Notes under the pieces: generated by a model
Told to the model about the DNA's origin: nothing
Databases searched by the model: none
What the model saw: the letters and a program-made list of their open reading frames with translations, nothing else
IMG/VR virus record: IMGVR_UViG_3300045988_022519
Location: 1 to 57,776 of that record
Reading direction: 5' to 3' (one strand)
Length of the DNA: 57,776 nucleotides
DNA from: a virus
Shown: positions 1 through 57,776 of the stretch, piece after piece
Position numbering within the stretch: position 1 is the first letter of the stretch
Layout: the number at the start of each line of letters is the position of its first letter
Translations under genes and position numbers: made by a program

Positions 1-99
1 AAATATAACTGCCGAACAAATAACATAATAAATATATGCGGTTTCCATGATTTATCCTTTCTATTCATTATGTTCAATGTTTTGATCGCGAAAAAAAAT
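1..99. repeat. Terminal direct repeat, left copy (identical to 57678-57776)
   Basis: First 99 nt (aaatataactgccgaac...gatcgcgaaaaaaaat) recur exactly as the last 99 nt; fits a circular contig overlap or short terminal redundancy. Confidence 0.95.
64..91 (-). promoter_or_regulatory. Conserved 28-nt promoter-like motif (duplicate of 57741-57768 created by the terminal overlap)
   Basis: Minus strand reads TCGCGATCAAAACATTGAACATAATGAA; matches consensus TCGCGAT-AAAA-CAT-N-GC-N-TATAATGAAA. Confidence 0.6.
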
Positions 100-136
100 A
101 AACCCAATGTGCAATCTCCGTGGTGCTACAATTGGG
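91..136 (-). terminator. Intrinsic terminator-like hairpin plus U-run
   Basis: Minus strand CCCAAT...ATTGGG stem (103-108/131-136, with extra inner pairs) followed by TTTATTTTTTTT. Confidence 0.65.
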
Positions 137-235
137 CTAAAAAGTGTGCCGGGGTTCGAACCCGGAATCAGACGACCTATTACTAGGTCTTGACTTACAA
201 TTTCCTTTGTGTGATTATGTCTGCTTAACACATGC
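99..235 (-). ncRNA. Candidate small non-coding RNA between a promoter-like motif and a terminator
   Basis: No ORF in 49-313. Promoter motif 238-265 upstream and terminator 91-136 downstream. Contains a 6-bp hairpin with GUAA tetraloop (174-189) and a tRNA T-arm-like hairpin CCGGG-UUCGAAC-CCCGG (149-165). Confidence 0.3.
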
Positions 236-237
236 TT

Positions 238-265
238 TTCATTATAGGCTATGATTATAATGCGA
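238..265 (-). promoter_or_regulatory. Conserved 28-nt promoter-like motif
   Basis: Minus strand TCGCATTATAATCATAGCCTATAATGAA; lies directly after terminator 268-304 and is not followed by an ORF. Confidence 0.55.
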
Positions 266-267
266 GG

Positions 268-304
268 AAAAATAAAGGATCCATGTATTTAACACGAGTC
301 CTTT
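268..304 (-). terminator. Hairpin terminator
   Basis: Minus strand AAAGGACUCGUG-loop-CAUGGAUCCUUU followed by AUUUUU; near-identical to 1079-1115. Confidence 0.65.
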
Positions 305-313
305 ATTAGTTAA

Positions 314-547
314 TCAGATGTTAAGGTATTTCTTGATTAGATGTTTGACATATGGTACGAATATCGAGTGTCGAATATGTACGTGAATATTGCGAATAAC
401 TCCGTCTCTTGCTGATCCTAAATTGTCAATCCTAGTAATAGTATATGAATGTCGGCTCAGCAACTGACAGAGAGCACCCAATTCTTCACGAACATTGATG
501 TTCTCAACTTCGATAAAATCGTATCCAGTATCAAGTTTGCAATCCAT
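314..547 (-). CDS. Hypothetical protein (77 aa)
   Basis: ORF with AAAAGGAG RBS and ATG, own promoter motif and terminator; no family recognised. Confidence 0.6.
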   Translation of the reverse strand: MDCKLDTGYDFIEVENINVREELGALCQLLSRHSYTITRIDNLGSARDGVIRNIHVHIRHSIFVPYVKHLIKKYLNI

Positions 548-567
548 GATAACTCCTTTTAGTTCCT

Positions 568-595
568 TTCATTAAAGGCTATGATTTTATCGCGA
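568..595 (-). promoter_or_regulatory. Conserved 28-nt promoter-like motif
   Basis: Minus strand TTCGCGATAAAATCATAGCCTTTAATGAA, upstream of the 314-547 RBS. Confidence 0.6.
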
Positions 596-600
596 ACGAA

Positions 601-637
601 AAAAATAAAGAGCTCATGATTTTGTCACGAGCTCTTT
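601..637 (-). terminator. Hairpin terminator
   Basis: Minus strand AAAGAGCUCGUG-loop-CAUGAGCUCUUU (about 12 bp) followed by AUUUUUUU. Confidence 0.75.
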
Positions 638-652
638 ATTTGGTTAAAATGA

Positions 653-1024
653 TTACTTCATTTCAAGTCTCATTTCTACTTTATGACCAAAGCCATCAAG
701 CATCACTACGTTGAGATCTTCGATCTCGAATTTGGCTGTTCCACCATATATAGCCATTGCTTTGTTGTATTGGTCAATAATCTTATTCCAATGTTCAGTG
801 ATAAATCGTTTATATTCTTCATTATTCATATAATCAATAATATTTGGGTGATCTTTATCGAATTCTGAATTCCAAGAATCGATTTGTTCATTGAAACGAT
901 CGGCCATCCAATTATAACCAATTACGTAAGCATGGGCCACTAGGTCCCAACCGATTCGATTTTGCGGTATAATCTCTCCGGTTTTGATGTCAGTGATGAC
1001 AATGTTTGCATAAATGTCGTTCAT
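653..1024 (-). CDS. Hypothetical protein (123 aa)
   Basis: ORF with AAAAGGAG RBS, flanked by promoter motif 1049-1076 and terminator 601-637. Confidence 0.65.
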   Translation of the reverse strand: MNDIYANIVITDIKTGEIIPQNRIGWDLVAHAYVIGYNWMADRFNEQIDSWNSEFDKDHPNIIDYMNNEEYKRFITEHWNKIIDQYNKAMAIYGGTAKFEIEDLNVVMLDGFGHKVEMRLEMK

Positions 1025-1048
1025 GATAACTCCTTTTAAAGTTTTCCT

Positions 1049-1076
1049 TTCATTATATGCGATGTTTCGATCGCGA
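1049..1076 (-). promoter_or_regulatory. Conserved 28-nt promoter-like motif
   Basis: Minus strand TCGCGATCGAAACATCGCATATAATGAA. Confidence 0.6.
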
Positions 1077-1078
1077 GG

Positions 1079-1115
1079 AAAAATAAAGGACCCATGTATT
1101 TAACACGAGTCCTTT
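1079..1115 (-). terminator. Hairpin terminator
   Basis: Minus strand AAAGGACUCGUG-UUAAAUA-CAUGGGUCCUUU followed by AUUUUU; ends the long late operon after the holin. Confidence 0.75.
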
Positions 1116-1123
1116 AACAAATT

Positions 1124-1393
1124 TTACTTATTATTCAGATTCTTCTGGTACTTGTTTGCACTGACCCCCAGAATAACACCAAGGAACACATCAAATGCAG
1201 CCACGGTAGCCGCAATCGGAACCGTAGCATCCCAATTCCAAATGGAACCAAGAGCCAGAATAAGAGTATTCAGAGCCGGCAGAATATACTGAACGATCCA
1301 CTTCAGGATATCATAGCCCTTGTCGGTCATACCGAAGAGTCCACGAATATCCGGAGTCTCATCCTTATCGTTCTCGAAATCGTTATCAGTCAT
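1124..1393 (-). CDS. Holin (Dp-1 / LL-H-like)
   Basis: 89 aa. ILKWIVQYILPALNTLILALGSIWNWDATVPIAATVAAFDVFLGVILGVS resembles Gram-positive phage holin families; two hydrophobic segments. Confidence 0.65.
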   Translation of the reverse strand: MTDNDFENDKDETPDIRGLFGMTDKGYDILKWIVQYILPALNTLILALGSIWNWDATVPIAATVAAFDVFLGVILGVSANKYQKNLNNK

Positions 1394-1743
1394 TGTTTTC
1401 CTTTCGTTTCGGGTTCGGTCAATGGGAGATTCTCAACTTCCCTCATGACCTTTCTCGCCATCCCATTGCCCCCAACACGTTCGTAGGGTTCATATAAGTA
1501 TTTAACAAAGTCTTCATATTCATCTTTGGTAACCCATCCTCGCTCGAGATATGCGTTACCGACAAATACGATTCTATCGTGGGCAAGCCCCTTCAGGAGA
1601 TCAACGAATGCGCTATTCGCATCGTTCTTGGCATTCTTACGATCGCGACGCGATTGCAGATATGCCCAGAATCCTGAAGAGGCCAGCACACTACCGACAA
1701 TGGTGATGGTGGTTATCATTAATTCATGATCCACCAAGTCCAT
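1390..1743 (-). CDS. N-terminally membrane-anchored protein next to the holin (possible lysis accessory)
   Basis: 117 aa with TM segment ITTITIVGSVLASSGFWAYL followed by a basic stretch; 4-nt overlap with the holin gene. Confidence 0.4.
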   Translation of the reverse strand: MDLVDHELMITTITIVGSVLASSGFWAYLQSRRDRKNAKNDANSAFVDLLKGLAHDRIVFVGNAYLERGWVTKDEYEDFVKYLYEPYERVGGNGMARKVMREVENLPLTEPETKGKQ

Positions 1744-1750
1744 TGTCCTC

Positions 1751-2203
1751 CTACGCCATGTCGTTGACGAGCTTGGTCAGAGTAGTCCGCATCTTTGCAC
1801 GAAGCTCAGGAGTCGCAGAGGACCAAATATCCTTCACACTCTTCTGATACGATTCGAACTTCTCTTCCGGAGACTTGTCATGTTCAGACTTGGCATCATG
1901 ACGCCACACATCGCGTTCGCGGTAATCGTCATCCATCATGCCACGAATATCATGACGAATATATGGACGGGCCATGCCCTCGGCAATTGTGCCATAATAC
2001 AGCGCCTGATGCCGGTAATTGATGGCCTCATCGATATCCTTGATCATGTCAATGATTTCACCCAGCTCGTGAATATCGCAGCCATAACCCACATTGCGGG
2101 TATACTCATCAGCGACCTCCATGAGACGGCACTTCATATCGCAAAGCGCCTTACATCCTTCGTGAGAGCACATTTCACTTCCCATTTTGACCTCCTCAAG
2201 CAA
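1751..2203 (-). CDS. Hypothetical Cys-containing protein (150 aa)
   Basis: ORF in the locally GC-richer cassette; start uncertain (MLEEVKMGSEM). Confidence 0.55.
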   Translation of the reverse strand: MLEEVKMGSEMCSHEGCKALCDMKCRLMEVADEYTRNVGYGCDIHELGEIIDMIKDIDEAINYRHQALYYGTIAEGMARPYIRHDIRGMMDDDYRERDVWRHDAKSEHDKSPEEKFESYQKSVKDIWSSATPELRAKMRTTLTKLVNDMA

Positions 2204-2603
2204 CTCGCTTGACCCAGAGACCGGAGCCAGCGGAAACAGTCACTGGATTCGTTCCGACATTGGTAATCGTAATGGTATCGTACTCTCCGCACGCATTACG
2301 GACGATCGTATCCGCATGGACGTTGTTCTCGACATTGGCTGCCGATGGAGTGGACACCATAAGGGTACCAGGAAGCGTGGAACCACCGATGGCAATTGCC
2401 AGCTGAACTGGAGTGGCTGCCGTTGCGGAGGAAACATTTCCTGTGAAATGAACCTCATAGATGCCGGGAACGCGCAGCTTTACGGCAGGCGTGGACTGGC
2501 GATGTCCTTCCGCCGAAGAGCAGGTGCGAAGTACAGTACTATCAAAGGTAATAGACTGCCCAGTGGTAAGGGTCTGGACCGTAAGATTTGACAGTGCAAT
2601 CAT
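2196..2603 (-). CDS. BclA C-terminal / C1q-TNF-like beta-sandwich domain protein
   Basis: 135 aa. Pattern ...VPGIYEVHFTGNV...VQLAIAIGGSTLPG...ITITNVG...SGLWVKRV resembles BclA-CTD-type small proteins of Firmicutes. Confidence 0.4.
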   Translation of the reverse strand: MIALSNLTVQTLTTGQSITFDSTVLRTCSSAEGHRQSTPAVKLRVPGIYEVHFTGNVSSATAATPVQLAIAIGGSTLPGTLMVSTPSAANVENNVHADTIVRNACGEYDTITITNVGTNPVTVSAGSGLWVKRVA

Positions 2604-2624
2604 AATATACCTCCTGAAGTGCTA

Positions 2625-3350
2625 TCAGATAGCGACGTTATTGTTGCAGCAACCGGTATACATGGATGCAAACGGATTTGCAACCTGGAATGCCGGAATC
2701 GGGCTCGGACGCAGCTGGGAGATCAGATATGCATTCTGCTGGCACTGGGATGCAGACAGATTCAGCTGATTGATCTCCTGGGCCTGATCGGCGATCTTGG
2801 ACTTGAGATCCTCCATACGATTCGCTACGATCTCGTCATGCAGCTGACGATAATTCGCGTTATCGTTCTGAATGATCTGCTGGGTCTGATTCTGGATCGC
2901 ATTCTGAATGGCGCAGGTATTCGTTGCCATATCATACTGGATCTGGGCCTGACCCTGCCGATTCTCGCAGCAGCACTGTGCGAGCTGCGTGGAAAGGGCA
3001 TTGGTGTTCTGCATGTTTGCGACCGTATCGGCATTGATAGCCTGCTGGGTTGCGTTGAAGCCCTGAAGCAGAGAGGTGTTCATGGCATAGAAGCCGTCGC
3101 ACATACCGCTGTTGATGCCGTTGAGCTTGTTCAGCATCGACTGGGTATCGAATCCTCGCTGGAGATCGCCGTTGGATGCCGGAGCTTCGCCGGCGCCATT
3201 GCGACCCCAGGCACCATTGCCCCAGCCACCGAAAATGGCGAAGAGAATGATGAGGACCCACCAACCGTTACCATTTCCGAATCCATCGTTGTTGCGATTT
3301 CCATCGGTAACCGCTGCAATGTCTGCAAGAGACGGAGTTGCATTCATCAT
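2625..3350 (-). CDS. Gly/Trp-rich membrane segment plus Gln/Asn/Cys-rich protein (241 aa), unknown function
   Basis: GNGNGWWVLIILFAIFGGWGNGAWG TM-like segment, then Q/N-rich region with CCC and CC clusters; AAGGAG RBS. Confidence 0.6.
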   Translation of the reverse strand: MMNATPSLADIAAVTDGNRNNDGFGNGNGWWVLIILFAIFGGWGNGAWGRNGAGEAPASNGDLQRGFDTQSMLNKLNGINSGMCDGFYAMNTSLLQGFNATQQAINADTVANMQNTNALSTQLAQCCCENRQGQAQIQYDMATNTCAIQNAIQNQTQQIIQNDNANYRQLHDEIVANRMEDLKSKIADQAQEINQLNLSASQCQQNAYLISQLRPSPIPAFQVANPFASMYTGCCNNNVAI

Positions 3351-3370
3351 AATATATACTCCTTAGGTTG

Positions 3371-3428
3371 TTCTGGTCTTTAAATATATGAGGCCCATAG
3401 AAAAGACCAGAAGAGTTCTATGGGCCTC
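3371..3428 (-). promoter_or_regulatory. 13-bp hairpin whose loop is complementary to a downstream 10-mer (pseudoknot or alternative fold)
   Basis: 3390-3402 pairs with 3416-3428 (13/13). Loop bases 3403-3412 are the exact reverse complement of 3371-3380, which abuts the RBS of 2625-3350. Confidence 0.4.
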
Positions 3429-3438
3429 AAATCCTATA

Positions 3439-3660
3439 TCACAATCCGAACATTCGCTTCAAAAACGGCGGTGCCGAATTGATGATCTGTTGCGGACTGA
3501 TGTTGTTCTGCTGACAGAACTGGTTTGCCAACTGCTGACCTGCATTTTTGTCTCCAGACTGCAAAGCCTGAATATACTGCTGGTTTTGTGCATTTGGCTG
3601 AACGTTATTCGTCTGCAGGAAGTTAAGAGCGTTCTGGATAGGATTAGCCATTTTAATCAC
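3439..3660 (-). CDS. Hypothetical Q/N-rich protein (73 aa)
   Basis: ORF with 4-nt overlap to the upstream gene. Confidence 0.5.
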   Translation of the reverse strand: MIKMANPIQNALNFLQTNNVQPNAQNQQYIQALQSGDKNAGQQLANQFCQQNNISPQQIINSAPPFLKRMFGL

Positions 3661-4100
3661 TTCCCAATTTGAGGAGTAGTAGCCTTGTCCATTAGAATAT
3701 CCTTGATTTCATCGAATTGCTTCTGCAGCCATTCCCTTGAATTGTCGGTAGTGGTCTGCGGTTGGGACTGCTGTTCAAGAACATAAACGCTGGTTGCGAT
3801 CTTTCCATCGGCAGTCCATGCCTTTCCGATTACTTTGGAATAATCCTTTAGAATAAACAGATGGACCTTGCCATCCATCGGAATATCATTTACCGAAATA
3901 TCATTCTCGGTGTCCACGATCTTTCCGGAGATATCAGACTTCACAAGAGCATCTGCTGAATTGCTGACAGTCTGAGGTTGCGGATTAAATGTCGGATACG
4001 TGGTCGGAGTCTGATATGGCGAATTTGGCTGCATCGGATAGTTTCCGTATTGGAATCCTCCGTACTGCGGCACATATGGATTCTGAATATAACCAGGCAT
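3657..4100 (-). CDS. Hypothetical protein with Pro/Tyr/Gln-rich N-terminus (147 aa)
   Basis: ORF packed between tail-associated genes. Confidence 0.55.
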   Translation of the reverse strand: MPGYIQNPYVPQYGGFQYGNYPMQPNSPYQTPTTYPTFNPQPQTVSNSADALVKSDISGKIVDTENDISVNDIPMDGKVHLFILKDYSKVIGKAWTADGKIATSVYVLEQQSQPQTTTDNSREWLQKQFDEIKDILMDKATTPQIGK

Positions 4101-4103
4101 GAT

Positions 4104-4511
4104 CTACTCCTTTTCAATCTTGATCCAAATATTTGGAGAATCGATCGGGTTATAATCAGGACGTGAAGTGTGTGAAATAAGACACTTGTATAGAACTGAT
4201 TCGTACGTAACTCGATCGTTTACTTTATACTCGACTGAATCCGAACTCCATTCAGGATATAGAACCGAATATTGGAGTGCGGTATTGTCGTCGAGCTTAC
4301 TTACCTGAGATGCTATGAATTTATCGATTGCCTCGGCCTTTGATAATTGAGATGTGACTTCCCATGATTGAATGATTTTACCATCGGTCTCAGTATATCG
4401 AGATACAGCCTTACAGTATTCTGGTACGGAAGGTTTGTCCGACTCGATAATAGGATAACCATCATCCGATAGGACGACCGTATTTTCCTGAGTAATTATA
4501 CCTGTTAGCAT
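4104..4511 (-). CDS. CBM5/12-like carbohydrate-binding domain protein
   Basis: C-terminus YPEWSSDSVEYKVNDRVTYESVLYKCLISHTSRPDYNPIDSPNIW fits the W..Y..GD.V.Y.G..Y.C...H.....W.P....LW chitin-binding-type motif. Confidence 0.55.
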   Translation of the reverse strand: MLTGIITQENTVVLSDDGYPIIESDKPSVPEYCKAVSRYTETDGKIIQSWEVTSQLSKAEAIDKFIASQVSKLDDNTALQYSVLYPEWSSDSVEYKVNDRVTYESVLYKCLISHTSRPDYNPIDSPNIWIKIEKE

Positions 4512-4522
4512 GAATACTCCTT

Positions 4523-5878
4523 TTAGATTTGAACCGGATATGTTATCGAACCATAATGAGTATCAGAAGAAAATGATGATCCGCGGTTTTGGAGTGAAAT
4601 ATTTCCATCTGAATGAACACCACCGATTACAGATGTAGATGCCGAACCGTTATCAGTAGATAAAGATGCATAGACATCGATCAATGGTCTATAACCTTCG
4701 CGGATCGCATTCTTGGCATAATTACTTGACCATGATGCGGGATTCGTCATTCGAGTATGGAATACAACGGTAACAAGAAATGGACTGTATATGATATCAA
4801 CGTTATCCTGTCCCAATGCCACGCGTTCCTTAAAACATCCACGATCATTACATTTAATCGTTCCTTTTAAATTCAAAGGATTTCCATAAATGGCAATTCC
4901 ATTCGAAGGAGCAGCTTGGCCAATTCCTATGCCTTTTCCATCTGCTGTTAAATCAAGTATGAATGAGGCTGGCCCAACACTTGATTCCATAGCAACTGTT
5001 GAATACTTATCAGTTACTTCGACTCGAGTTCCATATGATTTCGAAACATCATAACCACCATATATTTTAACAGTAGTTCCCTTTGTCCCGGAATTCGCAG
5101 CTGCATCATATTTATGCCAACCCTTGGAATCTTTATAGGAATATACCAATGACTTCAATGCATTCGTCGAATCGATTGATGTATCCAGTGACCAGATTGA
5201 CGTCATCTTGATATAACTTCCATCCGACTGATATGCGCCGGCGGAATCACATCGGTATACATCAAAACCAGAAATGGTTGGTGGTTTTGTAGAAAGCTTC
5301 CATACAGCATAATATGTGGCATTTGCATCCGAAACCCAGTATGATCCGCCAGGTCTATATGCGACGGATCCATTCTTGGTTGCAGACCATCCAAGGAATT
5401 CATAATTCGTTCGCTTAGGAATCGTGGATGGTATCGTTATCTGTTCACCATACCACTTGGTTATATTTCCGGGTTGACCACTTCCACCATTAGCATTGAA
5501 CGAAATTGTATGATGCGTTTTTGCATTAATCGTAAATGATCCGCTACATGTCGACGAACCGGCCGCATATCCCACAATATTGACATATCCAGAATAATTG
5601 ATGGTTCTAGCTTCATGCGTTTTTCTGATATAGTCTTTGTGGTATTCTACAATTGTGGCTTCGCCATTTACTGAAATATCACCACTCCAAGACTGTTCAT
5701 GACCACCACCGTCTACATAAGCACCACCGCCGCCTTTGATGCCGATGTAATACCAGCCATTTACAGCCTTGATATTTGTTACAACTTTTACATTTACAGC
5801 CTCATCATTTTCTGCAGTAATAAATGCGCCGGTATGAACCTGCCAATTGTGATTGATATTACCCCATATTTCAGCCAT
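4523..5878 (-). CDS. Receptor-binding-type tail protein with Listeria-Bacteroides repeat (Flg_new-like)
   Basis: HTISFNANGGSGQPGNITKWYGEQITIPSTIPKRTNYEFLGWSATKNGSVAYRPGGSYWVSDANATYYAVWK is the typical repeat; sits downstream of the fibre gene. Confidence 0.6.
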   Translation of the reverse strand: MAEIWGNINHNWQVHTGAFITAENDEAVNVKVVTNIKAVNGWYYIGIKGGGGAYVDGGGHEQSWSGDISVNGEATIVEYHKDYIRKTHEARTINYSGYVNIVGYAAGSSTCSGSFTINAKTHHTISFNANGGSGQPGNITKWYGEQITIPSTIPKRTNYEFLGWSATKNGSVAYRPGGSYWVSDANATYYAVWKLSTKPPTISGFDVYRCDSAGAYQSDGSYIKMTSIWSLDTSIDSTNALKSLVYSYKDSKGWHKYDAAANSGTKGTTVKIYGGYDVSKSYGTRVEVTDKYSTVAMESSVGPASFILDLTADGKGIGIGQAAPSNGIAIYGNPLNLKGTIKCNDRGCFKERVALGQDNVDIIYSPFLVTVVFHTRMTNPASWSSNYAKNAIREGYRPLIDVYASLSTDNGSASTSVIGGVHSDGNISLQNRGSSFSSDTHYGSITYPVQI

Positions 5879-5879
5879 A

Positions 5880-8800
5880 TCACACCTCCGGAGAATACTT
5901 TAATGCCATGTGACCATCCGATCGTGGCTGCCATACGAAATTTCCGATACGGAACGATTGCAGAACTTCAGCATTTGATATACGCATTTTATCATTTGAA
6001 ACGGATGCGACTTCGATATTATTCGAAGTAAATGACAATTTTGTATTCGTCAAACGCATCTTATTCGGACTTGATGAATTTCCCATATCCATGTATGGAT
6101 TCGATGCATCTTGTCCGAATTGAATATACGATTCTCGTAATTTTATTTCGTTATTAACTGAATCGCTCAAATGTTGTTGGGAATCCTGTATATCACTCAG
6201 GTTTTTATTTGTTGCATTAACATATCCAGTATAATCATCATTTGAAACCTTGTTGGCAATATCGGTAGCCTGATTCTGCACCGTATTCGTGAGATCGTTT
6301 ATAGTATCTTCAGGAGCCGCGGTCCATGGAGTCATACTATTTCCAGGTTCGAGCTTCATCTCACGAATGGTCACGTTACCTTTGGCATTATCCAATCGAA
6401 CAGCAATTCCTTTTACATTCGAATGATTAGTATTTGAAATGTAAAAATGTTTCGAATATGTCTGTTCACTGGTTCCGATATTGATATTAGTAATGCCATC
6501 GCCCATGCCCCATGGATTATCATTCCATTGCGGAAGTGCAGTTCCGCCAGCCGTATCCGACTTTATTTTGAACTGAATATTATACATACCAGCCGGGAGA
6601 TTGCTAAGATTTCCAGCGGCTAAATTGTACATTGCGACGGTTTGATTCGCAGCTTCATTACCGGTTACGACGGTCGGAACACTCGTTTTGAGGAGAAGGT
6701 TCTGTCCACCGACCGATTGCGAATTCTGGAATGCGATCGTCACCTTGTCGTTTGTCTGCGTCAGTTGGGACTGGGTCGCATAGTTCTTCATATCGGCTTT
6801 AGTCTGATAGGTCTTCGACACAGTCGTTGTAATGCTGTCCTTTGCGACCGTGATATCGGATTTCGTGGCCAGACCGGATCCATCAGCGCCCTTGTAATTC
6901 TGAACGACGCCGAGCGCCACCGATTTTGCTGTTTGGTCGACATATGACTTGTTTGCGTAAGCAGACATTCCATCTTTAGTCTGATATGTTTCAGCGACAG
7001 TAGTTTTAAAACCGTTTAGATTCTGTTCCACGGAAGAAACTCGATTGGATGTCGCGGCGGCCTCGGTGATATCACGGAATGCGACGTCATCCCACATAAT
7101 GGTTCCATTGGTTAGGTGCATCACCTCGATTTTGACCGAAGTGATCGAACCATCATCGGGGCATTTCCAATCGACATGTGTTTCCGACCATGACATTGAT
7201 TTGCTGCATGGAGCTTCGGCGATAAATGATCCGTCAGGTTTTGCCAATCTGAGTTTTTCACTGGACGGATTAACGTTCGATGGGACTGACAAATACCAGG
7301 CACAGTATCCCGACAGGCGATACGTGCGTCCCTTGGTGACCGGTATCGTGGTGGCTGATCCAGCCATACCTTTCTCATGAGTCAATGGGCATCGGTAATC
7401 TCCGGTGGCCGCATCGCAGACTAGGACATGTTTGCCATGATAGAATGATCCGATAGAAATACGGAATGGGTTCTTAAGTCCCTTCCACCATTCAGTCGAT
7501 TCAAAACCGCCATCTGTGATGAGGTTGTCACCTGCAAGTGCCGCATCGACAAGGTTAGCGGTTTGACTGATAGTGGCCTTATTGCTGTCAGCGGTACTCT
7601 TAGCCTCATTGGCTGTCTTGACGGTTGCATCGAGTGTCTTACCCTGTTCAGTGATCTTGGTCGAGAGACCCGAAGCGGTCTGTTCCACTGTAGTGGCTTT
7701 AGACATTGCACCATTTGCTGTCTTAGAGACCTCAGTGACCTGAGCTTTAATGGAATTCGCTGTCTGGTTTAATGCACTGGTTGTGGCGTAGTCCGCCATT
7801 CCAGATTTAGTCTGATATGTTTCAGCGACAGTAGTTTTAAAACCGTTTAGATTGGCTTCGAGACTCGTCGCCTTATCAACGGCACTTTGAGCGGTCTTCG
7901 CGTTTGCCGTAATGTTCGCACTAAGCGAATCGGAAGTCGCCTTCAGGCTCGTCTGGGTTGCATAAATGGCATCGTTCTGCGCTTTAGTATTGTAATTCTT
8001 CGACAGATTCAGAGTGACAGCATCTGCGGTCTGCTGAGCCTTCGATGCAGCTGTAACGGCACCATCGGCGGTTCCCTGCGCCTTGGTTACTTCTGCGGAA
8101 ATGCTATCCGAAGTCGCCTTCAGACTTGTCTTGGTCGCATATATCGTATCTGCCTGGGATTTTGTCTGGTAATTCTTTGTCAGATTTACGGAAATGCCAT
8201 CGGCGGTCTGCTGTGCCTTCGACGCGGCTGTCACTGCGCTATTCGCGGTTGTCTTGACCGACTCGACATTCGCCGTAATGGATTCCGCGGTCTGAGTCAG
8301 AGAACTCTTGGTCGCATATGTCTCGGGAATATCGATCTTCAGCTTATCGACATCGCCTTGAGCCTTGTTCGCACTGGATTGTGCGGCATCGGCTGCGTTC
8401 TTCGCTGTGGCCGCATTGCTGACTGCGGTATTTGCCGTCGATTGGGCCTTACCTGCGGCAGTGTTCGCTGCCGTTGCGGACGCCTGTGCATTGTTTGCAG
8501 AAGTCTGTGCCTTGGATGCATCCTCCAATGCCTTGGTGACGTCGGTATCCTGATTCAGTTCCCAAGTATATGTCACACCATCGTCAGAACCGAAACGATA
8601 TGCCTTACCGGTTGATTTGTCGTAATACAGATCACCGGAGTGCTTCTTCTTATCGTCGTTTGTGGTCCAGTCCGAAGCCGGCTTGTTCTCAAGTGTCGGA
8701 ACACCGGTTCCTCTCCATGATTCGATGGCGTTATCAGCAACGTTCTGGAGAGCGGACAATGCATCCTTCGTGGCATATGTCTTTGAGACCGAAGCCGTAA

Positions 8801-10982
8801 TGGAATCCGAAGTCTGCTTCAGATTCGACTGGGTCGCATAGATCTTATCGGCATCAGCCTTGGTCTGATACTCGGTCCTCAGAGTCGTGCTGATCTGATT
8901 GGCCGTCTGCACAGCTGCGGAAGACTGCTTGAGCGAATCAGTTGCAGTCTTGCTTGCTGATTCGGCAGTTGTCTTCGCAGCGGTTGCGGTCTGGGTCGCA
9001 GTGGTGCTCTGGGTAAGAGCGGTCTGCGAATCCTTGTATGCAGATGTGGCAGTGGTTGATGCCTCGGTAGCGGTCTGTTTGGCCTCCGTGGAGACACTTA
9101 GAGCACTTTCGGACTTCTTGACAGCATTGGTGACTTTCGTCGTCAGTTCGCCGAGCTCGGTGGTGTGCTGTTCGATGACTGCATTCGCGGAATCGAGATC
9201 TGATGCGACGTTCTCGGCCTTGGACTGTGCTTCGGCCGCGGCCTGTTTCGCTGCGATGGCCTTTGCATCGACGGCCTTGATGGATTTGTCCAGATCGACG
9301 GTTGATGCATTGGCTTTGTCGGCCGCCTTCTGGGCTGCATCTGCTGCGGACTGTGCTTTGTTGGCGGATGTTTGGGCGGCTTCGACTGCTGTATCCATTT
9401 CGGACTTCACATTTTGAACCTGCTGAGTAAGATCGGTTCTTACCTGATCCGCTTTAGCTGATGCGGCTTCGACCTGCTTGTCGATCTCTGCTGTCTTTTT
9501 CTTCAGTTCCTCAGCTGCCTTGTTCGCAGAATCGGCTGTTGTCTTGGCCTCAGTTGCGGTCTTAGATGCTTCAGTTGCCGTAGTTTGAGCTTTATTTGCT
9601 GTGGTGTTGGCAGTATTAGCAGTCGATTGAGCTTTGTTTGCTGTAGTATTGGCATTGAATGCATCTTCAGTTGCTTTTTGAGCTTTATCGTTTGCCTTCA
9701 CAGCTGTATTATTAGCAGCATCCGCAGTCTTGTTAGCAGTATCAGCAAGTTTGGCAGCTGCTTTTCCATAGCTCATAGCGGTATTGACATCTTCATAGTT
9801 TCTGTCAATGCTGCTATTGATTTGCTTTAGATAATTGGATTGACGACCAACGAGACTAACGTATTCGTCACCGAATGTATATGTTGTTTGAGATGGATCA
9901 TTCAAATCCAATTCCATTTCAGACAGCATAAAATAGTCATCCAAATTATGTCGGGCGGAACGAACTCGACACGCATCACCAATGTTCAGTTGTTCATATC
10001 CCGGATATGCAATCGACAGATCAATTGCTTTTGTTTCGATCGTGACTTTTGGAGACATCTGAAGTCTAAGCTGAAGAACCGCAGCTTTCAGAAGATTTGA
10101 AGGATCCAAAATATCATTATTGCTATAATAATATTCCCGATAACCATAACGTTTCGTTGCCGATAGCGAATATACGCAATCACCAGATTTTACTATATCC
10201 GAATCGGTATCAAAAGTGTTATCAGGAAGATTTTTGATGTTAATTGGTTTTGGATCCTTAGTATCTCCTTCTTTCTTTTCAGGAGTTCCGCCTCTAGGGA
10301 TCACAACCGTATAAAGTTCGTCATCATTTTCTTTATACGAAATTGAAAGAATATTCGATCCAAAATCAATAATCTGACTATTTGTAGAATGAACATCTGC
10401 ATACAGATTTAGAATGTTTCTATCATCTTTATATTCTACAAATAGATATCCGCCAAGACTGTCCAATACTTTATCATTGATTTCATCAAGAGTTGTTGGA
10501 TAGCCATCATTGGATCGAAGAATATAATCGTTTTTATCTAATGCAGCACCTTGATTCACTCCGACTTCAAAACGTTCGGATGCATCCTTGACATGAAGAT
10601 TATGCTGATCGATAAGCCATTGGAAATATCCCTCGACCGATGTCGGAGCTGTCAGATCAGCGTCACCAGGAACCGTTGAGTAACTACGAACACGAGTATG
10701 ATTCAAATATTGAAGTACCGAATTACAAGCTACAATTTTATATCCATAGTCATCAATTTCAATTTCGTTTATTTTTCCACGAAATTTAAGAACATTATCC
10801 GAATAAAATTCGACTAGTCCTTTATCTTTTTCAATGGTATTATACAATGGATGATTTGGAGCAATCGAGAAATCCAAATATGAAACAGAATTAGATTTAC
10901 CAGTATACTTAGCATCTGTAATTGCCGTAGATTGCATATAAGGATCAAACAAAATTTTCGAATCATATGTTAACTGGTACAT
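5880..10982 (-). CDS. Tail-associated (Tal, prophage-tail N-terminal domain) / tail fibre protein, about 1700 aa
   Basis: N-terminus resembles siphovirus Tal (Prophage_tail). Long Ala/Thr/Lys/Gln coiled-coil repeats and a CBM4/9-like module (NLITDGGFESTEWWKG). ATG at 10982 has AAGGAG 5 nt upstream; the ORF track starts at TTG 10985. Confidence 0.75.
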   Translation of the reverse strand: MYQLTYDSKILFDPYMQSTAITDAKYTGKSNSVSYLDFSIAPNHPLYNTIEKDKGLVEFYSDNVLKFRGKINEIEIDDYGYKIVACNSVLQYLNHTRVRSYSTVPGDADLTAPTSVEGYFQWLIDQHNLHVKDASERFEVGVNQGAALDKNDYILRSNDGYPTTLDEINDKVLDSLGGYLFVEYKDDRNILNLYADVHSTNSQIIDFGSNILSISYKENDDELYTVVIPRGGTPEKKEGDTKDPKPINIKNLPDNTFDTDSDIVKSGDCVYSLSATKRYGYREYYYSNNDILDPSNLLKAAVLQLRLQMSPKVTIETKAIDLSIAYPGYEQLNIGDACRVRSARHNLDDYFMLSEMELDLNDPSQTTYTFGDEYVSLVGRQSNYLKQINSSIDRNYEDVNTAMSYGKAAAKLADTANKTADAANNTAVKANDKAQKATEDAFNANTTANKAQSTANTANTTANKAQTTATEASKTATEAKTTADSANKAAEELKKKTAEIDKQVEAASAKADQVRTDLTQQVQNVKSEMDTAVEAAQTSANKAQSAADAAQKAADKANASTVDLDKSIKAVDAKAIAAKQAAAEAQSKAENVASDLDSANAVIEQHTTELGELTTKVTNAVKKSESALSVSTEAKQTATEASTTATSAYKDSQTALTQSTTATQTATAAKTTAESASKTATDSLKQSSAAVQTANQISTTLRTEYQTKADADKIYATQSNLKQTSDSITASVSKTYATKDALSALQNVADNAIESWRGTGVPTLENKPASDWTTNDDKKKHSGDLYYDKSTGKAYRFGSDDGVTYTWELNQDTDVTKALEDASKAQTSANNAQASATAANTAAGKAQSTANTAVSNAATAKNAADAAQSSANKAQGDVDKLKIDIPETYATKSSLTQTAESITANVESVKTTANSAVTAASKAQQTADGISVNLTKNYQTKSQADTIYATKTSLKATSDSISAEVTKAQGTADGAVTAASKAQQTADAVTLNLSKNYNTKAQNDAIYATQTSLKATSDSLSANITANAKTAQSAVDKATSLEANLNGFKTTVAETYQTKSGMADYATTSALNQTANSIKAQVTEVSKTANGAMSKATTVEQTASGLSTKITEQGKTLDATVKTANEAKSTADSNKATISQTANLVDAALAGDNLITDGGFESTEWWKGLKNPFRISIGSFYHGKHVLVCDAATGDYRCPLTHEKGMAGSATTIPVTKGRTYRLSGYCAWYLSVPSNVNPSSEKLRLAKPDGSFIAEAPCSKSMSWSETHVDWKCPDDGSITSVKIEVMHLTNGTIMWDDVAFRDITEAAATSNRVSSVEQNLNGFKTTVAETYQTKDGMSAYANKSYVDQTAKSVALGVVQNYKGADGSGLATKSDITVAKDSITTTVSKTYQTKADMKNYATQSQLTQTNDKVTIAFQNSQSVGGQNLLLKTSVPTVVTGNEAANQTVAMYNLAAGNLSNLPAGMYNIQFKIKSDTAGGTALPQWNDNPWGMGDGITNINIGTSEQTYSKHFYISNTNHSNVKGIAVRLDNAKGNVTIREMKLEPGNSMTPWTAAPEDTINDLTNTVQNQATDIANKVSNDDYTGYVNATNKNLSDIQDSQQHLSDSVNNEIKLRESYIQFGQDASNPYMDMGNSSSPNKMRLTNTKLSFTSNNIEVASVSNDKMRISNAEVLQSFRIGNFVWQPRSDGHMALKYSPEV
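6975..7022. repeat. 48-nt perfect direct repeat (copy 1) inside the fibre gene
   Basis: tttagtctgatatgtttcagcgacagtagttttaaaaccgtttagatt, identical to 7806-7853; encodes NLNGFKTTVAETYQTK. Confidence 0.9.
7806..7853. repeat. 48-nt perfect direct repeat (copy 2) inside the fibre gene
   Basis: Identical to 6975-7022; the two copies are 831 nt apart and bracket the CBM-like module. Confidence 0.9.
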
Positions 10983-10994
10983 CAATTCTCCTTA

Positions 10995-11486
10995 TTATTT
11001 CCAACGTCCAGTTGCATAACAAGAACAATACATGTTATTAAACGTAGACTTATTTGGATTTGCGTAATAGAAACTTCCAGAATTCGTTTTGCTTACCGAA
11101 GAAACATTTGGAGTATTGCTTCCACCCATTCCAATCCATCCGGCCATTCCACCATAATCGGCTTTAACAAGAGAGACTGTAAAGAATGGAATTTCAATAA
11201 AGGCAACCGGGAATGCACCAAATGTCAAAGCGCCACCAACATAAATTCCTTGAGCGGAACCCCATTGTGTTGAAGTGGTGTAGGTTCCAAAATTATGTGC
11301 ATCAACACCACATTCAAGACGGCCCGATCGCCATTTACGATACCACCAATCACCTTTTGTTCCATATTCGATGACACCATCTGCCAAACTCTCATCGAAT
11401 TTATCGAATGCTTTATTTATTGGATCGGGAATGATGTAATCGGATTCATTAATTTTGGTAATACCAAGATTTTTAGTTGCTGTCAT
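10995..11486 (-). CDS. Small tail-tip/fibre-like protein (163 aa)
   Basis: N-terminus (ITKINESDYIIPDPINKAFDKFDESL) is related to that of 11494-11934; lies between Dit and Tal. Confidence 0.45.
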   Translation of the reverse strand: MTATKNLGITKINESDYIIPDPINKAFDKFDESLADGVIEYGTKGDWWYRKWRSGRLECGVDAHNFGTYTTSTQWGSAQGIYVGGALTFGAFPVAFIEIPFFTVSLVKADYGGMAGWIGMGGSNTPNVSSVSKTNSGSFYYANPNKSTFNNMYCSCYATGRWK

Positions 11487-11493
11487 GTTTTAC

Positions 11494-11934
11494 TCATTTC
11501 GAAGAAATATACATAAAAGTCTCAATAAATCCGTAGTTGCTTTGTGCTCCACCTGAATTTTGATAGGACATTGCTCCATTCGGATCTATATGAATATACT
11601 TCATATTTGCACCATCTCGTCCAGCATGAGTGTAAGTGCAATGAACTGCAGGTCTCCAAGCTTTTGGCAATGTTCCGATATTTTCACTACCCCAGCCCTG
11701 ATTATTGGAATGATTGACAGTTAAAGTCAACTGTACAATTCTACCGAACTTGATTCCAACGACTTTACAATTGGAAGTGGAAATAAGTGTTGTCGATCCA
11801 GTAAATGCAGTATCCAAATTTTCAATTTTGGATTGCAATGCGTCGACCGCACTTTTAACATTATTGAAATTATTATTAATCGGTGTTGGACTAATATGAT
11901 CAGTACCATTAATTGTCGTAATCTCGACAGCCAT
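11494..11934 (-). CDS. Small tail-tip/fibre-like protein (146 aa)
   Basis: N-terminus INGTDHISPTPINNNFNNVKSAVDAL is paralogous to 10995-11486. Confidence 0.45.
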   Translation of the reverse strand: MAVEITTINGTDHISPTPINNNFNNVKSAVDALQSKIENLDTAFTGSTTLISTSNCKVVGIKFGRIVQLTLTVNHSNNQGWGSENIGTLPKAWRPAVHCTYTHAGRDGANMKYIHIDPNGAMSYQNSGGAQSNYGFIETFMYISSK

Positions 11935-12857
11935 TATAGATCCTTTACATCATATTCAATACGAATCGTTGCATCTGATGGGACGTTATTTTGATATTGA
12001 TAATTTAAATCATTCCATGACTTTGAAGAAATATCGGCATTGTCCCATGTTTCATCTGAAATATCATTCCAACGTGTGACATTTGTATAATTATCCTTGA
12101 CCCAACGCTGAACATCAGACCAACGATAATTGCGACGCTTTGCTTCCGCATACGTCAGACCAATAACTTCAGAACTGATTGGTAAATGACGTGCATCATG
12201 CCATGTTGTTGAAGTGATTCGGTATGTATTGAAATAGATTCTATTGATACCTTCAACAAATAGAACATTTGATAAACGATGAGATCCCTTTGGAACATAA
12301 AATGAATCGCCATTAAAATTGCATAGAACTTCATAGTTGGTTGTGATAATTGGACGCACTTTCTTTCTGCCGGAAGTGCATTCAATAACCTTACCACCTA
12401 TTGCTTCGGTTTCGATTACTCTATGCTCTTTTAATTTATATGGATCGGCACTCACTTTAACTTTCAATGATCCAACTGTTCCACCTTCGACATAAACTGC
12501 ATGACCATATTCTTCGACAGTAAAACGGCCATGATATGTGTATTCCGGATCCATGGTCATCTTATAATCGTATAAACGACCATGAAGGAAATTGGATATC
12601 ATAGTTTTACTACGTTCCCAATCATCTACATCAATAATCGCGAATGTAAATTCCTGTTCACGATTATTATATGCAACATCTCCGGTAAGTCCTTCTGTAA
12701 GATCGATCACACCATCCCCACCAGGAATATCAACCGTATAGGTTTTAGGTTCTGGTGGGGACAAAGTGTAACCATCGAGAAGGATCATGCCGTACTCTGT
12801 AGAAAGGTCAACACCATTTACAATCAAACGATTGTTTGGCAAACCTGGATACTGCAT
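11934..12857 (-). CDS. Distal tail protein (Dit, Sipho_tail-like)
   Basis: 307 aa directly after the tape measure. N-terminus LIVNGVDLSTEYGMILLDGYTLSPPEPKTYTVDIPGGDGVIDLTE is typical of Dit. Confidence 0.7.
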   Translation of the reverse strand: MQYPGLPNNRLIVNGVDLSTEYGMILLDGYTLSPPEPKTYTVDIPGGDGVIDLTEGLTGDVAYNNREQEFTFAIIDVDDWERSKTMISNFLHGRLYDYKMTMDPEYTYHGRFTVEEYGHAVYVEGGTVGSLKVKVSADPYKLKEHRVIETEAIGGKVIECTSGRKKVRPIITTNYEVLCNFNGDSFYVPKGSHRLSNVLFVEGINRIYFNTYRITSTTWHDARHLPISSEVIGLTYAEAKRRNYRWSDVQRWVKDNYTNVTRWNDISDETWDNADISSKSWNDLNYQYQNNVPSDATIRIEYDVKDL

Positions 12858-12859
12858 GA

Positions 12860-15800
12860 TTAAATTCCTCTCCTTTGGCGTAGACCAAGAGCCTGATCCA
12901 TCGGCTTCGCAATAGTCGAGGCAAGTTTCCTGCCATCGATATAAAGCTCAGTCGGAGGTTGCTTGGTGAGATCGATATTGCTTACATCATCCCTCAGTGA
13001 ATTGATCGCATCAGTTACTGTCTGGTTGCTTGCAATCATGTCGGACTGATATTGGCGCAGAATATTCTGATCACTCTTGACATCCATTATATTTCGAGCC
13101 ATTTTAGAACTTACAGACATGCGATAATTACTAGATATCGTATCTATAGAACTTCCAATATTTGAAATATCAATCTTAGGTGTTATGATCGGAGAATATC
13201 CAGACATGAAATCAGTATTCATCACAGCCTGATTTGCAGAATCGAGTGCATTTTTAGCCATGTCGGTTCCTGCAATCTTCACAAGATCAGAATATTTCTT
13301 CATACCATTGGCTAAACCAATTGCTGACCATCGACCGGTCTTGAAGAATTCACGAGATGGTGAATGAACTCCAAGTGTCCTGTTTGCAGCATCCAATGCC
13401 TGCTTTGCAGCTGATACCGCGGCCCTATTTATGATTCCAGAACCATCAGAAAGACCATTTGCGATACCCCGAGCCAAATTCGTACCAGTCGAATAGAAAG
13501 ATTGATAATATGAATTCAGTGAGGAAACGGCTTGACTTATTGCATTAGATGAACTGCTTCCCAAATTCCGAATCTTAGAAATAAAACTATTCTTAAGTCC
13601 ATTTCCAAGATTGCTACCGGCTTGCTTGAAAGATCCAACCATTCCATTTATCGTTGAACATGCTGCATTGAGATTCGATTGAGTGGATGTATTTATTCTG
13701 GATGTACTACTGGCAACATTATTCGCTGCTGTGGTAAATGCACTAGACAAAGAATTCACAGATCCATTTATACTTCCAGTACTTGCAGAAACAGAAGTAG
13801 CGATCTGCATAAATGATCCGCCGATATTCGCAGTCGACAGCGACGCATTTATTGATGCACATGCAGTTTGAATCTGAGCAGCTAAAGTCCCAAGCTGCTC
13901 ACCAATAGTTGTCGTGACATTCGGAATTGTATTGAGAGTGTTTACGAAACTTACAATATTCGAAGCATTGGTTGCGAAATCAATACCCGAAAGTGCACCG
14001 ACTCCATTAGCAAACACAGCCAGAGATTTACCGACTGTGTTCATTTCATTCGCTGCATCGGTCGAACCTGCGAAATTCTTGACACCTTTTGCCATAGTTG
14101 CAAGGTCGGTTCCAATATTCGGAGGTACTGAAACTCCATTCCACTTCTTAACTGAACCAGCAAGATCACCAAGAGGACCAGTTACCTGACCTAGAGACCA
14201 TCCACCAGCAAATGCAAGAGTGAAAGACTTGATGCCATCCGAAAGATTCTGGAGATCACTCTTGATATTCGGAGGTACCGAAACTCCATTCCACTTATTT
14301 ATTGCCGGAGCAAGCTGTCCCATACCAGTAGCAACTGCTGGTAGATTCTCAGCACCCCAACCAGATAAAGTGAATGATTTAACGCCATTGGCAAGATTCT
14401 GCAGATCGGTACTGATGTTCGGTGGAATTGAAATACCATTCCATTTTGACATCGCAGGAGCCAACTGACTCATACCAGTTGCAACTGTTGGAAGATTCTC
14501 AGCGCCCCAACCTGAAAGTGTGAATTTACCAACTCCCGAGGCAAGACCGGACAAATCACTTTCGATATTCTGAGGTACCGAAACACCGCTCCATGCAGAA
14601 ATTGCTGGAGCAAGATTCGTCATACCTGTGGCAACTGCCGGAATATTCTCAGCACCCCATCCAGAAAATGTAAATTTTCCTACTCCGGAAGCAAGAGCAG
14701 AAAGATCAGATTCAAGATTCGGAGGTACCGAAACTCCGTTCCATTTATCAACGGAATCAGCAAGATCGCCCAATGGTTTTGCATATGTTGCAATGGCACC
14801 AGCACCGAATCCCGAAAGAGAATTCATCAATGAACCAAGGCCAGCAGCACCAAGTGCACCACCCATTGCCGCAAGACCACGACCAATCTCGTCCCAAGAC
14901 ATTGATCCGAATTTCTTGAGTGCATCTGCGATGTCACCGAGAGACTGGACTGCAAGGAGAATGGCTCCACCGCCAAGTAGAGCGGGAAGACCTGCCAGAC
15001 TTCCAAGAGCTCCGGTAACAATAGCGATCTCACCAAGAGCACCGCCCATGGCAACGAGACCTCGTCCTACTTCATCCCAGGACATTGATCCCATCTGTTT
15101 AAGTGCATCTGCAATATCGCCAAGAGACTGGACTGCCAGTAATATGGCTCCGCCACCGATAAGAGATGACAATCCTGCAAATTTACCTAAAGCTCCAGTA
15201 ACGATAGCAATCTCACCGAGAGCACCACCCATGGCTGCAAGACCACGACCGATCTCGCTCCAGGACATATTTCCGAGCTTCTCAAGCGATGTAGCGATAT
15301 CCCATAGACCATCACAGACTAGACGAATCGACCCAGCTCCAATGAGTCCGGAAATACCTACAAGTTTACCGAGTGCTCCAGACACAATAGCGATCTCGCC
15401 AAGAGCACCACCCATGGCTGTAAGACCACGACCGATCTCGCTCCAGGACATTCCTCCCATTTTGAGGAGAGCGGTGGAAATGTCATAAAGACCATTAGTA
15501 ACTATTCGAATAGATCCAGCCGCAAAGATACTTGAGAATCCACCGATCTTTCCAAGGGCTGCAAGAACGATACCCATCTCAACAAGAGCACCACCCATGG
15601 CTGCAAGACCGTGTTCGATCTCTTCCCAGGACATTGATCCGAATTTCTTGAGTGCATCTGAGATGTCACCGAGACCGGAAACCACCATAAGAATGGATCC
15701 AGCCGCAAAGATGCTGGAGAATCCACCGATCTTTCCAAGGGCTGCAAGAACGATACCCATCTCAACAAGAGCACCACCCATGGCTGCAAGACCATGTCTG

Positions 15801-18800
15801 ATCTCTTCCCAGGAAAGGTTCGACAATTGTATCAATGGCTGCGCCATCATCTGCATTGCCTTGGCCATTGCGATCATTGCGACCGAATTCTTAAGACCCA
15901 CCTTCGAGAAACTAAGAAGTTTCATAGCGCCGGCCATCTCACCAAGTGCTGCACCAACAGCCGTGAGACCTTTGGCTATCTGTTCCCATGAAAGGGTTGA
16001 TAGCTGCTGAATCGGCTGAACAAGCATCTGAATGGCTTTGGCCATCGCGATCAAAGAAACCGAAGTCTTGAGAGAAACCTTCTTATCAAGACCCTTCATC
16101 GACTTGTTCAAAGCGAACATCATTACGCCAATTGAAACAAGTCCCTTGGCAATCTGTTCGACATCAAGGTCTTTAAGAGTGACCATTGCATCGGAGAGCA
16201 TCTGGATCGCCTTGGCATAAATAACCAATGCAGCGGCCGATTTGACGATCGACTTGCCCTTAGCGATGGTATTGGCCGATTTCACCAAAGACTTAAAGGA
16301 TTGATTCAGCATCGCCATCATGGCGCCCATGGCTGTGATGGACGTTCCAAGGGAAAGGACATCAATCTCAGATATTGTCTTAAGTGAATGGGCAAGAATA
16401 CCTATGGCAGCTGCGACTGCGACAATCGATGCGACCTTAAGACCCTGTGTGAATCCAGAAAGAGCATCTTTAACACCGTTGAGAATATCCTTAAGACCAA
16501 CTGCATCACTTGCAGCTTCCTTTGGCTTCTCGAATATTCCATTGATCTTTTCAAATACGTCCTTGACCTGATCAAAGGCCTTGGATATCTTCTGGATCAT
16601 TGCAAATAGGCCACCGCCGAGAAGACCCGCAAGTATATCACCTAGACTGACATTATTGGTGATCCATTTGATTGCCTCACCCAATCCATGTGTTATGGTT
16701 GTGACGACCTTGGTTATTACGTCACCTACTGAATCAAATATGGATGAGAACTTGTCTTTAAAGTCGCCTGAAGAAGTCAGGACCGACTTTAGTTTGTCCT
16801 TAAGCGATTCAAGTTTATTACCAATCACATCAAATGCATCGGTAGAAGATTTTATGCTTCTTCCAAGATCATTAAAATAATTGATAATGGACTGTACAAT
16901 TTTGATTATGATCTGAATTCCAGTCGCGATTCCGTTAGCGACCTTTACGAATATACCGGAAGATTTAATCGTCTCATCAATCTTGACCAGAAAATCGCCC
17001 ATTGAGGCGGTACCTTTAAGAATGCTATTGACGAATCCGCCCATAGCACCGTTTCCAGCAAGCTTTCCGATTGCTCCGATTACTGCGAATATAGCTTGTT
17101 TACCAATATCCAGAATCGCAAACAATCCCTTAAATGATCGTTTGATCAAATCAAGTTGTTCAGATGATGGCTTGATTGACTCCATAAGATTACGGAATTG
17201 AACGGTATACTGATAAAGAGTCTCTCCAGCCATCGGTGGGAAAATATCAGTCCATGCGCCCTTTACGGACTGTATAACCTTCCACAAAGAACTGAAGGCG
17301 GAAGACAAACCTTCAATTATATTTTCTCGACCGGATTTACGATTGAATTTCTTTGCGAATTCATCAGCCGAGATCGAACCATCATTAAGAGCTTGAGCTA
17401 ACTTGTTTGTCTTGTCGATTGTCGATGCGGAAATATCATTATTCTTTCGTTCCTCATCCGACATTTTGTTGTAGGAATCGGCCATATCATTGACGGATTC
17501 CTTAAGCATGTCTCCAGTTACCCAACCCTGTTTACATGCTTTTTCGAAAGAACCGGTATCATTGATGAGTTTCTCAATATTGACACCGTGATTCTTTGCG
17601 ACCTTAGTCAAGGATTCATTAAACTTTGCGGTATCCTCGATACCTTCATTCACAAATTGTTTATAACCAGTACTAAGGTTTCCTAGCAATGCATTTCTTG
17701 CATTTGCAGAATCATTAATGATTTTACCAAGACTATCGGAAATTCCAGTCCAAAGATCCTTGGCTTCCTCGAAATCACCGATCATCAACTGCCAGGATGT
17801 TGTCCAACCAGAACCGACAGCCTCTTTAAGTGTATCGATAAGCTGCGAAAATGTTTTGACCTTAGTGGCCGCATCCATGGCTGTTTTTGCCATATCAGCA
17901 ATCTGTTTGGCTTCTTCTTGGGTATATCCTTGGGCAACCAGATCCTTTATGGCATTATTATAATCTTCGGCAGTATCAACCGTAAGTGCAAACTGCTTAA
18001 GGGTATCAGTAAGAACTTGAGTTGTTAGCCATCCAGTTTGAAGAGATTCACGGAATGAGCCCTTAGCCTCGATAGCTGCTTTTGCACCAGTTTTAAGATG
18101 CTCAGAAGTTCGAATAAGTGCTTGCTGGAATACTTCACCGCCCATACCTGCATTGACAACGGAATTCCAGTCCATAAGCTTAACAGTACCAGCTGCGATT
18201 GCCTGCGAAAGCTGGTACATTGCAGTCGATGCCTGCTGAGATGTAGAACCTGAAACTGCTGCAAGGTTTGCAATACCCTGAATGGATGAAACAGAAGTCT
18301 TCAGATCGACACCGGCAGCTGTGAATGTACCGATGTTTTTCGTCATCTCCTGGAAATTATAAATCGTCTTATCAGCGTATGTATTAAGTTCACTTAGAGC
18401 AGCATTGACCTGAGTAAGGGTTGTTCCCTTGCTTGCGGTGTTCGCCATAATCGTCTGAATAGAACCCATGTACTGTTCATATTCAGCGAAACCTTCTCGA
18501 ATACCCTCAGTAGTACTCGAAATGATCTTTTGCCCACAATCAATTGCGGCATTTGTAAGCTTTTGGATTGCAGAAAATGCAACGGCTGCCATTGCACTGA
18601 ACTTCGATCCAGTTGATATGGCAGCTTCCTGCATTCCTGACATATTAAATTTACTGACAGCTGACGAAACCTTATCGATGCCATCAGTAGCACCCTTAAG
18701 TTTAAGACTTTGCTTAAGTTTTTCGAGCAGAGAAGATGTTGATTTTACCCCCGATTGAAATTGAGAGTTATCGATCTTCATCTTGACTACACGTTCATCA

Positions 18801-18811
18801 ATACTGCTCAC
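12860..18811 (-). CDS. Tape measure protein (1983 aa)
   Basis: TP901-type TMP core (NTYADKTIYNFQEMTKNIGTFTAAGVDLKTSVSSIQGIANLAAVSGSTSQQASTAMYQLSQAIAAGTVKLMDWNSV), size, hydrophobic repeats, position. Confidence 0.9.
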   Translation of the reverse strand: MSSIDERVVKMKIDNSQFQSGVKSTSSLLEKLKQSLKLKGATDGIDKVSSAVSKFNMSGMQEAAISTGSKFSAMAAVAFSAIQKLTNAAIDCGQKIISSTTEGIREGFAEYEQYMGSIQTIMANTASKGTTLTQVNAALSELNTYADKTIYNFQEMTKNIGTFTAAGVDLKTSVSSIQGIANLAAVSGSTSQQASTAMYQLSQAIAAGTVKLMDWNSVVNAGMGGEVFQQALIRTSEHLKTGAKAAIEAKGSFRESLQTGWLTTQVLTDTLKQFALTVDTAEDYNNAIKDLVAQGYTQEEAKQIADMAKTAMDAATKVKTFSQLIDTLKEAVGSGWTTSWQLMIGDFEEAKDLWTGISDSLGKIINDSANARNALLGNLSTGYKQFVNEGIEDTAKFNESLTKVAKNHGVNIEKLINDTGSFEKACKQGWVTGDMLKESVNDMADSYNKMSDEERKNNDISASTIDKTNKLAQALNDGSISADEFAKKFNRKSGRENIIEGLSSAFSSLWKVIQSVKGAWTDIFPPMAGETLYQYTVQFRNLMESIKPSSEQLDLIKRSFKGLFAILDIGKQAIFAVIGAIGKLAGNGAMGGFVNSILKGTASMGDFLVKIDETIKSSGIFVKVANGIATGIQIIIKIVQSIINYFNDLGRSIKSSTDAFDVIGNKLESLKDKLKSVLTSSGDFKDKFSSIFDSVGDVITKVVTTITHGLGEAIKWITNNVSLGDILAGLLGGGLFAMIQKISKAFDQVKDVFEKINGIFEKPKEAASDAVGLKDILNGVKDALSGFTQGLKVASIVAVAAAIGILAHSLKTISEIDVLSLGTSITAMGAMMAMLNQSFKSLVKSANTIAKGKSIVKSAAALVIYAKAIQMLSDAMVTLKDLDVEQIAKGLVSIGVMMFALNKSMKGLDKKVSLKTSVSLIAMAKAIQMLVQPIQQLSTLSWEQIAKGLTAVGAALGEMAGAMKLLSFSKVGLKNSVAMIAMAKAMQMMAQPLIQLSNLSWEEIRHGLAAMGGALVEMGIVLAALGKIGGFSSIFAAGSILMVVSGLGDISDALKKFGSMSWEEIEHGLAAMGGALVEMGIVLAALGKIGGFSSIFAAGSIRIVTNGLYDISTALLKMGGMSWSEIGRGLTAMGGALGEIAIVSGALGKLVGISGLIGAGSIRLVCDGLWDIATSLEKLGNMSWSEIGRGLAAMGGALGEIAIVTGALGKFAGLSSLIGGGAILLAVQSLGDIADALKQMGSMSWDEVGRGLVAMGGALGEIAIVTGALGSLAGLPALLGGGAILLAVQSLGDIADALKKFGSMSWDEIGRGLAAMGGALGAAGLGSLMNSLSGFGAGAIATYAKPLGDLADSVDKWNGVSVPPNLESDLSALASGVGKFTFSGWGAENIPAVATGMTNLAPAISAWSGVSVPQNIESDLSGLASGVGKFTLSGWGAENLPTVATGMSQLAPAMSKWNGISIPPNISTDLQNLANGVKSFTLSGWGAENLPAVATGMGQLAPAINKWNGVSVPPNIKSDLQNLSDGIKSFTLAFAGGWSLGQVTGPLGDLAGSVKKWNGVSVPPNIGTDLATMAKGVKNFAGSTDAANEMNTVGKSLAVFANGVGALSGIDFATNASNIVSFVNTLNTIPNVTTTIGEQLGTLAAQIQTACASINASLSTANIGGSFMQIATSVSASTGSINGSVNSLSSAFTTAANNVASSTSRINTSTQSNLNAACSTINGMVGSFKQAGSNLGNGLKNSFISKIRNLGSSSSNAISQAVSSLNSYYQSFYSTGTNLARGIANGLSDGSGIINRAAVSAAKQALDAANRTLGVHSPSREFFKTGRWSAIGLANGMKKYSDLVKIAGTDMAKNALDSANQAVMNTDFMSGYSPIITPKIDISNIGSSIDTISSNYRMSVSSKMARNIMDVKSDQNILRQYQSDMIASNQTVTDAINSLRDDVSNIDLTKQPPTELYIDGRKLASTIAKPMDQALGLRQRRGI
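14063..14734 (-). repeat. In-frame tandem repeat family B in the TMP (150-nt / 50-aa period, about 4.5 units)
   Basis: Units VSVPPN(L/I)ESDLS.LASGVGKFT.SGWGAEN.P.VATGM..LAPA...W.G; unit starts near 14734, 14584, 14434, 14284, 14134. Confidence 0.85.
14735..16168 (-). repeat. In-frame tandem repeat family A in the TMP (about 183-nt / 61-aa period, about 8 units)
   Basis: Units (M/L)SW.EI..GL.AMGGAL.E..IV..ALGK..G.S......GSI.....L.DI..AL.K.G.; M/L codons at 15994, 15817, 15634, 15451, 15268, 15085, 14902. Confidence 0.85.
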
Positions 18812-19188
18812 GATTCAACCACCACCTTCCATGCTCTTTCCGCTATTTTATCAAATATAGGACGAATAGCGGGATTAATATAATCTCGTCCTTGTACATA
18901 ACCGCCGGTTCCGGTTCCGTGACCATATTGAATGATCACGGCAATCGGAACACCCTCATTAATGTTTGAATTTGTCCAAACAATCTCAGTCTGGGATTTA
19001 CCTTTATGAATTTCATAATCCCAAGAGGCAGCGGTTTTACCAGAATCTGAGGGAGTAGCCGCAGCAAGCACATTCACACCTTGTCGTCCCAGATCATCCA
19101 AGACATTCAAATATGGCTGACTCTTCATGCGGTTCAAAAAGCGTTCAAGCTTATTAAAGTTACCACTTATTTGAAAATCTACTCCCAT
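18808..19188 (-). CDS. Conserved virion-module protein (126 aa), HK97 gp10-like?
   Basis: LAAATPSDSGKTAASWDYEI...IIQYGHGTGTGGYVQGRDYINPA pattern; 4-nt overlap with the TMP start. Confidence 0.35.
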   Translation of the reverse strand: MGVDFQISGNFNKLERFLNRMKSQPYLNVLDDLGRQGVNVLAAATPSDSGKTAASWDYEIHKGKSQTEIVWTNSNINEGVPIAVIIQYGHGTGTGGYVQGRDYINPAIRPIFDKIAERAWKVVVES

Positions 19189-19198
19189 TTTGACCCTT

Positions 19199-20257
19199 TC
19201 AGATCTTCGTCAGATAACGAGTTGATCCATCGGCCGTTCCTACTGCGATGTAACGAAGTGCACCACTGTATGCGGTGTAACGACCCCAAAGATATCCGTC
19301 ATGGATCTCGCTCCAACCGTCGAGAATCACAGTCTGACCAGCGCGATAGGTAGCAACGACAGTGGATGCCAGCGACTGGGCAGAACGAACATTCAAAGCC
19401 TCAACTGCAACACGATAGGTTCCAGCGCTCACAGTATTGGCAACAGACGGAACGGATCCAATTGAAAGATAGGTCTGAGAACCATCAGCCGTTCCGAGAG
19501 CGATGTAGCGAGTCGCACCGCTGTATGCGGTGTAACGACCCCACTTATATCCATCGGCAACAGTCATCCAGCCATCGAGATTGACAATCTGATTACGGGT
19601 ATAGGTTGCAACAACAGACGCCGAAGTCGATGCACCAGAACGAACGTGGAGCTGATCAACGACGACAGTATAAGAACCAGCATTAATGGAACCGGTCTGA
19701 GAAGCAGTTGGAGTAGTTGCAGGCTTGACAGGAGTTGGAGCAGGCTTGGAGCCAGTCATTGAATCATAGTATGCCTGAGCCTTCGCCATATAGGCATCGC
19801 GCTGATTTCCAGCAATGGATGCCGGGCAGGCGGTGGAAGAGAAGTGACTATGCGGGAAGACATTGACGCCCCACTGCGGTCGACCGAGCTTATAATACTT
19901 GCAGAGGGCAGCGACGAGGTGTGCACCATTGTCCAAAGTCGCCTCGGAAATATGCCAGGGGGAAGTGGAATCGTCAGCATGTTCGATACCGATGGACTCA
20001 ACATTTGCATTCCAATTTCCGGCATGCCAGGCGGTATCCTTATCCCACACAAGCTGACCAATGGTTCCATTAGCTTCAACCTGATAATGGGCGGAAGCTT
20101 CACGAGTCTGCCAAACATTGTAGCAGCCTTCAGTGGTCAGATTACCGCCATTGTGATGAACAACAATATAACGAATTGGATTTCCGGAACGTCCCGGAGT
20201 GAAATGAGTATTGATAATCTTGACTTTATCAGCGTCAAGAGTTTCCCAAGACTTCAT
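19199..20257 (-). CDS. Endolysin: N-acetylmuramoyl-L-alanine amidase (Amidase_2/PGRP) plus two SH3b-like repeats
   Basis: N-terminal IRYIVVHHNGG...AHYQV...WHAGN...IGIEH. Two C-terminal repeats GxYxVxVxxLxVRSxxSxxxxVVATYxxxQxVxLDGWxxxxDGYxWGRYTAYSGAxRYIAxGTADGS. Confidence 0.9.
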   Translation of the reverse strand: MKSWETLDADKVKIINTHFTPGRSGNPIRYIVVHHNGGNLTTEGCYNVWQTREASAHYQVEANGTIGQLVWDKDTAWHAGNWNANVESIGIEHADDSTSPWHISEATLDNGAHLVAALCKYYKLGRPQWGVNVFPHSHFSSTACPASIAGNQRDAYMAKAQAYYDSMTGSKPAPTPVKPATTPTASQTGSINAGSYTVVVDQLHVRSGASTSASVVATYTRNQIVNLDGWMTVADGYKWGRYTAYSGATRYIALGTADGSQTYLSIGSVPSVANTVSAGTYRVAVEALNVRSAQSLASTVVATYRAGQTVILDGWSEIHDGYLWGRYTAYSGALRYIAVGTADGSTRYLTKI

Positions 20258-20259
20258 GA

Positions 20260-20802
20260 TTAACCTTTCGATTTATTTTGAGCTCTTCGTTGCTCATTCA
20301 ATCTTCGATTCTGAGCATAAATTTCAGAATTTGACATCTTTCTAGGAGGAGAGTTTTTGACAGAACAGAACTCTATAAGTTTAAGCAAACGATTAAGATG
20401 CCAATGTTCACAAGGCTCAAATGGAATATGATTTACAATCATCCAGTAATAAATATCTTCAGAAGTAATTACCGAACGATGATTGCTGACTTTCATATTA
20501 TAGATTCGAGCCGCTGATTGTGTACTATTCATCCACTCGAATATCTGAGTGGCATATTGTGAATATACCAGTTGTTTTAGGTTCTCGTCGATATGCTCCA
20601 AACACATGCAATCAAAATAGTCGATTAACTCTTCTTCTGTTTTTTCAGGCGTATCGACGAGAAACGGTTTTTCCCATTTTGACTCCCATTTTGAAATTGA
20701 GAGCAAGGAATGCTCGAATCGAAGATGCATTGGTGGACAGTGAATTCCGTTATCGGTTACATCATTCCAATAATCCATTTCTGGAACATCGATTTCAAGC
20801 AT
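20260..20802 (-). CDS. Putative tail assembly chaperone (Gp15-like), 180 aa
   Basis: Lies directly after the major tail gene; ISKWESKWEKPFL...HWHLNRLLKLIE...SNSEIYAQNRRLNEQRRA resembles Gram-positive phage chaperone-position proteins. Confidence 0.4.
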   Translation of the reverse strand: MLEIDVPEMDYWNDVTDNGIHCPPMHLRFEHSLLSISKWESKWEKPFLVDTPEKTEEELIDYFDCMCLEHIDENLKQLVYSQYATQIFEWMNSTQSAARIYNMKVSNHRSVITSEDIYYWMIVNHIPFEPCEHWHLNRLLKLIEFCSVKNSPPRKMSNSEIYAQNRRLNEQRRAQNKSKG

Positions 20803-20814
20803 TAAAGATCCTTA

Positions 20815-21534
20815 TCAATGAGATTCATTATTCAATTTGGTTTCCGGAAGAGTAGTCGCATCCTTGAACAGAGCATATACATCACCAGGAAGCGGAAGCT
20901 TCGGATCCTTAGTTGCACTGCCATAAAGCATGGTTTCAAGAGACTTCAGCACAGTCTTCCCCGCTTCATCGAGCTTCGTCGTATCAATTGTGATTGTCGA
21001 CACTGGTCGAAGATCATCATTAGTAATGGAAACCGGAACAGTCGAGATCTCCCAAGACATACTCATCGCATCCGGAGAATCATTAGTAGTGGTGTAGCTA
21101 CGCTCGGACGGAGCAGCAGTCGCACCATAGATCAGATGCAGCTTGTAACCATCATCGGATTCGGTAGCAGTATCATTGCCGACATTGGTAACATAGGACA
21201 GACCGAAACCTCGACGCTTCTGCTGACCAAAGTTCACACCCTTGGCCGGAGAAACGGATCCATCACAAACACTGAATTCATCTGGATAAGTGTATGCCTC
21301 GATCGTACCGCCAAAGGTCTCAGCGGAACGCAGTGTAGCGTACTTAATGTTATCGGCATAAATATCATTGGCTTCTGCACCAGACGGAGACTCGGTGACA
21401 GTGGTAAGACCATTCCAGGCCACACCGACACCGTAATCACCAGTCTCAGTCATTGGATACAATACGCCCTTGGAAACACCGTTCTCAAAATAACGAGAAC
21501 CAGGAGCATCCCAAACAATCTGCTTGCCAGCCAT
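20815..21534 (-). CDS. Major tail (tube) protein
   Basis: MAGKQIVWDAPGSRYFENGVSKGVLYP...IKYATLRSAETFGGTIEAYTYPDEF resembles phi13/TP901-type major tail proteins. ATG 21534 has AAGGAG 7 nt upstream; the ORF track starts at TTG 21540. Confidence 0.7.
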   Translation of the reverse strand: MAGKQIVWDAPGSRYFENGVSKGVLYPMTETGDYGVGVAWNGLTTVTESPSGAEANDIYADNIKYATLRSAETFGGTIEAYTYPDEFSVCDGSVSPAKGVNFGQQKRRGFGLSYVTNVGNDTATESDDGYKLHLIYGATAAPSERSYTTTNDSPDAMSMSWEISTVPVSITNDDLRPVSTITIDTTKLDEAGKTVLKSLETMLYGSATKDPKLPLPGDVYALFKDATTLPETKLNNESH

Positions 21535-21545
21535 TAGCAAACTCC

Positions 21546-21869
21546 TTAATAGTAGATGTTGAATACGTCATGATTAAGATTATCGCTAACATAACACCTA
21601 TCCGATGAACACATAGGCATCATAGCAATAAGACGAGGAATCTTGCTATCCGGATTCTTGTCAATCACTGTAATCTGATAACGTACATGATAAATATACG
21701 GACTATCATCCGCGTATTTGGTATCCCCATAGTTTTTATTATAAACAATGCAAGGATACTTGATTTTAATATTAGAAGGTGGCTGAAAATATACATGATC
21801 AGCCAAAGAGGGATCGACTGATTTCATAATTGAAACGAGTCGATTGTGCAATTCAAGTCTAGTCCCCAT
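21546..21869 (-). CDS. Tail completion/terminator-type head-tail joining protein
   Basis: 107 aa between the head-closure gene and the tube gene; size and position typical. Confidence 0.45.
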   Translation of the reverse strand: MGTRLELHNRLVSIMKSVDPSLADHVYFQPPSNIKIKYPCIVYNKNYGDTKYADDSPYIYHVRYQITVIDKNPDSKIPRLIAMMPMCSSDRCYVSDNLNHDVFNIYY

Positions 21870-22176
21870 TATACAATTCCCCTAATGTAAGAATCAAACG
21901 AGGTCTTTGGACTTCAACGGAATCTACCTTCCATTTTGACCCGCGCCATACGACGTAGAGAATATCGTAGAAATGTGAATAGGCATAATCGTCTTTGGCG
22001 ATAATACTTATCGTGTTACTAATGGTGATGCCCTGGTTTACAGCATCTCCTCCTTGGATTCGACGTGTATCCCGGTTGACATCACCATAGTAACTTTTCT
22101 CAAATACTTTCTTTTCGTATACACCAGGCGAGGTTTCAGTATCGATTCCGTAACCAATCTTTCCATGAAACCTCAT
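21859..22176 (-). CDS. Head-tail adaptor / head-closure protein (SPP1 gp16-like)
   Basis: 105 aa; the C-terminal ...ILYVVWRGSKWKVDSVEVQRPRLILTLGE pattern and position fit. Confidence 0.45.
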   Translation of the reverse strand: MRFHGKIGYGIDTETSPGVYEKKVFEKSYYGDVNRDTRRIQGGDAVNQGITISNTISIIAKDDYAYSHFYDILYVVWRGSKWKVDSVEVQRPRLILTLGELYNGD

Positions 22177-22185
22177 GCGATATCA

Positions 22186-22500
22186 TCACTCGCTAGTCGG
22201 TGCTGGAAGAGTGGCTTCACCCTTCTTAACTGCCTTATCGAGAGAATCGACCTCGACCACAGTAATGATATTACCAGTCGCTCCGGTCACCTTAGAACCA
22301 GAAGTGAAATTCACCCAGTGATCCGAAACCGCGCACGTTGTGTTATAGTTCACAGTCGGCTTGCTAGTAGATGGAGTGATCCGATAACGAAGGGAATTAC
22401 CAGCAGCGGCCTCCGGGCTCACATTAACAGTCTGACCACCAGTAGTGGCATTAGCTGTCACATTGAGGACTCCAAGTTTCTCAGACTCCGGAGGCGTCAC
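22186..22500 (-). CDS. Ig-like domain ORF, probably expressed as a -1 frameshift extension of the capsid protein
   Basis: 104 aa, Thr/Ser/Val-rich beta-type sequence, no ATG (the ORF track uses GTG at 22500), no RBS. Lies in the -1 frame relative to the capsid gene, which ends with the slippery heptamer at 22503-22509. Confidence 0.55.
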   Translation of the reverse strand: MTPPESEKLGVLNVTANATTGGQTVNVSPEAAAGNSLRYRITPSTSKPTVNYNTTCAVSDHWVNFTSGSKVTGATGNIITVVEVDSLDKAVKKGEATLPAPTSE

Positions 22501-24260
22501 GCTTTTGGGGATTCGATCACAATCGCAGACTTGAGCTTCGACAGAGCACCAGACATACGGGTTTCCATCAGATACTTCTTCTGGTTATAATCGATATCGA
22601 AGTCCTCGAAGGAAGTAACAGCACCACCATTATCGGTACCAATGGTGTAGTCCCGGAGATTCACGATCAGAGCATCCACGTTGTTAGACTGCTTCTTCGG
22701 ATCAACAAGATTCTCAAACAGCGGAACCTCAACAATAGCGGACACACCCATTGCGGCTGCAAGAGATGCATCGGTGTCGTACAAACGACGACCGACCTTA
22801 TCACGCTGAACCATAAGCTGGCCGTGCTTGGACGGAGAAATAAACATGGTCGGAGTTCCAGAGCCAAGATAACCAGTCTTGGAGGTACGAACACGATCGA
22901 CAAATGCAGTCATATCCTCATCTGCAGCAGTAGCAACGGAATAGATCACATACATCTCATCATCACCAACGATTGGTCGAATGCACTCACTGTTGATATG
23001 ATCCTCATCACTTGCAGAACGACCATCACCGATCAGAACCGCACGAGCGATTTCCTCGTCGAGCATGACCTTCATTTCAGACATAAGGAAATTCACAACA
23101 GAGAAATCAGTGATGTCGATGATATCATCACGATCCAGCTTCTGCTTCTTATAGATCGTAGTTGGAGTGGTCTGACGCTTGGCGACCTTGAAGATCTCAT
23201 CCATCTTTCGATTGTTATTATCTCGATCAAGGGTAAAGCCCTTAGCACGAGCCGTATCCTCCGTAAGATCAGCATAGTACGTCTTAATACGCGAGAACGG
23301 AGTATGACGAGTGCCACTCAGAACAGTGGAAACCCATTCAGTATCGCGCTTATAGAGTTCGGGCTGGTTTTCAACAGCCTTGGCATCCGGGAAAAGAATA
23401 CCAATATCCTTGATACCATAGTCCTGGGCATGAGCGATCGCGAAGTCCTTAAACGAAGTCGGATTCTCCTTCGCCACAGCAGTCATGAATGCTTCCTGAT
23501 CCTCGTGGGAAACATAATCGGCAGTGCTCATTGCCATACCGTTCTTTTCAAAAATGTTCATTGCATCTCCTTCAAAAGCCGAATGCTCGGCAGTGTTATT
23601 TTCTTTATTACCAGTGGCATTATCAATAGCAAGGCCGATAAGAGCATAGACTACATTCTTCTGCTTATCGGTCAAAGTATCGAAGACATCCTGAATGGTT
23701 TCACCATCGGAATCTTCATCAGAACCATCAGCATGAGAAATATCATCTTCATATTCGGGTTCGTATTCATCATCCATCTGTACGATATCAAAAATATCCG
23801 AATGGTTGAGTTCTTCTCCCGAATAAATAACGGCTTCATCATCCAATTCATCAACATTCCCATCGGAGTGCTGAACGGCAACATTATCGATCATAGCACC
23901 CGGATTCGCTCCTGCCAGAACCAAACTGACCTCACGAATAACACCATGCTCGACGTTACCACCATTTTGACTCAAATGGTTTGCATAAATAGACAAGGAA
24001 TTGATGTCTCCATGGGATACGAGTTCCCTTGCCTGCTTTGCAGTCGGCGTATCATTGAACACACCATAGCAATAAACACCATCATCACGATTCTCGAGCA
24101 ATGCATGACCGAGAACGTTATCCGGCGAATTATGATCATGCTGCCAAACAAGGGGGACCACGTCTCCATCCTGTTCAGCAAATGCATTATGCATGATCGT
24201 GCGACCATCCGAGCAACGAATGTTGTTCTTAGTCGCGTAACCGCTGAAATCACTCTTCAT
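22497..24260 (-). CDS. Prohead protease (HK97/S78-like) fused to an HK97-fold major capsid protein
   Basis: N-terminal 130 aa (VPLVWQHDHNSPDNVLGHALLENRDDGVYCYG...GDINSLSIYAN...IREVSLVLAGANPGAMID) fits Peptidase_S78. An acidic linker follows, then a C-terminal Phage_capsid-like region (EEIARAVLIGDG...). Confidence 0.75.
   Translation of the reverse strand: MKSDFSGYATKNNIRCSDGRTIMHNAFAEQDGDVVPLVWQHDHNSPDNVLGHALLENRDDGVYCYGVFNDTPTAKQARELVSHGDINSLSIYANHLSQNGGNVEHGVIREVSLVLAGANPGAMIDNVAVQHSDGNVDELDDEAVIYSGEELNHSDIFDIVQMDDEYEPEYEDDISHADGSDEDSDGETIQDVFDTLTDKQKNVVYALIGLAIDNATGNKENNTAEHSAFEGDAMNIFEKNGMAMSTADYVSHEDQEAFMTAVAKENPTSFKDFAIAHAQDYGIKDIGILFPDAKAVENQPELYKRDTEWVSTVLSGTRHTPFSRIKTYYADLTEDTARAKGFTLDRDNNNRKMDEIFKVAKRQTTPTTIYKKQKLDRDDIIDITDFSVVNFLMSEMKVMLDEEIARAVLIGDGRSASDEDHINSECIRPIVGDDEMYVIYSVATAADEDMTAFVDRVRTSKTGYLGSGTPTMFISPSKHGQLMVQRDKVGRRLYDTDASLAAAMGVSAIVEVPLFENLVDPKKQSNNVDALIVNLRDYTIGTDNGGAVTSFEDFDIDYNQKKYLMETRMSGALSKLKSAIVIESPKA
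22503..22509 (-). promoter_or_regulatory. Candidate -1 programmed ribosomal frameshift site C_CCA_AAA
   Basis: Minus strand ...GAA TCC CCA AAA GCG TGA. The X_XXY_YYZ heptamer is in the correct zero-frame register two codons before the capsid stop. The -1 frame reads ...PK-SVTPPESEKLG..., the downstream ORF. Confidence 0.55.
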
Positions 24261-24328
24261 TGGTTAGACTCCTTTATTTTTATTTGTAAATTTCTTTATT
24301 GACTTTTTTCAAATAATAGAGACCGGCA

Positions 24329-25612
24329 TTATGTATTTTGAACCGTTCTTGTCAAATCATCCATCTCATTATTGGCATCGTCATACTCGTCCTGTTGAAT
24401 ATCATCGTCATGTTCGGAATCGTTTTGTTCCTCATCAATTGGATTAATATTTGCATTACGAAGCTGATCAGCATTGCTATCATCGGATTGTTTAAGTCCA
24501 AGAATAGCACGTACTTCATTGGATGTCATGACTTCGGATGATAGAAATACCGATGCCGAATTGGCGAGATCGTTTACAGTAACAAGCCGGAATGGATCCC
24601 GAAATGCCTTGATTCGTTGACCTTGGGTTCGAGCAGTCTTCGTAAGAAACGTCGATTGCATGGAATCCGTTATCGCTGAAATGACTGGTTCAATGGTTCC
24701 GTTATGGTAATTCAGCATCTCCTGATCTCCAGCAGTGCCATTGGCAATTGCCTCAGAAAAACCAAGATTGTTGTAAAGATCTGTCTTCAAATTCTTGATC
24801 TGATCGAGAAGATTATTATCAACTGGTCGATTCAGCTGAGTTACTTTTTCAGTACCATCGGTATACGCGATTCCATATTTGGACTTGGCAAGCTGGTCCT
24901 CGATCTGTTTACGACGTTTCTCAGCCTGTTGCATTCGTGCTTCCGATTTAATAGCGAACGGAAGCTGAATTATCATGTCCAATTTTCCAGATACTGTCTT
25001 GTCATCTATTTCATCCAAAAGATTCAGTTTATGAATAAGACGTTGAAGTGTCGAATTCGGCTGATTCATTATCGTATAAAATGGATTATTGGCGATCGCG
25101 ACCATACTCTTCGGAAGAGTTATTTTTTCACTTTCACCAGTTCTGTCGTTATACAACTGAACTTCAACATAATCCGGAAACCATTGATTCACACGTCCAA
25201 CTCGAAGAGATCGAATATCATAACTATTATTGTTGATTGGACTATTATCCACATCAACTGGAACGATTGCAGCAGCTCCGGCATCAAACATTGTAAGAAC
25301 AGCATCACGAATAAAATCACGCGATGTCTGATCCTTATTCGCTGCGAAGTGAAGGCAATCATTCAAACCGCTACTGACATCTTTGACGTATTCCTCGTCA
25401 TCATTGACATAACAATGACGAATCGGAAGTGCCGCAACATCAATTGCGATTTTGTTATATAATGATGTAATAATCGATCGTTCAGTTCCGCCGGAAAAAT
25501 ATGGACGATCAGGATTAGCCCAATTAGACGATCCGATTGATGGCCTAAAATCGGAAGCCGGTTGAAGAAAAGCATTCCAGGCGTGAACTAATCTGTCCGA
25601 TAATGTTGGCAC
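24329..25612 (-). CDS. Portal protein (candidate)
   Basis: 427 aa immediately upstream of the protease-capsid gene; GTG start 7 nt after AAGGAGG; acidic C-terminal tail. Called on position, size and general portal-like sequence character only. Confidence 0.55.
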   Translation of the reverse strand: MPTLSDRLVHAWNAFLQPASDFRPSIGSSNWANPDRPYFSGGTERSIITSLYNKIAIDVAALPIRHCYVNDDEEYVKDVSSGLNDCLHFAANKDQTSRDFIRDAVLTMFDAGAAAIVPVDVDNSPINNNSYDIRSLRVGRVNQWFPDYVEVQLYNDRTGESEKITLPKSMVAIANNPFYTIMNQPNSTLQRLIHKLNLLDEIDDKTVSGKLDMIIQLPFAIKSEARMQQAEKRRKQIEDQLAKSKYGIAYTDGTEKVTQLNRPVDNNLLDQIKNLKTDLYNNLGFSEAIANGTAGDQEMLNYHNGTIEPVISAITDSMQSTFLTKTARTQGQRIKAFRDPFRLVTVNDLANSASVFLSSEVMTSNEVRAILGLKQSDDSNADQLRNANINPIDEEQNDSEHDDDIQQDEYDDANNEMDDLTRTVQNT

Positions 25613-25624
25613 ATTGGCACCTCC

Positions 25625-26152
25625 TTATAGATTGAAACCGTGATTTCTCAGAAAAGCTTTGCCGATCGTCGCACCAATCTTGACTTCAGCTTGGGCCATA
25701 CGACCCGCATTTTGAACAAATGCCTTAGTTTCTTTCGGATTTTTGATAGCATATCCAATAGCGGCTGAAGCTGCTGTAGCCGCTGCAAATCCGACAGCTG
25801 CAGTTGCCTCTCTGGTAATTGTACGTCCGACCCGTCCAGCGCCTTGACGAAAACCTTTTGTTTTATCGGTAACAGTTCGCTGACGTTGCGCAGACCTTCG
25901 AGCCTTACTCAGATCCTGTTTGGCATACGCCTTTTCATATTCGGCTTTATACGTCGGATCCTTAGACTTTTGCTTTACAATGGCATTGATATTTCGTCTT
26001 CGGACACCAGCACCCTCACCATAATACATTTTGGCACGTGCTGATTCTTTCGCATCTCTTCGGGCTTCTCGTCGAACACCCCATTTCATGCCTTTGACGC
26101 CGAAATGCTCAAGGTAATCCGGATAGTAATAATCATTAATATCTTTCGTCAT
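25625..26152 (-). CDS. HFGVKGMKWGVR-leader family protein 1 (175 aa)
   Basis: N-terminus DYLEHFGVKGMKWGVRREARR, basic region, then Ala/Gly-rich hydrophobic segment ATAAVGFAAATAASAAIGYAI. Confidence 0.7.
   Translation of the reverse strand: MTKDINDYYYPDYLEHFGVKGMKWGVRREARRDAKESARAKMYYGEGAGVRRRNINAIVKQKSKDPTYKAEYEKAYAKQDLSKARRSAQRQRTVTDKTKGFRQGAGRVGRTITREATAAVGFAAATAASAAIGYAIKNPKETKAFVQNAGRMAQAEVKIGATIGKAFLRNHGFNL
26073..26110. repeat. 38-nt repeat encoding the leader motif (copy 1 of 6)
   Basis: cgaacaccccatttcatgcctttgacgccgaaatgctc. Confidence 0.9.
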
Positions 26153-26158
26153 TAGAAC

Positions 26159-26575
26159 CTACTTATAATTATTACGGATTCTACTGGCAACACTAACTGC
26201 ACCATATGCTGCAAGCAAGATTGCAGTATTCCTTACTGCATCACATTTAGCTTTCGCAGTAGCTTCGGAAACAGACATGTCATTATCAACTACATACTTA
26301 GCCGCCCTCTTTCGAGTGGCATCGTCGAACATGACTTTTTCATAAAATGACGAATTCTTATTAATACCTTTATATGTATCCTTTATTGCATTCTTACGTT
26401 CTCGTTTAGCACTTTTATATGCACTTTTGGCCGAGTTCAATTGATCTTTGCCTAAACCAGCCTTACGAGCTTTCTTGTATTCAGATTTTGCATTGAGAAC
26501 TTTTTGTTTTCGAACACCCCATTTCATGCCTTTGACGCCGAAATGCTCGAGATAATCGTCTTCGTTAATGATCAC
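26159..26575 (-). CDS. HFGVKGMKWGVR-leader family protein 2 (138 aa)
   Basis: MIINEDDYLEHFGVKGMKWGVRKQKV...; hydrophobic AILLAAYGAVSVAS near the C-terminus. Confidence 0.7.
   Translation of the reverse strand: MIINEDDYLEHFGVKGMKWGVRKQKVLNAKSEYKKARKAGLGKDQLNSAKSAYKSAKRERKNAIKDTYKGINKNSSFYEKVMFDDATRKRAAKYVVDNDMSVSEATAKAKCDAVRNTAILLAAYGAVSVASRIRNNYK
26511..26548. repeat. 38-nt leader-motif repeat (copy 2)
   Basis: cgaacaccccatttcatgcctttgacgccgaaatgctc (identical to copy 1). Confidence 0.9.
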
Positions 26576-26577
26576 TT

Positions 26578-26970
26578 TTATCTCCTTAAATTGTTTAATA
26601 GTGTTGGACCATACTGTTTTAGCAAAGATCCGCCTTTTGCAACACCATAAGCAATAACGGCACCTGCAGCCATATCGGCGATCTTTTGAACCGAAGTCTG
26701 TTCGAAACGGTCAACAAATTTCTTACCAATACCTTTGTAACTTCTATTGTTTTTATAAGTGTTCTCAAGTTGCAAACGATTGTTTGCTTCCTGAAGTTCA
26801 CGATTAGACATTTCATAAGGTTTTTTCTTCATGATGTCTCGAGAACGAGTGTAATCTTCACTTGCTACTCGTTTCGTTTTTCTGGATCTAGACGATCCAG
26901 AACTCTTCTTATCATGTCGAACGCCCCACTTCATGCCTTTGACGCCGAAGTGGTATAATTCGTCAGCCAT
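26578..26970 (-). CDS. HFGVKGMKWGVR-leader family protein 3 (130 aa)
   Basis: MADELYHFGVKGMKWGVRHDKK...; hydrophobic IADMAAGAVIAYGVAKGG. Confidence 0.7.
   Translation of the reverse strand: MADELYHFGVKGMKWGVRHDKKSSGSSRSRKTKRVASEDYTRSRDIMKKKPYEMSNRELQEANNRLQLENTYKNNRSYKGIGKKFVDRFEQTSVQKIADMAAGAVIAYGVAKGGSLLKQYGPTLLNNLRR
26918..26955. repeat. 38-nt leader-motif repeat (copy 3)
   Basis: cgaacgccccacttcatgcctttgacgccgaagtggta. Confidence 0.9.
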
Positions 26971-27310
26971 CGAATCCTCCTTCTGCCTGAACGTTCAAAC
27001 GCCATTCAAGCTCAGAGATGTTATTCTTGATGCTTTCAGTGACGAATGAATTGCTTGGTGGATCGAAAAGAAGACGGACTTTGGATTGAATATATGGCTT
27101 CAATGCAGCTATGATGCATTGATTATCGCTATAATCAGACCATGTGGTTTCAGATCCATTAATCAAAAAACCATTTTTAGGTCCTATTCCAAGTTGCCAA
27201 AGATTATAAAATGCACCATTTATATGATTGGTGATTTCTTCATCAAAAGAATCATCTTCAGGTTCGACACCAAGCATCTTTTTAATAGTGTTAAGAATAC
27301 TTGATTCCAT
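26963..27310 (-). CDS. Head-tail connector protein (gp6-like / Phage_connect_1)
   Basis: 115 aa; ILNTIKKMLGVEPEDDSFDEEITNHINGAF...KVRLLFDPPSNSF...ELEWRL is typical of the gp6-like connector family. Confidence 0.55.
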   Translation of the reverse strand: MESSILNTIKKMLGVEPEDDSFDEEITNHINGAFYNLWQLGIGPKNGFLINGSETTWSDYSDNQCIIAALKPYIQSKVRLLFDPPSNSFVTESIKNNISELEWRLNVQAEGGFDG

Positions 27311-27319
27311 TTTGACCTT

Positions 27320-27739
27320 TCATTTGGAGATCGGAGTCCAAAGACATGTATCTCCAGGATGACGTTCAATCGGTAATTTGAGAATCGATTGATCACCATA
27401 ATGTATAGCATTATGTGTAAGAATAGAACATGAGATCAGATAATTTGGATCCAAGATGGTTATGTCAGAATTCTCCAATGATTCAGGAGATAGAGGACAC
27501 ATATGATGAACCATTATTCGTCCCGGTATCGGGATATCCGAACATCCAAGATCAAACCCACCATCACGTTCTATTACATAATCGCGAATCCGTTTCCATT
27601 CACGAGAACGATAGAATTTTTGATTCATGTATCTTTCAGATCCAAAAGTAGGTTCACCCACTCGTCCATGAAGCATTAGATAATTGAATCGTTCATCAAA
27701 TGTACTCATCTGTTTTAGATCAGAGTATGTTCTAATCAT
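27320..27739 (-). CDS. HNH endonuclease (terminase-associated type)
   Basis: FYRSREWKRIRDYVIERDGGFDLGC...IMVHHMCPL...LDPNYLISCSILTHNAIH. Confidence 0.8.
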   Translation of the reverse strand: MIRTYSDLKQMSTFDERFNYLMLHGRVGEPTFGSERYMNQKFYRSREWKRIRDYVIERDGGFDLGCSDIPIPGRIMVHHMCPLSPESLENSDITILDPNYLISCSILTHNAIHYGDQSILKLPIERHPGDTCLWTPISK

Positions 27740-27933
27740 GCGAATGGATAGTATACGTTCTTTCTAGCAGTACTCTTGTAACGCTTCTTGATTTCAGATA
27801 CAGTAGCCATCTTCTGAATATCCTGTTGTGTCTGTAGCCACTGACGCATGGACTTATTCGAGTATTTCTTACGGGCGTGTCGAACACCCCATTTCATTCC
27901 TTTGACGCCGAAATGATATAGTTCGTCAGACAT
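27736..27933 (-). CDS. HFGVKGMKWGVR-leader family protein 4 (65 aa, leader plus short basic tail)
   Basis: MSDELYHFGVKGMKWGVRHARKKYSNKS... Confidence 0.6.
   Translation of the reverse strand: MSDELYHFGVKGMKWGVRHARKKYSNKSMRQWLQTQQDIQKMATVSEIKKRYKSTARKNVYYPFA
27881..27918. repeat. 38-nt leader-motif repeat (copy 4)
   Basis: cgaacaccccatttcattcctttgacgccgaaatgata. Confidence 0.9.
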
Positions 27934-27937
27934 CGAA

Positions 27938-29158
27938 TTACCTACTTTCTCTTATCTTTAAAATTTCATTATTGGATAGTTTGGTATTCGGATGTTGTTT
28001 ACGATACTTAGTTACAAATTTAGTTTCGATTGAATTCTCGGCTATTTTTATAGTACCCATAGATGCAACGACTGCCGCTCCTTGTGGTGCAAAGGAATTT
28101 ACTAAAGTATGAGCAGCGATTTTTCCGGTTTCCTTGCCATACAAACCATTAATATAATCGTTCCCAAGTTTAGTAAATTTGTCAACCTTGATCTTGTCAG
28201 TATCAAATACGATCAACGGATTCTTTGCAAAATATCCAGAATTCTCTTTATCATTAACATCGCGAATGGCTCCATATCCGGCGTTTTTCAGTGCAGAATA
28301 GAATTTCTCATTAAGTTTCTGCTGATCCTTATCATGATTAACCAACAAAGTGTTAAAGGCTTTATAAGTATTATCGCCTATTTTTCCAGAATCAAGTTCT
28401 TTCTTTGCCTTACCCCAAAGTCTACCTTGTTTACCTATCGATCCTTCCATAGCTTTAGCAAGAATATCAACTTCACTCTTGAATTTACTGAATGATTCCT
28501 TATCATTATCAAGCATGTTCTTTAGTACTTTACGAGCCGACTCAGGAGAAGCAATCTTAATATCTCCAGCGGCCTTCATGGCTTTACGATACACATCGGA
28601 TCCATCCAGTCCAAGCTGTTTTCCATAAAGACCCTCGTATCTTTTCTGGTCATGCTTATTTACGAATCCATAAAATGCTCGATTCGCTGGCTCTGAACCA
28701 TCTTTGGTTATTCGTCCGATCCAGTTTCCGTTTTTGAGAATATGATCAGTTACTTTATCATAATGTTTATATGCGGCATAAGCAACCGCAGAACTTACTG
28801 CAATTCCTCCAGCGACTTTGAGAATTGTTTCTGTTTTTGCTCTATTATACGCTTTGATTTCGGATTCGTCTTTGCTAAAACCCTGATCAATGTATTTCTT
28901 TTCAAGAGCCAGCTGACGTTTTGACTTTTTATTCTGACTTTCTAGTTTCAATCGGGTCTTAGCATCTTCAAATTCACGTCGTGAATACTCAGCCTTAGCA
29001 ACATTTGATCTTGTAGAGTACCACTTTGCAATCCTCTGATCATATCGCATCTGTTCTCTCTTTTTACCGAGAGATGTCAAGGATCCATCCTCGTTCTGAT
29101 ACTTTCGAACGCCCCACTTCATACCTTTGACGCCGAAATGATAAAGTTCATCAGACAT
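27938..29158 (-). CDS. HFGVKGMKWGVR-leader family protein 5 (406 aa)
   Basis: MSDELYHFGVKGMKWGVRKYQNEDGSLTSLGKKR...; TM-like ILKVAGGIAVSSAVAYAAY; large C-terminal domain of unknown function. ATG 29158 has AAGGAG 6 nt upstream; the ORF track starts at 29194. Confidence 0.7.
   Translation of the reverse strand: MSDELYHFGVKGMKWGVRKYQNEDGSLTSLGKKREQMRYDQRIAKWYSTRSNVAKAEYSRREFEDAKTRLKLESQNKKSKRQLALEKKYIDQGFSKDESEIKAYNRAKTETILKVAGGIAVSSAVAYAAYKHYDKVTDHILKNGNWIGRITKDGSEPANRAFYGFVNKHDQKRYEGLYGKQLGLDGSDVYRKAMKAAGDIKIASPESARKVLKNMLDNDKESFSKFKSEVDILAKAMEGSIGKQGRLWGKAKKELDSGKIGDNTYKAFNTLLVNHDKDQQKLNEKFYSALKNAGYGAIRDVNDKENSGYFAKNPLIVFDTDKIKVDKFTKLGNDYINGLYGKETGKIAAHTLVNSFAPQGAAVVASMGTIKIAENSIETKFVTKYRKQHPNTKLSNNEILKIRESR
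29106..29143. repeat. 38-nt leader-motif repeat (copy 5)
   Basis: cgaacgccccacttcatacctttgacgccgaaatgata. Confidence 0.9.
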
Positions 29159-29171
29159 TGGATGCTCCTTA

Positions 29172-29630
29172 TTATACAATTGTCGTATCGACAATTATTT
29201 TGTTTCCAATTGCTTTCAATGCTTCAGATGCTGGAGATGCCCAACTATACCCTTTGCCATAACGAGCTTTTAAATAATTCATATAAATCGGACTATGGGC
29301 GTATTTGTTTACTGCCTTATTTAAACCATAATTTAGTAAAATCCTACCCTGTGGGGATGCCATTATTGCAATACCACTGGCAGCTAGTCTCACTACACGT
29401 TGACGATTTTGTTCATGCTTAGCTGCTTGCACGTAGGTCTTTCCTTTATTCATGGAACGGTTAATTCGTTTGACTCCACGATCGCCATATTTAAAAGAAT
29501 CATTACGTCGATTATAACTCGTATAGTTCTTATTACGTGGTTCTTTTTGTTTTCGAACGCCCCACTTCATGCCTTTGACGCCGAAGTGTTCAAGGTAATC
29601 GTCTTCATTAATAATCACTGTTATCCACAA
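29172..29630 (-). CDS. HFGVKGMKWGVR-leader family protein 6 (about 148-152 aa)
   Basis: ...IINEDDYLEHFGVKGMKWGVRKQKE...; hydrophobic VVRLAASGIAIMASP. Start ambiguous (TTG 29630 or GTG 29618). Confidence 0.65.
   Translation of the reverse strand: MWITVIINEDDYLEHFGVKGMKWGVRKQKEPRNKNYTSYNRRNDSFKYGDRGVKRINRSMNKGKTYVQAAKHEQNRQRVVRLAASGIAIMASPQGRILLNYGLNKAVNKYAHSPIYMNYLKARYGKGYSWASPASEALKAIGNKIIVDTTIV
29554..29591. repeat. 38-nt leader-motif repeat (copy 6)
   Basis: cgaacgccccacttcatgcctttgacgccgaagtgttc. Confidence 0.9.
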
Positions 29631-29648
29631 CCTTTCGAATATATAGTA

Positions 29649-31391
29649 TCATTCAAACGAATCTCGATTAAGTTTCCAAGAAATATAAGCATCCATCATT
29701 GCGGCAACCGAATCGATTTTTGCTTCTCTTCGAAGCTTTGCCAACTTTCGATTATTATTGGTATCCATAAGGACGATACAATTACCCATGGTGAATGACA
29801 TGATCTCTTGATCAAAAATCAATCGACGATCTTCGGCCAATTTCTTAAGTTCTCCAAGCGGAACCGACTCGGTCTTAGCACCCTGAATTACCTTTTCGAT
29901 GGCGAAATCACCGTTTTCCAAAGCCCAACGTGCAATGAAATCTTTGGCATTATATGGATCATAGCCAACCGATCGAACATCGTATTCGTTATCAAGAATA
30001 AATCGTTCAAGATCCTCGTAAACCAGATTCATGTCAAGAACGGTTCCATCCATGATTATCAAAGAACCTTCCTTAATGAACTCGTCATACTTCTGACGAC
30101 TTGCTAATGGAAGTTTTGACAATGTGTATTCGGAAATGTAATTATGTGATTTCACACCAAATGTCTCATTCCCCAATGGGAACATGAACGTGAATGAACA
30201 GAAATCATCACCCTGAGAAAGATCACAACCCATTGCGCAAGGCATACCCCAGAAATCACGTTTCCTATGAGGTAGAGTTTCTTCATAGGTAAAGAAGTAT
30301 GTATAGCCCTCCATAGGAATTCCAAAACGCTTGGCCAAAATATCGTTGCGTGTCGCTGGTGCATTCTCGGCACGTTCGACATCCAACTGATAAGTTTCAT
30401 AGCTTACAGTCTTACCGATATTCGGATTTGCTTTAATCCATAAATCTGGGTTCGATACTTCCTGTACATCATCAAGTCGATAATAGAAAATCGAAACATG
30501 CGGATTGACATAGTCGCCTTTAAGGATCGACATCAATTCCATTTTGATGGTATCACCAGCGGAATTTCGAACGGTACCTTCTGAGGATGTGGCAATGATT
30601 ACATAGTCATCGATTTTAGATGCACCCTGTTCGATAGCTCCGATGACATCCTCGCGTATATCGCCAGACAACCATTCATCAACGGTATTTATCTTACTTC
30701 GAAGACCCTGAAGTTTATCAATAGACATTGGTCGAACTTCAAGCTTGGATCCTGTAAGGAAGTTTTTGATTCCTTCCTTTACGGAAGCAAGTTTAGCCTG
30801 TTTTGATTTCGGTCCCATTCCCGGAGCGCATCCATCAGTTAGGAATTTAAACAATGGACCGACCGAACGAGTAATAGCTGTTCGCAATGGAGCCATTACT
30901 TCATCAGCCTGTTTCATTGTTGGAGCAACCGTGATCTGATGGGTCGTGGATGTATCGATGACTAGGAAATATGCCTGAACGAATTCATCATACAGAGACT
31001 TCGCACCACCTCGGGCAACAATCAAATACTGTTTGTTAATCAAACGTTTCTTGATTCTACGATTTACATAATGACCGCCAGGTTTGTCTTTGTTTGGAAC
31101 ATAGACTGACTTAGTAACGAAATAATACCATCCAAATAATTCCTCACCCCATAGTTTGAATGAATCAAGCATATGGAATTTAGAACCGTCGGTGAGGGTG
31201 AGTTCGTTTTCACAGAATTTAATAAAACCTTCAACGGGTTCTGAATCGTAATAGATTCCAGGATTTCGAATAAGATCGTCAATTCGATTCATCTCCATGG
31301 AAATCTCACGACATACTGGAATTTCTCCACGCATTACTTTCTGACGAAACTCGCCATAATATTTTGGTGTCGCAGTATTGGAAAATACCAT
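29649..31391 (-). CDS. terL: Terminase large subunit
   Basis: 580 aa; Terminase_1-like ATPase region (LIVARGGAKSLYDEFVQAYFLVID...APTMKQADEV) and a C-terminal nuclease-type region; position upstream of the head genes. Confidence 0.85.
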   Translation of the reverse strand: MVFSNTATPKYYGEFRQKVMRGEIPVCREISMEMNRIDDLIRNPGIYYDSEPVEGFIKFCENELTLTDGSKFHMLDSFKLWGEELFGWYYFVTKSVYVPNKDKPGGHYVNRRIKKRLINKQYLIVARGGAKSLYDEFVQAYFLVIDTSTTHQITVAPTMKQADEVMAPLRTAITRSVGPLFKFLTDGCAPGMGPKSKQAKLASVKEGIKNFLTGSKLEVRPMSIDKLQGLRSKINTVDEWLSGDIREDVIGAIEQGASKIDDYVIIATSSEGTVRNSAGDTIKMELMSILKGDYVNPHVSIFYYRLDDVQEVSNPDLWIKANPNIGKTVSYETYQLDVERAENAPATRNDILAKRFGIPMEGYTYFFTYEETLPHRKRDFWGMPCAMGCDLSQGDDFCSFTFMFPLGNETFGVKSHNYISEYTLSKLPLASRQKYDEFIKEGSLIIMDGTVLDMNLVYEDLERFILDNEYDVRSVGYDPYNAKDFIARWALENGDFAIEKVIQGAKTESVPLGELKKLAEDRRLIFDQEIMSFTMGNCIVLMDTNNNRKLAKLRREAKIDSVAAMMDAYISWKLNRDSFE

Positions 31392-31404
31392 GAAAATTCA
31401 CCAC

Positions 31405-31950
31405 CTAAATGTTACTAGAAGGAGTTGGACCTGATTGATTCTGATAATGTGATCCAAGATTGGCGGAACCATATACGCGAGCCACTGCTCCGGTTAGTTC
31501 GAAGAAACACAATTGACCAATTCTCATTCCCGGGAATATGCGAATCGGGTGGTTGTTCTCGTTCTTTATCTCAAGGGTAATATCTCCTGAGAAACCAGGA
31601 TCAATAAATCCAGCAGTGATATGAGTCGCCAAACCGATTCGACCCATCGAAGATTTGCCTTCGTATCGAGCCGCTAGATCGGATGGAATATTAACGGATT
31701 CATTTGTTGAACCTAGAATAAATTCCCCTGGCTCAAGAGCATAACCTTCATCTGGAATGATGAACTTAAAATATTCCAGATCCCTAAGTGACTTATCAGA
31801 AGCGTTAATCTCGCCACTTCCGATATAACGAATGATAGACTTAGAAAGAGTCACATCATAACTACATGGTTGAAGATTATTCGGATCATAAGGAGAGATA
31901 AGTTCATGATGAATGGCTAGATCATCAATGGAAACATCATTCAGAATCAT
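31405..31950 (-). CDS. dcd: dCTP deaminase (dUTPase superfamily)
   Basis: MILNDVSIDDL...LQPCSYDVTLS...GEFILGSTNESVNIPSDLAARYEGKSSMGRIGLATHITAGFIDPGFSGDITLEIKN...IFPGMRIGQLCFFEL. Start set at the internal ATG 31950. Confidence 0.85.
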   Translation of the reverse strand: MILNDVSIDDLAIHHELISPYDPNNLQPCSYDVTLSKSIIRYIGSGEINASDKSLRDLEYFKFIIPDEGYALEPGEFILGSTNESVNIPSDLAARYEGKSSMGRIGLATHITAGFIDPGFSGDITLEIKNENNHPIRIFPGMRIGQLCFFELTGAVARVYGSANLGSHYQNQSGPTPSSNI

Positions 31951-32299
31951 ACTCGGCACTACTTTCAATTGTCTGATTCGTCGCAGCACCAGAATATGTC
32001 TTAAAAGCTTCAATTGCTGCATTGGCGATTCGTGTGTATTCGCCAGAATCCTGTACGGCATTGGTCTTAGCTTCGATCATTTTGGTTTCACACCGAATCT
32101 TGGCCTGCTCAAGCTGTTCGCGTGTAGAAGCAAGTTTCAGAAAATGTGTAAGGACCTGTGATGAGGCTGTTCCCTCTCGAATCTGTTTCTCAACTAGATC
32201 AATTGTCATGTTGATCAACTGATTCTCACGTCCGGCAACTGTTTTAGCCGGAGGTTCTCTTAGGGATAAAGGTTCGTTCGACTTTGCTCGTCGAGCCAT
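31937..32299 (-). CDS. Possible terminase small subunit (120 aa)
   Basis: First gene after the structured leader; basic N-terminus then helical REGTASSQVLTHFLKLASTREQLEQAKI. Assigned mainly by position. Confidence 0.35.
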   Translation of the reverse strand: MARRAKSNEPLSLREPPAKTVAGRENQLINMTIDLVEKQIREGTASSQVLTHFLKLASTREQLEQAKIRCETKMIEAKTNAVQDSGEYTRIANAAIEAFKTYSGAATNQTIESSAEYDSE

Positions 32300-32346
32300 A
32301 CCAAATCATCTCCAGTTCTCAATTGCTTTGTAATAGTTCAAATAAG

Positions 32347-32477
32347 ATTCGGACTACTAAACAAGGGTATGGATGCTTTTATGCTATGATTGAAAGGAGT
32401 TTCCACCGGTTTTTAAGCCGTCATGACGTGGAATTTTGTTTATCAAAGCATCCACACCCCTGCTTAGTAGCCCGAAT
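32347..32477 (-). promoter_or_regulatory. Large RNA hairpin (33-bp stem, 65-nt structured loop) in the leader of the late/packaging operon
   Basis: Arm 32347-32379 is complementary to 32445-32477. The 4 non-Watson-Crick positions are all G-U on the minus-strand transcript but A-C on the plus strand. Confidence 0.6.
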
Positions 32478-32548
32478 CACACCCAAGAAGAAAACGACTT
32501 TCCAGAAAAATCACCCGCGGAGAATTTTCGAAGGGAGCGGCGATGCAG

Positions 32549-32582
32549 GAGGGGGTGCGATTTTGGATGAGCCCACCCCCTC
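32549..32582. other. GC-rich 9-bp hairpin in a GC-rich island (candidate cos/pac-region element or plus-sense terminator)
   Basis: gagggggtg (32549-32557) / caccccctc (32574-32582); a T-run follows only on the plus strand. Confidence 0.3.
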
Positions 32583-32611
32583 TTTTAATCATTTTATATT
32601 CAGAAACATAA

Positions 32612-32890
32612 TTATTTTTGAATATTTTCTGGATTTGTTTTCATATCTTTAGATATTCGAATGTAAATACCTAAAGGATCATGAGCTATGATGCGATTCA
32701 TTGCTTGATTGTACTCATACTCTTGTTCTTCATCTGTCATCTCAATGGATGATGTGATGAATCGAGCAATGTAAGCACATGTATGATAGCCCATACGTTC
32801 ATCGTATGCATACCAACCATCATAGTCAATCCATGGATTGAAAGGATTGTCAATAGTAGTAAGCATGTATTCTTTATCTGCCATCATCAA
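32612..32890 (-). CDS. Hypothetical protein (92 aa)
   Basis: ORF TTIDNPFNPWIDYDGWYAYDERMGYHTCAYIARF...; no family named. Confidence 0.6.
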   Translation of the reverse strand: MMMADKEYMLTTIDNPFNPWIDYDGWYAYDERMGYHTCAYIARFITSSIEMTDEEQEYEYNQAMNRIIAHDPLGIYIRISKDMKTNPENIQK

Positions 32891-32911
32891 CTCCTTTCAT
32901 CTGTATGATTG

Positions 32912-35704
32912 TTAGTCTTTGTCATCAGAAGTTCCAGCCTTCTTAGGTTCAAGGTTCCTATAGAGAGTGGATGTAGAGATGCCAAGACGCTCTGCTACCT
33001 GTGATTGTGTATAGCCACGTTTGAGTAAGGTTTCAGCCATGCTAAGCATAGATGCTGACATACCAGTCTCAGTATGTGGCATAGCCAATTGCTTCAACTT
33101 GTCAGGATCTGAGTTAGCCAGTATTCTGCTAAGTGTATTAGCGCTGACTGCATGATTCTGTATGGCTTCCCATTCCTTATCAGTGATGTCAATCTGTTGC
33201 TTTTTGGCACCGGTTCTCTGACGGGCCTCTGTAAGACACTGTCCTTTAAGACGTTTCTTATCAGAGTTATCATATTCTGGATGCTCATCCAACTTGATTT
33301 TATATAGTTGGTTTGCAACAAACTGGGCTCGGCGTTCCAAAGGAGAGTTCTTTTCTGCAATGTTAAGTTTAGCATTGAGAGATTGAACTTCAGTCGCATA
33401 CTTCTGCTTGGCTGCTGGATCATACTTGAAAGAACCGGCAGACAGATATGATTTGCGGGTTTGATTTGCCAGGGCCTTCATTTTATTAGCATAGTCTGCA
33501 TAAATATTTTCCATCTGGGTACCAGTTGAAAGAGAATATGCATCCTTTGCATAAGCCATCTTAGTGGTCTTTGTAAGATAAGGAATCGTCTTTTCGGAAA
33601 TGATGTTCCCTTCTTTGTCATACTTTTTCTTCACATAAGAACGATTTGTATTCTTATAGCGAAGTTCACCAGTATTTGGATCGATGGGACCACCTTCAGA
33701 AGCTTTCCAAAGACGACGTTCGGGAACATCGATCTCAGACTTAGCTCTAGAAATAAGAGTCGAAGCACCACCTGGTTTTCCACCACCAGGTTTGGGCTGA
33801 TACTTTGCCTTAAGAGCATCAATTCCATTATCGATTTCAGACTGACGCCAATTAAGCTTATGCTTCTCGGCATCAATAACCACCATCGAATGACGAACTG
33901 CCCTTTCGATCTCAGACCATTCCGCACCTTTAAGGGTCATGTCTGTAATAAGGTTTGAGACCTTACCCATCTCAGTTCCCTTTTGCTTTTTGGTCATTAC
34001 TTTCATGCCTTCATAGGCAGGATATGCCTCTTTAGGATCAAAGTTTTTAAGACCAGCAAGCGGAGCTCGAGTCTTAATCTCATGTCTTGGGTTCGGAATA
34101 ACCAAAACATTATCACCATCGAAATCTGCACCAGAAAGAATTTCAGCAACATGCGAATTAATACCTACTGCATCACTTGGATGAGTTCCCATAACTCGCT
34201 TTGCTTCTGCATTTTTGTTGTTGACTTTCAATTCTGGAATTTCGAATTTACCTCCATGTGGGAAACGAATAAGAACTACATCTTCACCATCACGAAGATG
34301 AGGGGCGTAGATCTCATTGTCCTTCAAAGAGGTGATCGGTAAAATAACTTTAGTCGCCTGACGTGGCATAGCTGCTGCCTTTAGATCTACAGCCGCTGTG
34401 TCGCATTCATCTGCAAACTCTTTAAGCATCTTGGCTTTTACAATCGGATTTGTCAGACTCATAATATCATCATACTGACTCTTACGAACCTGGTAATCAA
34501 TATCCAATTGTTTCTTGGCAAGACTCTTGTCCTGTTTTGAAAGCATCTGAGATGGAAGCACAGACTTCCATTCCGACCAAACACCTTCTCCATTGACAAG
34601 ATTTATAGCGGACTGCTTCTGGTTTCCGTCCTTATCGATATAATGATAGTTCTTGAAGGTTGCACCGAATGGAATATCCCAATCGATATCACCTTGGCTA
34701 CCATCAGGATTCTTGACTTTCTTCAAAGGCTTCAAAACATCATCAATTTCATTTGTCTTTCCTGTTTTAGGATCGACTCGATGCTTGTTCGTGTTGAATA
34801 TGATGTCAACGCCTTTAGGGAAGTCCTTTTCTTGACCGTAGACAGCCATACCTTTCAAATATGACTTATCTCCAACATTAATTCGGACCTGTGCGTATAG
34901 CATATTTCCCATACGAAGATCAGCAGCCGAAGGACGAATCTCCATAACGCCATCTTTTTCGATTCCGCCTTCTTCATTGTAACGAATTTTCACTCGTTTA
35001 GGATCGACGGAAATCGGCCTTTGAAATTTCGAACCTTGTCCCTCAGGATGTTTTTCATCAAGAGGATTTGCGATTGATTTAAATAAGGATGGATTATCCC
35101 AAATATCCTTCACAGTCGTTCCTGGAGCCAATAGAACCTTAATATCAGTGGTATTATCTGGTCCACTCGCTCCAAGTTGCTTAACATAAAGATGACCAAC
35201 ATGATAACCTTCATTTTTAAGCATCTCAGCTGCTACTTTTAGCTTATCGGCTGAACTATTCAAATATAGCTCAGTCGACTTGCCAATATCGACACATCCT
35301 TTTTCACCAATGGTATCTTTGAGATTTGTGGCGATTGTCTGAGCGACGTCAGTGCGAACTTTCAAAGAAGGATCCAGCCAATTACGAACCGTGGATTCAT
35401 TGGTATTCATTCGCTGAGCGATGGCCACATTAGAATATCCCTTTTTCTTCAGGCGGTATGCCATTGAAATATTCGCTTGACGTTCCTCTGCGAGCGCAAT
35501 GGACTTTTGGGCCCTGTATTGGGTTGTAGTCATTCCGAGAGCTCGTGCAATTTCAGTCTGTGTAAGACCTTTACTCGCAAGTTCTCGAGAACGACCTAAA
35601 AATCCAGGCTCATGCTGATATGGATCTTCACCAGATCCCCATTTGTATCGACCGGAACGACGTTTGACACCTTCGTGCATCAAATATGATTCTTCAAGCA
35701 TCAT
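32912..35704 (-). CDS. Putative single-chain two-barrel (YonO / RdRP-like) RNA polymerase with N- and C-terminal HTH modules
   Basis: beta-like barrel segment YLKGMAVYGQEKDFPKGVDIIFNTN (34784-34849). beta-prime-like catalytic segment DVVLIRFPHGG...ILSGADFDGDNVLVIPNP (DFDGD at 34112-34126). HTH-like LTQTEIARALGMTTTQYR, YSNVAIAQRMNTNESTVRNW, YTQSQVAERLGISTSTLYRNL. Confidence 0.6.
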   Translation of the reverse strand: MMLEESYLMHEGVKRRSGRYKWGSGEDPYQHEPGFLGRSRELASKGLTQTEIARALGMTTTQYRAQKSIALAEERQANISMAYRLKKKGYSNVAIAQRMNTNESTVRNWLDPSLKVRTDVAQTIATNLKDTIGEKGCVDIGKSTELYLNSSADKLKVAAEMLKNEGYHVGHLYVKQLGASGPDNTTDIKVLLAPGTTVKDIWDNPSLFKSIANPLDEKHPEGQGSKFQRPISVDPKRVKIRYNEEGGIEKDGVMEIRPSAADLRMGNMLYAQVRINVGDKSYLKGMAVYGQEKDFPKGVDIIFNTNKHRVDPKTGKTNEIDDVLKPLKKVKNPDGSQGDIDWDIPFGATFKNYHYIDKDGNQKQSAINLVNGEGVWSEWKSVLPSQMLSKQDKSLAKKQLDIDYQVRKSQYDDIMSLTNPIVKAKMLKEFADECDTAAVDLKAAAMPRQATKVILPITSLKDNEIYAPHLRDGEDVVLIRFPHGGKFEIPELKVNNKNAEAKRVMGTHPSDAVGINSHVAEILSGADFDGDNVLVIPNPRHEIKTRAPLAGLKNFDPKEAYPAYEGMKVMTKKQKGTEMGKVSNLITDMTLKGAEWSEIERAVRHSMVVIDAEKHKLNWRQSEIDNGIDALKAKYQPKPGGGKPGGASTLISRAKSEIDVPERRLWKASEGGPIDPNTGELRYKNTNRSYVKKKYDKEGNIISEKTIPYLTKTTKMAYAKDAYSLSTGTQMENIYADYANKMKALANQTRKSYLSAGSFKYDPAAKQKYATEVQSLNAKLNIAEKNSPLERRAQFVANQLYKIKLDEHPEYDNSDKKRLKGQCLTEARQRTGAKKQQIDITDKEWEAIQNHAVSANTLSRILANSDPDKLKQLAMPHTETGMSASMLSMAETLLKRGYTQSQVAERLGISTSTLYRNLEPKKAGTSDDKD

Positions 35705-35718
35705 ACGCCCTTTCTAAA

Positions 35719-36285
35719 TCAAAGTTCCTGCATTCGTTCTTTTTCCTGATTGATGAGATCATCGAAGTGAATGATGCGACCCATAATATCATGAATCTCA
35801 TCCACATTTGGATGATCATCTACGAAAATATCATCGTTCTGATAGATGCGGAATTCACTTCTGATATCTTTCGGATCGATGTTGTATTCAAGACAGAACA
35901 ATGCACCGTAAATATAAAGCTGAGTCATCTTAGCTGGATGCGAACCAGTCTTAAGATCATGAATTCGAAGAAGTCGACCATCAAAGGATATAGCATCCGA
36001 TGTGCCGAAACAATTTGGAGAATAAAACAGAACAACTTCTGGACTCATATGGAATCGAATGGCATCATTCACATGCATATTCAAAGTCTTATGAGTATTC
36101 GGAAGTTTAATTTTCTTACGAATAAGCTGTTCCGCAATCGCATGGAGTTCGGTTCCTTCTTGGGCAGCCATGCTCGAGTGATAAACCTCTAAAAGATGAT
36201 CGTCATCGTAATTGGTCCAGGCATATTTGCTTGCTCCCAAAAATGCGTGCATACCTTCGAGGTTATGATGATCATTAAACTGCAT
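35719..36285 (-). CDS. PD-(D/E)XK family nuclease
   Basis: 188 aa; GTSDAISFDGRLLRIHDLKTG gives the D...(D/E)-x-K arrangement; sits in the recombination/nuclease neighbourhood. Confidence 0.5.
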   Translation of the reverse strand: MQFNDHHNLEGMHAFLGASKYAWTNYDDDHLLEVYHSSMAAQEGTELHAIAEQLIRKKIKLPNTHKTLNMHVNDAIRFHMSPEVVLFYSPNCFGTSDAISFDGRLLRIHDLKTGSHPAKMTQLYIYGALFCLEYNIDPKDIRSEFRIYQNDDIFVDDHPNVDEIHDIMGRIIHFDDLINQEKERMQEL

Positions 36286-36590
36286 TACGACTCCTTGAAA
36301 TATGCTATCGTCTGATCAATTACAGAATCCATGTTGGAAGGATCAATGAATGATGCAAAACCATCCTGATTCATCATCTTGACATAAAAATCCTGATTCG
36401 GTCGATGCCTTGCATTCGGATCATTCTTAACTTCAAGAGCAGCAAATCGACCATGATGTAAAACAAGCAGATCTGGAATACCTTGCAAATATGTTGGATC
36501 TGTCTTGATAACGATGCATCCAGGCATTCGTTGTTTCAGCTCTTTGATCACCTTTGGCTGAAATCTTCGTTCGAGTGTCATGAAACTCAC
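36285..36590 (-). CDS. VRR-NUC domain nuclease
   Basis: 101 aa; LQGIPDLLVLHHGRFAALEVKNDPNARHRPNQDFYVKMMNQDG fits G.PD...h.h.E.K......Q. Confidence 0.65.
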   Translation of the reverse strand: MSFMTLERRFQPKVIKELKQRMPGCIVIKTDPTYLQGIPDLLVLHHGRFAALEVKNDPNARHRPNQDFYVKMMNQDGFASFIDPSNMDSVIDQTIAYFKES

Positions 36591-36651
36591 CTTTCAAAGA
36601 ATATAGAAGCTAGGAAAATGCTCCGAAAAAGAGCATATTGTATGCCTATCT

Positions 36652-36679
36652 TCCATTATGTGCGATGTTATGAATCCGA
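36652..36679 (-). promoter_or_regulatory. Variant copy of the promoter-like motif
   Basis: Minus strand TCGGATTCATAACATCGCACATAATGGA directly after the stop of 36696-37022 and preceded by GTGCACAG; followed by hairpin AUGCUC-CGAAAAA-GAGCAU. Confidence 0.5.
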
Positions 36680-36695
36680 ATCGTGCACAGATGAA

Positions 36696-37022
36696 TCAGC
36701 AATATTCAAGGTGGTATCCAAAGAAGTTTGGCTTCCGTCCTTTGAGGACATCGTAGATCTCACTGGCACTGCATCCAAGCAAATATGACATTGTGGTCAC
36801 ATCGGTGTATGTCTTTCCGGTTTCGATGATACGAACCGGTTTGTGAGATTTGCTTCTCCAACTATCCTTCCAGCAAATATGGATACTATTGACAACTCCT
36901 CGATTACCAGGATGGTTGAGGGCTTTGAGGATCGCATCTTCGGTCGTCTCCAGATATAAAGCTGCAGACTTCGGAGATGACAATGTCTTCTGATCCTCGA
37001 TTACATAAACTTCCTTACCCAT
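36696..37022 (-). CDS. Stand-alone homing-endonuclease-type DNA-binding (NUMOD/IENR-like) protein
   Basis: 108 aa; C-terminus VRIIETGKTYTDVTTMSYLLGCSASEIYDVLKGRKPNFFGYHLEYC parallels the C-terminus of the HNH enzyme at 37174-37725. Confidence 0.45.
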   Translation of the reverse strand: MGKEVYVIEDQKTLSSPKSAALYLETTEDAILKALNHPGNRGVVNSIHICWKDSWRSKSHKPVRIIETGKTYTDVTTMSYLLGCSASEIYDVLKGRKPNFFGYHLEYC

Positions 37023-37129
37023 TTCAAATTCCTTTTCTAAACAAAAATAAAGGAGAGATGTTTTCGCTGCGCATCTGGAATGATCCTATGAGTTCAACTT
37101 GCTGAATATGCATGCGAACAAAAACATCT

Positions 37130-37157
37130 CTCATATAGTGCGATGATTTGAATCCGA
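37130..37157 (-). promoter_or_regulatory. Variant copy of the promoter-like motif
   Basis: Minus strand TCGGATTCAAATCATCGCACTATATGAG preceded by ATGCACAG; followed by a 12-bp-stem hairpin (gagagatgtttt / aaaacatctctc). Confidence 0.45.
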
Positions 37158-37173
37158 TTAATGCACAGATTAA

Positions 37174-37725
37174 TCAGACTCGTATGAAGTGGTATCCATG
37201 TATGTCATCTATTCCTTCTTTCGAAATATAAGCCAGATAGCCGATGCAACAATCGCCGAGACCTTTCTTCTCGAGCCATCGCATGGCATCTCGTGCTGAA
37301 TCGAATATAGTTCCTGTCTCAACGCATTTGATTGGGATTGGTTTATGCTTGGGCTCTTTATGGTGAAGTCCGTAATTGATGCTTGCTCGACCTTTAGGTT
37401 TGCTTGGCCAAATATCTGTGTTGTATGGTTCTATCTCATAAATAAGATCGGCTTGATCCATTGCAACAAGATTTGAAAGCTCATCATTTTCTGGATCCAT
37501 GTCATCATGCATTATGACATAATATGAGTCATTAAATTCAAATTCCGGATGGAACGCCCAATATACCAAACGAGCTACCTGTCGATTAGATCCTCCAATA
37601 CATACTTGCGAATATCCGTTTCGTTTAAACTTTCTTAAGATTCTTTCTGTTTTGGTTCTGCGAATATCACCTTCATCAGATGCCTCGTAATTCGGGAAAC
37701 CCGGAATCTGTCGCCATTCTACCAT
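37174..37725 (-). CDS. HNH homing endonuclease with NUMOD4-like N-terminus
   Basis: WRQIPGFPNYEASDEGDIRR (NUMOD4 pattern), VARLVYWAF..., degenerate H-N-N region IMHDDMDPENDELSNLV, C-terminal DNA-binding module CVETGTIFDSARDAMRWL. Confidence 0.7.
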   Translation of the reverse strand: MVEWRQIPGFPNYEASDEGDIRRTKTERILRKFKRNGYSQVCIGGSNRQVARLVYWAFHPEFEFNDSYYVIMHDDMDPENDELSNLVAMDQADLIYEIEPYNTDIWPSKPKGRASINYGLHHKEPKHKPIPIKCVETGTIFDSARDAMRWLEKKGLGDCCIGYLAYISKEGIDDIHGYHFIRV

Positions 37726-37744
37726 TGTTGTTCCTTTCAGAAAA

Positions 37745-37867
37745 TTTTTACTTCATACATTATAGCATTTTATACTGGTTTCTTATTTATGTGTATTTTT
37801 TCTTATATTATTATTATTTTATTCTATTCTATTCTAATAGTAAAAGCTATAATGTATGAAGTAAAAA
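37745..37867. repeat. Perfect 22-bp inverted repeat around a 79-nt AT-rich spacer
   Basis: tttttacttcatacattatagc (37745-37766) / gctataatgtatgaagtaaaaa (37846-37867). Spacer contains (attct)x3; each arm carries GCTATAATG reading outward. Confidence 0.9.
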
Positions 37868-37868
37868 G

Positions 37869-37983
37869 AAACCATCCTCGAAAAATAAGCCCAAAAGTCC
37901 CAAAAACGTTGGAATTTCAACGTTTTCAGCACTTTTGAGACCCATAAACCATCCTCGAAAAATAGACCCAAAAGTCCAAAAAA
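37869..37983. repeat. Two 38-nt direct repeats, 77-nt period (iteron-like)
   Basis: aaaccatcctcgaaaaataagcccaaaagtcccaaaaa (37869-37906) vs aaaccatcctcgaaaaatagacccaaaagtccaaaaaa (37946-37983). Confidence 0.85.
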
Positions 37984-37990
37984 TCAAAGT

Positions 37991-38090
37991 TGTGCACAGA
38001 TGAGCATTTTTCGAATACCCCCTAACTTGATGAAAAATTCGGATTTTTTCATCAATTTTTCGAGGTTCGAAAAATGCTCATCTGTGCACA
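37991..38090. repeat. Perfect 25-bp inverted repeat with a nested 11-bp inverted repeat
   Basis: tgtgcacagatgagcatttttcgaa (37991-38015) / ttcgaaaaatgctcatctgtgcaca (38066-38090); inner ttgatgaaaaa/tttttcatcaa (38027-38055). Confidence 0.9.
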
Positions 38091-38109
38091 CCCATTTTTC
38101 AAGGCCCTT

Positions 38110-38131
38110 CATTTGTGCACATGCACAAATG
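38110..38131. repeat. 10-bp-arm palindrome containing TGTGCACA
   Basis: catttgtgca-ca-tgcacaaatg; third TGTGCACA octamer within 140 nt. Confidence 0.8.
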
Positions 38132-38143
38132 AAATCGACCAAA

Positions 38144-38653
38144 TCACCATGCATTTAGTGTCATAAATGGCTCCAAATCTACTGAAAAATCGGTCGGAAT
38201 AGGCACATCAAACACCTTTCTACACTTGTGACAGTACACTTTATGTGTCAAATATACGTCATTCATGCTTGAAATTTCGGATCTAGACATGCCCCAAGGA
38301 AGTAATCTTGGCGAAATATCTAGTTGATTCCAATGAAAACAGTGGTTTTTACTTACAAAATCACGCACACAATCGATAGCAATACCTGAAATATACGGTA
38401 ATTCCTCGATTCCGCATACGAATTTCGTGCGTTTATGGCACCCAATACAGTATGCACGCATCTCAAAACCGTCATTTCCATACATTCCGACCAAATTTTC
38501 GAAGTCATTCGGGTCTTTTGGGTCAAAATCTTCAGGATAAATATCCGGAATCGTTATGGCACACACCGTATTGAAGGGGCATTTACACCCCAAAAGGGTT
38601 CTAGCCATACGATATGCGCCCGCGACTTCATCATAATCCATCTGAAACTTCAC
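38144..38653 (-). CDS. Cys-rich (zinc-finger-like) hypothetical protein (169 aa)
   Basis: CKCP...C, CIGCHKRTKFVC and CHKC clusters; ATGA overlap with the helicase gene. Confidence 0.6.
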   Translation of the reverse strand: MKFQMDYDEVAGAYRMARTLLGCKCPFNTVCAITIPDIYPEDFDPKDPNDFENLVGMYGNDGFEMRAYCIGCHKRTKFVCGIEELPYISGIAIDCVRDFVSKNHCFHWNQLDISPRLLPWGMSRSEISSMNDVYLTHKVYCHKCRKVFDVPIPTDFSVDLEPFMTLNAW

Positions 38654-39933
38654 TATGCGGCCTTTCCGAAGCTGTCTCCGACCGATTTCTTAAGGAATCT
38701 GATGGGTTGGAACTTCTTTTTGAGCTTAAGAGCCCTAAGTATGGCCACATCGATAGGTGCAAAGCTCCGGAGCAGGTAGTAATTCAGCTCCTTATACTTC
38801 GTATTCATTCTATCAATGCGTCCAGAAGCCTGTTCCATCACCTTATATGAGTAATTCAGACTGTAGAATATGATGGTATCCGTCGTGATGCAGTTCCAGC
38901 CTTCGCATCCAGCCGTGTATTGCACCAGATAGATCCATTCATCACTATCCGGAATATCCTCATGCTTATGTCCGTTCCACTCGGCCACCTTGATACCGGT
39001 GAGATCATGAAGCCTCCTTAGTTCCTCCAGTTCGGCATCAAGATTGTAGAATATGATCGTACGTTTTCGTTCTATACAGATCCTCACACACTCTTTGATG
39101 CGTGAACGATCCGTATTCACGATCTTACGCAATGCGATCATAAGCTCGGATATGTTCTGAATTGGCTCATTCGTATACGGATTCAGCCTGAATATGCTAC
39201 CATCCGGCTGTATAATACCCTTCAGAGTCGATTTATACAGATTTTTGTCGTAGTCACAGATGATCTGATATACTTTCCTATGGGTATCACGCTCGATCTC
39301 CATAGGAACCAGTATCATTTGCCTAAGACGTTTCAGATGGTTTTCCTCGATCCATTTATCGACCTTCGGAAACTTCGCATATCGAGAATATACCGCGTGT
39401 CGATTCATGAATTGTGTTTTGTTCTTATAGAACCCATTGGCCACGAAGACCGGAATATAATCACTCCAGGTATCACCAGGCGTTGCAGAGAGCAATATCC
39501 AATGATTATGTGCTGCGATCTTATAGAACGATTTGACCCATTCACCGCTTCCAACAAGACGTTGTTCATCGAATATGAAGAACGCGCCTCGCACATCGAC
39601 GAAATGACCTATGTTGTTCCACGACTGGATCGTGATATTGATACCGCCCATTTTCCGGTTCTCACCGGATTTCAGGTGGTATTTGAGCATATCGGATTCC
39701 CATTCGAGATTATCACGCTTCTTTGCTGTCGTGATGATATAGAGATCCGGAGATCCCTTCTCTGGAATATAGGATACTCCGTCCTTTCCTTCGACTGATT
39801 TGCTTCGACATTCACGTGACAGATAATATGCAAGAGACGTCAGCGATTTACCAGAACCAACACCTCCAGCCAATATCTTTCCAGAACGAAGGCGCATTAC
39901 CGCCTCGCGTTGTTCAGGCATTAACTTTACCAT
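38653..39933 (-). CDS. SF2 (DEAD/SNF2-like) helicase
   Basis: Walker A GGVGSGKS, motif II FIFDEQ, C-terminal QYTAGCEGWN...EQASGRIDR (motif VI). Confidence 0.8.
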   Translation of the reverse strand: MVKLMPEQREAVMRLRSGKILAGGVGSGKSLTSLAYYLSRECRSKSVEGKDGVSYIPEKGSPDLYIITTAKKRDNLEWESDMLKYHLKSGENRKMGGINITIQSWNNIGHFVDVRGAFFIFDEQRLVGSGEWVKSFYKIAAHNHWILLSATPGDTWSDYIPVFVANGFYKNKTQFMNRHAVYSRYAKFPKVDKWIEENHLKRLRQMILVPMEIERDTHRKVYQIICDYDKNLYKSTLKGIIQPDGSIFRLNPYTNEPIQNISELMIALRKIVNTDRSRIKECVRICIERKRTIIFYNLDAELEELRRLHDLTGIKVAEWNGHKHEDIPDSDEWIYLVQYTAGCEGWNCITTDTIIFYSLNYSYKVMEQASGRIDRMNTKYKELNYYLLRSFAPIDVAILRALKLKKKFQPIRFLKKSVGDSFGKAA

Positions 39934-39942
39934 TAGTAACTC

Positions 39943-40215
39943 CTAATATAGTCCGTCTAATCTTCGAAAATGACCGAATGGATCAGCATCCTCGGATGTG
40001 AATATCGTAGTACCAGGAACAGTATTTGAAGAAATATCATACGCTCCGGTTATCAGAAACTGAATGCTTCTGTTATCGTTCACTCTTTGGGTAACGGTAC
40101 ACTTGTCTTTGGATCCATAAATGAGAATATCACGACCGCTCGGAGTTGCAATACGAACCTCGACAGTATTCGGAGGAAGCGGAGGATCCAGCGGAAAACT
40201 GTAAATATCAGTCAT
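39943..40215 (-). CDS. Hypothetical protein (90 aa)
   Basis: Start moved to ATG 40215 with AAAGGAGAG RBS (MTDIYSFPLDPP...); the ORF track begins at 40302. Confidence 0.55.
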   Translation of the reverse strand: MTDIYSFPLDPPLPPNTVEVRIATPSGRDILIYGSKDKCTVTQRVNDNRSIQFLITGAYDISSNTVPGTTIFTSEDADPFGHFRRLDGLY

Positions 40216-40546
40216 TGTTCTCTCCTTTGAAGTCGATATATTGATCAAGATCTTTACGGGTATTCTTATAACGCTTATCCAGTTCCTTCTGCATGATCTC
40301 ACGGATCTCGATAGTGGAATCTATAGCCATCTTGAAGAAATCAGATTGACGAAGACAAATCGGTTTTTGGAATCCCTCGAACTTTGAATATAGCTTATCA
40401 AAATAGTCCGCCTCCCAGGCATTCACATGTTTGAAGAAGAAGTCCATAATATCATGGTAGGCATCGAGCTTTCCATAATCATAACCAATCTTGAACTCGT
40501 CTCGTTTGCTGTTGTCGTATACATCAGACATTTGATATTTTGTCAT
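40208..40546 (-). CDS. Hypothetical protein (112 aa)
   Basis: ORF, tightly packed. Confidence 0.55.
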   Translation of the reverse strand: MTKYQMSDVYDNSKRDEFKIGYDYGKLDAYHDIMDFFFKHVNAWEADYFDKLYSKFEGFQKPICLRQSDFFKMAIDSTIEIREIMQKELDKRYKNTRKDLDQYIDFKGENND

Positions 40547-40548
40547 AA

Positions 40549-40848
40549 TCAGATCTTTCCACTCTTTGAGAATTTATCATCGACAATTACCGATGTAAAT
40601 CCCGATGCACCACACGATTGACACTCACAATATAGATCAAGAGACCAATAGTCCGGATCCCTCCAGTCATGATGGATAAAATTCAGTCGTCCTTTATCGA
40701 TCGAACGATCCCAATCGACAAATATAATCGGATTATCTGTCGGACATTTGGCGTCATGATCCTGTTCAATCTTATTGCGAATATAGTTTTGATCAAGATC
40801 TTTGAGAGTTAGTTTTGTTGGATCAAACTGCATGATGGTTCCTTTCAC
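40549..40848 (-). CDS. Hypothetical Cys-containing protein (99 aa)
   Basis: ORF, 4-nt overlap with the upstream gene. Confidence 0.55.
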   Translation of the reverse strand: MKGTIMQFDPTKLTLKDLDQNYIRNKIEQDHDAKCPTDNPIIFVDWDRSIDKGRLNFIHHDWRDPDYWSLDLYCECQSCGASGFTSVIVDDKFSKSGKI

Positions 40849-41360
40849 ATTATTCCATGCATCAATTTATTATCGAGTTCTATTTTATCGAAATTACGAA
40901 TATAACGGGCAACCGTTCTGGAATCAAGGCCAATTATTCGTCCGATAGCGCTGAAACAGGGATGTGGTAATGTATAATATAGATCTATGGCTTCATTGGC
41001 ATTGAAGAACTTCTCTTCTTCTCGAGCTATATGATACATTGTTACGAGCTGTTCATTGGTGGTTATTGCATATTTATCATTGAAAGCTTCATCATGAACT
41101 CCATTTCGATAATCATTTAGAAATGTATGCCAGTCTTTCTTATTAGGTTCCGAACTCCATTTACTTGGGAAATATCGTGTGTAACGATCTCTGCGTGATT
41201 TCTCATATGGTACAAGATGCCATCCATGCCAGGTGTTGGTGCGACACATAAGGGCATTGCGTATAGCTTGACGACCAGAACCATATTGGTTCATCAATGA
41301 TTGGATTGTCGGAAAATATTCATCAGTTTCATATATGAACAGATCGAATTCGTTTGACAT
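40845..41360 (-). CDS. Putative DNA-binding protein with C-terminal HTH
   Basis: 171 aa; C-terminus FSAIGRIIGLDSRTVARYIRNF is HTH-like; the N-terminus resembles endonuclease-type DNA-binding modules. Confidence 0.45.
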   Translation of the reverse strand: MSNEFDLFIYETDEYFPTIQSLMNQYGSGRQAIRNALMCRTNTWHGWHLVPYEKSRRDRYTRYFPSKWSSEPNKKDWHTFLNDYRNGVHDEAFNDKYAITTNEQLVTMYHIAREEEKFFNANEAIDLYYTLPHPCFSAIGRIIGLDSRTVARYIRNFDKIELDNKLMHGIM

Positions 41361-41391
41361 GATAAACTCCTAAAAATATAAAGCCATGTAT

Positions 41392-41431
41392 AAAGGGCTC
41401 TGGAGATCTTTCGATACTCGCAGAGCCCTTT
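41392..41431 (-). terminator. Hairpin (11-bp stem) after the SSB-like gene
   Basis: aaagggctctg / cagagcccttt; on the minus strand followed by UUAUACAUGGCUUUAUAUUUUU, which also resembles the core of the promoter motif. Confidence 0.5.
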
Positions 41432-41443
41432 GTTGTTAAAATA

Positions 41444-42001
41444 TCAGTCTTCGATGGACTTCACAGCAGCGAAGGTCATCGTGTTACCGAACGAATCAGG
41501 TTCATCCTGATATGCATCCTCGAACGGATCCTCATCCATCTCCACATGAAGAATCCTCAAATATGCGGTGACGGTCGGATTGCCTTCACGATCCTTGTTA
41601 TGATAGGCATTGAACGAAATATCACCGATGCTGAACTCCCTTGGAGAATCCAGGATCGCGACATTCTCTGAAGTCAGAAGACGACGTCCGTGGGATCCAT
41701 GAATATAGATCTTCGGATCGAGTTCGGGATTGTCATCGTGATAACGAACATTGACCTTCATTGTAAGACGGGTCGGAAGCTCCGGATCATTCGGAACACG
41801 TTCCTTGATGTTGAAGCCATAGTCCTTAAGCTGCTTTGCAATCTCTGGAGTCAATTCGATGTTGAAATTACGATTGCCTTCGTTGTTGTAAACACCCTTT
41901 GCTCCGGAGAAATTCTTCCAAAGAAGCGGAACATTCTTGATCGCGACGCCGCTACGATCCGGATCGAACTTGACGAGTTCTTCGATTTCAGTGTTTGCCA
42001 T
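41444..42001 (-). CDS. Putative ssDNA-binding protein with acidic C-terminal tail
   Basis: 185 aa from ATG 42001 (AAAGGAAAAAAC RBS); C-terminal EMDEDPFEDAYQDEPDSF acidic tail; replication-module position. Confidence 0.4.
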   Translation of the reverse strand: MANTEIEELVKFDPDRSGVAIKNVPLLWKNFSGAKGVYNNEGNRNFNIELTPEIAKQLKDYGFNIKERVPNDPELPTRLTMKVNVRYHDDNPELDPKIYIHGSHGRRLLTSENVAILDSPREFSIGDISFNAYHNKDREGNPTVTAYLRILHVEMDEDPFEDAYQDEPDSFGNTMTFAAVKSIED

Positions 42002-42103
42002 TTTGTTTTTTCCTTTCTGGAATGTAATTGATTTGTTAGAATAGAATTTCGTTGAATACAATGATTGTCATTACTATTACTATTAAGAATAGAATACGAT
42101 CGA

Positions 42104-42292
42104 TCATTGGACACCCATACTGGCACGGAGCAGTTCATTCAGCTGATGGCTCTTACCGGTTTGGTAACCAATATAGAACACAACTGCTGCTCCAAATAGA
42201 ATTACTTCTGGATGATCCGAAATATACTCATGAACGGCGGTCTTTCCATTCTTAACCATTTCATTGGCATTGATGGTTTCGTTGTTTTCCAT
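42104..42292 (-). CDS. Small membrane protein (62 aa)
   Basis: ATG 42292 with AAAGGAGAAC RBS; TM EVILFGAAVVFYIGY. Confidence 0.5.
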   Translation of the reverse strand: MENNETINANEMVKNGKTAVHEYISDHPEVILFGAAVVFYIGYQTGKSHQLNELLRASMGVQ

Positions 42293-42348
42293 TTTGTTCT
42301 CCTTTTGCTTAAACAGATTTTTACGAACTGGAATATTTACTTCGAATT

Positions 42349-42633
42349 TCATTTCGTTTCCTCAATTTCCATACGATTATAAGCATGAAGTGTAATATCA
42401 TCGATCTTGTTAATCGGTCCGGAAATTCGTACAAGTTTTTGGCAGCCAGTGCACATGAGGATCGCTCCATATGCTTTTTCGCCATCGGAATTCTCGAATA
42501 CATAATTCGAGATAAAATTCACAGGTGCCTGGCAATCACAATCCAGAATATCATCGATGAGTTCACTGTATTCATCAACTTCTGGAGATTCGTTTTTCAT
42601 GATTATCCTTTCAATCAAAGAATAAGGATCCAT
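42349..42633 (-). CDS. Cys-rich zinc-ribbon-like hypothetical protein (94 aa)
   Basis: CDCQ...CTGCQ; downstream of promoter motif 42750-42777 and a roughly 110-nt leader. Confidence 0.55.
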   Translation of the reverse strand: MDPYSLIERIIMKNESPEVDEYSELIDDILDCDCQAPVNFISNYVFENSDGEKAYGAILMCTGCQKLVRISGPINKIDDITLHAYNRMEIEETK

Positions 42634-42749
42634 GTTTCCATGAATCCAAAAATATAATGAAAGAATTCAGCAATCGGCCCAACGAAAACCTAATTGCGGT
42701 AGGTGTGGAAACGTCCACACGCCTTCGTGTCTTACCTTTTTATTATCCT

Positions 42750-42777
42750 TTCATTATAAGCCATGTTTTTATCGCGA
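42750..42777 (-). promoter_or_regulatory. Conserved 28-nt promoter-like motif
   Basis: Minus strand TCGCGATAAAAACATGGCTTATAATGAA; leader contains hairpin gtgtgga-aacg-tccacac. Confidence 0.6.
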
Positions 42778-42832
42778 GGATAACCAACTAATGAAGGTCG
42801 CAGCAATTATAACGACTACGAAACAAATAGTG

Positions 42833-42907
42833 TCATTTAGCGTCATTTAATAATTTCTCCATTGTCTTGTTTGATTTAGGATTCAGTAAAATATGGTGAG
42901 CATACAT
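42833..42907 (-). pseudogene. Remnant duplicate of the 3' end of the PolB palm gene
   Basis: Reads ...LLNPKSNKTMEKLLNDAK* versus the authentic C-terminus ...ISPNPESNKTMERLFNGVN*; 19-nt identical core (42858-42876 = 43061-43079). Confidence 0.4.
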
Positions 42908-43019
42908 AATCAATAACGAATATGCAGATTAATAGAATCACAGAACAAATAATATCACTCATTGTTGATTCTGTATTGCAAAGCCATACCATAACAAGTA
43001 TGAAAATTAGTAATGCCAT
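42876..43019 (-). CDS. Possible small hydrophobic protein (47 aa)
   Basis: MALLIFILVMVWLCNTESTMSDIICSVILLICIFVIDYV...; internal ATG of the 112-aa ORF-track entry that otherwise overlaps the polymerase gene; no clear RBS. Confidence 0.25.
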   Translation of the reverse strand: MALLIFILVMVWLCNTESTMSDIICSVILLICIFVIDYVCSPYFTES

Positions 43020-43035
43020 TAAAACAACAATGATA

Positions 43036-44145
43036 TCAGTTAACACCATTGAATAGTCTTTCCATTGTCTTGTTTGATTCCGGATTCGGTGAAATATAAG
43101 GTTCATCTGAAACAAACCATCCATAGTCACCTCGTTCATTGATCGCTCCAATTGCATCATCGGCAAGTTTTTCGTAATATGACATGTCGATTTCATTATT
43201 GAGATTACGATCACGGACTATTGATGCTTCTTTCCACCGATAGCCTTTTGCTCCAGTGGCACTTGAATATCCTCCTTTGCCATCGCTTCTGACAAGTTCT
43301 CCACCGCCGAAACCACTTTTGACTGGAATGAATGCACCAACTTTTCCAACGAATGAGTAATTATGCTCATCTGCTGGTAGATCTTCATTGAAGTCGAGAT
43401 ATAGTGATGTCTGTACACTTTTAGTCTCCGATAGATCCGATAGGCTGATTGGCTCACCTGAAAATAAGGTCTTGAATACATATGGAACCTGAAACTGCAA
43501 CCCTGTAGCGGTCCATTCACCAGCGTGTTCACCCCATGCGGAATGAGCAATATACGTGGACTTATTGACAATGCAAAGCTTGTCATAAGTTGCCTCGTGT
43601 TCGAATGTGTATCCATACTTATGTCCAAAATCAGTCACCCAGTTGATAATATAATCATCAGCATCTGCGATCTTGATCGAATCAGTTTTGATGTGGACTA
43701 CGGTATAACCCATCTCCTGGACTTTATGCTTCAGCGTGATCATAAATAATGCACCACGCTTGGCAACTTTATTGTCCTTGTTTCGATCTCCAGGACCAGC
43801 TGCGACATCGTTGAACCTTGTCGGAAAATGCGCCGAAGTCAGACCATAAACAGAATTGATCGGAATCTTCAATGCTGTTGACAGGATCTTCTGGTTCTCA
43901 CGAAGCTCGGCATCTGTGAATTTGTTGTCCAGAAGCTTTTCCGCGGTTGCGAAATCTCCATGTTTGATTGCGATACGCGTATCCAGAATATCCTTGTATC
44001 GTTTTGTATATGGTCCGAACATGTTCATAGCAATGATCGAATGCGGATGCATCGAAGCAATATCCAGCAATGCGACATTACCGAACATGCCACCTAGCAT
44101 TGGTTTGTCAGTCATGATTTCTGTAATACTCCTCCGAAAGTTCAT
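43036..44145 (-). CDS. Family B DNA polymerase, C-terminal (palm/thumb) half
   Basis: Motif A LLDIASMHPHSII (about 44040-44075), motif B KIPINSVYGL (about 43841-43870), motif C HIKTDSI (about 43669-43697). Alternative start ATG 44115 (MTDKPMLGG...) is coupled to the stop of the preceding small ORF. Confidence 0.85.
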   Translation of the reverse strand: MNFRRSITEIMTDKPMLGGMFGNVALLDIASMHPHSIIAMNMFGPYTKRYKDILDTRIAIKHGDFATAEKLLDNKFTDAELRENQKILSTALKIPINSVYGLTSAHFPTRFNDVAAGPGDRNKDNKVAKRGALFMITLKHKVQEMGYTVVHIKTDSIKIADADDYIINWVTDFGHKYGYTFEHEATYDKLCIVNKSTYIAHSAWGEHAGEWTATGLQFQVPYVFKTLFSGEPISLSDLSETKSVQTSLYLDFNEDLPADEHNYSFVGKVGAFIPVKSGFGGGELVRSDGKGGYSSATGAKGYRWKEASIVRDRNLNNEIDMSYYEKLADDAIGAINERGDYGWFVSDEPYISPNPESNKTMERLFNGVN

Positions 44146-44281
44146 CGAGTGATTTGGCTAATGAGGGCCAATTCCTTCTGACCCTGTCTTTCATATTACG
44201 ATGATATTCAGGACACCTGCCTTCAACAGACCATGCCAAAATAACATCGACAACTGATCGATTTAAAGCCTTGTTACTCAT
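44108..44281 (-). CDS. Small ORF (57 aa) inside the polymerase split
   Basis: [34 protein letters not shown]...; TAATG coupling upstream and ATGACTGA coupling downstream. Confidence 0.4.
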   Translation of the reverse strand: MSNKALNRSVVDVILAWSVEGRCPEYHRNMKDRVRRNWPSLAKSLDELSEEYYRNHD

Positions 44282-44382
44282 TATTCATCTCCGAAAAATA
44301 GAGCAATGGCGAGAAATATCACGATAATAGCAATACCGATCAATGTCTCGCCACTGAAGTTTTCAAATATCTCTTCAATCAT
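44281..44382 (-). CDS. Small membrane ORF (33 aa) inside the polymerase split
   Basis: [33 protein letters not shown]; ATGA overlap with the thyA stop. Confidence 0.4.
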
Positions 44383-45272
44383 ACAGCCACAGGAGCCTTG
44401 ATTGCGGGATGACACTTGTAGTTTTCCAGATGGAAGTCTTCAAGCTTGTAGCTGAAAATATCCTTGGCTTTATCGATCTTCATCTTCGGGAAAGGATATG
44501 GAGTTCGATGAAGCTCTGTTTCAACCTGATCGAGATGATTCAGATAAATATGGCAATCGCCACCAGTCCAGATCAAACGTCCAGGTTCAAGACCAGTCTG
44601 TTGGGCCATCATCATAGTCAACAGAGAATATGATGCGATGTTAAACGGAACTCCGAGGAACATGTCTGCAGACCTCTGATAGATCTGACAATCAAGACGT
44701 TCGGATTCCGTAACATAGAACTGGAAGAACGTATGACATGGAGGAAGAGCCATATCAGGAATCTTGGACGGATTCCAGGCACTCACAATGATCCTGCGAG
44801 AATATGGATCGTTCTTGATAAGATCGATGGCATTCTGTATCTGATCAATATGATCGCCATTCCAGTCACGCCATTGCTTACCATAGATCGGTCCGAGATC
44901 TCCATTCTCGTCTGCCCATTCATCCCAAATATGAACACCATTGTCATTCAGGTATTTGATGTTGGTATCACCATTGAGGAACCACAGAAGTTCGGCAATT
45001 ACACCTTTCAAATATACCTTCTTGGTGGTAACCAGTGGGAAATATAGCGACAGATAGAATTCCATCTGGAGACCAAATGTCGACAGAGTACCAACTCCTG
45101 TTCGATCCTTACGAATGGTTCCGAGATCGACTACCTTTTTCAATGTCTGTTCATAAATATCGTTACAGAATGTTGTGGAATCACGAAGATGCGCGACTCT
45201 GACAAAATCATTGTCCATATATTTCAGAACATTCTTATACATGTCTGGAAGGGTTTCTTGAATATCAGTCAT
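44379..45272 (-). CDS. thyA: Thymidylate synthase (ThyA family)
   Basis: [24 protein letters not shown] (catalytic Cys), [27 protein letters not shown]. Confidence 0.95.
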
Positions 45273-45291
45273 GATTAACTCCTTTTATCTA

Positions 45292-45537
45292 TTAGATGAA
45301 AAATAGTGCTTTATCGTCTTGAAGATAACTGCTAACCGCAGTGGTATTCGATTTTGACAGATACGTTACTTCGTAAATACGATCATCGCTTGGTTCATCT
45401 GTTACGACAAACGCATAGTAATTCCCACAAATATATCCACTCGATTTGATAGACAGATTGTAATCTCTTTTCTGTTTTAAATATCCCTTCTTATCGATAT
45501 AGCGACGAACCGCATATTCGATTAACTGATAATTCAT
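45292..45537 (-). CDS. Hypothetical protein (81 aa) inside the polymerase split
   Basis: ATG 45537 with GGGAGGAAC RBS and ATGA overlap with the stop of the 953-aa gene. Confidence 0.5.
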   Translation of the reverse strand: MNYQLIEYAVRRYIDKKGYLKQKRDYNLSIKSSGYICGNYYAFVVTDEPSDDRIYEVTYLSKSNTTAVSSYLQDDKALFFI

Positions 45538-48395
45538 TGTTCCTCCCATGGATGTTTAATATTCATATAATCCTGATCGACATCGCCATTCTCCATGCCA
45601 TACACAAATACGTAACCGCCTTCCGACGGATACTCGCCCATATACTTGGACTTTTGATCCTTTGGTGCATACGGATCAAATGTATAGCCAGGAAATAGTT
45701 CAGCAAGATCCGGATAATTAAATTTGCTTTGTGGATTACGCTCGTCACCGAATATGATCTTGGCTGTATGCGTATTGTTGGTATCGTTTACTGTAAGACC
45801 TGAAAGCTGAGCCAGAATTTTACGAGCTTCGAAATCACCACTTAGATGATTGAAGACTGCCTTTGTGGCTCGAACATCGTCCTTACAATATGATTCCACC
45901 AATGGCCATTGCTCTTTTGGAATATCAGAATCCCAATCCATGCCAAGCTCATGATGATCGATTCCCAATTCGATCTCCCATTTCTTAAGAGATTGCTTCT
46001 TTGATGAGAAATCGTAGATATCCGCATATGAGATGTTGTATGCTTGACCGAATAATGCATCTTTTTGACCAGATACAATACGTTTCGACAGATCATACAA
46101 TTGGGCATTACTATAATTAAGAAATCCCCAAGCATAGAGAATATGATTGTCATACTTACGGTTATTGAATCCGACCAGATTCTGTTCCATAAGCGTGATA
46201 ACGGATTCCCTAGGTGGATTGATCCATGATCTGACAATATCGGAATCACTATCCATAAAGCAGATCATAAAGAGATTCGGAAACACCTCGACATCGTAAA
46301 ATATGATTTTATCCGTGTTTGACGGATTTAATCCCTCTGGCATTTTTTCAGATTGGAATTTCATATTCGTCACCACAGTCAGGCAATAATCTGCCCAATG
46401 TGTTGATCCCATGGCGAAGTGCATGACCTTTTGTTGGAGATCTCTGACATCATAAACCAAGCCTTGCTCATATGCCTCATCCAGTACCTTTGCGATGAAA
46501 TCGATACTTGGTTTGGTTCCAGGTTGGTACTTTTTGAGAAGAGCATTCTTTATGATGTTCCTCAGATGCCTTTCATCCTGAATCTCCTGTTGATTGATCA
46601 AGGTCTTTTCTCCTTTCAACGGAAGTCCTGAGGAAATATGGGCCACTTCGAGATCATTACATCTGGATAACTGTCGTCTTAAAGACGATTTGCCTTTGTA
46701 AACTTTGATCTCAATATGAGTACTGTAAAGATTCTTCAATCTCGATACATCACCATCATAAATATAATGGAGATGCAGACCGTTTCCGGACTTTGACACT
46801 TCAGTATATGTAGGAGGAAACTCAGAAGCTGCTTTGATATTTGCTTCCAGATTCTTCTCTCCATCCTCACCTCGTACATCAAAGTCGAGAACAATATGAT
46901 TCTCGGGTACTCTGACCCAATGAAGTTTCTTGGTATCAATATCTTTCAATGTGGTTTTTACATTGTCCCATGCCTCCTTTGGAGCTCCGGATTCATCGTT
47001 TCTGGCATATTGAGCTTGATAATCTGCAGCAAGTTTATCGAACTCAGAAATATCAGTATCCAAACGGATCCAGCTAGTCGGTGTTTCGGTCTTTGTCTTT
47101 TTCGATGTGAACTTGTCATATTTGAATCCCTGGAATGTGACATTACTTCCATGTCGTTCCATTGTATCAAAATATGTCTGAAGTTCATACATGAAGTCGG
47201 AACGTTTAAGCATTACATTGACTTTGAAGTCATCCGCCCATGCTTTATACGTTCTCCACAACATTGCGAGACTCAGTGGATCATCGGTATCGAATATCTC
47301 GAATTCATCCTGAATGAAATTATACACATCATTCGTTCGAGCAATCATATCAGTTGGAATATATCCATCATAATATGATCGACCGAGATTCCGATAAATC
47401 TTCAGACAATGATCGGCAATCGCCCCGAGCTCGAATTTGATTCCGTCAAGATCTTTGAAATACTCATCCGGCTTTATTTTCTTACCAGTCGGATGAATAT
47501 CAATCAATCTTCGAATCAAACCAGATTTCGAGTCAGTTACTTTTACCGGATGATTCGTAGCCATGAATAACATGGTGCGAAGTTCGATCGGATACTGTTT
47601 GACACCTTTCTCATTCACCTGTATAGTTTCGTGAGATACTATCTGGTTGAGAATCGTGTTATTCCATAGACGTGACAAATCACCATCATGTTGAATCGCC
47701 ACCAATGGAGCATTTCGGAATGCAGCAGTTGCAAACTGATATCCTTTACCGAGATCTTCAGCTGAGAAATATGCGATGTATCCAGGAAATAGTTCTTCAA
47801 TGATGTTCAAAATCGTCGATTTACCAGTTCCAGGATCACCATAGATCACGAACATCTTTTGGATCTTCTGAATATCATGACCATCAATCATGGCTCCGAT
47901 ACCCCACTCTAGTTTTTGTCTCTCAGCTGGAGCATAGAGTGTCGACATAAGTTCCTCATAGCAAGGACACTTACCCGGTTTGATTGAATAATCAAGTTTC
48001 AGTGTCGCATAATCTTCACGCTCTGGAACCTGATCAGAAAATATCATCTTCTGATTCAGGGTTCCAGGACTATTATCAAGGTTTCTTAGGAAACCCAAAT
48101 ATCGATTCCAACACCCATTGCTTCCATCATTCATGAACATTGGTGCGACAACAGCACCATCTTTAGATTCATAGGAATCATAGAAGTTTTGAATATCATT
48201 GTCGATCAGTTTACTGAGTGTTTCACGTTTCTGAGACCACAGATGAGTTGAAGGATCATAGACAGCGTAGAACTCGCCTCCTTTTACCAACAAATCATGA
48301 AACCCTCGGACCTTCGGATCTGCATAGATTTGTTCATGGCCTTTGGTCGTAGGCTTCACACGAATCTTTACCTGATCCAAGGTTACTCCTTTCAC
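45534..48395 (-). CDS. Fusion protein: SF3 (D5/P4-type) helicase, AEP primase-polymerase, PolB 3'-5' exonuclease domain
   Basis: Walker A VIYGDPGTGKST. AEP motifs VLDFDV and SKSGNGLHLHY. ExoI FYDVEVF (about 46287-46298), ExoII NNRKYDNH (about 46140-46172), ExoIII YCKDDV (about 45862-45895). Ends PSEGGYVF... just before where PolB motif A is expected. Confidence 0.8.
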   Translation of the reverse strand: MKGVTLDQVKIRVKPTTKGHEQIYADPKVRGFHDLLVKGGEFYAVYDPSTHLWSQKRETLSKLIDNDIQNFYDSYESKDGAVVAPMFMNDGSNGCWNRYLGFLRNLDNSPGTLNQKMIFSDQVPEREDYATLKLDYSIKPGKCPCYEELMSTLYAPAERQKLEWGIGAMIDGHDIQKIQKMFVIYGDPGTGKSTILNIIEELFPGYIAYFSAEDLGKGYQFATAAFRNAPLVAIQHDGDLSRLWNNTILNQIVSHETIQVNEKGVKQYPIELRTMLFMATNHPVKVTDSKSGLIRRLIDIHPTGKKIKPDEYFKDLDGIKFELGAIADHCLKIYRNLGRSYYDGYIPTDMIARTNDVYNFIQDEFEIFDTDDPLSLAMLWRTYKAWADDFKVNVMLKRSDFMYELQTYFDTMERHGSNVTFQGFKYDKFTSKKTKTETPTSWIRLDTDISEFDKLAADYQAQYARNDESGAPKEAWDNVKTTLKDIDTKKLHWVRVPENHIVLDFDVRGEDGEKNLEANIKAASEFPPTYTEVSKSGNGLHLHYIYDGDVSRLKNLYSTHIEIKVYKGKSSLRRQLSRCNDLEVAHISSGLPLKGEKTLINQQEIQDERHLRNIIKNALLKKYQPGTKPSIDFIAKVLDEAYEQGLVYDVRDLQQKVMHFAMGSTHWADYCLTVVTNMKFQSEKMPEGLNPSNTDKIIFYDVEVFPNLFMICFMDSDSDIVRSWINPPRESVITLMEQNLVGFNNRKYDNHILYAWGFLNYSNAQLYDLSKRIVSGQKDALFGQAYNISYADIYDFSSKKQSLKKWEIELGIDHHELGMDWDSDIPKEQWPLVESYCKDDVRATKAVFNHLSGDFEARKILAQLSGLTVNDTNNTHTAKIIFGDERNPQSKFNYPDLAELFPGYTFDPYAPKDQKSKYMGEYPSEGGYVFVYGMENGDVDQDYMNIKHPWEEQ

Positions 48396-48940
48396 TCAGA
48401 AATATGATTCTCAGTAATCCAATATTGCATCTGCCACCATAGTTCGATCGTTCTAAGATCACACGGAGGTTTCTTCATAGGAAACAATCCACCATGTTCA
48501 CCATTGTAATCATAGTCATGATTCAATGTCACACGAATATGGTTTCCGATCGCTTCGTCATACTCATCGATATCTTTACCGATGAAATATGAAAGTCCCA
48601 TGTTCTCAATGAACATCGCATACCATTCTGAAATATCATGAACGTATCCGCATGTTTCCTCACAACGGGACGCTAGTGCGATCAATGCTTCAAAAACAGA
48701 CGCATTCGGAGAATCATCGCTTGGCTTGATTCCATGAGAATCAAAATATGTTTGTCGCATGTATAATCCATCGGAATTTCTGTTCTCATCCATACGAATG
48801 GGCGAATAGAAATAATGTTGATGAATTGCCCAGTCTAGAACTGGATCGAAATGAACCAGACTTTCAAGCCACTGAAAATATGATTCATCCTTATTGTAAT
48901 TATTAACGCTTGTTCCTTCCACGAGTCTCCTCCATATCAT
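48392..48940 (-). CDS. Hypothetical protein (182 aa)
   Basis: ORF; 4-nt overlap with the downstream gene, 38-nt overlap upstream (start uncertain). Confidence 0.55.
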   Translation of the reverse strand: MIWRRLVEGTSVNNYNKDESYFQWLESLVHFDPVLDWAIHQHYFYSPIRMDENRNSDGLYMRQTYFDSHGIKPSDDSPNASVFEALIALASRCEETCGYVHDISEWYAMFIENMGLSYFIGKDIDEYDEAIGNHIRVTLNHDYDYNGEHGGLFPMKKPPCDLRTIELWWQMQYWITENHISE

Positions 48941-49931
48941 CGGCTAGTTCCTTGTTAAACTTACGAGGGACTACTCGACTATCTTCATCTGGAATGCCAA
49001 GAACTTCATTCTGGAATGATCCGGTATGTCTTGTAACAATATAATCGGTTTCGAGTTCATCATTGCGACAATATACGACATTTGGATCAGACGACATCGA
49101 ATTCTTTCCAAAATGATTCAGAACAGTTAGATCTATTAAATGAGATGGATTTGGAACAATATCTCTGCCAAGTGCGAGAATATCATCCACTTCATAATAG
49201 TCGAGTTCTTCAGTATCAAGGAATTCAGGCATGTCATGATGCTCTTGTTCACTGATCTGATACATTGGTTCTTTTTCATCAATGGAATTAATGAATCGTT
49301 CTTCCTTAATATTAATCAAAATGGAGTTCTCAATATCGGGATCCCCACCTGCATTATCATACTCAGCTTGTTCATCATCAGTCAATGGTCCATCCCATCG
49401 CTTATTGCCATCATTGATGACATACCTACCGAAAAATCGTTTAGTCATCGCAAATTCTTTCTCTGATTGCTCTTCTGCATCATCAGAACGAAGTCCGCGT
49501 TCAGACTCAGACGATCGATCAGTCTCGTAATCGTTCGAATAATCCTCATCAGTCGATTGAGTTTCTTCGAATTTCTTTTCATAATATTCCTCATCTCTGT
49601 TGATGGCATCAGGATTCCCCTGATCCGCGACCAACTGATTATTCTGTTTCAGTTCTTCCTTTACGGCATCAAGCTGGGACTCGTAAAAATCGAGTTCTTT
49701 ATCCATTCGAGCCGTGCCCCGTTTCGTGGATTCCGAAAGGGAATCATATGAATTCTGAATCTTTTCGATTTTCGCGAGAAGCTCACGTTTGTGAGACTCA
49801 AGTTCATTGATCGAATCGTTTAGCTTGTTCAACGGAACATACTTACGATATACCAAATATGCTCCAACACCGACAATCGAAGCTCCAGATAAAGCTCCAA
49901 TCGAAAGCATAATCAGATCGTGCTTGTCCAT
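48903..49931 (-). CDS. Membrane-anchored coiled-coil, acidic protein (342 aa)
   Basis: Start reset to ATG 49931 (MDKHDLIMLSIGALSGASIVGVGAYLVY...) because the ORF-track start lies inside terminator 49944-49985. Confidence 0.6.
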   Translation of the reverse strand: MDKHDLIMLSIGALSGASIVGVGAYLVYRKYVPLNKLNDSINELESHKRELLAKIEKIQNSYDSLSESTKRGTARMDKELDFYESQLDAVKEELKQNNQLVADQGNPDAINRDEEYYEKKFEETQSTDEDYSNDYETDRSSESERGLRSDDAEEQSEKEFAMTKRFFGRYVINDGNKRWDGPLTDDEQAEYDNAGGDPDIENSILINIKEERFINSIDEKEPMYQISEQEHHDMPEFLDTEELDYYEVDDILALGRDIVPNPSHLIDLTVLNHFGKNSMSSDPNVVYCRNDELETDYIVTRHTGSFQNEVLGIPDEDSRVVPRKFNKELADDMEETRGRNKR

Positions 49932-49943
49932 GATAACCTTTCT

Positions 49944-49985
49944 AAAATAAAAAGGGTCATGCATTCTTATGAACACATGACCCTT
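49944..49985 (-). terminator. Hairpin terminator
   Basis: Minus strand AAGGGUCAUG-loop-CAUGACCCUU followed by UUUAUUUU. Confidence 0.75.
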
Positions 49986-49994
49986 AAAAACATA

Positions 49995-50912
49995 TCAGAT
50001 GTGATCGTAAATAACGGAAGAGCCATCAAGATTGAAATTCAGCTTGATGCCCATCTTTCCGTCCCATGCGCAATCGTTTACCGAATCCCAAGCTTGACCA
50101 GAGTCATCAATAACACCAAAATCAACATAGGCGTCCTGATGATCAGCATCATACAGCCATCCGACAACACGGCTTGCTGGAGTCTGAGTGATACCCAGCC
50201 AATCATAAATATCGCTTAGGAACAAATATCCATGAGCATAAAGATAATCGTTCGCTTGGGACGCGACAGCCTCCAGATGAGCGACATTCAGTTCAGGATT
50301 ATTTTTGCACCAGAATGGAGAGAATTCATCGAAGAATGCCTGGGAGAAATCTGGCATATGATTGTCTACAGTTTTCTTCTTTTCGACAACCTTACCTTTC
50401 TCATCCTTGACTTCCTCAGTCAAGATCTCATTATAGAATTCACGATCCTTTTCGGCACCATACTCGTCACGAACATGAGCACGATAATCCATGAACTTGT
50501 TTGAGACAGCTGCGAATGCCGCACTCAGAGCAGCATTACGCTTCGACATGATATTATGAGCCGAGAGAATGCAGGTGATGCTCAGACCAGTCAGAATAAC
50601 TGTCGGCATATATAGACGTGCAAAGGAAATAGCACTCTTCATGTACACAACGGTCTTGTCCGAACGTTGCTTTTCGACAGGATATGTAAGAGTATCATCG
50701 TTCTCGACAGCCTGTTTAGCCATCTCAATCTTATTCATGTTTGCCTTATGTGTATCCAGAATGGAATCACAATGAAGCGTCGAGTTAACTGCAGTGGCAG
50801 TTGCACCGATGCCAGCTACAATGCCGACAGCGGTCAGGATTTCAGGAGAGTACTTCTTGGTGACGAGGATTACTCGATTGATTCCAAGAACCATTTGCTG
50901 TTTGATGCCCAT
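49995..50912 (-). CDS. Two-TM membrane protein, paralogue of 53096-53839
   Basis: Shared layout: N-terminal ...ILTAVGIVAGIGATA, then about 60 aa, then YMPTVILTGLSITCIL...SKRNAALSAAFAAVS (compare ILTALGCVGVVGVA ... YIPTILISSATIMCLV...SGRTAAYAGALALAQ). Confidence 0.65.
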   Translation of the reverse strand: MGIKQQMVLGINRVILVTKKYSPEILTAVGIVAGIGATATAVNSTLHCDSILDTHKANMNKIEMAKQAVENDDTLTYPVEKQRSDKTVVYMKSAISFARLYMPTVILTGLSITCILSAHNIMSKRNAALSAAFAAVSNKFMDYRAHVRDEYGAEKDREFYNEILTEEVKDEKGKVVEKKKTVDNHMPDFSQAFFDEFSPFWCKNNPELNVAHLEAVASQANDYLYAHGYLFLSDIYDWLGITQTPASRVVGWLYDADHQDAYVDFGVIDDSGQAWDSVNDCAWDGKMGIKLNFNLDGSSVIYDHI

Positions 50913-50926
50913 TTAAATATAACTCC

Positions 50927-51202
50927 TTAGTTGAGCGTTTTCAATTCTGCTGAACCATGTTCAGTCGTTTTAAATTCAAGGATCCGTCCATCATAGGTCA
51001 GAATAACCAAAGACCTTGGCAGATTCTTCGGATCATAAATGCGAAAGCGATACTCTCTTGCTTTTGGAACAAGTTCCGGAAAATATGATGCGAATCGATC
51101 CTTCCAAATCTTTAGAAGACTCTCTTCAGTTTTATCCTCATATGTTTCCGCAAGAAAATCATATACACCTGGTATTGTCGATGCGTTAGTATCAGTAATC
51201 AT
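50927..51202 (-). CDS. Hypothetical protein (91 aa)
   Basis: ORF, 4-nt overlap upstream. Confidence 0.55.
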   Translation of the reverse strand: MITDTNASTIPGVYDFLAETYEDKTEESLLKIWKDRFASYFPELVPKAREYRFRIYDPKNLPRSLVILTYDGRILEFKTTEHGSAELKTLN

Positions 51203-51360
51203 CCTTCTGGATGCTCCTTCCGGTATTTGCGAGCACTCTGCAATCGCATGAGAACTGCGAATACCTGCTTATCTGACATGTGATTTACTTTATGAGCCCA
51301 GCTGGGTGCGCTATAGAATTTAGTCAACTCTGCTCGGGCTTGTTCTGCGCTTACCATCAT
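51199..51360 (-). CDS. Small hypothetical protein (53 aa)
   Basis: Start reset to ATG 51360 (GAGGAG RBS, overlaps the stop of the upstream gene): MMVSAEQARAELTKFYSAPSWAHKVNHMSDKQVFAVLMRL... Confidence 0.5.
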   Translation of the reverse strand: MMVSAEQARAELTKFYSAPSWAHKVNHMSDKQVFAVLMRLQSARKYRKEHPEG

Positions 51361-51977
51361 ATCTCCTCGGTCGGCGGAAGTTCCATTAGCCATCCTTCTC
51401 GGATCTGACGGATCTGGGCACGTGCCATCGATCGCCATCCCCACTTTTCATCAGTAAATGTCGCTTGGGATCCTTTACCGATTGCGTGTAGAAAATCACC
51501 AACAGTGGCTTGTCCCTTACGCTCGATTAGTTCTGTCAAATATGTCAGAACCTCATCGGCTTGATCCCGGGATGGAGCAATGAAATTACTGAACTCGTGA
51601 GTATCTCGTTCACGTTGAGTAAGTTCGCGAAATCCGCGCTGCGACGATTGACGATTGCTGTAGTATTGACCATAGCTTGTGAATTCACGACGACTCGGAC
51701 GTGCTCCACGTGTCGGTGCATCGTTTCCATAAATAAGACGGTCCATACCTTTAGTGACAATATCATGCAGAAGATCCTTGCCGGTTGGGATGATGACATC
51801 ATAAATGATGCACGTCATCACATCCTTGACATCTCCACCCAGAAATGTCTCCGCAACCTTCTGGGCTTTGTTCTTCTTTTTCTCAACGAAATTGTTACCG
51901 ATCACTTTTCGATCTTCAGTTGAATCTTCAAGACCAAGAGCTTTACGGGAAATATCGATGTCTTTATTTTCAGACAT
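51357..51977 (-). CDS. Hypothetical protein (206 aa)
   Basis: ORF; no family named. Confidence 0.6.
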   Translation of the reverse strand: MSENKDIDISRKALGLEDSTEDRKVIGNNFVEKKKNKAQKVAETFLGGDVKDVMTCIIYDVIIPTGKDLLHDIVTKGMDRLIYGNDAPTRGARPSRREFTSYGQYYSNRQSSQRGFRELTQRERDTHEFSNFIAPSRDQADEVLTYLTELIERKGQATVGDFLHAIGKGSQATFTDEKWGWRSMARAQIRQIREGWLMELPPTEEI

Positions 51978-52077
51978 TGTAAAACCTTTCGGAATAGTTC
52001 ATGAAAAACTCCAAATGAGGAGCCATGACCGAAACAAGATCACAGCTCCTCATATTAAGCGATGAAAATATCGCGAA

Positions 52078-52557
52078 TCACTTCTGGAACGGATTATAAG
52101 CCTTGGAATCCGATTCCTGGATCTGACCAAAGACGGCATCAAGAGTCTTGCTGTGATCCTCGTCCTTCGGCATGATCTTCTCGAGAACCGCTCGGTTTGG
52201 CATAACGGAACGCATAAAGTTCATGATCGCACCTTCAGAAGCAGTGAGCTCGATGAACAGAATATCCCAACCATCGGATTCGAAGAAATATTTCTTTTCA
52301 TCTTCAGTCATTGGGCGGAATTCGGTGAATCCACTATCCTTATGAACCGGGAAGCCAATCGACATGTCGACAAAGCTCTTAAGAATATACATGAGATCTT
52401 CCGTGGAAGAATTCGGAGAGAAATTCTGCATCTTCTTCATAAGATCTTCATTGTTGACGATGTCAAGCAGCTGATTAATCGAGAGACGGAAAATAAGGTC
52501 GTAGGAAACGTTACGACCGTCAAGATCCTGATACTGAATAGTAGTCTTGTATGCCAT
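52078..52557 (-). CDS. Hypothetical protein (159 aa)
   Basis: ORF; no family named. Confidence 0.6.
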   Translation of the reverse strand: MAYKTTIQYQDLDGRNVSYDLIFRLSINQLLDIVNNEDLMKKMQNFSPNSSTEDLMYILKSFVDMSIGFPVHKDSGFTEFRPMTEDEKKYFFESDGWDILFIELTASEGAIMNFMRSVMPNRAVLEKIMPKDEDHSKTLDAVFGQIQESDSKAYNPFQK

Positions 52558-52580
52558 TGTAATTATCCTTTCAATATTTA

Positions 52581-52691
52581 TTAACTATTCTTGCGGAAGA
52601 AACGGAGTACGATCCATACCAACCACAAGCCACCTGTAAGACCAATCATTAAAAGGTCAAACAGAAAATTCATGATACCATAATGTTTCAT
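52581..52691 (-). CDS. Small membrane protein (36 aa)
   Basis: MKHYGIMNFLFDLLMIGLTGGLWLVWIVLRFFRKNS with AAGGAG RBS; below the ORF-track size cut-off. Confidence 0.45.
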   Translation of the reverse strand: MKHYGIMNFLFDLLMIGLTGGLWLVWIVLRFFRKNS

Positions 52692-52703
52692 TATAAGCTC
52701 CTT

Positions 52704-52737
52704 AAAATAAGAGCCCATGTAATGAACATGAGCTCTT
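52704..52737 (-). terminator. Hairpin terminator
   Basis: Minus strand AAGAGCUCAUG-UUCAUUA-CAUGGGCUCUU followed by AUUUU. Confidence 0.7.
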
Positions 52738-52744
52738 AGATTTT

Positions 52745-53008
52745 TCAATCTTCGTTCGATTCTTCCGAGTCGATGGATTCGTTATCTTCAGCAACTTCAG
52801 CTTTTGGAATATCCTTCGACTTCTGTTTGGTCATCTTCTCTTTAACGATATCGGATACACGAACCTTGACAATGGTTTCTGCAATAACACTTACTGCAAG
52901 AGCACCAAGTCCAAGGACCGCGTTTCCGGCATTCGCTCCGAGAGCGATGTCCTCCAGAGTTTTGGTCTTTCCAAGAGCTTTCGCTGCGATAGAAAATACA
53001 TTTGCCAT
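52745..53008 (-). CDS. Small membrane protein with acidic tail (87 aa)
   Basis: NAVLGLGALAVSVIAETIV hydrophobic core; TAAGGAG RBS. Confidence 0.6.
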   Translation of the reverse strand: MANVFSIAAKALGKTKTLEDIALGANAGNAVLGLGALAVSVIAETIVKVRVSDIVKEKMTKQKSKDIPKAEVAEDNESIDSEESNED

Positions 53009-53036
53009 AATAACTCCTTATAATAAAACGTATAGT

Positions 53037-53064
53037 TTCATTATAAGCAATGTTTTTACTGCGA
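53037..53064 (-). promoter_or_regulatory. Conserved 28-nt promoter-like motif
   Basis: Minus strand TCGCAGTAAAAACATTGCTTATAATGAA. Confidence 0.55.
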
Positions 53065-53095
53065 CATCAACTCTGCGAATTCGCTCCAGAAAATA

Positions 53096-53839
53096 TCAGT
53101 ATTTTCGTAGTGTGTCGGGGAAGGGAGGGTTTCGAAAGTTCATTACGATATTCGGATTGCCATTTTCATCGAGACGAGACGAGAACGTGATATCGATCAT
53201 GGTATCATAGTCCCATCCAAGTTCCTCTCCGATCTGAGCCGGAGGTAAACCAATCTCATCGTAGAACTCATTGAGAGAGCACCATCCTTCGGACAGGATC
53301 TTTTTGTTCTTACGATTCTGAGCGGCCTCGATCTTGTTCATGTCTGATGCGAACTTTCGATCAGTTAGACTGTCATAGCAAATATAAGGTCCAGTTCCGA
53401 AGACCGTTGGATTCTTCCCATCGATCTTTTTGATCTGTTCGTCAGCGACTTTGTCGTCGATTTCCTTTGCCTTCTTTGGACCAACAGTTTCCTCGACCTT
53501 TTCTCGATAGGTGCGTGCTGCCTCCTGGGCAAGAGCGAGTGCTCCAGCATATGCGGCAGTTCGTCCAGAAGATATACGATTCGATGCCACAAGGCACATA
53601 ATCGTTGCGCTGGAGATCAGGATCGTCGGAATATAGATCGGAACGACCAGCTTGGTCTTTTCCTTCGGGGTAAGCACCCTATCGGTTTCATACGTCTTCG
53701 CTCGAAGAACCTTATCTGCCTCTAGCGAATTCTTACCAGATACGATCGCCACTCCGACTACTCCGACACACCCCAGAGCCGTAAGAATATTTGAACCGTT
53801 CTCAGAAATGAACTTTTTGATCGAATGCGGGATTTCCAT
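53096..53839 (-). CDS. Two-TM membrane protein, paralogue of 49995-50912
   Basis: See 49995-50912; AAGGAG RBS. Confidence 0.65.
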   Translation of the reverse strand: MEIPHSIKKFISENGSNILTALGCVGVVGVAIVSGKNSLEADKVLRAKTYETDRVLTPKEKTKLVVPIYIPTILISSATIMCLVASNRISSGRTAAYAGALALAQEAARTYREKVEETVGPKKAKEIDDKVADEQIKKIDGKNPTVFGTGPYICYDSLTDRKFASDMNKIEAAQNRKNKKILSEGWCSLNEFYDEIGLPPAQIGEELGWDYDTMIDITFSSRLDENGNPNIVMNFRNPPFPDTLRKY

Positions 53840-53854
53840 GATTACTCCTTAGAC

Positions 53855-53888
53855 AAAATATAGGTCCCATGTTTCCATGAGACCTATA
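53855..53888 (-). terminator. 13-bp hairpin with GAAA tetraloop plus U-run
   Basis: Minus strand UAUAGGUCUCAUG-GAAA-CAUGGGACCUAUA followed by UUUUG; homologous element at 56283-56315. Confidence 0.65.
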
Positions 53889-53904
53889 GGTTTTGACTGA
53901 TTAT

Positions 53905-54093
53905 TCAGTCCTCGGTAATTTCGTTAACGTTGGTATCGTTTACATCTGCGGAATCGTCATCATCAGATACCAATTCAGCAGAGGCCTGAATCAATGCGAT
54001 AGTTGCAATGCAACCAAGCACGATTCCGCCACAAATGAAATCGGTCTTATGATCTTTGACGAATTTCTTAGCAGATTCAAACTTTTCCTTCAT
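53905..54093 (-). CDS. Small membrane protein with acidic tail (62 aa)
   Basis: Start reset to ATG 54093 (AAAGGAGTTATC-ATG): MKEKFESAKKFVKDHKTDFICGGIVLGCIATIALI... Confidence 0.55.
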   Translation of the reverse strand: MKEKFESAKKFVKDHKTDFICGGIVLGCIATIALIQASAELVSDDDDSADVNDTNVNEITED

Positions 54094-54124
54094 GATAACT
54101 CCTTTGTGAGAGGTTTGAATATCT

Positions 54125-54152
54125 TTCATTATGTGCCATGTTTTTATTGCGA
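54125..54152 (-). promoter_or_regulatory. Conserved 28-nt promoter-like motif
   Basis: Minus strand TCGCAATAAAAACATGGCACATAATGAA. Confidence 0.55.
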
Positions 54153-54154
54153 TT

Positions 54155-54658
54155 TCAAACAGCATCCTGTGTCTTGTAAGGCAAGAGAATATCATGTGTT
54201 CGGAATGTTGTCGAATCACTTACGGGAACATCAGTTTGAAGATACGATTTTCCATTTCTGGAAATATAATGGAAACATTTGTGGTTTCCATTATAGGTAA
54301 ACATGGCGCTGGACGTATTGTGTTCATTCTCGAAGTCTGGATCAAGTACCGATCCTATGCGAATATCATTCGATTCAAGATCATTCATGGCTATCAAACC
54401 TCGCCACATGATTGTCGAACTAACCGAGTTCGTATAATATACGGTTATATTCTTTTCAGTCAATATGATCTCATAAGTACATTCGGATGATCCATCATCG
54501 CAATGGTTATCATGATAGATCTGTGAATATACACCATAAATCGATTGCGCTGGAGCTTCAGATTTTTTTGCTTTGGGAAGAATACATGCAATCCCGAGAA
54601 AAGCGAGTACGAGTATTAATGTTAGAAACTTTTTAATGAATTTATGATTCTTATTCAA
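54155..54658 (-). CDS. Secreted protein / possible lipoprotein (167 aa)
   Basis: Signal-peptide-like MNKNHKFIKKFLTLILVLAFLGIAC with Cys after the hydrophobic core (imperfect lipobox). Confidence 0.55.
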   Translation of the reverse strand: MNKNHKFIKKFLTLILVLAFLGIACILPKAKKSEAPAQSIYGVYSQIYHDNHCDDGSSECTYEIILTEKNITVYYTNSVSSTIMWRGLIAMNDLESNDIRIGSVLDPDFENEHNTSSAMFTYNGNHKCFHYISRNGKSYLQTDVPVSDSTTFRTHDILLPYKTQDAV

Positions 54659-55133
54659 TTGGTGTTCCTTTCACATCAGCTCTGCATGTTTCGAAGCCAT
54701 ATGCATCCTCATATGCGTGGAATTTATACGAGAACGAAACGAGAGCGGCATAAAGATATGGAGCATATAAAGCAATCAAATCTTTATAATTAATCCATAA
54801 AATATGTTTTTCTTTTAATCGATCAAATTCTCGAACAATATCCTCGAATGGCTGACAATAATCGAACATTTCGATCGTTATTAGTCCATCGCGGTAATCG
54901 AAATATGAATTAATCGATGTTCGTAATGTACTCATTAGTTCTGGAAAGCACCGATCAAGAACCCATAGTTTCTGAGGTTCCATCAAATATCCGATTTTGA
55001 TCATGCGGAAATCTTCATTGTTATTTATACAATCTTCGCAGAATTCATCATATATATCCCAATCAGGAACAGCCCTAGGCACAAAAATATAATAGATGAG
55101 TATCCTAAAAATACGCATGATAACTCCTTTCAA
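54651..55133 (-). CDS. Hypothetical protein (160 aa)
   Basis: ORF. Confidence 0.55.
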   Translation of the reverse strand: MKGVIMRIFRILIYYIFVPRAVPDWDIYDEFCEDCINNNEDFRMIKIGYLMEPQKLWVLDRCFPELMSTLRTSINSYFDYRDGLITIEMFDYCQPFEDIVREFDRLKEKHILWINYKDLIALYAPYLYAALVSFSYKFHAYEDAYGFETCRADVKGTPIE

Positions 55134-55136
55134 ACA

Positions 55137-55334
55137 TCATTGATATTTCTGGATTACATCACAACTTCGTGTATAGTCGCCATTGTCAATGCAAACCCAA
55201 TCGATATCTCCCGTTTTGATATGTTCGACTTTATTTACATTATCTTCTTCGCCAAGATTAAAGGCAATCATCGTACCTAATCCCATTAACAACATTCCGG
55301 CAAGAAACCATGACAAACATGCCCAGATTTTCAT
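55137..55334 (-). CDS. Small membrane protein (65 aa)
   Basis: WACLSWFLAGMLLMGLGTMIAF TM. Confidence 0.55.
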   Translation of the reverse strand: MKIWACLSWFLAGMLLMGLGTMIAFNLGEEDNVNKVEHIKTGDIDWVCIDNGDYTRSCDVIQKYQ

Positions 55335-55480
55335 TCTGTTTCTCCTTCTATTATTTGACTTATTGCGACATGCTCTTTCTCATCGAGTTCTTCGAGCATT
55401 CGTGGATCATCCAATCGTATCATTATATCAATATCGCCATACATTGTTTGATGGGCTTTTATGACAGTTCCATTTATCAT
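55331..55480 (-). CDS. Small ORF (49 aa)
   Basis: MINGTVIKAHQTMYGDIDIMIRLDDPRMLEELDEKEHVAISQIIEGETE; ATGA overlaps at both ends fill an otherwise empty 140-nt gap. Confidence 0.45.
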   Translation of the reverse strand: MINGTVIKAHQTMYGDIDIMIRLDDPRMLEELDEKEHVAISQIIEGETE

Positions 55481-56064
55481 TTCTTAATTCCATTCATTTG
55501 TATGGATCGAATTATACCATTTGCGATCATTGACGGGTTTTTATTGGAATTATAAATACTTCTATCTATGACACATTTGTAAATATCCTTGTTTATATCA
55601 TGGTTTCTAAGTTCTGCAAAATCCTCTCGATCTGATTCGATTCGTCTATCGACTTCTTTCGGATCATCTCCTCGTGCAAGAGCACGCATCTGGCAAATCT
55701 CCTCGGGTGCATCTAAGAATACACCGAATACCGATTCTCCGATATCAGGAGCCAGATATTCAAACGATGATGGATCCAGGATCGTAACCGTATCGCGATC
55801 CTGCTGGAATTCCTTCATCGAGATTCCGTATCGCCAGATTCCGAACTTCGTAGAATATACACGAATCGCCCGAACATCATCCCAAATCACAGCGGATTTG
55901 AATCCTTCATTATCCGTGAAAAAATATTCGTCATCGGGTTCGTTAGGTCTTTTTGGTCGTGTTGTTATAGCTCTGGTTTTGACAAAACCATTTTTCGCCA
56001 ATTCATTGGCGATTGTTGTCTTCCCCGATCCCATTGGACCTATCAGGAAAATATCAGTTTTCAT
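55477..56064 (-). CDS. Guanylate kinase-like / dNMP kinase
   Basis: P-loop LIGPMGSGKTT and TTRPKRPNEPDDEYFF (guanylate kinase signature TTR.PR..E..G.dY.F). Confidence 0.7.
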   Translation of the reverse strand: MKTDIFLIGPMGSGKTTIANELAKNGFVKTRAITTRPKRPNEPDDEYFFTDNEGFKSAVIWDDVRAIRVYSTKFGIWRYGISMKEFQQDRDTVTILDPSSFEYLAPDIGESVFGVFLDAPEEICQMRALARGDDPKEVDRRIESDREDFAELRNHDINKDIYKCVIDRSIYNSNKNPSMIANGIIRSIQMNGIKK

Positions 56065-56266
56065 GATCTACTCCTTTGTATTTTCCGGTCAATGTATAAC
56101 TGAAATCTTTATCCGAACGATAGTTCGTGACTTTGAAGTCGCAGACCATTCCATTATCTAAATATACGATCACATTATTATATGCTCTAAGATGATAATG
56201 GGAACGTTGCTTCCAAAATCCTGGAAATATCTCTTCAAAACAACGGATGACCCTATAAGTCTGCAT
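56054..56266 (-). CDS. Hypothetical protein (70 aa)
   Basis: Start reset to ATG 56266 because the ORF-track ATG (56305) lies inside the hairpin at 56286-56315. Confidence 0.5.
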   Translation of the reverse strand: MQTYRVIRCFEEIFPGFWKQRSHYHLRAYNNVIVYLDNGMVCDFKVTNYRSDKDFSYTLTGKYKGVDHEN

Positions 56267-56282
56267 TTTTGATTCCTTAGAC

Positions 56283-56315
56283 AAATATAGATCCCATGTT
56301 TCCATGAGATCTATA
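56283..56315 (-). terminator. 13-bp hairpin with GAAA tetraloop (homologue of 53855-53888)
   Basis: Minus strand UAUAGAUCUCAUG-GAAA-CAUGGGAUCUAUA; differs from the other copy by one compensated base pair (G-C to A-U). Confidence 0.6.
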
Positions 56316-56341
56316 GATTAAACGATTGTCAGTAAATATGA

Positions 56342-56644
56342 TCAGGCTTTAGGTTTCGGAATGAATCCTAGAACTTTAGATGTAATCACATGTGATTCCT
56401 CAAATCCAAGCATGACGATGATTCCGAGCAAAGTGGTTCCAGCTGCAATCGACTTTACAATCGTGTCGTGCCTATCCGAGTTGTAATCTCGTTTGGCTTC
56501 GACAAGAGTCTTAATGTCACTTACCAACTTTCCACGTGCTTCGGAATCATCGTCAAGCGTATACAATTGAGAAATCAGCAACGTGATGTCATCATCAAAA
56601 TTCTGATTGATATCATTGCGATTGTCCTTATTGTTCTTGAACAT
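56342..56644 (-). CDS. C-terminally membrane-anchored hypothetical protein (100 aa)
   Basis: Start reset to ATG 56644 (GAAAGGAG RBS) because the ORF-track ATG is the ATG inside the TATAATGAAA promoter box. Confidence 0.55.
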   Translation of the reverse strand: MFKNNKDNRNDINQNFDDDITLLISQLYTLDDDSEARGKLVSDIKTLVEAKRDYNSDRHDTIVKSIAAGTTLLGIIVMLGFEESHVITSKVLGFIPKPKA

Positions 56645-56663
56645 ATTGCTCCTTTCAAATGAT

Positions 56664-56691
56664 TTCATTATATGCCATGAATATATCGCGA
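56664..56691 (-). promoter_or_regulatory. Conserved 28-nt promoter-like motif
   Basis: Minus strand TCGCGATATATTCATGGCATATAATGAA. Confidence 0.6.
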
Positions 56692-56692
56692 C

Positions 56693-56736
56693 AAAAATAA
56701 AAGCCCATGTAATTATTATAAACTACATGGGCTTTT
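56693..56736 (-). terminator. Hairpin terminator
   Basis: Minus strand AAAAGCCCAUGUA-loop-UACAUGGGCUUUU followed by AUUUUUGU. Confidence 0.75.
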
Positions 56737-56737
56737 A

Positions 56738-57073
56738 TTAGTTCTTATTATTCTTCAGCTCAGTGAAGGTGTCAACAATACGTTGAAATTCTTCATAGTC
56801 GAGAGGATTGAGAACGTCGTTCTCCTTGATCCATTTGATGGCTTCATCGATATGATCAGCATCCGGTACCGTGATCGCGATTTTTGCGGGATCGAGTACG
56901 TATGTCAGAGAATCTGCACAATCTGTAATATTGTTATCAAGATTCCTGATTTCACGAATCGCGAATGCAAAATATGCGATCCAAATACCAGCCGCTGCTG
57001 TTGCGGTGATTCCAAGAATATGGTCCTGGCAGAACTTGCTGACATTCCTCTTTACTTCATCGAACTTCTTCAT
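56738..57073 (-). CDS. Membrane protein (111 aa)
   Basis: TM ILGITATAAAGIWIAYFAFAI; AAAGGAGTTAATC-ATG. Confidence 0.6.
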   Translation of the reverse strand: MKKFDEVKRNVSKFCQDHILGITATAAAGIWIAYFAFAIREIRNLDNNITDCADSLTYVLDPAKIAITVPDADHIDEAIKWIKENDVLNPLDYEEFQRIVDTFTELKNNKN

Positions 57074-57105
57074 GATTAACTCCTTTGTAAGAGGTTTCGA
57101 ATAGT

Positions 57106-57133
57106 TTCATTATATGCAATGATTTTAATGCGA
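57106..57133 (-). promoter_or_regulatory. Conserved 28-nt promoter-like motif
   Basis: Minus strand TCGCATTAAAATCATTGCATATAATGAA; promoter plus leader 57071-57135 is near-identical to 57408-57472. Confidence 0.6.
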
Positions 57134-57161
57134 AAATAAAGAGGATTAAAATCGATTTTAA

Positions 57162-57410
57162 TTACCAACGTAAAATAGTGGAATTGGTCACATGACTTTC
57201 AATAGCCTGCTTCTCTTTTATTGAGATGTGGCGAACTGTGATAGAATTGCAACCATCACAATGTGTTATAGTAATTGAACATTTAGGTGCGATCAGCTTT
57301 ACATCCTTGATGAAACGTTCTATGGCATCTTCGTCGAAGCTAAACAGTACAATTTCTTCGGTATGCAGGTTATTCATGAAAATGGAAATTAGCTGAACAA
57401 TGTCGAACAT
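57162..57410 (-). CDS. Hypothetical protein (82 aa)
   Basis: ORF with AAAGGAGTTAATC-ATG. Confidence 0.6.
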   Translation of the reverse strand: MFDIVQLISIFMNNLHTEEIVLFSFDEDAIERFIKDVKLIAPKCSITITHCDGCNSITVRHISIKEKQAIESHVTNSTILRW

Positions 57411-57442
57411 GATTAACTCCTTTATAAGAGGTTTCGAATAGT

Positions 57443-57470
57443 TTCATTATATGCAATGATTTTAATGTGA
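57443..57470 (-). promoter_or_regulatory. Conserved 28-nt promoter-like motif
   Basis: Minus strand TCACATTAAAATCATTGCATATAATGAA. Confidence 0.55.
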
Positions 57471-57503
57471 AAGAAATAAGAAGCCATGTAAATATGGCTT
57501 CTT
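57471..57503 (-). terminator. Hairpin terminator
   Basis: Minus strand AAGAAGCCAU-AUUUAC-AUGGCUUCUU followed by AUUUCUUU. Confidence 0.7.
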
Positions 57504-57509
57504 ATAATC

Positions 57510-57725
57510 TTATAGAAGTGAGTAACCTACGTAATAACCCCACAAGATCAATGCTATCATTCCAACAGCCATAAACATTCGGATGATTTTGGCTCCGATT
57601 GTGATACGATACTTCAAAGCTACGAATGTATCTTTGATGAAAATATACACAGCTGGGATAAAGATCGTTCCGAGTGTAAATATAACTGCCGAACAAATAA
57701 CATAATAAATATATGCGGTTTCCAT
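57510..57725 (-). CDS. Two-TM small membrane protein (71 aa)
   Basis: METAYIYYVICSAVIFTLGTIFIPAVYIFI...IRMFMAVGMIALILWGYYVGY; its 5' end is duplicated at nt 1-48 by the terminal overlap. Confidence 0.6.
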   Translation of the reverse strand: METAYIYYVICSAVIFTLGTIFIPAVYIFIKDTFVALKYRITIGAKIIRMFMAVGMIALILWGYYVGYSLL

Positions 57726-57776
57726 GATTTATCCTTTCTATTCATTATGTTCAATGTTTTGATCGCGAAAAAAAAT
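57678..57776. repeat. Terminal direct repeat, right copy (identical to 1-99)
   Basis: Exact 99-nt identity with the window start. Confidence 0.95.
57741..57768 (-). promoter_or_regulatory. Conserved 28-nt promoter-like motif
   Basis: Minus strand TCGCGATCAAAACATTGAACATAATGAA, upstream of 57510-57725. Confidence 0.6.

Follow-up and report, generated by a model that had tools for sequence, protein, structure and literature searches.

A phage family B replicase encoded as two genes, with a variable gene cassette between them

We identify a replicase, combining helicase, primase and family B DNA polymerase, that is encoded as two genes on the minus strand of the window, the whole 57,776-nucleotide stretch of viral DNA analyzed here (IMG/VR record IMGVR_UViG_3300045988_022519). 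The replicase halves, hereafter subunits A and B, are genes of 953 aa (48395-45534) and 359 aa (44115-43036), and both are under strong purifying selection (dN/dS 0.02-0.09 for A and 0.01-0.07 for B). We propose with considerable confidence that this is an old two-subunit replicase whose split predates the thymidylate synthase gene thyA now found within it, whose subunits probably reassemble, and whose intercistronic point is a landing site for accessory genes. Split phage polymerases are already known; what is new here is this form, with a slot into which genes are swapped.

One replicase family in two genes

The window appears to be a tailed-phage genome of ~58 kb, and its replicase a helicase-primase-PolB fusion that is one protein of ~1,300 aa in most relatives. 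In PHROG profile searches, subunit A matches positions 2-949 of the 1304 in phrog_4210 (E=0) and subunit B positions 953-1296 (E=3e-126). The halves tile this ~1,300-aa family seamlessly and cover it without loss; intact homologues are contiguous at the junction. These matches bear out an earlier note on this DNA that had read the pair as a family B polymerase divided directly ahead of motif A; the open reading frames it described all lie on the minus strand with the architecture it gave, and the motifs it quoted are all present and invariant in split and intact homologues.

45534..48395, minus strand: replicase subunit A, 953 aa (DUF5906, 9.5e-14)
47076..47885, minus strand: SF3 (D5/P4-type) helicase, residues ~171-440, Walker A GDPGTGKST
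46641..46937, minus strand: AEP primase-polymerase core, residues ~487-585 (LDFDV, SKSGNGLHLHY)
45720..46346, minus strand: PolB-type 3'-5' exonuclease, residues ~684-892
45537..45620, minus strand: junction end of subunit A, GGYVFVYGM (residues 926-934) followed by the tail ENGDVDQDYMNIKHPWEEQ (residues 935-953)
43036..44115, minus strand: replicase subunit B, 359 aa, from the motif A strand onward (palm, fingers, thumb)
44038..44070, minus strand: motif A, LLDIASMHPHS, catalytic D18; aligns with LDYKSLYPS of E. coli Pol II
43843..43869, minus strand: motif B, KIPINSVYG; aligns with KIIMNAFYG of E. coli Pol II
43675..43695, minus strand: motif C, HIKTDSI; aligns with YGDTDS of E. coli Pol II

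Subunit A starts at a GTG that overlaps the stop of the upstream gene (GTGA) and runs from an N-terminal domain through an SF3/D5-type helicase, the AEP core, and a PolB N-terminal/3'-5' exonuclease region to the first palm-hairpin strand and a tail. Its helicase region scores above the Pfam cut-off for DUF5906, weakly for Pox_D5, and at 8e-16 for TIGR01613 (primase_Cterm), with G186, G189, G191, K192, S193, and T194 invariant. The AEP core matches phrog_695 ('DNA polymerase/primase', 6.5e-5) and, weakly, Pfam Prim-Pol (E=0.078); D504, D506, S534, G537, G539, H541, and H543 are invariant. The exonuclease matches phrog_1252 ('DNA polymerase', 1.2e-32) and carries Exo I (FYDVEVF), Exo II (NRKYDNH), and Exo III (YCKDDV), with D701, E703, N744, Y748, D749, Y836, and D840 invariant. 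The order of helicase before primase had been thought unusual but is standard in a large family: a C-half query matched 791 representative clusters, most of the 150 matches listed are proteins of 1,240-1,450 aa, and actinophage annotations name the family "DNA primase/polymerase".

A sequence profile of subunit B reaches 4.5e-8 against E. coli Pol II, with motifs A, B, and C all inside the match, and Foldseek links a homologue's AF2 model to Pol alpha, Pol delta, and archaeal PolB (E~1e-10 to 1e-11); the Pfam DNA_pol_B model stays below threshold (E=0.08). Among C-halves with this break (type-1), L16, L17, D18, S21, H23, P24, and S26 of motif A are invariant, as are K83, I84, I86, N87, V89, Y90, and G91 of motif B and H141, K143, T144, D145, S146, and I147 of motif C. 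Translation of subunit B begins at ATG 44115 and not at 44145: three relatives (L003, L004, L006) have a stop codon one codon ahead of the subunit B methionine. This ATG overlaps the stop of the preceding orf57, and GGAGGAG lies 13 nt upstream.

Assembly error, which the earlier note had considered, is ruled out by the recurrence of the same architecture in 7 IMG/VR contigs, several independent ENA, NCBI, and Logan assemblies, and BitterVaud1, an isolated Bifidobacterium phage with a named-host record. The two polymerase genes are always adjacent in these genomes and keep their order, and the window is free of any N. We suggest that the split is old, older than the thyA cassette, and fixed in the clade that includes BitterVaud1.

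The break within a loop insertion

The motif A strand (residues 97-107) in an AF2 model of an unbroken homologue follows a short strand (90-94) and a turn (95-96). The break lies within a clade-specific surface-loop insertion at this beta-hairpin turn before the motif A strand. Three unsplit proteins (P0121, 1,368 aa; P0026; L106) carry an in-frame insertion of 65-90 aa exactly at the turn, modeled as a confident small helical module with flexible linkers, and the type-1 tails align colinearly with its first ~20 residues. The tail-equivalent stretch in the model of an unsplit homologue has low to moderate confidence (pLDDT 47-77). In a neighbor-joining tree, the intact insertion-bearing forms are nested inside the split clade; either an insertion followed by a split or a split followed by re-fusion may lie behind this placement.

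This alignment indicates that the tail of subunit A represents the conserved beginning of the loop insertion; with the break inside the insertion, subunit A keeps its first ~18 residues. The head of subunit B would be the last few insertion residues (K..LGG). GGYVFVYGM corresponds to the first hairpin strand and turn, and pairwise identity is 0.94 for GGYV[FW]VYGM, 0.58 for the tail, and 0.63 for the whole protein, so that conservation of the tail matches that of the remainder. Shuffle tests show no significance for the resemblance previously noted between the tail (GMENGDVDQDYMNIKHP) and motif A (GMFGNVALLDIASMHP): p is ~0.1-0.5 in the window and in most relatives, and the lowest value, in a single relative, is 0.02. 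The only repeat flanking the loop insertion and break is the very short GM(x)(N)G[DN]V.

A slot for exchangeable genes

Between the halves lie the four tightly coupled genes that the earlier note had listed, all of which we confirm.

45292..45537, minus strand: orf81, first gap gene, small protein (ATG 45537, stop 45292)
44379..45272, minus strand: thyA, thymidylate synthase, 297 aa (Pfam PF00303 Thymidylat_synt, 1.1e-118)
44281..44382, minus strand: orf33, 33-aa peptide with a hydrophobic core
44108..44281, minus strand: orf57, 57 aa

No cistron lacks a Shine-Dalgarno sequence and start codon of its own, and stop and start codons overlap: orf81 begins at an ATGA that contains the subunit A stop, after GGGAGGAA, orf33 forms an ATGA overlap with the thyA stop, and orf57 a TAATG overlap with orf33. 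No strong terminator or promoter pattern was found on the coding strand of the gap. The thyA product is a canonical thymidylate synthase (NCBIfam equivalog NF002497, 431 bits, above cut-off) with dN/dS of 0.08-0.22. The orf81 product has no Pfam, PHROG, or NCBIfam match; it is kept in L003-L009 (dN/dS 0.16-0.19 in informative pairs) and L018 carries a homologue (46% identity, E=7e-15) in the corresponding position. Across L003-L009 orf33 is 85-97% conserved, and orf57 (dN/dS 0.24-0.27 in informative pairs) is present in L003 and L005-L007 and absent from L004, L008, and L009.

At least eight separate lineages are broken at this identical point. Their gaps measure -8 nt, 59 bp, 86 bp, 1.4 kb, and 3.6 kb, the largest holding ten ORFs, or consist of one 100-aa ORF or one 213-aa ORF; no junction region among these lineages contains an N. 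There is no gap in L016, where the ORFs run in different frames with an 8-nt overlap, and gaps of only 59 bp and 86 bp in L012 and L017, so the split predates thyA. Unrelated inserts occupy the same break in L001, L010, and L018.

The gap is a recombination hot spot, and the cassette does not share the history of the polymerase halves. Against L008, nucleotide identity rises from ~80% to 97% starting ~60 nt before the subunit A stop, a breakpoint that maps to the junction end of subunit A, stays at 95-98% across orf81 and thyA, and then falls to 83-93% in the C-half. Between segments of one genome pair, dS differs three-fold to twenty-fold. Phages with 98-99% identical polymerase halves vary in cassette content and include two thyA alleles of ~78% identity. 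We propose that the intercistronic point, lying inside an essential co-transcribed replication operon with highly conserved coding flanks, is a permissive landing site at which accessory genes (here orf81-thyA-orf33-orf57) are gained, lost, and exchanged via homologous recombination in the flanks. The thyA gene in the slot would supply dTMP, co-expressed with the replicase.

Alternative readings and known systems

Rejoining of the halves into one polypeptide by a group I or II intron, a split intein, ribosomal bypass, or a frameshift has next to no probability in our estimate. Phage polymerase genes are classic intron and intein hosts (PMC2988022), and the overlapping frames of L016 also speak for rejoining. 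However, the variable gap encodes genes under selection, a Shine-Dalgarno sequence and a conserved ATG mark the start of every C-half, and the non-homologous tail (19 aa) and head (8 aa) fall well short of the length of a HINT fold and lack the Cys/Ser and His-Asn junction residues. No Rfam family matched even at E<=5, Pfam gave no intein domain, and no recoding signal was found. The empty Rfam search, the variable gap size, and purifying selection on orf81, thyA, and orf57 uphold the earlier view of a translated operon rather than an intron or intein. We also find it unlikely that the split inactivated the polymerase, with one or both fragments kept for another role, such as helicase-primase-exonuclease, and the host polymerase used instead. 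The C-half alone does lack the N-terminal and exonuclease domains, but purifying selection on it equals or exceeds that on the N-half, its catalytic residues in motifs A, B, and C do not vary across a clade diverged to ~52-65% identity, and the constant adjacency and order of the two genes argue against loss of function.

How the split arose bears on two further readings. The proposal that a mobile thyA cassette split a previously intact polymerase gene by its insertion, duplicating the junction, now has a slim chance of being right. The cassette is clearly mobile between genomes, the short repeat on both sides of the break would fit, and a homing endonuclease occupies another split site in the family (L015), but the break exists without the cassette, empty or with other inserts, the tail-motif A similarity is not significant, and the conserved tail is homologous to the start of an in-frame insertion in unsplit proteins. 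It is possible, if doubtful, that a free-standing homing endonuclease or other selfish element, since lost or replaced, made the original split at a site that then collected genes. The wider family has two further nearby split sites, one with an HNH homing endonuclease: ~35 residues upstream, a site is occupied in L015 and L037 (HNH_3/NUMOD) and empty in L023. Gene 43 likewise exists in occupied and empty states in phages 25 and 44RR (PMC2988022), and the flanking repeat would suit an insertion event. Against this origin, no type-1 gap examined holds an endonuclease (ORFs from the gaps in the window, L001, and L010 gave no HNH, GIY-YIG, or LAGLIDADG match), and a stop and a start codon arising in a dispensable loop offer an endonuclease-free route.

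Under the two-subunit reading, the replicase would be made as two polypeptides off one polycistronic message, a single transcript being suggested by the gene spacing. Subunit A would bring the helicase, primase, exonuclease, and first palm beta-hairpin strand, and subunit B the second (motif A) strand with the remaining palm, fingers, and thumb. By analogy with known split polymerases, the two may reassemble non-covalently, most likely by strand pairing across the hairpin; the tail could conceivably act as a docking element or clasp. The PolB of Methanothermobacter thermautotrophicus, reportedly described by Kelman and colleagues in 1999, is also made naturally as two chains, which join to form a working polymerase; it is archaeal, and its genes are reportedly unlinked in the chromosome, with another break point and no cargo slot.

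The closest precedent is gp43A/gp43B of Aeromonas phages 44RR and 25 (Petrov, Ratnayaka & Karam 2010; reviewed in PMC2988022). The two cistrons of this phage family B replicative polymerase are adjacent, and the site between them is empty in one phage and filled in a relative by a homing endonuclease gene; there too it is uncertain whether this gene made the split. In that account, citing Petrov et al. 2010, 43A and 43B from phage 25 purify together and are active as a polymerase, and the assembled subunits of the window would likewise be an active proofreading polymerase, as biochemically shown for gp43A/gp43B of T4-related phages. The window pair differs in belonging to another lineage (the helicase-primase-PolB fusions of siphophage-like genomes), in its break at the hairpin turn before motif A within a clade-specific insertion, in a gap that ranges from 0 to 3.6 kb across its clade, and in carrying a metabolic cassette (thyA and small ORFs) rather than a homing endonuclease or intron.

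Free-standing homing endonucleases have also left genes in pieces in mobE-interrupted nrdA of phage Aeh1 and mobA-interrupted gene 60 of T4 (PMC2988022), where an essential replication or nucleotide-metabolism gene lies in two cistrons whose products must reassemble. L015, a relative of the window polymerase with its HNH/NUMOD gene at a nearby site, shows exactly this layout; the window gap and the other type-1 gaps examined differ in their lack of an endonuclease. The fractured genes of Dassa et al. 2009 (PMC2677866) also place replication-gene halves around a free-standing gene, but there the intervening gene is a homing endonuclease and the halves carry split-intein domains ligated by trans-splicing, for which the window has neither room nor motifs. 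Marine OM43 phages MEP401/402 share a split polymerase with a small uncharacterized ORF between the halves, conserved across related genomes (PMC10580990); they belong to an unrelated phage group with no metabolic gap gene reported, and their authors left an intron possible, which is excluded in the window.

A further feature lies 134 nt downstream of the live subunit B stop.

42826..42894, minus strand: remnant 3' end of an alternative subunit B allele (...NKTMEKLLNDAK*), a 69-nt direct repeat of 43029-43097, 78% identical

In L006, the ending of this remnant allele is the live C-terminus of subunit B and is present in single copy.

A replicase read from two cistrons

The content of the window is that of a tailed-phage genome, with nearly all long ORFs of its 57,776 bases on the minus strand. 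Its replicase is encoded in two pieces, an N-terminal half (N-half) and a C-terminal half (C-half), with thyA and three further ORFs in the gap between them.

Genes of the split replicase and of the gap between its halves
48395-45534, minus strand: polB N-half, 953 aa; GTG start overlapping the stop of the upstream gene
45537-45292, minus strand: orf81, 81 aa; its ATG (45537) overlaps the N-half TGA
45272-44379, minus strand: thyA, thymidylate synthase
44382-44281, minus strand: orf33, 33 aa, hydrophobic; ATGA overlap
44281-44108, minus strand: orf57, 57 aa; TAATG overlap
ATG 44115 to 43036, minus strand: polB C-half, 359 aa; overlaps the orf57 stop and is preceded by GGAGGAG

Two starts had been considered for the C-half, 44145 and 44115; we retain ATG 44115 and discard 44145 because close relatives carry a stop codon one codon upstream of the 44115 Met. 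Each polymerase cistron has its own ribosome-binding site, and a search inside the gap revealed no convincing terminator or promoter. We infer that the replicase operon, gap genes included, is co-transcribed.

The two proteins are parts of one known family. In PHROGs, the 953-aa protein covers positions 2-949 of phrog_4210 ("DNA polymerase", 1,304 positions; E=0) and the 359-aa protein covers positions 953-1296 (E=3e-126); by these ranges and the junction alignment, the two adjacent cistrons tile an intact homologue without loss. The junction is contiguous (...GEGGLVRAEPGMHSDVALYDVQSMHPNSII) in intact homologues of 1,266-1,272 aa, for example Curtobacterium phage Pippin15 gp56 and IMG/VR locus L011. 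An exhaustive search with the C-half returned 791 representative clusters at 50% identity, and most of the best 150 of these are proteins of 1,240-1,450 aa. A fused helicase-primase-exonuclease-polymerase is therefore the norm of this large family, known to actinophage annotators as "DNA primase/polymerase", and the helicase-before-primase order that the earlier note called unusual is family-wide.

The replicase is a family B DNA polymerase (PolB) of a divergent branch. Pfam DNA_pol_B (PF00136) stays below its gathering score for the window (E=0.08, 12 bits vs a cut-off of 23), and we assign the class nonetheless because motif, exonuclease, profile, and fold tests are all positive. When the patterns A DxxSxxPS, B KxxxNSxYG, and C xTDS were sought, LLDIASMHPHS, KIPINSVYG, and HIKTDSI were found in order, invariant in 10 C-halves from loci split at the window's exact break point (type-1 loci). 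The exonuclease patterns looked for on the N-terminal side of the polymerase domain (Exo I DxE, Exo II NxxxYD, Exo III YxxxD) correspond in the N-half to D701/E703, N744/Y748/D749, and Y836/D840, none of which varies in a set of 13 homologues, split and intact. The N-half also matches phrog_1252 ('DNA polymerase', 1.2e-32). A 22-sequence profile from an alignment including the window protein matches E. coli Pol II in the PDB (3k57, 4.5e-8), with motifs A, B, and C aligned, as well as archaeal and eukaryotic PolBs. The fold test was made on the homologue P0028, whose AF2 model (pLDDT 81) agrees through palm, fingers, and thumb with Pol alpha, Pol delta, and archaeal PolB (Foldseek E ~1e-10 to 1e-11; against the PDB, Pol alpha 2e-11 and archaeal PolB ~3e-10). 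The earlier reading of these A, B, and C motifs as those of a genuine family B enzyme is thus upheld. A PDB sequence search with the N-half, alone or as a 13-sequence profile, gave nothing above P-loop noise.

Of the remaining domains, the SF3 helicase (D5/P4 primase C-terminal type) scores 52.5 bits against PF19263 (DUF5906; cut-off 27.6) and 8e-16 against TIGR01613, under the curated cut-off, with Walker A residues invariant in the 13 homologues. The AEP primase-polymerase is putative: motifs I (hhhDhD) and II (sGxGxHxh) were sought and LDFDV and SKSGNGLHLHY found, invariant in the same homologues, alongside a match to PHROG 'DNA polymerase/primase' (6.5e-5) and a Pfam Prim-Pol match under cut-off (E=0.078). 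The thyA product matches PF00303 at full length (1.1e-118; positions 2-266 of the 266-position model) and also the NCBIfam equivalog NF002497 (431 bits vs a cut-off of 327).

The break before motif A and its origin

Modelling of a contiguous homologue shows GGYVY as a short strand (positions 90-94), E-P as a turn (95-96), and GMYGNVALLDI as the long motif A strand (97-107), all with pLDDT >90. The window's N-half ends in ...GGYVFVYGM followed by ENGDVDQDYMNIKHPWEEQ and its C-half starts with MTDKPML followed by GGMFGNVALLDIASMHP. The cut therefore falls at the turn of the hairpin, just ahead of the strand that carries motif A.

Unsplit relatives of the same clade (P0121, an intact protein of 1,368 aa; P0026; L106, at 8001-9389) read GGYVWVYGM-[65-90 aa]-LGGMFGNV in a single frame, and L026:2054-3346 is a further locus with an in-frame insertion at the pre-motif-A turn. 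The ends of the type-1 N-halves (tails) are colinear with the first ~20 residues of this insertion (GM.[NS]G....Y.....W), and the C-half starts (K..LGG) align with its end; the break therefore sits inside a clade-specific surface-loop insertion. AF2 folds the middle of the insertion into a small helical module (pLDDT 96-97; conserved pattern ...ERL....Y......D[FY]D..HP[DE]L...) carried from the hairpin on low-confidence linkers, and the split forms are without this module.

The earlier note had heard in the tail a loose echo of the start of the C-half, which would fit a duplicated junction left by a mobile cassette. Seven N-half tails were aligned locally (BLOSUM62) with motif A regions, and each score was set against 5,000 shuffles; p values were ~0.1-0.7 (best 0.02, for one sequence), those of the window and most relatives being ~0.1-0.5, and we reject an extended echo. 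All that survives of the duplicated junction is a short GM(x)(N)G[DN]V repeat, too short to evaluate; "GM" flanks the insertion at either end in single polypeptides too, and uninserted proteins have it once (AEPGMYGNV). Across seven lineages the tail keeps the invariant pattern VYGM.[ND]G....Y.....WE and a mean pairwise identity of 0.58, vs 0.63 for the whole N-half, and it is not decaying. In a neighbour-joining tree, intact insertion-bearing forms nest within the split clade; the split may have arisen inside an existing insertion, or some insertions may be re-fused intercistronic region. At L026:1990-2080, on a rumen MAG contig binned as Bacteroidales, ~20 codons are deleted and the frame shifts immediately ahead of GEYPGEGGYVWVYGM, which marks either a defective gene copy or a misassembly.

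The same split is found in L001, L003-L010, L012-L014, and L016-L020, and not a single N is present in these junction regions. L001 is the nearest GenBank phage, Bifidobacterium phage BitterVaud1 from honeybee gut (~65% protein identity; MT006236.1 38321-42951 = L001:3495-8125), which is split at the same residue around a single unrelated 213-aa ORF. Its replicase has gone unannotated, as both halves and the gap ORF are labelled "hypothetical protein" in the GenBank record. Megablast found no near-identical DNA among GenBank phages. When genome contigs were scanned for prophages, the homologues recovered were for the most part intact and came from Firmicutes MAGs and isolates, and none was a type-1 prophage with a named host; most MAG and prophage homologues are unsplit, and the nearest isolate's named host is Bifidobacterium asteroides.

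Gap states at the window's break point in other relatives
L003-L009 (seven contigs from IMG/VR): thyA cassette in variant forms
L010: one 100-aa ORF
L012-L014: 59 bp
L017: 86 bp
L016: no gap; 8-nt overlap between the halves
L018-L020: 3.6 kb holding ten small ORFs, led by an orf81 homologue

Because the same break occurs with empty gaps (the 8-nt overlap, 59 bp, 86 bp) and with other inserts, thyA insertion is not what caused the split. We conclude that the split is genuine, that it is old, and that it does not depend on thyA, whose cassette came later to an intercistronic site already in place.

One candidate snapshot of the split event, offered by the split P0022 and the 99% identical P0023, whose loop is unsplit but which is broken elsewhere, was rejected: 10-N scaffold gaps shift the frame at the apparent breaks (P0023 in L106 at ~7950-7960, P0022 in L107 at ~4960-4975). 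All other junctions were checked for N for this reason, and such artefacts will inflate split-gene counts in metagenome protein catalogues.

Could the split simply mark the pseudogenisation of a polymerase, or the work of a homing endonuclease? Pseudogenisation is contradicted by purifying selection on the halves and by motif conservation. Nei-Gojobori dN/dS, window vs relatives, is 0.02-0.09 for the N-half and 0.01-0.07 for the C-half (thyA, 0.08-0.22; in informative comparisons, orf81 0.16-0.19 and orf57 0.24-0.27), and the catalytic motifs of both halves are invariant throughout the split clade. To judge from these patterns, both halves appear to be functional genes kept by selection. A homing endonuclease as author of the original split has a precedent within the family, at a different site. 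The best 120 C-half matches in a search of 5.8 billion proteins were all <625 aa, some being fragments or artefacts, but long contigs free of N confirmed two more sites of splitting. The second lies ~35 residues upstream of the window's break, before FPGY; it is empty in L023-L025 (15-nt spacer; 17 contigs read) and occupied in L015/L037 by a 165-aa homing endonuclease (HNH_3 and I-HmuI NUMOD-like; L015:6493-6990) whose gene overlaps the N-half stop by 4 nt in L015. The third lies ~90 residues upstream, also before motif A (L021, 3350-7329, and L022; five contigs), with an N-half of 884 aa, an ATGA overlap, and a C-half of 442 aa starting MTSTVNDTTNTLTTRIIFG. At least one fission in the linker between exonuclease and motif A thus follows the classic homing-endonuclease pattern. 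Against such an origin for the window's break, Pfam, PHROGs, and NCBIfam searches of orf81, orf33, orf57, and the gap ORFs of BitterVaud1 and L010 found no free-standing HNH, GIY-YIG, or LAGLIDADG gene, and we consider this origin rather unlikely. Since the family is split at further sites in the same linker, the linker is a recurrent fission zone.

Exchange of genes at the gap

Even where the polymerase halves of other phages match the window's at 98-99% identity, the cassette differs: identity in orf81 is 72-95%, thyA circulates as two alleles of ~78% identity with differing N-termini, and orf57 is present in some and absent in others. Some of these phages carry an extra orf81 paralogue of 92 aa (L004:6713-6991 and L008:6713-6991), and L008 also has a chimeric 90-aa ORF (6403-6675) in which the N-terminus of the paralogue is joined to an N-terminal thyA fragment. 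The paralogue and the chimera record illegitimate recombination events within the gap.

Nucleotide identity between the window and L008 is 55-80% along the N-half, jumps to 97% from ~60 nt before the N-half stop, holds at 95-98% through orf81 and thyA, and then falls to 83-93% in the C-half; within a given genome pair, synonymous divergence differs several-fold between N-half, thyA, and C-half. From these jumps and the segment-wise divergence we conclude that the cassette and the polymerase halves themselves are exchanged by homologous recombination in conserved flanks. A 69-nt direct repeat is a further trace of allele exchange: positions 42826-42894 copy 43029-43097, the 3' end of the C-half, at 78% identity. 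On the minus strand the downstream copy reads ...ILLNPKSNKTMEKLLNDAK* (also given as ...NKTMEKLLNDAK*), which is the C-terminal ending of an alternative C-half allele in L006, L007, and L009, while the live C-half of the window ends in ...NKTMERLFNGVN*; L006 has the repeat in single copy. It looks as if a ~203-nt replacement or insertion at the 3' end of the C-half left the old gene end behind.

The first gap gene, orf81, seems tied to its position after the N-half. Its homologue at L018:2419-2721 (46% identity to window 45292-45537, E=7e-15) again directly follows the N-half, at the head of a 3.6-kb gap of ten ORFs otherwise unrelated to the window's. No Pfam, PHROG, or NCBIfam match was found for orf81, orf33, orf57, the BitterVaud1 213-aa ORF, or the L010 100-aa ORF, and tblastn with orf81 found no match in 50,697 phage records.

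These observations lead us to raise, as a long shot that we think improbable, that the break is exploited and not merely tolerated: the gap would be a dedicated gene-exchange locus with the polymerase flanks as homology arms, or its orf81 protein, which recurs as first gap gene in two diverged lineages, would be a new mobility or polymerase-accessory factor. If so, thyA-like cargo and even whole subunits could pass between co-infecting phages without an endonuclease, and fission at three nearby sites would reflect selection for modular subunit exchange and not accident.

A proposed two-part enzyme and related systems

A route from the split genes to a single polypeptide by intron, intein, or recoding is excluded on sequence grounds. 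For introns, Rfam gave no group I or group II match at gathering score over the whole window and, with the threshold relaxed to E<=5 over 42800-46000, only matches of E>2; the relatives' gaps of 0-86 nt also count against one. An intein was sought as a ~100-aa N-intein from Cys/Ser and a C-intein ending in His-Asn followed by Cys/Ser/Thr. The only non-polymerase residues are the 19-aa tail and the 8-aa C-half head, which leave no room for a HINT fold, and there is no intein Pfam match. The earlier view that the gap is neither intron nor intein therefore stands.

By analogy with known split polymerases, we propose that the 953-aa and 359-aa proteins would assemble non-covalently to give an active polymerase that proofreads and stays joined to its helicase-primase. 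Assembly could proceed through strand pairing across the hairpin, perhaps with help from the conserved tail, and thyA might provide dTMP in step with replication. A two-subunit archaeal PolB exists, and split phage polymerases serve as natural experiments that show how multi-domain enzymes can be cut without losing function and how essential genes come to be colonised by selfish or accessory DNA. In T4-related phages (44RR, 25), the split products gp43A and gp43B assemble into an active enzyme, as reviewed in PMC2988022. The present case resembles gp43A/gp43B in having two adjacent cistrons that tile an intact homologue, both conserved and under selection, and a split phage polymerase is also found in OM43 phages.

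Split phage polymerases as such are therefore already established; what is new is the lineage (a helicase-primase-PolB fusion), the break inside a pre-motif-A hairpin loop insertion, the full series of states, and the metabolic cargo. Our literature search found no paper on this replicase family, on its split, or on the BitterVaud1 polymerase. One family shows intact genes, intact genes with the loop insertion, genes split within that insertion with an empty gap, and split genes with 0.3-3.6 kb of cargo, together with two further independent split sites, one with an HNH endonuclease; the order of loop insertion, fission, and colonisation can therefore be tested by phylogeny. The hairpin-turn break is a candidate place at which to divide PolB when two-piece enzymes are to be engineered, and the position of thyA means that a nucleotide-metabolism gene can reside inside a replicase operon. 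For annotation, gene-clustering pipelines will place the two halves in separate families.

Elsewhere in the window, where GC averages ~0.41, two giant ORFs show local compositional anomalies.

Giant ORFs with anomalous composition
5880-10985, minus strand: 1,701 aa; at 7000-10000, GC 0.49-0.53 and AT skew -0.16 to -0.32
12860-18811, minus strand: 1,983 aa; at 14000-16000, AT skew ~ +0.15

Follow-up and report, generated by a model that had tools for sequence, protein, structure and literature searches.

Which RNA polymerase, that of the host or that of the phage, reads the promoter-like element that recurs upstream of the small genes of this virus? The window (the whole stretch of 57,776 nt analysed here, IMG/VR record IMGVR_UViG_3300045988_022519) is a circularly assembled siphovirus genome of 57.7 kb, in which every gene is encoded on the minus strand. 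A first-pass annotation had described the element as a promoter-like motif lacking a canonical -35 box, and two readings were offered, namely, an unusually constrained class of host sigma-A promoters and the recognition sequence of a phage factor, with an HTH-bearing polymerase as the candidate. Judged from its conservation, the element is supported here as a real promoter class that a very large number of phages with Gram-positive hosts have in common, and the phage polymerase is its probable reader.

Copies of the element in the window

The element was found on the minus strand at all twelve positions that had been listed for it. It comprises 29 bases, TCGC-N7-(A/T)CA-N5-TATAAT-GAAA, and is represented in the window by ten strong copies, two degenerate copies and one weak copy, located on the coding strand only and 5' of small early or middle genes. 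The scores obtained with a position weight matrix (PWM) were sharply bimodal: ten sites scored 37.6-46.5 bits, and the diverged copies at 36652 and 37130 scored 24.9 and 14.9 bits, respectively. With the PWM built from the sites, no further site in the window scored above 12 bits, and none between 12 and 14. The core CATNGNNTATAATGAA has 16 matches in the window, compared to 4.0 ± 1.7 in shuffled sequences. The conserved upstream unit is the asymmetric TCGC and not, as initially described, the palindromic TCGCGA, which is present in only five of the ten strong copies. The consensus given in that description has, when taken as a literal string, no match in the window at up to three mismatches and none in IMG/VR, because its A-tract segment varies.

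At one end of the window, the copy TCGCGATCAAAACATTGAACATAATGAAT (57740-57768; 37.6 bits) lies 5' of a 71-aa gene (57510-57725). The copy at 63-91 is identical to it and lies within a 99-nt terminal duplicate (assembly overlap), in agreement with the earlier remark that the copy at 64 duplicates the one at 57741. Next are TCACATTAAAATCATTGCATATAATGAAA (57442-57470; 42.9 bits), which is found after a terminator hairpin (57476-57505) and 5' of an 82-aa gene (57162-57410), TCGCATTAAAATCATTGCATATAATGAAA (57105-57133; 46.3 bits), 5' of a 111-aa gene (56738-57073), and TCGCGATATATTCATGGCATATAATGAAA (56663-56691; 40.9 bits), which follows a hairpin with a T-run and precedes a 100-aa gene (56342-56644). 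The blocks 57071-57135 and 57408-57472, previously called near-identical, indeed show two differences over the ~64 nt compared. Two further strong copies, TCGCAATAAAAACATGGCACATAATGAAA (54124-54152; 42.4 bits) and TCGCAGTAAAAACATTGCTTATAATGAAA (53036-53064; 43.4 bits), are located 5' of a 62-aa gene (53905-54093) and an 87-aa gene (52745-53008), respectively. A weak 13th copy, TCGCGATATTTTCATCGCTTAATATGAGG, with the hexamer TAATAT, was found at 52048-52076, 5' of the gene at 51357-51977; it was absent from the original list.

In the replication module, TCGCGATAAAAACATGGCTTATAATGAAA (42749-42777; 46.5 bits) is followed by a leader of ~135 nt and then by the gene at 42349-42600. The degenerate copy TCGGATTCAAATCATCGCACTATATGAGA (37129-37157) is situated between an HNH (NUMOD4) gene and a 108-aa gene, and the variant copy TCGGATTCATAACATCGCACATAATGGAA (36651-36679) heads the endonuclease-exonuclease-RNA polymerase operon, a position at which the motif is also found in relatives. 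The ~45 nt upstream of the 37129 copy are homologous to the ~45 nt upstream of the 36651 copy. At the other end of the window, TCGCGATCGAAACATCGCATATAATGAAA (1048-1076; 43.2 bits) is found after a terminator (1084-1116) and 5' of a 123-aa gene (653-1024), and TCGCGATAAAATCATAGCCTTTAATGAAA (567-595; 41.7 bits), with the hexamer TTTAAT, after a terminator (603-641) and 5' of a 77-aa gene (314-547). The copy TCGCATTATAATCATAGCCTATAATGAAA (237-265; 41.5 bits) is followed by an ORF-free stretch of ~130 nt and a tRNA-like T-arm; tRNA and Rfam scans gave no known RNA at or downstream of the motifs. A megablast search of the early region against known phages gave no match.

The PWM scan of the window returned zero copies in the late region (~1100-32900), consistent with the reported absence of the motif from the late operon. 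A hairpin with a T-run directly precedes seven of the ten strong copies. The promoter reading of the element is supported, as is the layout of terminator-promoter-leader cassettes that had been proposed with it.

The phage polymerase and the element in related phages

The proposed reader of the motif is a single-chain two-barrel RNA polymerase of 930 aa, encoded at 32912-35704 on the minus strand. The ORF matches PHROG 4291 over its full length (E = 0) and contains two HTH domains (residues ~44-110 and 893-917). Its ADFDGD motif (residues 526-531) is invariant in alignments of 7 and of 29 polymerase homologues, and provides the DxDGD metal-binding loop that is characteristic of QDE-1/YonO-type polymerases. 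Sequence searches against the PDB returned matches to the HTH domains only. In contrast, Foldseek searches with an AlphaFold model of the protein (pLDDT 81) gave matches with a probability of 1.0 to QDE-1 (E = 1e-10), to plant RDR2 (6e-6) and to the non-virion polymerases of a Thermus phage, 8f5m (1e-7) and 8f72 (1e-6) (gp62, gp64), with TM-scores of these fold matches that are low (~0.27). These results place the 930-aa protein among the two-barrel RNA polymerases of the QDE-1/YonO type. Directly after the polymerase gene, a 91-aa gene (32612-32887, minus strand) occupies the same position in six of the six relatives checked (39-51% identity), and its product is possibly a partner of the polymerase. 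The polymerase operon is separated from the late operon by a G/C hairpin followed by CTGCATCGCCGCTCC (32534-32582, minus strand), which matches the ends of the relatives' linear genomes and therefore probably represents the cos site, i.e., the physical end of the genome.

Full-length homologues of the polymerase (~50% identity) are present in 250 phage records and in at least 8000 protein clusters. The group includes Lactococcus 1706-like, Faecalibacterium and Bifidobacterium phages as well as the actinophage clusters AM, AU, AW, BI, CC, DJ and EL. The homologue in Lactococcus phage 1706, orf75 (40% identity), was labelled "structural protein" by its depositors (EU081845), and the ReqiPoco6 record repeats this label. 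It had been suggested that related phages be scanned for co-occurrence of motif and polymerase, and seven of the seven polymerase-bearing genomes examined were found to hold the motif, in 7-14 copies of CGC-N7-ACA-N5-TATA(A/G)T-purines. In these seven genomes there are 78 scoring matches on the coding strand versus 1 on the other, and all clear copies are located in the central small-gene or replication region. The hosts of the relatives, namely, Bifidobacterium (infected by the closest relative of the window phage), Streptomyces, Arthrobacter, Gordonia, Rhodococcus and Lactococcus, represent six genera and two phyla, and motif spacing and strand are the same in every polymerase-carrying relative examined. 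Like the DNA boxes, the HTH recognition helices (NESSVR and SxSTL) are conserved among the homologues. The element is thus long, present in many copies, restricted to the coding strand and upstream of transcription units, and it accompanies the polymerase regardless of the host, as expected for a phage-specific promoter.

The same architecture was found in hundreds of metagenomic contigs. A generic 14-base pattern retrieved 120 IMG/VR loci, 66 of which encode proteins of this phage group. In 80 IMG/VR loci that were chosen by their polymerase only, 61 sites share the strand of the polymerase and 1 is on the opposite strand; those that lie no more than 2.5 kb upstream sit at a median of 936 nt before the polymerase gene. 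The family-wide set is split between the strands, with 465 sites on the coding strand and 0 on the other; it was partly selected by a score that includes the hexamer, making conservation figures partly circular, and phylogenetic independence does not apply to the site sets. The sole negative control, a 50-kb stretch of SPbeta, contained no motif match scoring 13.5 or higher. The yonN-yonK gap of SPbeta, the region of the mapped YonO start, contained no convincing copy either and thus provides no connection between this polymerase family and the YonO promoter.

Repeats in two relatives are very probably the same element, based on a comparison with the motif sites of Secretariat and Mudcat. The "50-bp motif" of Gordonia phage Vardy, which contains TATAAT, was read as a sigma-70 -10 sequence with a possible regulatory role (PMC9671010), and the "32-bp repeat" of the cluster AU Arthrobacter phage Giantsbane as recombination boundary sequences (bioRxiv 10.1101/2020.01.10.891226). 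Both are intergenic and located in the central small-gene region, and neither report ties the repeats to the phage polymerase or extends them beyond its own phage or cluster. If the Giantsbane interpretation were generalised, the element would be a boundary sequence that shuffles gene cassettes by recombination; a related idea is that of a repressor operator at the TCGCGA palindrome. Whole cassettes are near-identical and five copies contain the palindrome, which speaks for such readings. However, the one-sided strand distribution of the family-wide sites and their fixed short distance before an RBS or a tRNA gene argue against both: recombination may exploit the repeats, yet it leaves the strand and spacing features unexplained. 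Since conservation is limited to the asymmetric TCGC and does not extend to the palindrome, a repressor operator was rejected. Either reading is considered very improbable.

Fit of the element to sigma-70 promoters

In most copies, the hexamer TATAAT is the perfect -10 consensus of sigma-70, and the Vardy announcement read the element in this way. As a host element, the motif would be a -35-less class of host sigma-A early promoters, with TATAAT as the true -10, and the phage polymerase would serve later genes, as does YonO, which transcribes late genes. Upstream, TCGC, ACA and the T-run would then aid binding (UP-like or spacer effects) or be inherited by descent. We regard this reading, i.e., the constrained sigma-A class of the first-pass annotation, as unlikely, although it is the main rival of the polymerase reading. 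The earliest genes of most phages are read by the host enzyme, and terminators that consist of a hairpin and a T-run are typical of host-polymerase units. As a -10 box, the hexamer gives a mixed picture: its T6 is almost invariant, and position 2, the equivalent of A-11, varies (e.g., TTTAAT and TTAAAT). There are 18 single-mismatch sites that have T, G or C at position 2, compared to 1 with a mismatch at position 6, and in the 27 sites found without the hexamer columns, which are not phylogenetically independent, position 2 is A in only 13. The hexamer of the Streptomyces phage is mostly TTAAAT, and 1706 uses TATAGT in 12 of 13 convincing copies.

Upstream of the hexamer, the sequence was correctly described as neither TTGACA-like nor at 17-bp spacing. 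No -35 box (TTGACA-like, 16-18 nt upstream) was found; at 17-nt spacing the copies read TTnnTC or a T-run, and TCGC is found 15 nt before the hexamer, or 13 nt before it when the box is taken to be TCGCGA. The window shows no enrichment of sigma-70-like matches (16 versus 11.8 ± 3.4 in shuffled sequences), 15 of which fall outside the copies of the motif. The TG extension of the -10 box is also absent: the window has G-C-N before the hexamer, in which the G is one position too far upstream for TGn, and the two bases before the hexamer are mostly C family-wide and (A/G)C in 1706. Promoters without a -35 box are common in Actinobacteria, and the Bifidobacterium host of the closest relative would accordingly favour the host enzyme. 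If the window phage itself infects an actinobacterium, such host promoters would be common there. Lactococcal sigma-A promoters, on the other hand, normally need a -35 box or a TG extension, and phage 1706 has the boxes at the same spacing with neither, which counts against reading by the host enzyme.

Downstream of the hexamer, the sequence also argues against sigma-A. At 30 of 363 family sites (~8%), the Shine-Dalgarno core starts at most 6 nt (1-6) after the hexamer, inside the would-be discriminator, and the start codon follows 9-20 nt after the hexamer; several of these are annotated gene starts. In the Gordonia and Rhodococcus phages, the hexamer is followed by GAGACCCCTA, the CCCC run of which places C at +6 to +8, where a sigma-70 start site would be expected. 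The start site that had been expected 6-8 nt after TATAAT is therefore probably wrong, and a purine directly after the hexamer is likelier. Also against the host reading, no separate promoter motif for the phage polymerase was found near the late operon or the genome end; where the genomes of relatives end, a search for another motif specific to late genes returned the conserved cos sequence only.

Part of this evidence bears as well on a host core polymerase that is redirected by a phage specificity factor, such as T4 MotA/AsiA or SPO1 gp28, with the box near -30 replacing the -35 box. A -10-like hexamer with a box centred ~13 nt upstream does resemble T4 middle promoters, and a small protein that has escaped recognition could act as the factor. 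However, no sigma, MotA or AsiA domain was found in the proteins scanned, a set that excludes many small ORFs, and the group-conserved genes beside the polymerase include no other DNA-binding factor. The start-site geometry that argues against a sigma-70 -10 element counts here too, and this reading is held to be quite improbable.

Proposed promoter model and known systems

The motif probably serves the phage's own polymerase as its promoter, and the purine that directly follows TATAAT is the probable start of transcription. The two-barrel fold of the HTH-bearing polymerase, the presence of the motif alongside it in every relative examined and the structural-protein label of the 1706 homologue favour this protein as the recognition factor, as had been suspected. 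In the proposed mechanism, the HTH domains would dock on TCGC (~-25 to -22 from the proposed start) and on (A/T)CA (~-14 to -12), the AT-rich TATAAT at -6 to -1 would serve as the melting region, and the transcript would start at the conserved purine directly after the hexamer, i.e., the G of GAAA. Each early cassette would form a separate unit of promoter, short RBS leader, small gene and hairpin terminator, and promoters of the same class would head a unit of the replication module and, in a variant form, the operon of endonuclease, exonuclease and polymerase. Since the motif heads the polymerase's own operon, the first polymerase molecules are probably delivered by the virion, a strategy known from N4, from crAss-like phages and from P23-45. 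We infer the binder of the motif, the start site and the delivery by the virion from the features described above. A more comprehensive statement is put forward tentatively, and we would hesitate to hold it as a whole: across two host phyla, a virion-carried HTH polymerase of ~900 aa may read the ~29-bp TCGC-N7-ACA-N5-TATAAT element alone, start at the next purine, and drive its own operon as well as the early and middle programme without host sigma factor, and transcription of the late genes might depend entirely on read-through across the joined cos.

YonO and other two-barrel single-chain polymerases serve in research as models of the enzyme from which all cellular RNA polymerases descend, and they raise the question of how promoters are located in the absence of sigma or general transcription factors. 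For the HTH-bearing family no promoter was known before; the candidate described here, with its boxes, fixed spacing and predicted start, is testable, covers an abundant HTH-carrying branch of the superfamily, and can be approached in several cultivable relatives. It also offers one interpretation for the repeats of Vardy and Giantsbane, of which the former had been seen as a sigma-70 promoter and the latter as recombination boundaries. The G+C content of the phage group is far below that of its hosts. It may be speculated that independence from host transcription bears on this low G+C content and on the spread of the group over two phyla. If the model holds true, a compact, host-orthogonal polymerase-promoter pair would be of interest for engineering Gram-positive bacteria.

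The motif shares TATAAT with sigma-70/sigma-A promoters, and T4 middle promoters likewise have a box near -30 in place of the -35 box; it differs from sigma-70 promoters in lacking -35 and TG elements, in its variable A-11 equivalent, and in having an RBS or C-runs at the discriminator or start. With the T7 and SP6 promoters it has in common the length, the many copies, an upstream recognition part, an AT-rich TATA stretch directly before +1 (in the window motif, the proposed start) and a purine-rich initial transcript. The polymerases of T7 and SP6 are, however, of the right-hand type and not two-barrel, and the window motif is longer and split into boxes at fixed spacing. YonO of SPbeta, the one distant relative of the window polymerase that has been characterised, is likewise a single-chain two-barrel DNA-dependent RNA polymerase with a DxDGD motif; its transcription is confined to a late operon with a single start site, for which no promoter has been defined (PMC5467207).

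A virion-carried polymerase for early genes, as proposed here, is found in N4 and in the crAss-like phage phi14:2, the gp66 of which is also a two-barrel, QDE-1-like enzyme. The N4 and phi14:2 polymerases are giant podovirus proteins, and N4 uses hairpin promoters; in contrast to these two, virion carriage is argued here from the depositors' label for 1706 orf75. Close parallels are seen with P23-45, a siphovirus that also has two-barrel single-chain polymerases, and the model of the window polymerase matches gp64-type structures (8f5m, 8f72). Unlike in P23-45, the window polymerase is unfused to the tape measure, carries HTH domains at both ends and would recognise a different promoter sequence, and the start sites and ChIP data of P23-45 are experimental, whereas the window motif is known from sequence alone. 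In both cases, conserved phage-specific motifs upstream of early genes track the presence of the polymerase in relatives.

Layout of the genome and of the repeated element

The two ends of the window have 99 identical bases in common, which indicates a circular assembly of a genome of 57,677 bp. Every plausible gene is encoded by the minus strand, along which a small-gene array comes first, extending from 1.1 kb through the assembly junction and then from 57.7 to about 52 kb, followed by two DUF6353 proteins and a primase-polymerase, then by a thymidylate-synthase homologue, an ssDNA-binding protein, a helicase, and HNH and nuclease genes. Next come a 930-aa protein (32912-35704), a 310-nt gap, and the terminase, portal, protease-capsid fusion, tail, tape measure, and fibre genes. 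A 'Bacteriophage sp.' contig from human faeces matches the large terminase at 99.8% identity. The primase-polymerase, one protein of about 1300 aa in relatives, is broken in the window exactly at residue ~935 into ORFs of 953 aa (45534-48395, minus strand) and 369 aa (43036-44145, minus strand); the 1.4 kb between them holds an 85-aa ORF, the thymidylate-synthase homologue (44379-45272), and a 57-aa ORF. This could reflect insertion of a mobile cassette or a truly split enzyme. Together with a dCTP-deaminase-like gene (31405-32061, between the small and large terminase genes) and an AAA_18 nucleoside-kinase-like gene (55477-56064), both also on the minus strand, the thymidylate-synthase homologue could serve either ordinary nucleotide supply or DNA base modification. 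An inverted repeat of about 120 nt (37978-38101) overlaps a small ORF (37984-38154); plant microRNA precursor models of Rfam match it weakly and below threshold on both strands, which points to a long hairpin.

The element is present on the minus strand at every one of the twelve positions listed in the first-pass annotation; the consensus typed there has no match in the window because its A-rich segment is variable. The core pattern matches 16 times, compared with 4.0 +/- 1.7 expected. A position-weight matrix (PWM) built from the sites scores ten copies at 37.6-46.5 bits and the remaining two, which have diverged, at 24.9 and 14.9 bits, and no other position in the window exceeds 12 bits; a thirteenth, weak copy lies at 52048-52076. 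The conserved unit is tTCGC-N7-(A/T)CA-N5-TATAAT-GAAA, and the TCGCGA palindrome previously regarded as its conserved part is missing from five of the ten strong copies. The described layout of terminator, promoter, and leader is supported: a hairpin plus T-run stands directly 5' of seven of the ten strong copies, and most copies precede, by 10-45 nt, an AAGGAG-type ribosome-binding site and a small ORF. As stated earlier, the late region contains no copy. On its sequence and placement, a promoter is the natural reading of the element.

Several features accompany these copies. The two degenerate copies have about 45 nt of homologous upstream sequence in common (copy plus upstream stretch at 36651-36725 and 37129-37203, minus strand) and flank the gene of a NUMOD4/HNH endonuclease (37174-37725) as well as a 108-aa gene, which looks like duplication of a promoter region through insertion of a homing-endonuclease cassette. 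Downstream of the copy at 237-265, about 130 nt without an ORF (100-236, minus strand) contain a tRNA-like T-arm (CCGGGTTCGAACCCCGG, 149-165) and an anticodon-arm-like hairpin (fold z-score -2.1), with a terminator at the end; neither ARAGORN nor Rfam gives a match to this stretch, which may represent either a small RNA or a tRNA that has degenerated. Each of two near-identical 30-nt hairpins (53859-53888 and 56286-56315, minus strand; TATAGGTCTCATGGAAACATGGGACCTATA, variant form TATAGATCTC...) has TTTTGTCTAAGGA and then a gene start after it, and no promoter copy; the two may be attenuators or processing sites within early operons.

Distribution of the element among polymerase-bearing phages

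The window PWM detects seven copies in Bifidobacterium phage BitterVaud1 and weaker yet clear copies in Streptomyces phage RosaAsantewaa, Arthrobacter phage Mudcat, and Gordonia phage Secretariat; Lactococcus phage 1706 carries about a dozen copies of (C)GCAtGTTTTACATAnaCTATAGTAGAAAG in intergenic regions. A score restricted to the boxes and their spacing (TCGC, N7, ACA, N5, hexamer, purines) was applied to the window, these five phages, and Rhodococcus phage ReqiPoco6, and gave 7-15 matches per genome, of which the coding strand has 78 and the opposite strand 1. Clear copies are located either in the central region of small genes or in the replication module, some of those in ReqiPoco6 and 1706 directly 5' of tRNA genes. 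The scan of related phages proposed in the first-pass annotation has thus recovered the motif in all polymerase-bearing relatives scored.

In IMG/VR, a generic 14-base pattern was found at no fewer than 120 loci; among the matches listed, 50 of 120 loci carry between two and nine copies, all on one strand, and 66 of 120 have genes whose products can be recognised as proteins of this phage group, despite the shortness of many loci. In the reverse direction, 80 IMG/VR loci (905 kb in total) fetched with the polymerase as sole query have 61 sites on the same strand as the polymerase and 1 on the opposite strand. Where enough upstream sequence was available, 31 of 67 loci have a site no more than 2.5 kb away from the polymerase gene, at a median distance of 936 nt, which places it ahead of the endonuclease-exonuclease-polymerase operon; the variant copy at 36651-36679 occupies the same position in the window. 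Over 127 sources, the box score yields 465 sites on each source's major strand and none on the minor strand. The pre-operon copy, ~0.9 kb upstream of the polymerase gene (IMG/VR loci L130-L209), usually has AGAA after the hexamer (TATAATAGAA), unlike the GAGA or GAAA of early copies, and may form a subclass differing in strength or timing.

Parts of this picture are already known, i.e., the polymerase prediction and the 'structural protein' label discussed below, a '50-bp motif with a TATAAT sigma-70 -10' in Gordonia phage Vardy (PMC9671010), and a '32-bp repeat' of cluster AU Arthrobacter phages, taken as recombination boundary sequences (bioRxiv 10.1101/2020.01.10.891226). A search of the openly searchable literature found nothing that links these four, no mention of boxes and spacing kept from Lactococcus to Streptomyces phages, and no doubt cast on the sigma-70 nature of the element. 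That it is an operator or recombination element is considered very improbable.

Host sigma-A and the predicted start site

Lactococcal sigma-A promoters normally depend on a -35 box or a TG extension. The copies of the window and of 1706 have neither a -35 hexamer at 16-18 nt nor a TG extension, and sigma-70-like matches are not enriched in the window genome (16 versus 11.8 +/- 3.4). The TATAAT itself is the sigma-70 consensus, which favours a host sigma-A promoter, and promoters without a -35 box are common in actinobacteria such as Bifidobacterium, which is relevant if the host is an actinobacterium. Variation within the hexamer appears to depart from that expected of a -10 element: sites with a single mismatch have it at position 2 (the A-11 equivalent) 18 times and at position 6 once. 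The family sites were partly selected on the hexamer; with the hexamer columns excluded from the search, 13 of 27 sites have A at position 2 and 12 have T. The hexamer of the Streptomyces phage is mostly TTAAAT, and that of 1706 is TATAGT in 12 of 13 convincing copies.

The leaders also bear on the start site. In 30 of the 363 distinct family sites that have a Shine-Dalgarno-led ORF downstream, i.e., about 8%, the Shine-Dalgarno core begins within 6 nt of the hexamer and the start codon 9-20 nt past it (e.g., TATAATggaggtgaatatATG, and CATGATgaaaggagttatcATG ahead of an annotated BitterVaud1 gene); the 1706 leader after the motif is TATAGTagaaagaaggtataacactATG. A start 6-8 nt past the hexamer would remove these ribosome-binding sites, yet the mRNA would not be leaderless. 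In the Gordonia and Rhodococcus phages, GAGACCCCTA follows the hexamer, with purines directly next to it, so that the sigma-70 start window would hit four Cs. Taken together, the missing promoter elements, hexamer variation, Shine-Dalgarno proximity, and C-run argue against host sigma-A, which we consider rather unlikely, and suggest that transcription likely starts at the conserved purine (G or A) that directly follows TATAAT, a geometry that would resemble T7-like promoters and not sigma-70 open complexes. A redirected host polymerase is less likely still.

The two-barrel polymerase as candidate reader

Beside nucleases and replication proteins, the 930-aa protein is the only transcription-related gene product conserved across the phage group. 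Pfam detects only HTH domains in it (residues about 44-110 and 893-917), and PHROG 4291 ('RNA-dependent RNA polymerase') matches it end to end (E = 0). It contains ADFDGD, the metal-binding loop by which two-barrel polymerases are known, and this loop is unchanged in alignments of 7 and of 29 homologues. The AlphaFold model (pLDDT 81, pTM 0.70) matches QDE-1 (E = 1e-10), the P23-45-like Thermus phage non-virion polymerases 8f5m and 8f72 (E = 1e-7 and 1e-6), and plant RDR2, each with probability 1.0 and a low TM-score. Full-length homologues with ~50% identity were found by tblastn in 250 phage records, and at least 8000 homologue clusters are present in the protein database. An HHpred-based preprint already proposed the HTH-flanked protein as a YonO/RdRP-like polymerase and as signature gene of a supercluster comprising actinophage clusters AM, AU, AW, BI, CC, DJ, and EL, Lactococcus 1706-like phages, and Faecalibacterium phages; it contains no promoter analysis. 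The HTH recognition helices NESSVR (N-terminal part) and SxSTL (C-terminus) are kept in all seven phages, and the TCGC and ACA boxes are conserved likewise. Directly 3' of the polymerase gene, a 91-aa gene (32612-32887, minus strand), in the same position in 6 of 6 relatives checked (39-51% identity) and without a Pfam match, encodes a candidate polymerase cofactor.

The gap after the polymerase operon (32300-32610) contains a G/C hairpin (GAGGGGGTG...CACCCCCTC) followed by CTGCATCGCCGCTCC (32534-32582, minus strand). The linear genomes of 1706, RosaAsantewaa, Mudcat, Secretariat, and ReqiPoco6 have matching sequence at their right termini, as does BitterVaud1 in the equivalent internal gap, and the bases after CTGCATCGCCGCTCC (TTCGAAAATTCTCCGCGGG) resemble the left termini of these relatives; the gap is therefore a probable cos site, and the physical genome end would then lie directly after the polymerase operon. 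Between the cos-like gap and the terminase genes there is no motif copy, and we speculate that late genes are reached by read-through from the polymerase operon after the cos ends join. Of the genome's two best sigma-70-like matches, one (TTGACA, 16 nt, CATAAT; 24328-24355, minus strand; 11/12) lies in the late operon just upstream of the protease-capsid fusion gene, and the other (at 56775) falls within coding sequence; the former may be a chance match or a promoter from which host polymerase transcribes the most abundant late protein.

With moderate confidence, the motif is taken to be the promoter of the phage's own polymerase. YonO, the one distant relative that has been characterised, reads a late operon and uses one start site (PMC5467207), which favours host sigma-A for the motif; the SPbeta gap corresponding to that start contains no motif copy. 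Since in most relatives the motif also stands ahead of the polymerase's own operon, own-polymerase transcription would have to be bootstrapped by enzyme already there at the outset. In the original GenBank record of 1706, the polymerase homologue orf75 is labelled 'structural protein', as are orf62 and orf71, and the ReqiPoco6 homologue bears the same label. Virion-borne polymerases transcribe the early genes of N4, of crAss-like phages, and of the siphovirus P23-45. P23-45 has two polymerases of the two-barrel kind, each with its own mapped promoter motif, and these motifs track the polymerases across relatives. If the phage polymerase does read the motif of the window, this would be a promoter for an HTH-fused, uncharacterised branch of the two-barrel polymerases.
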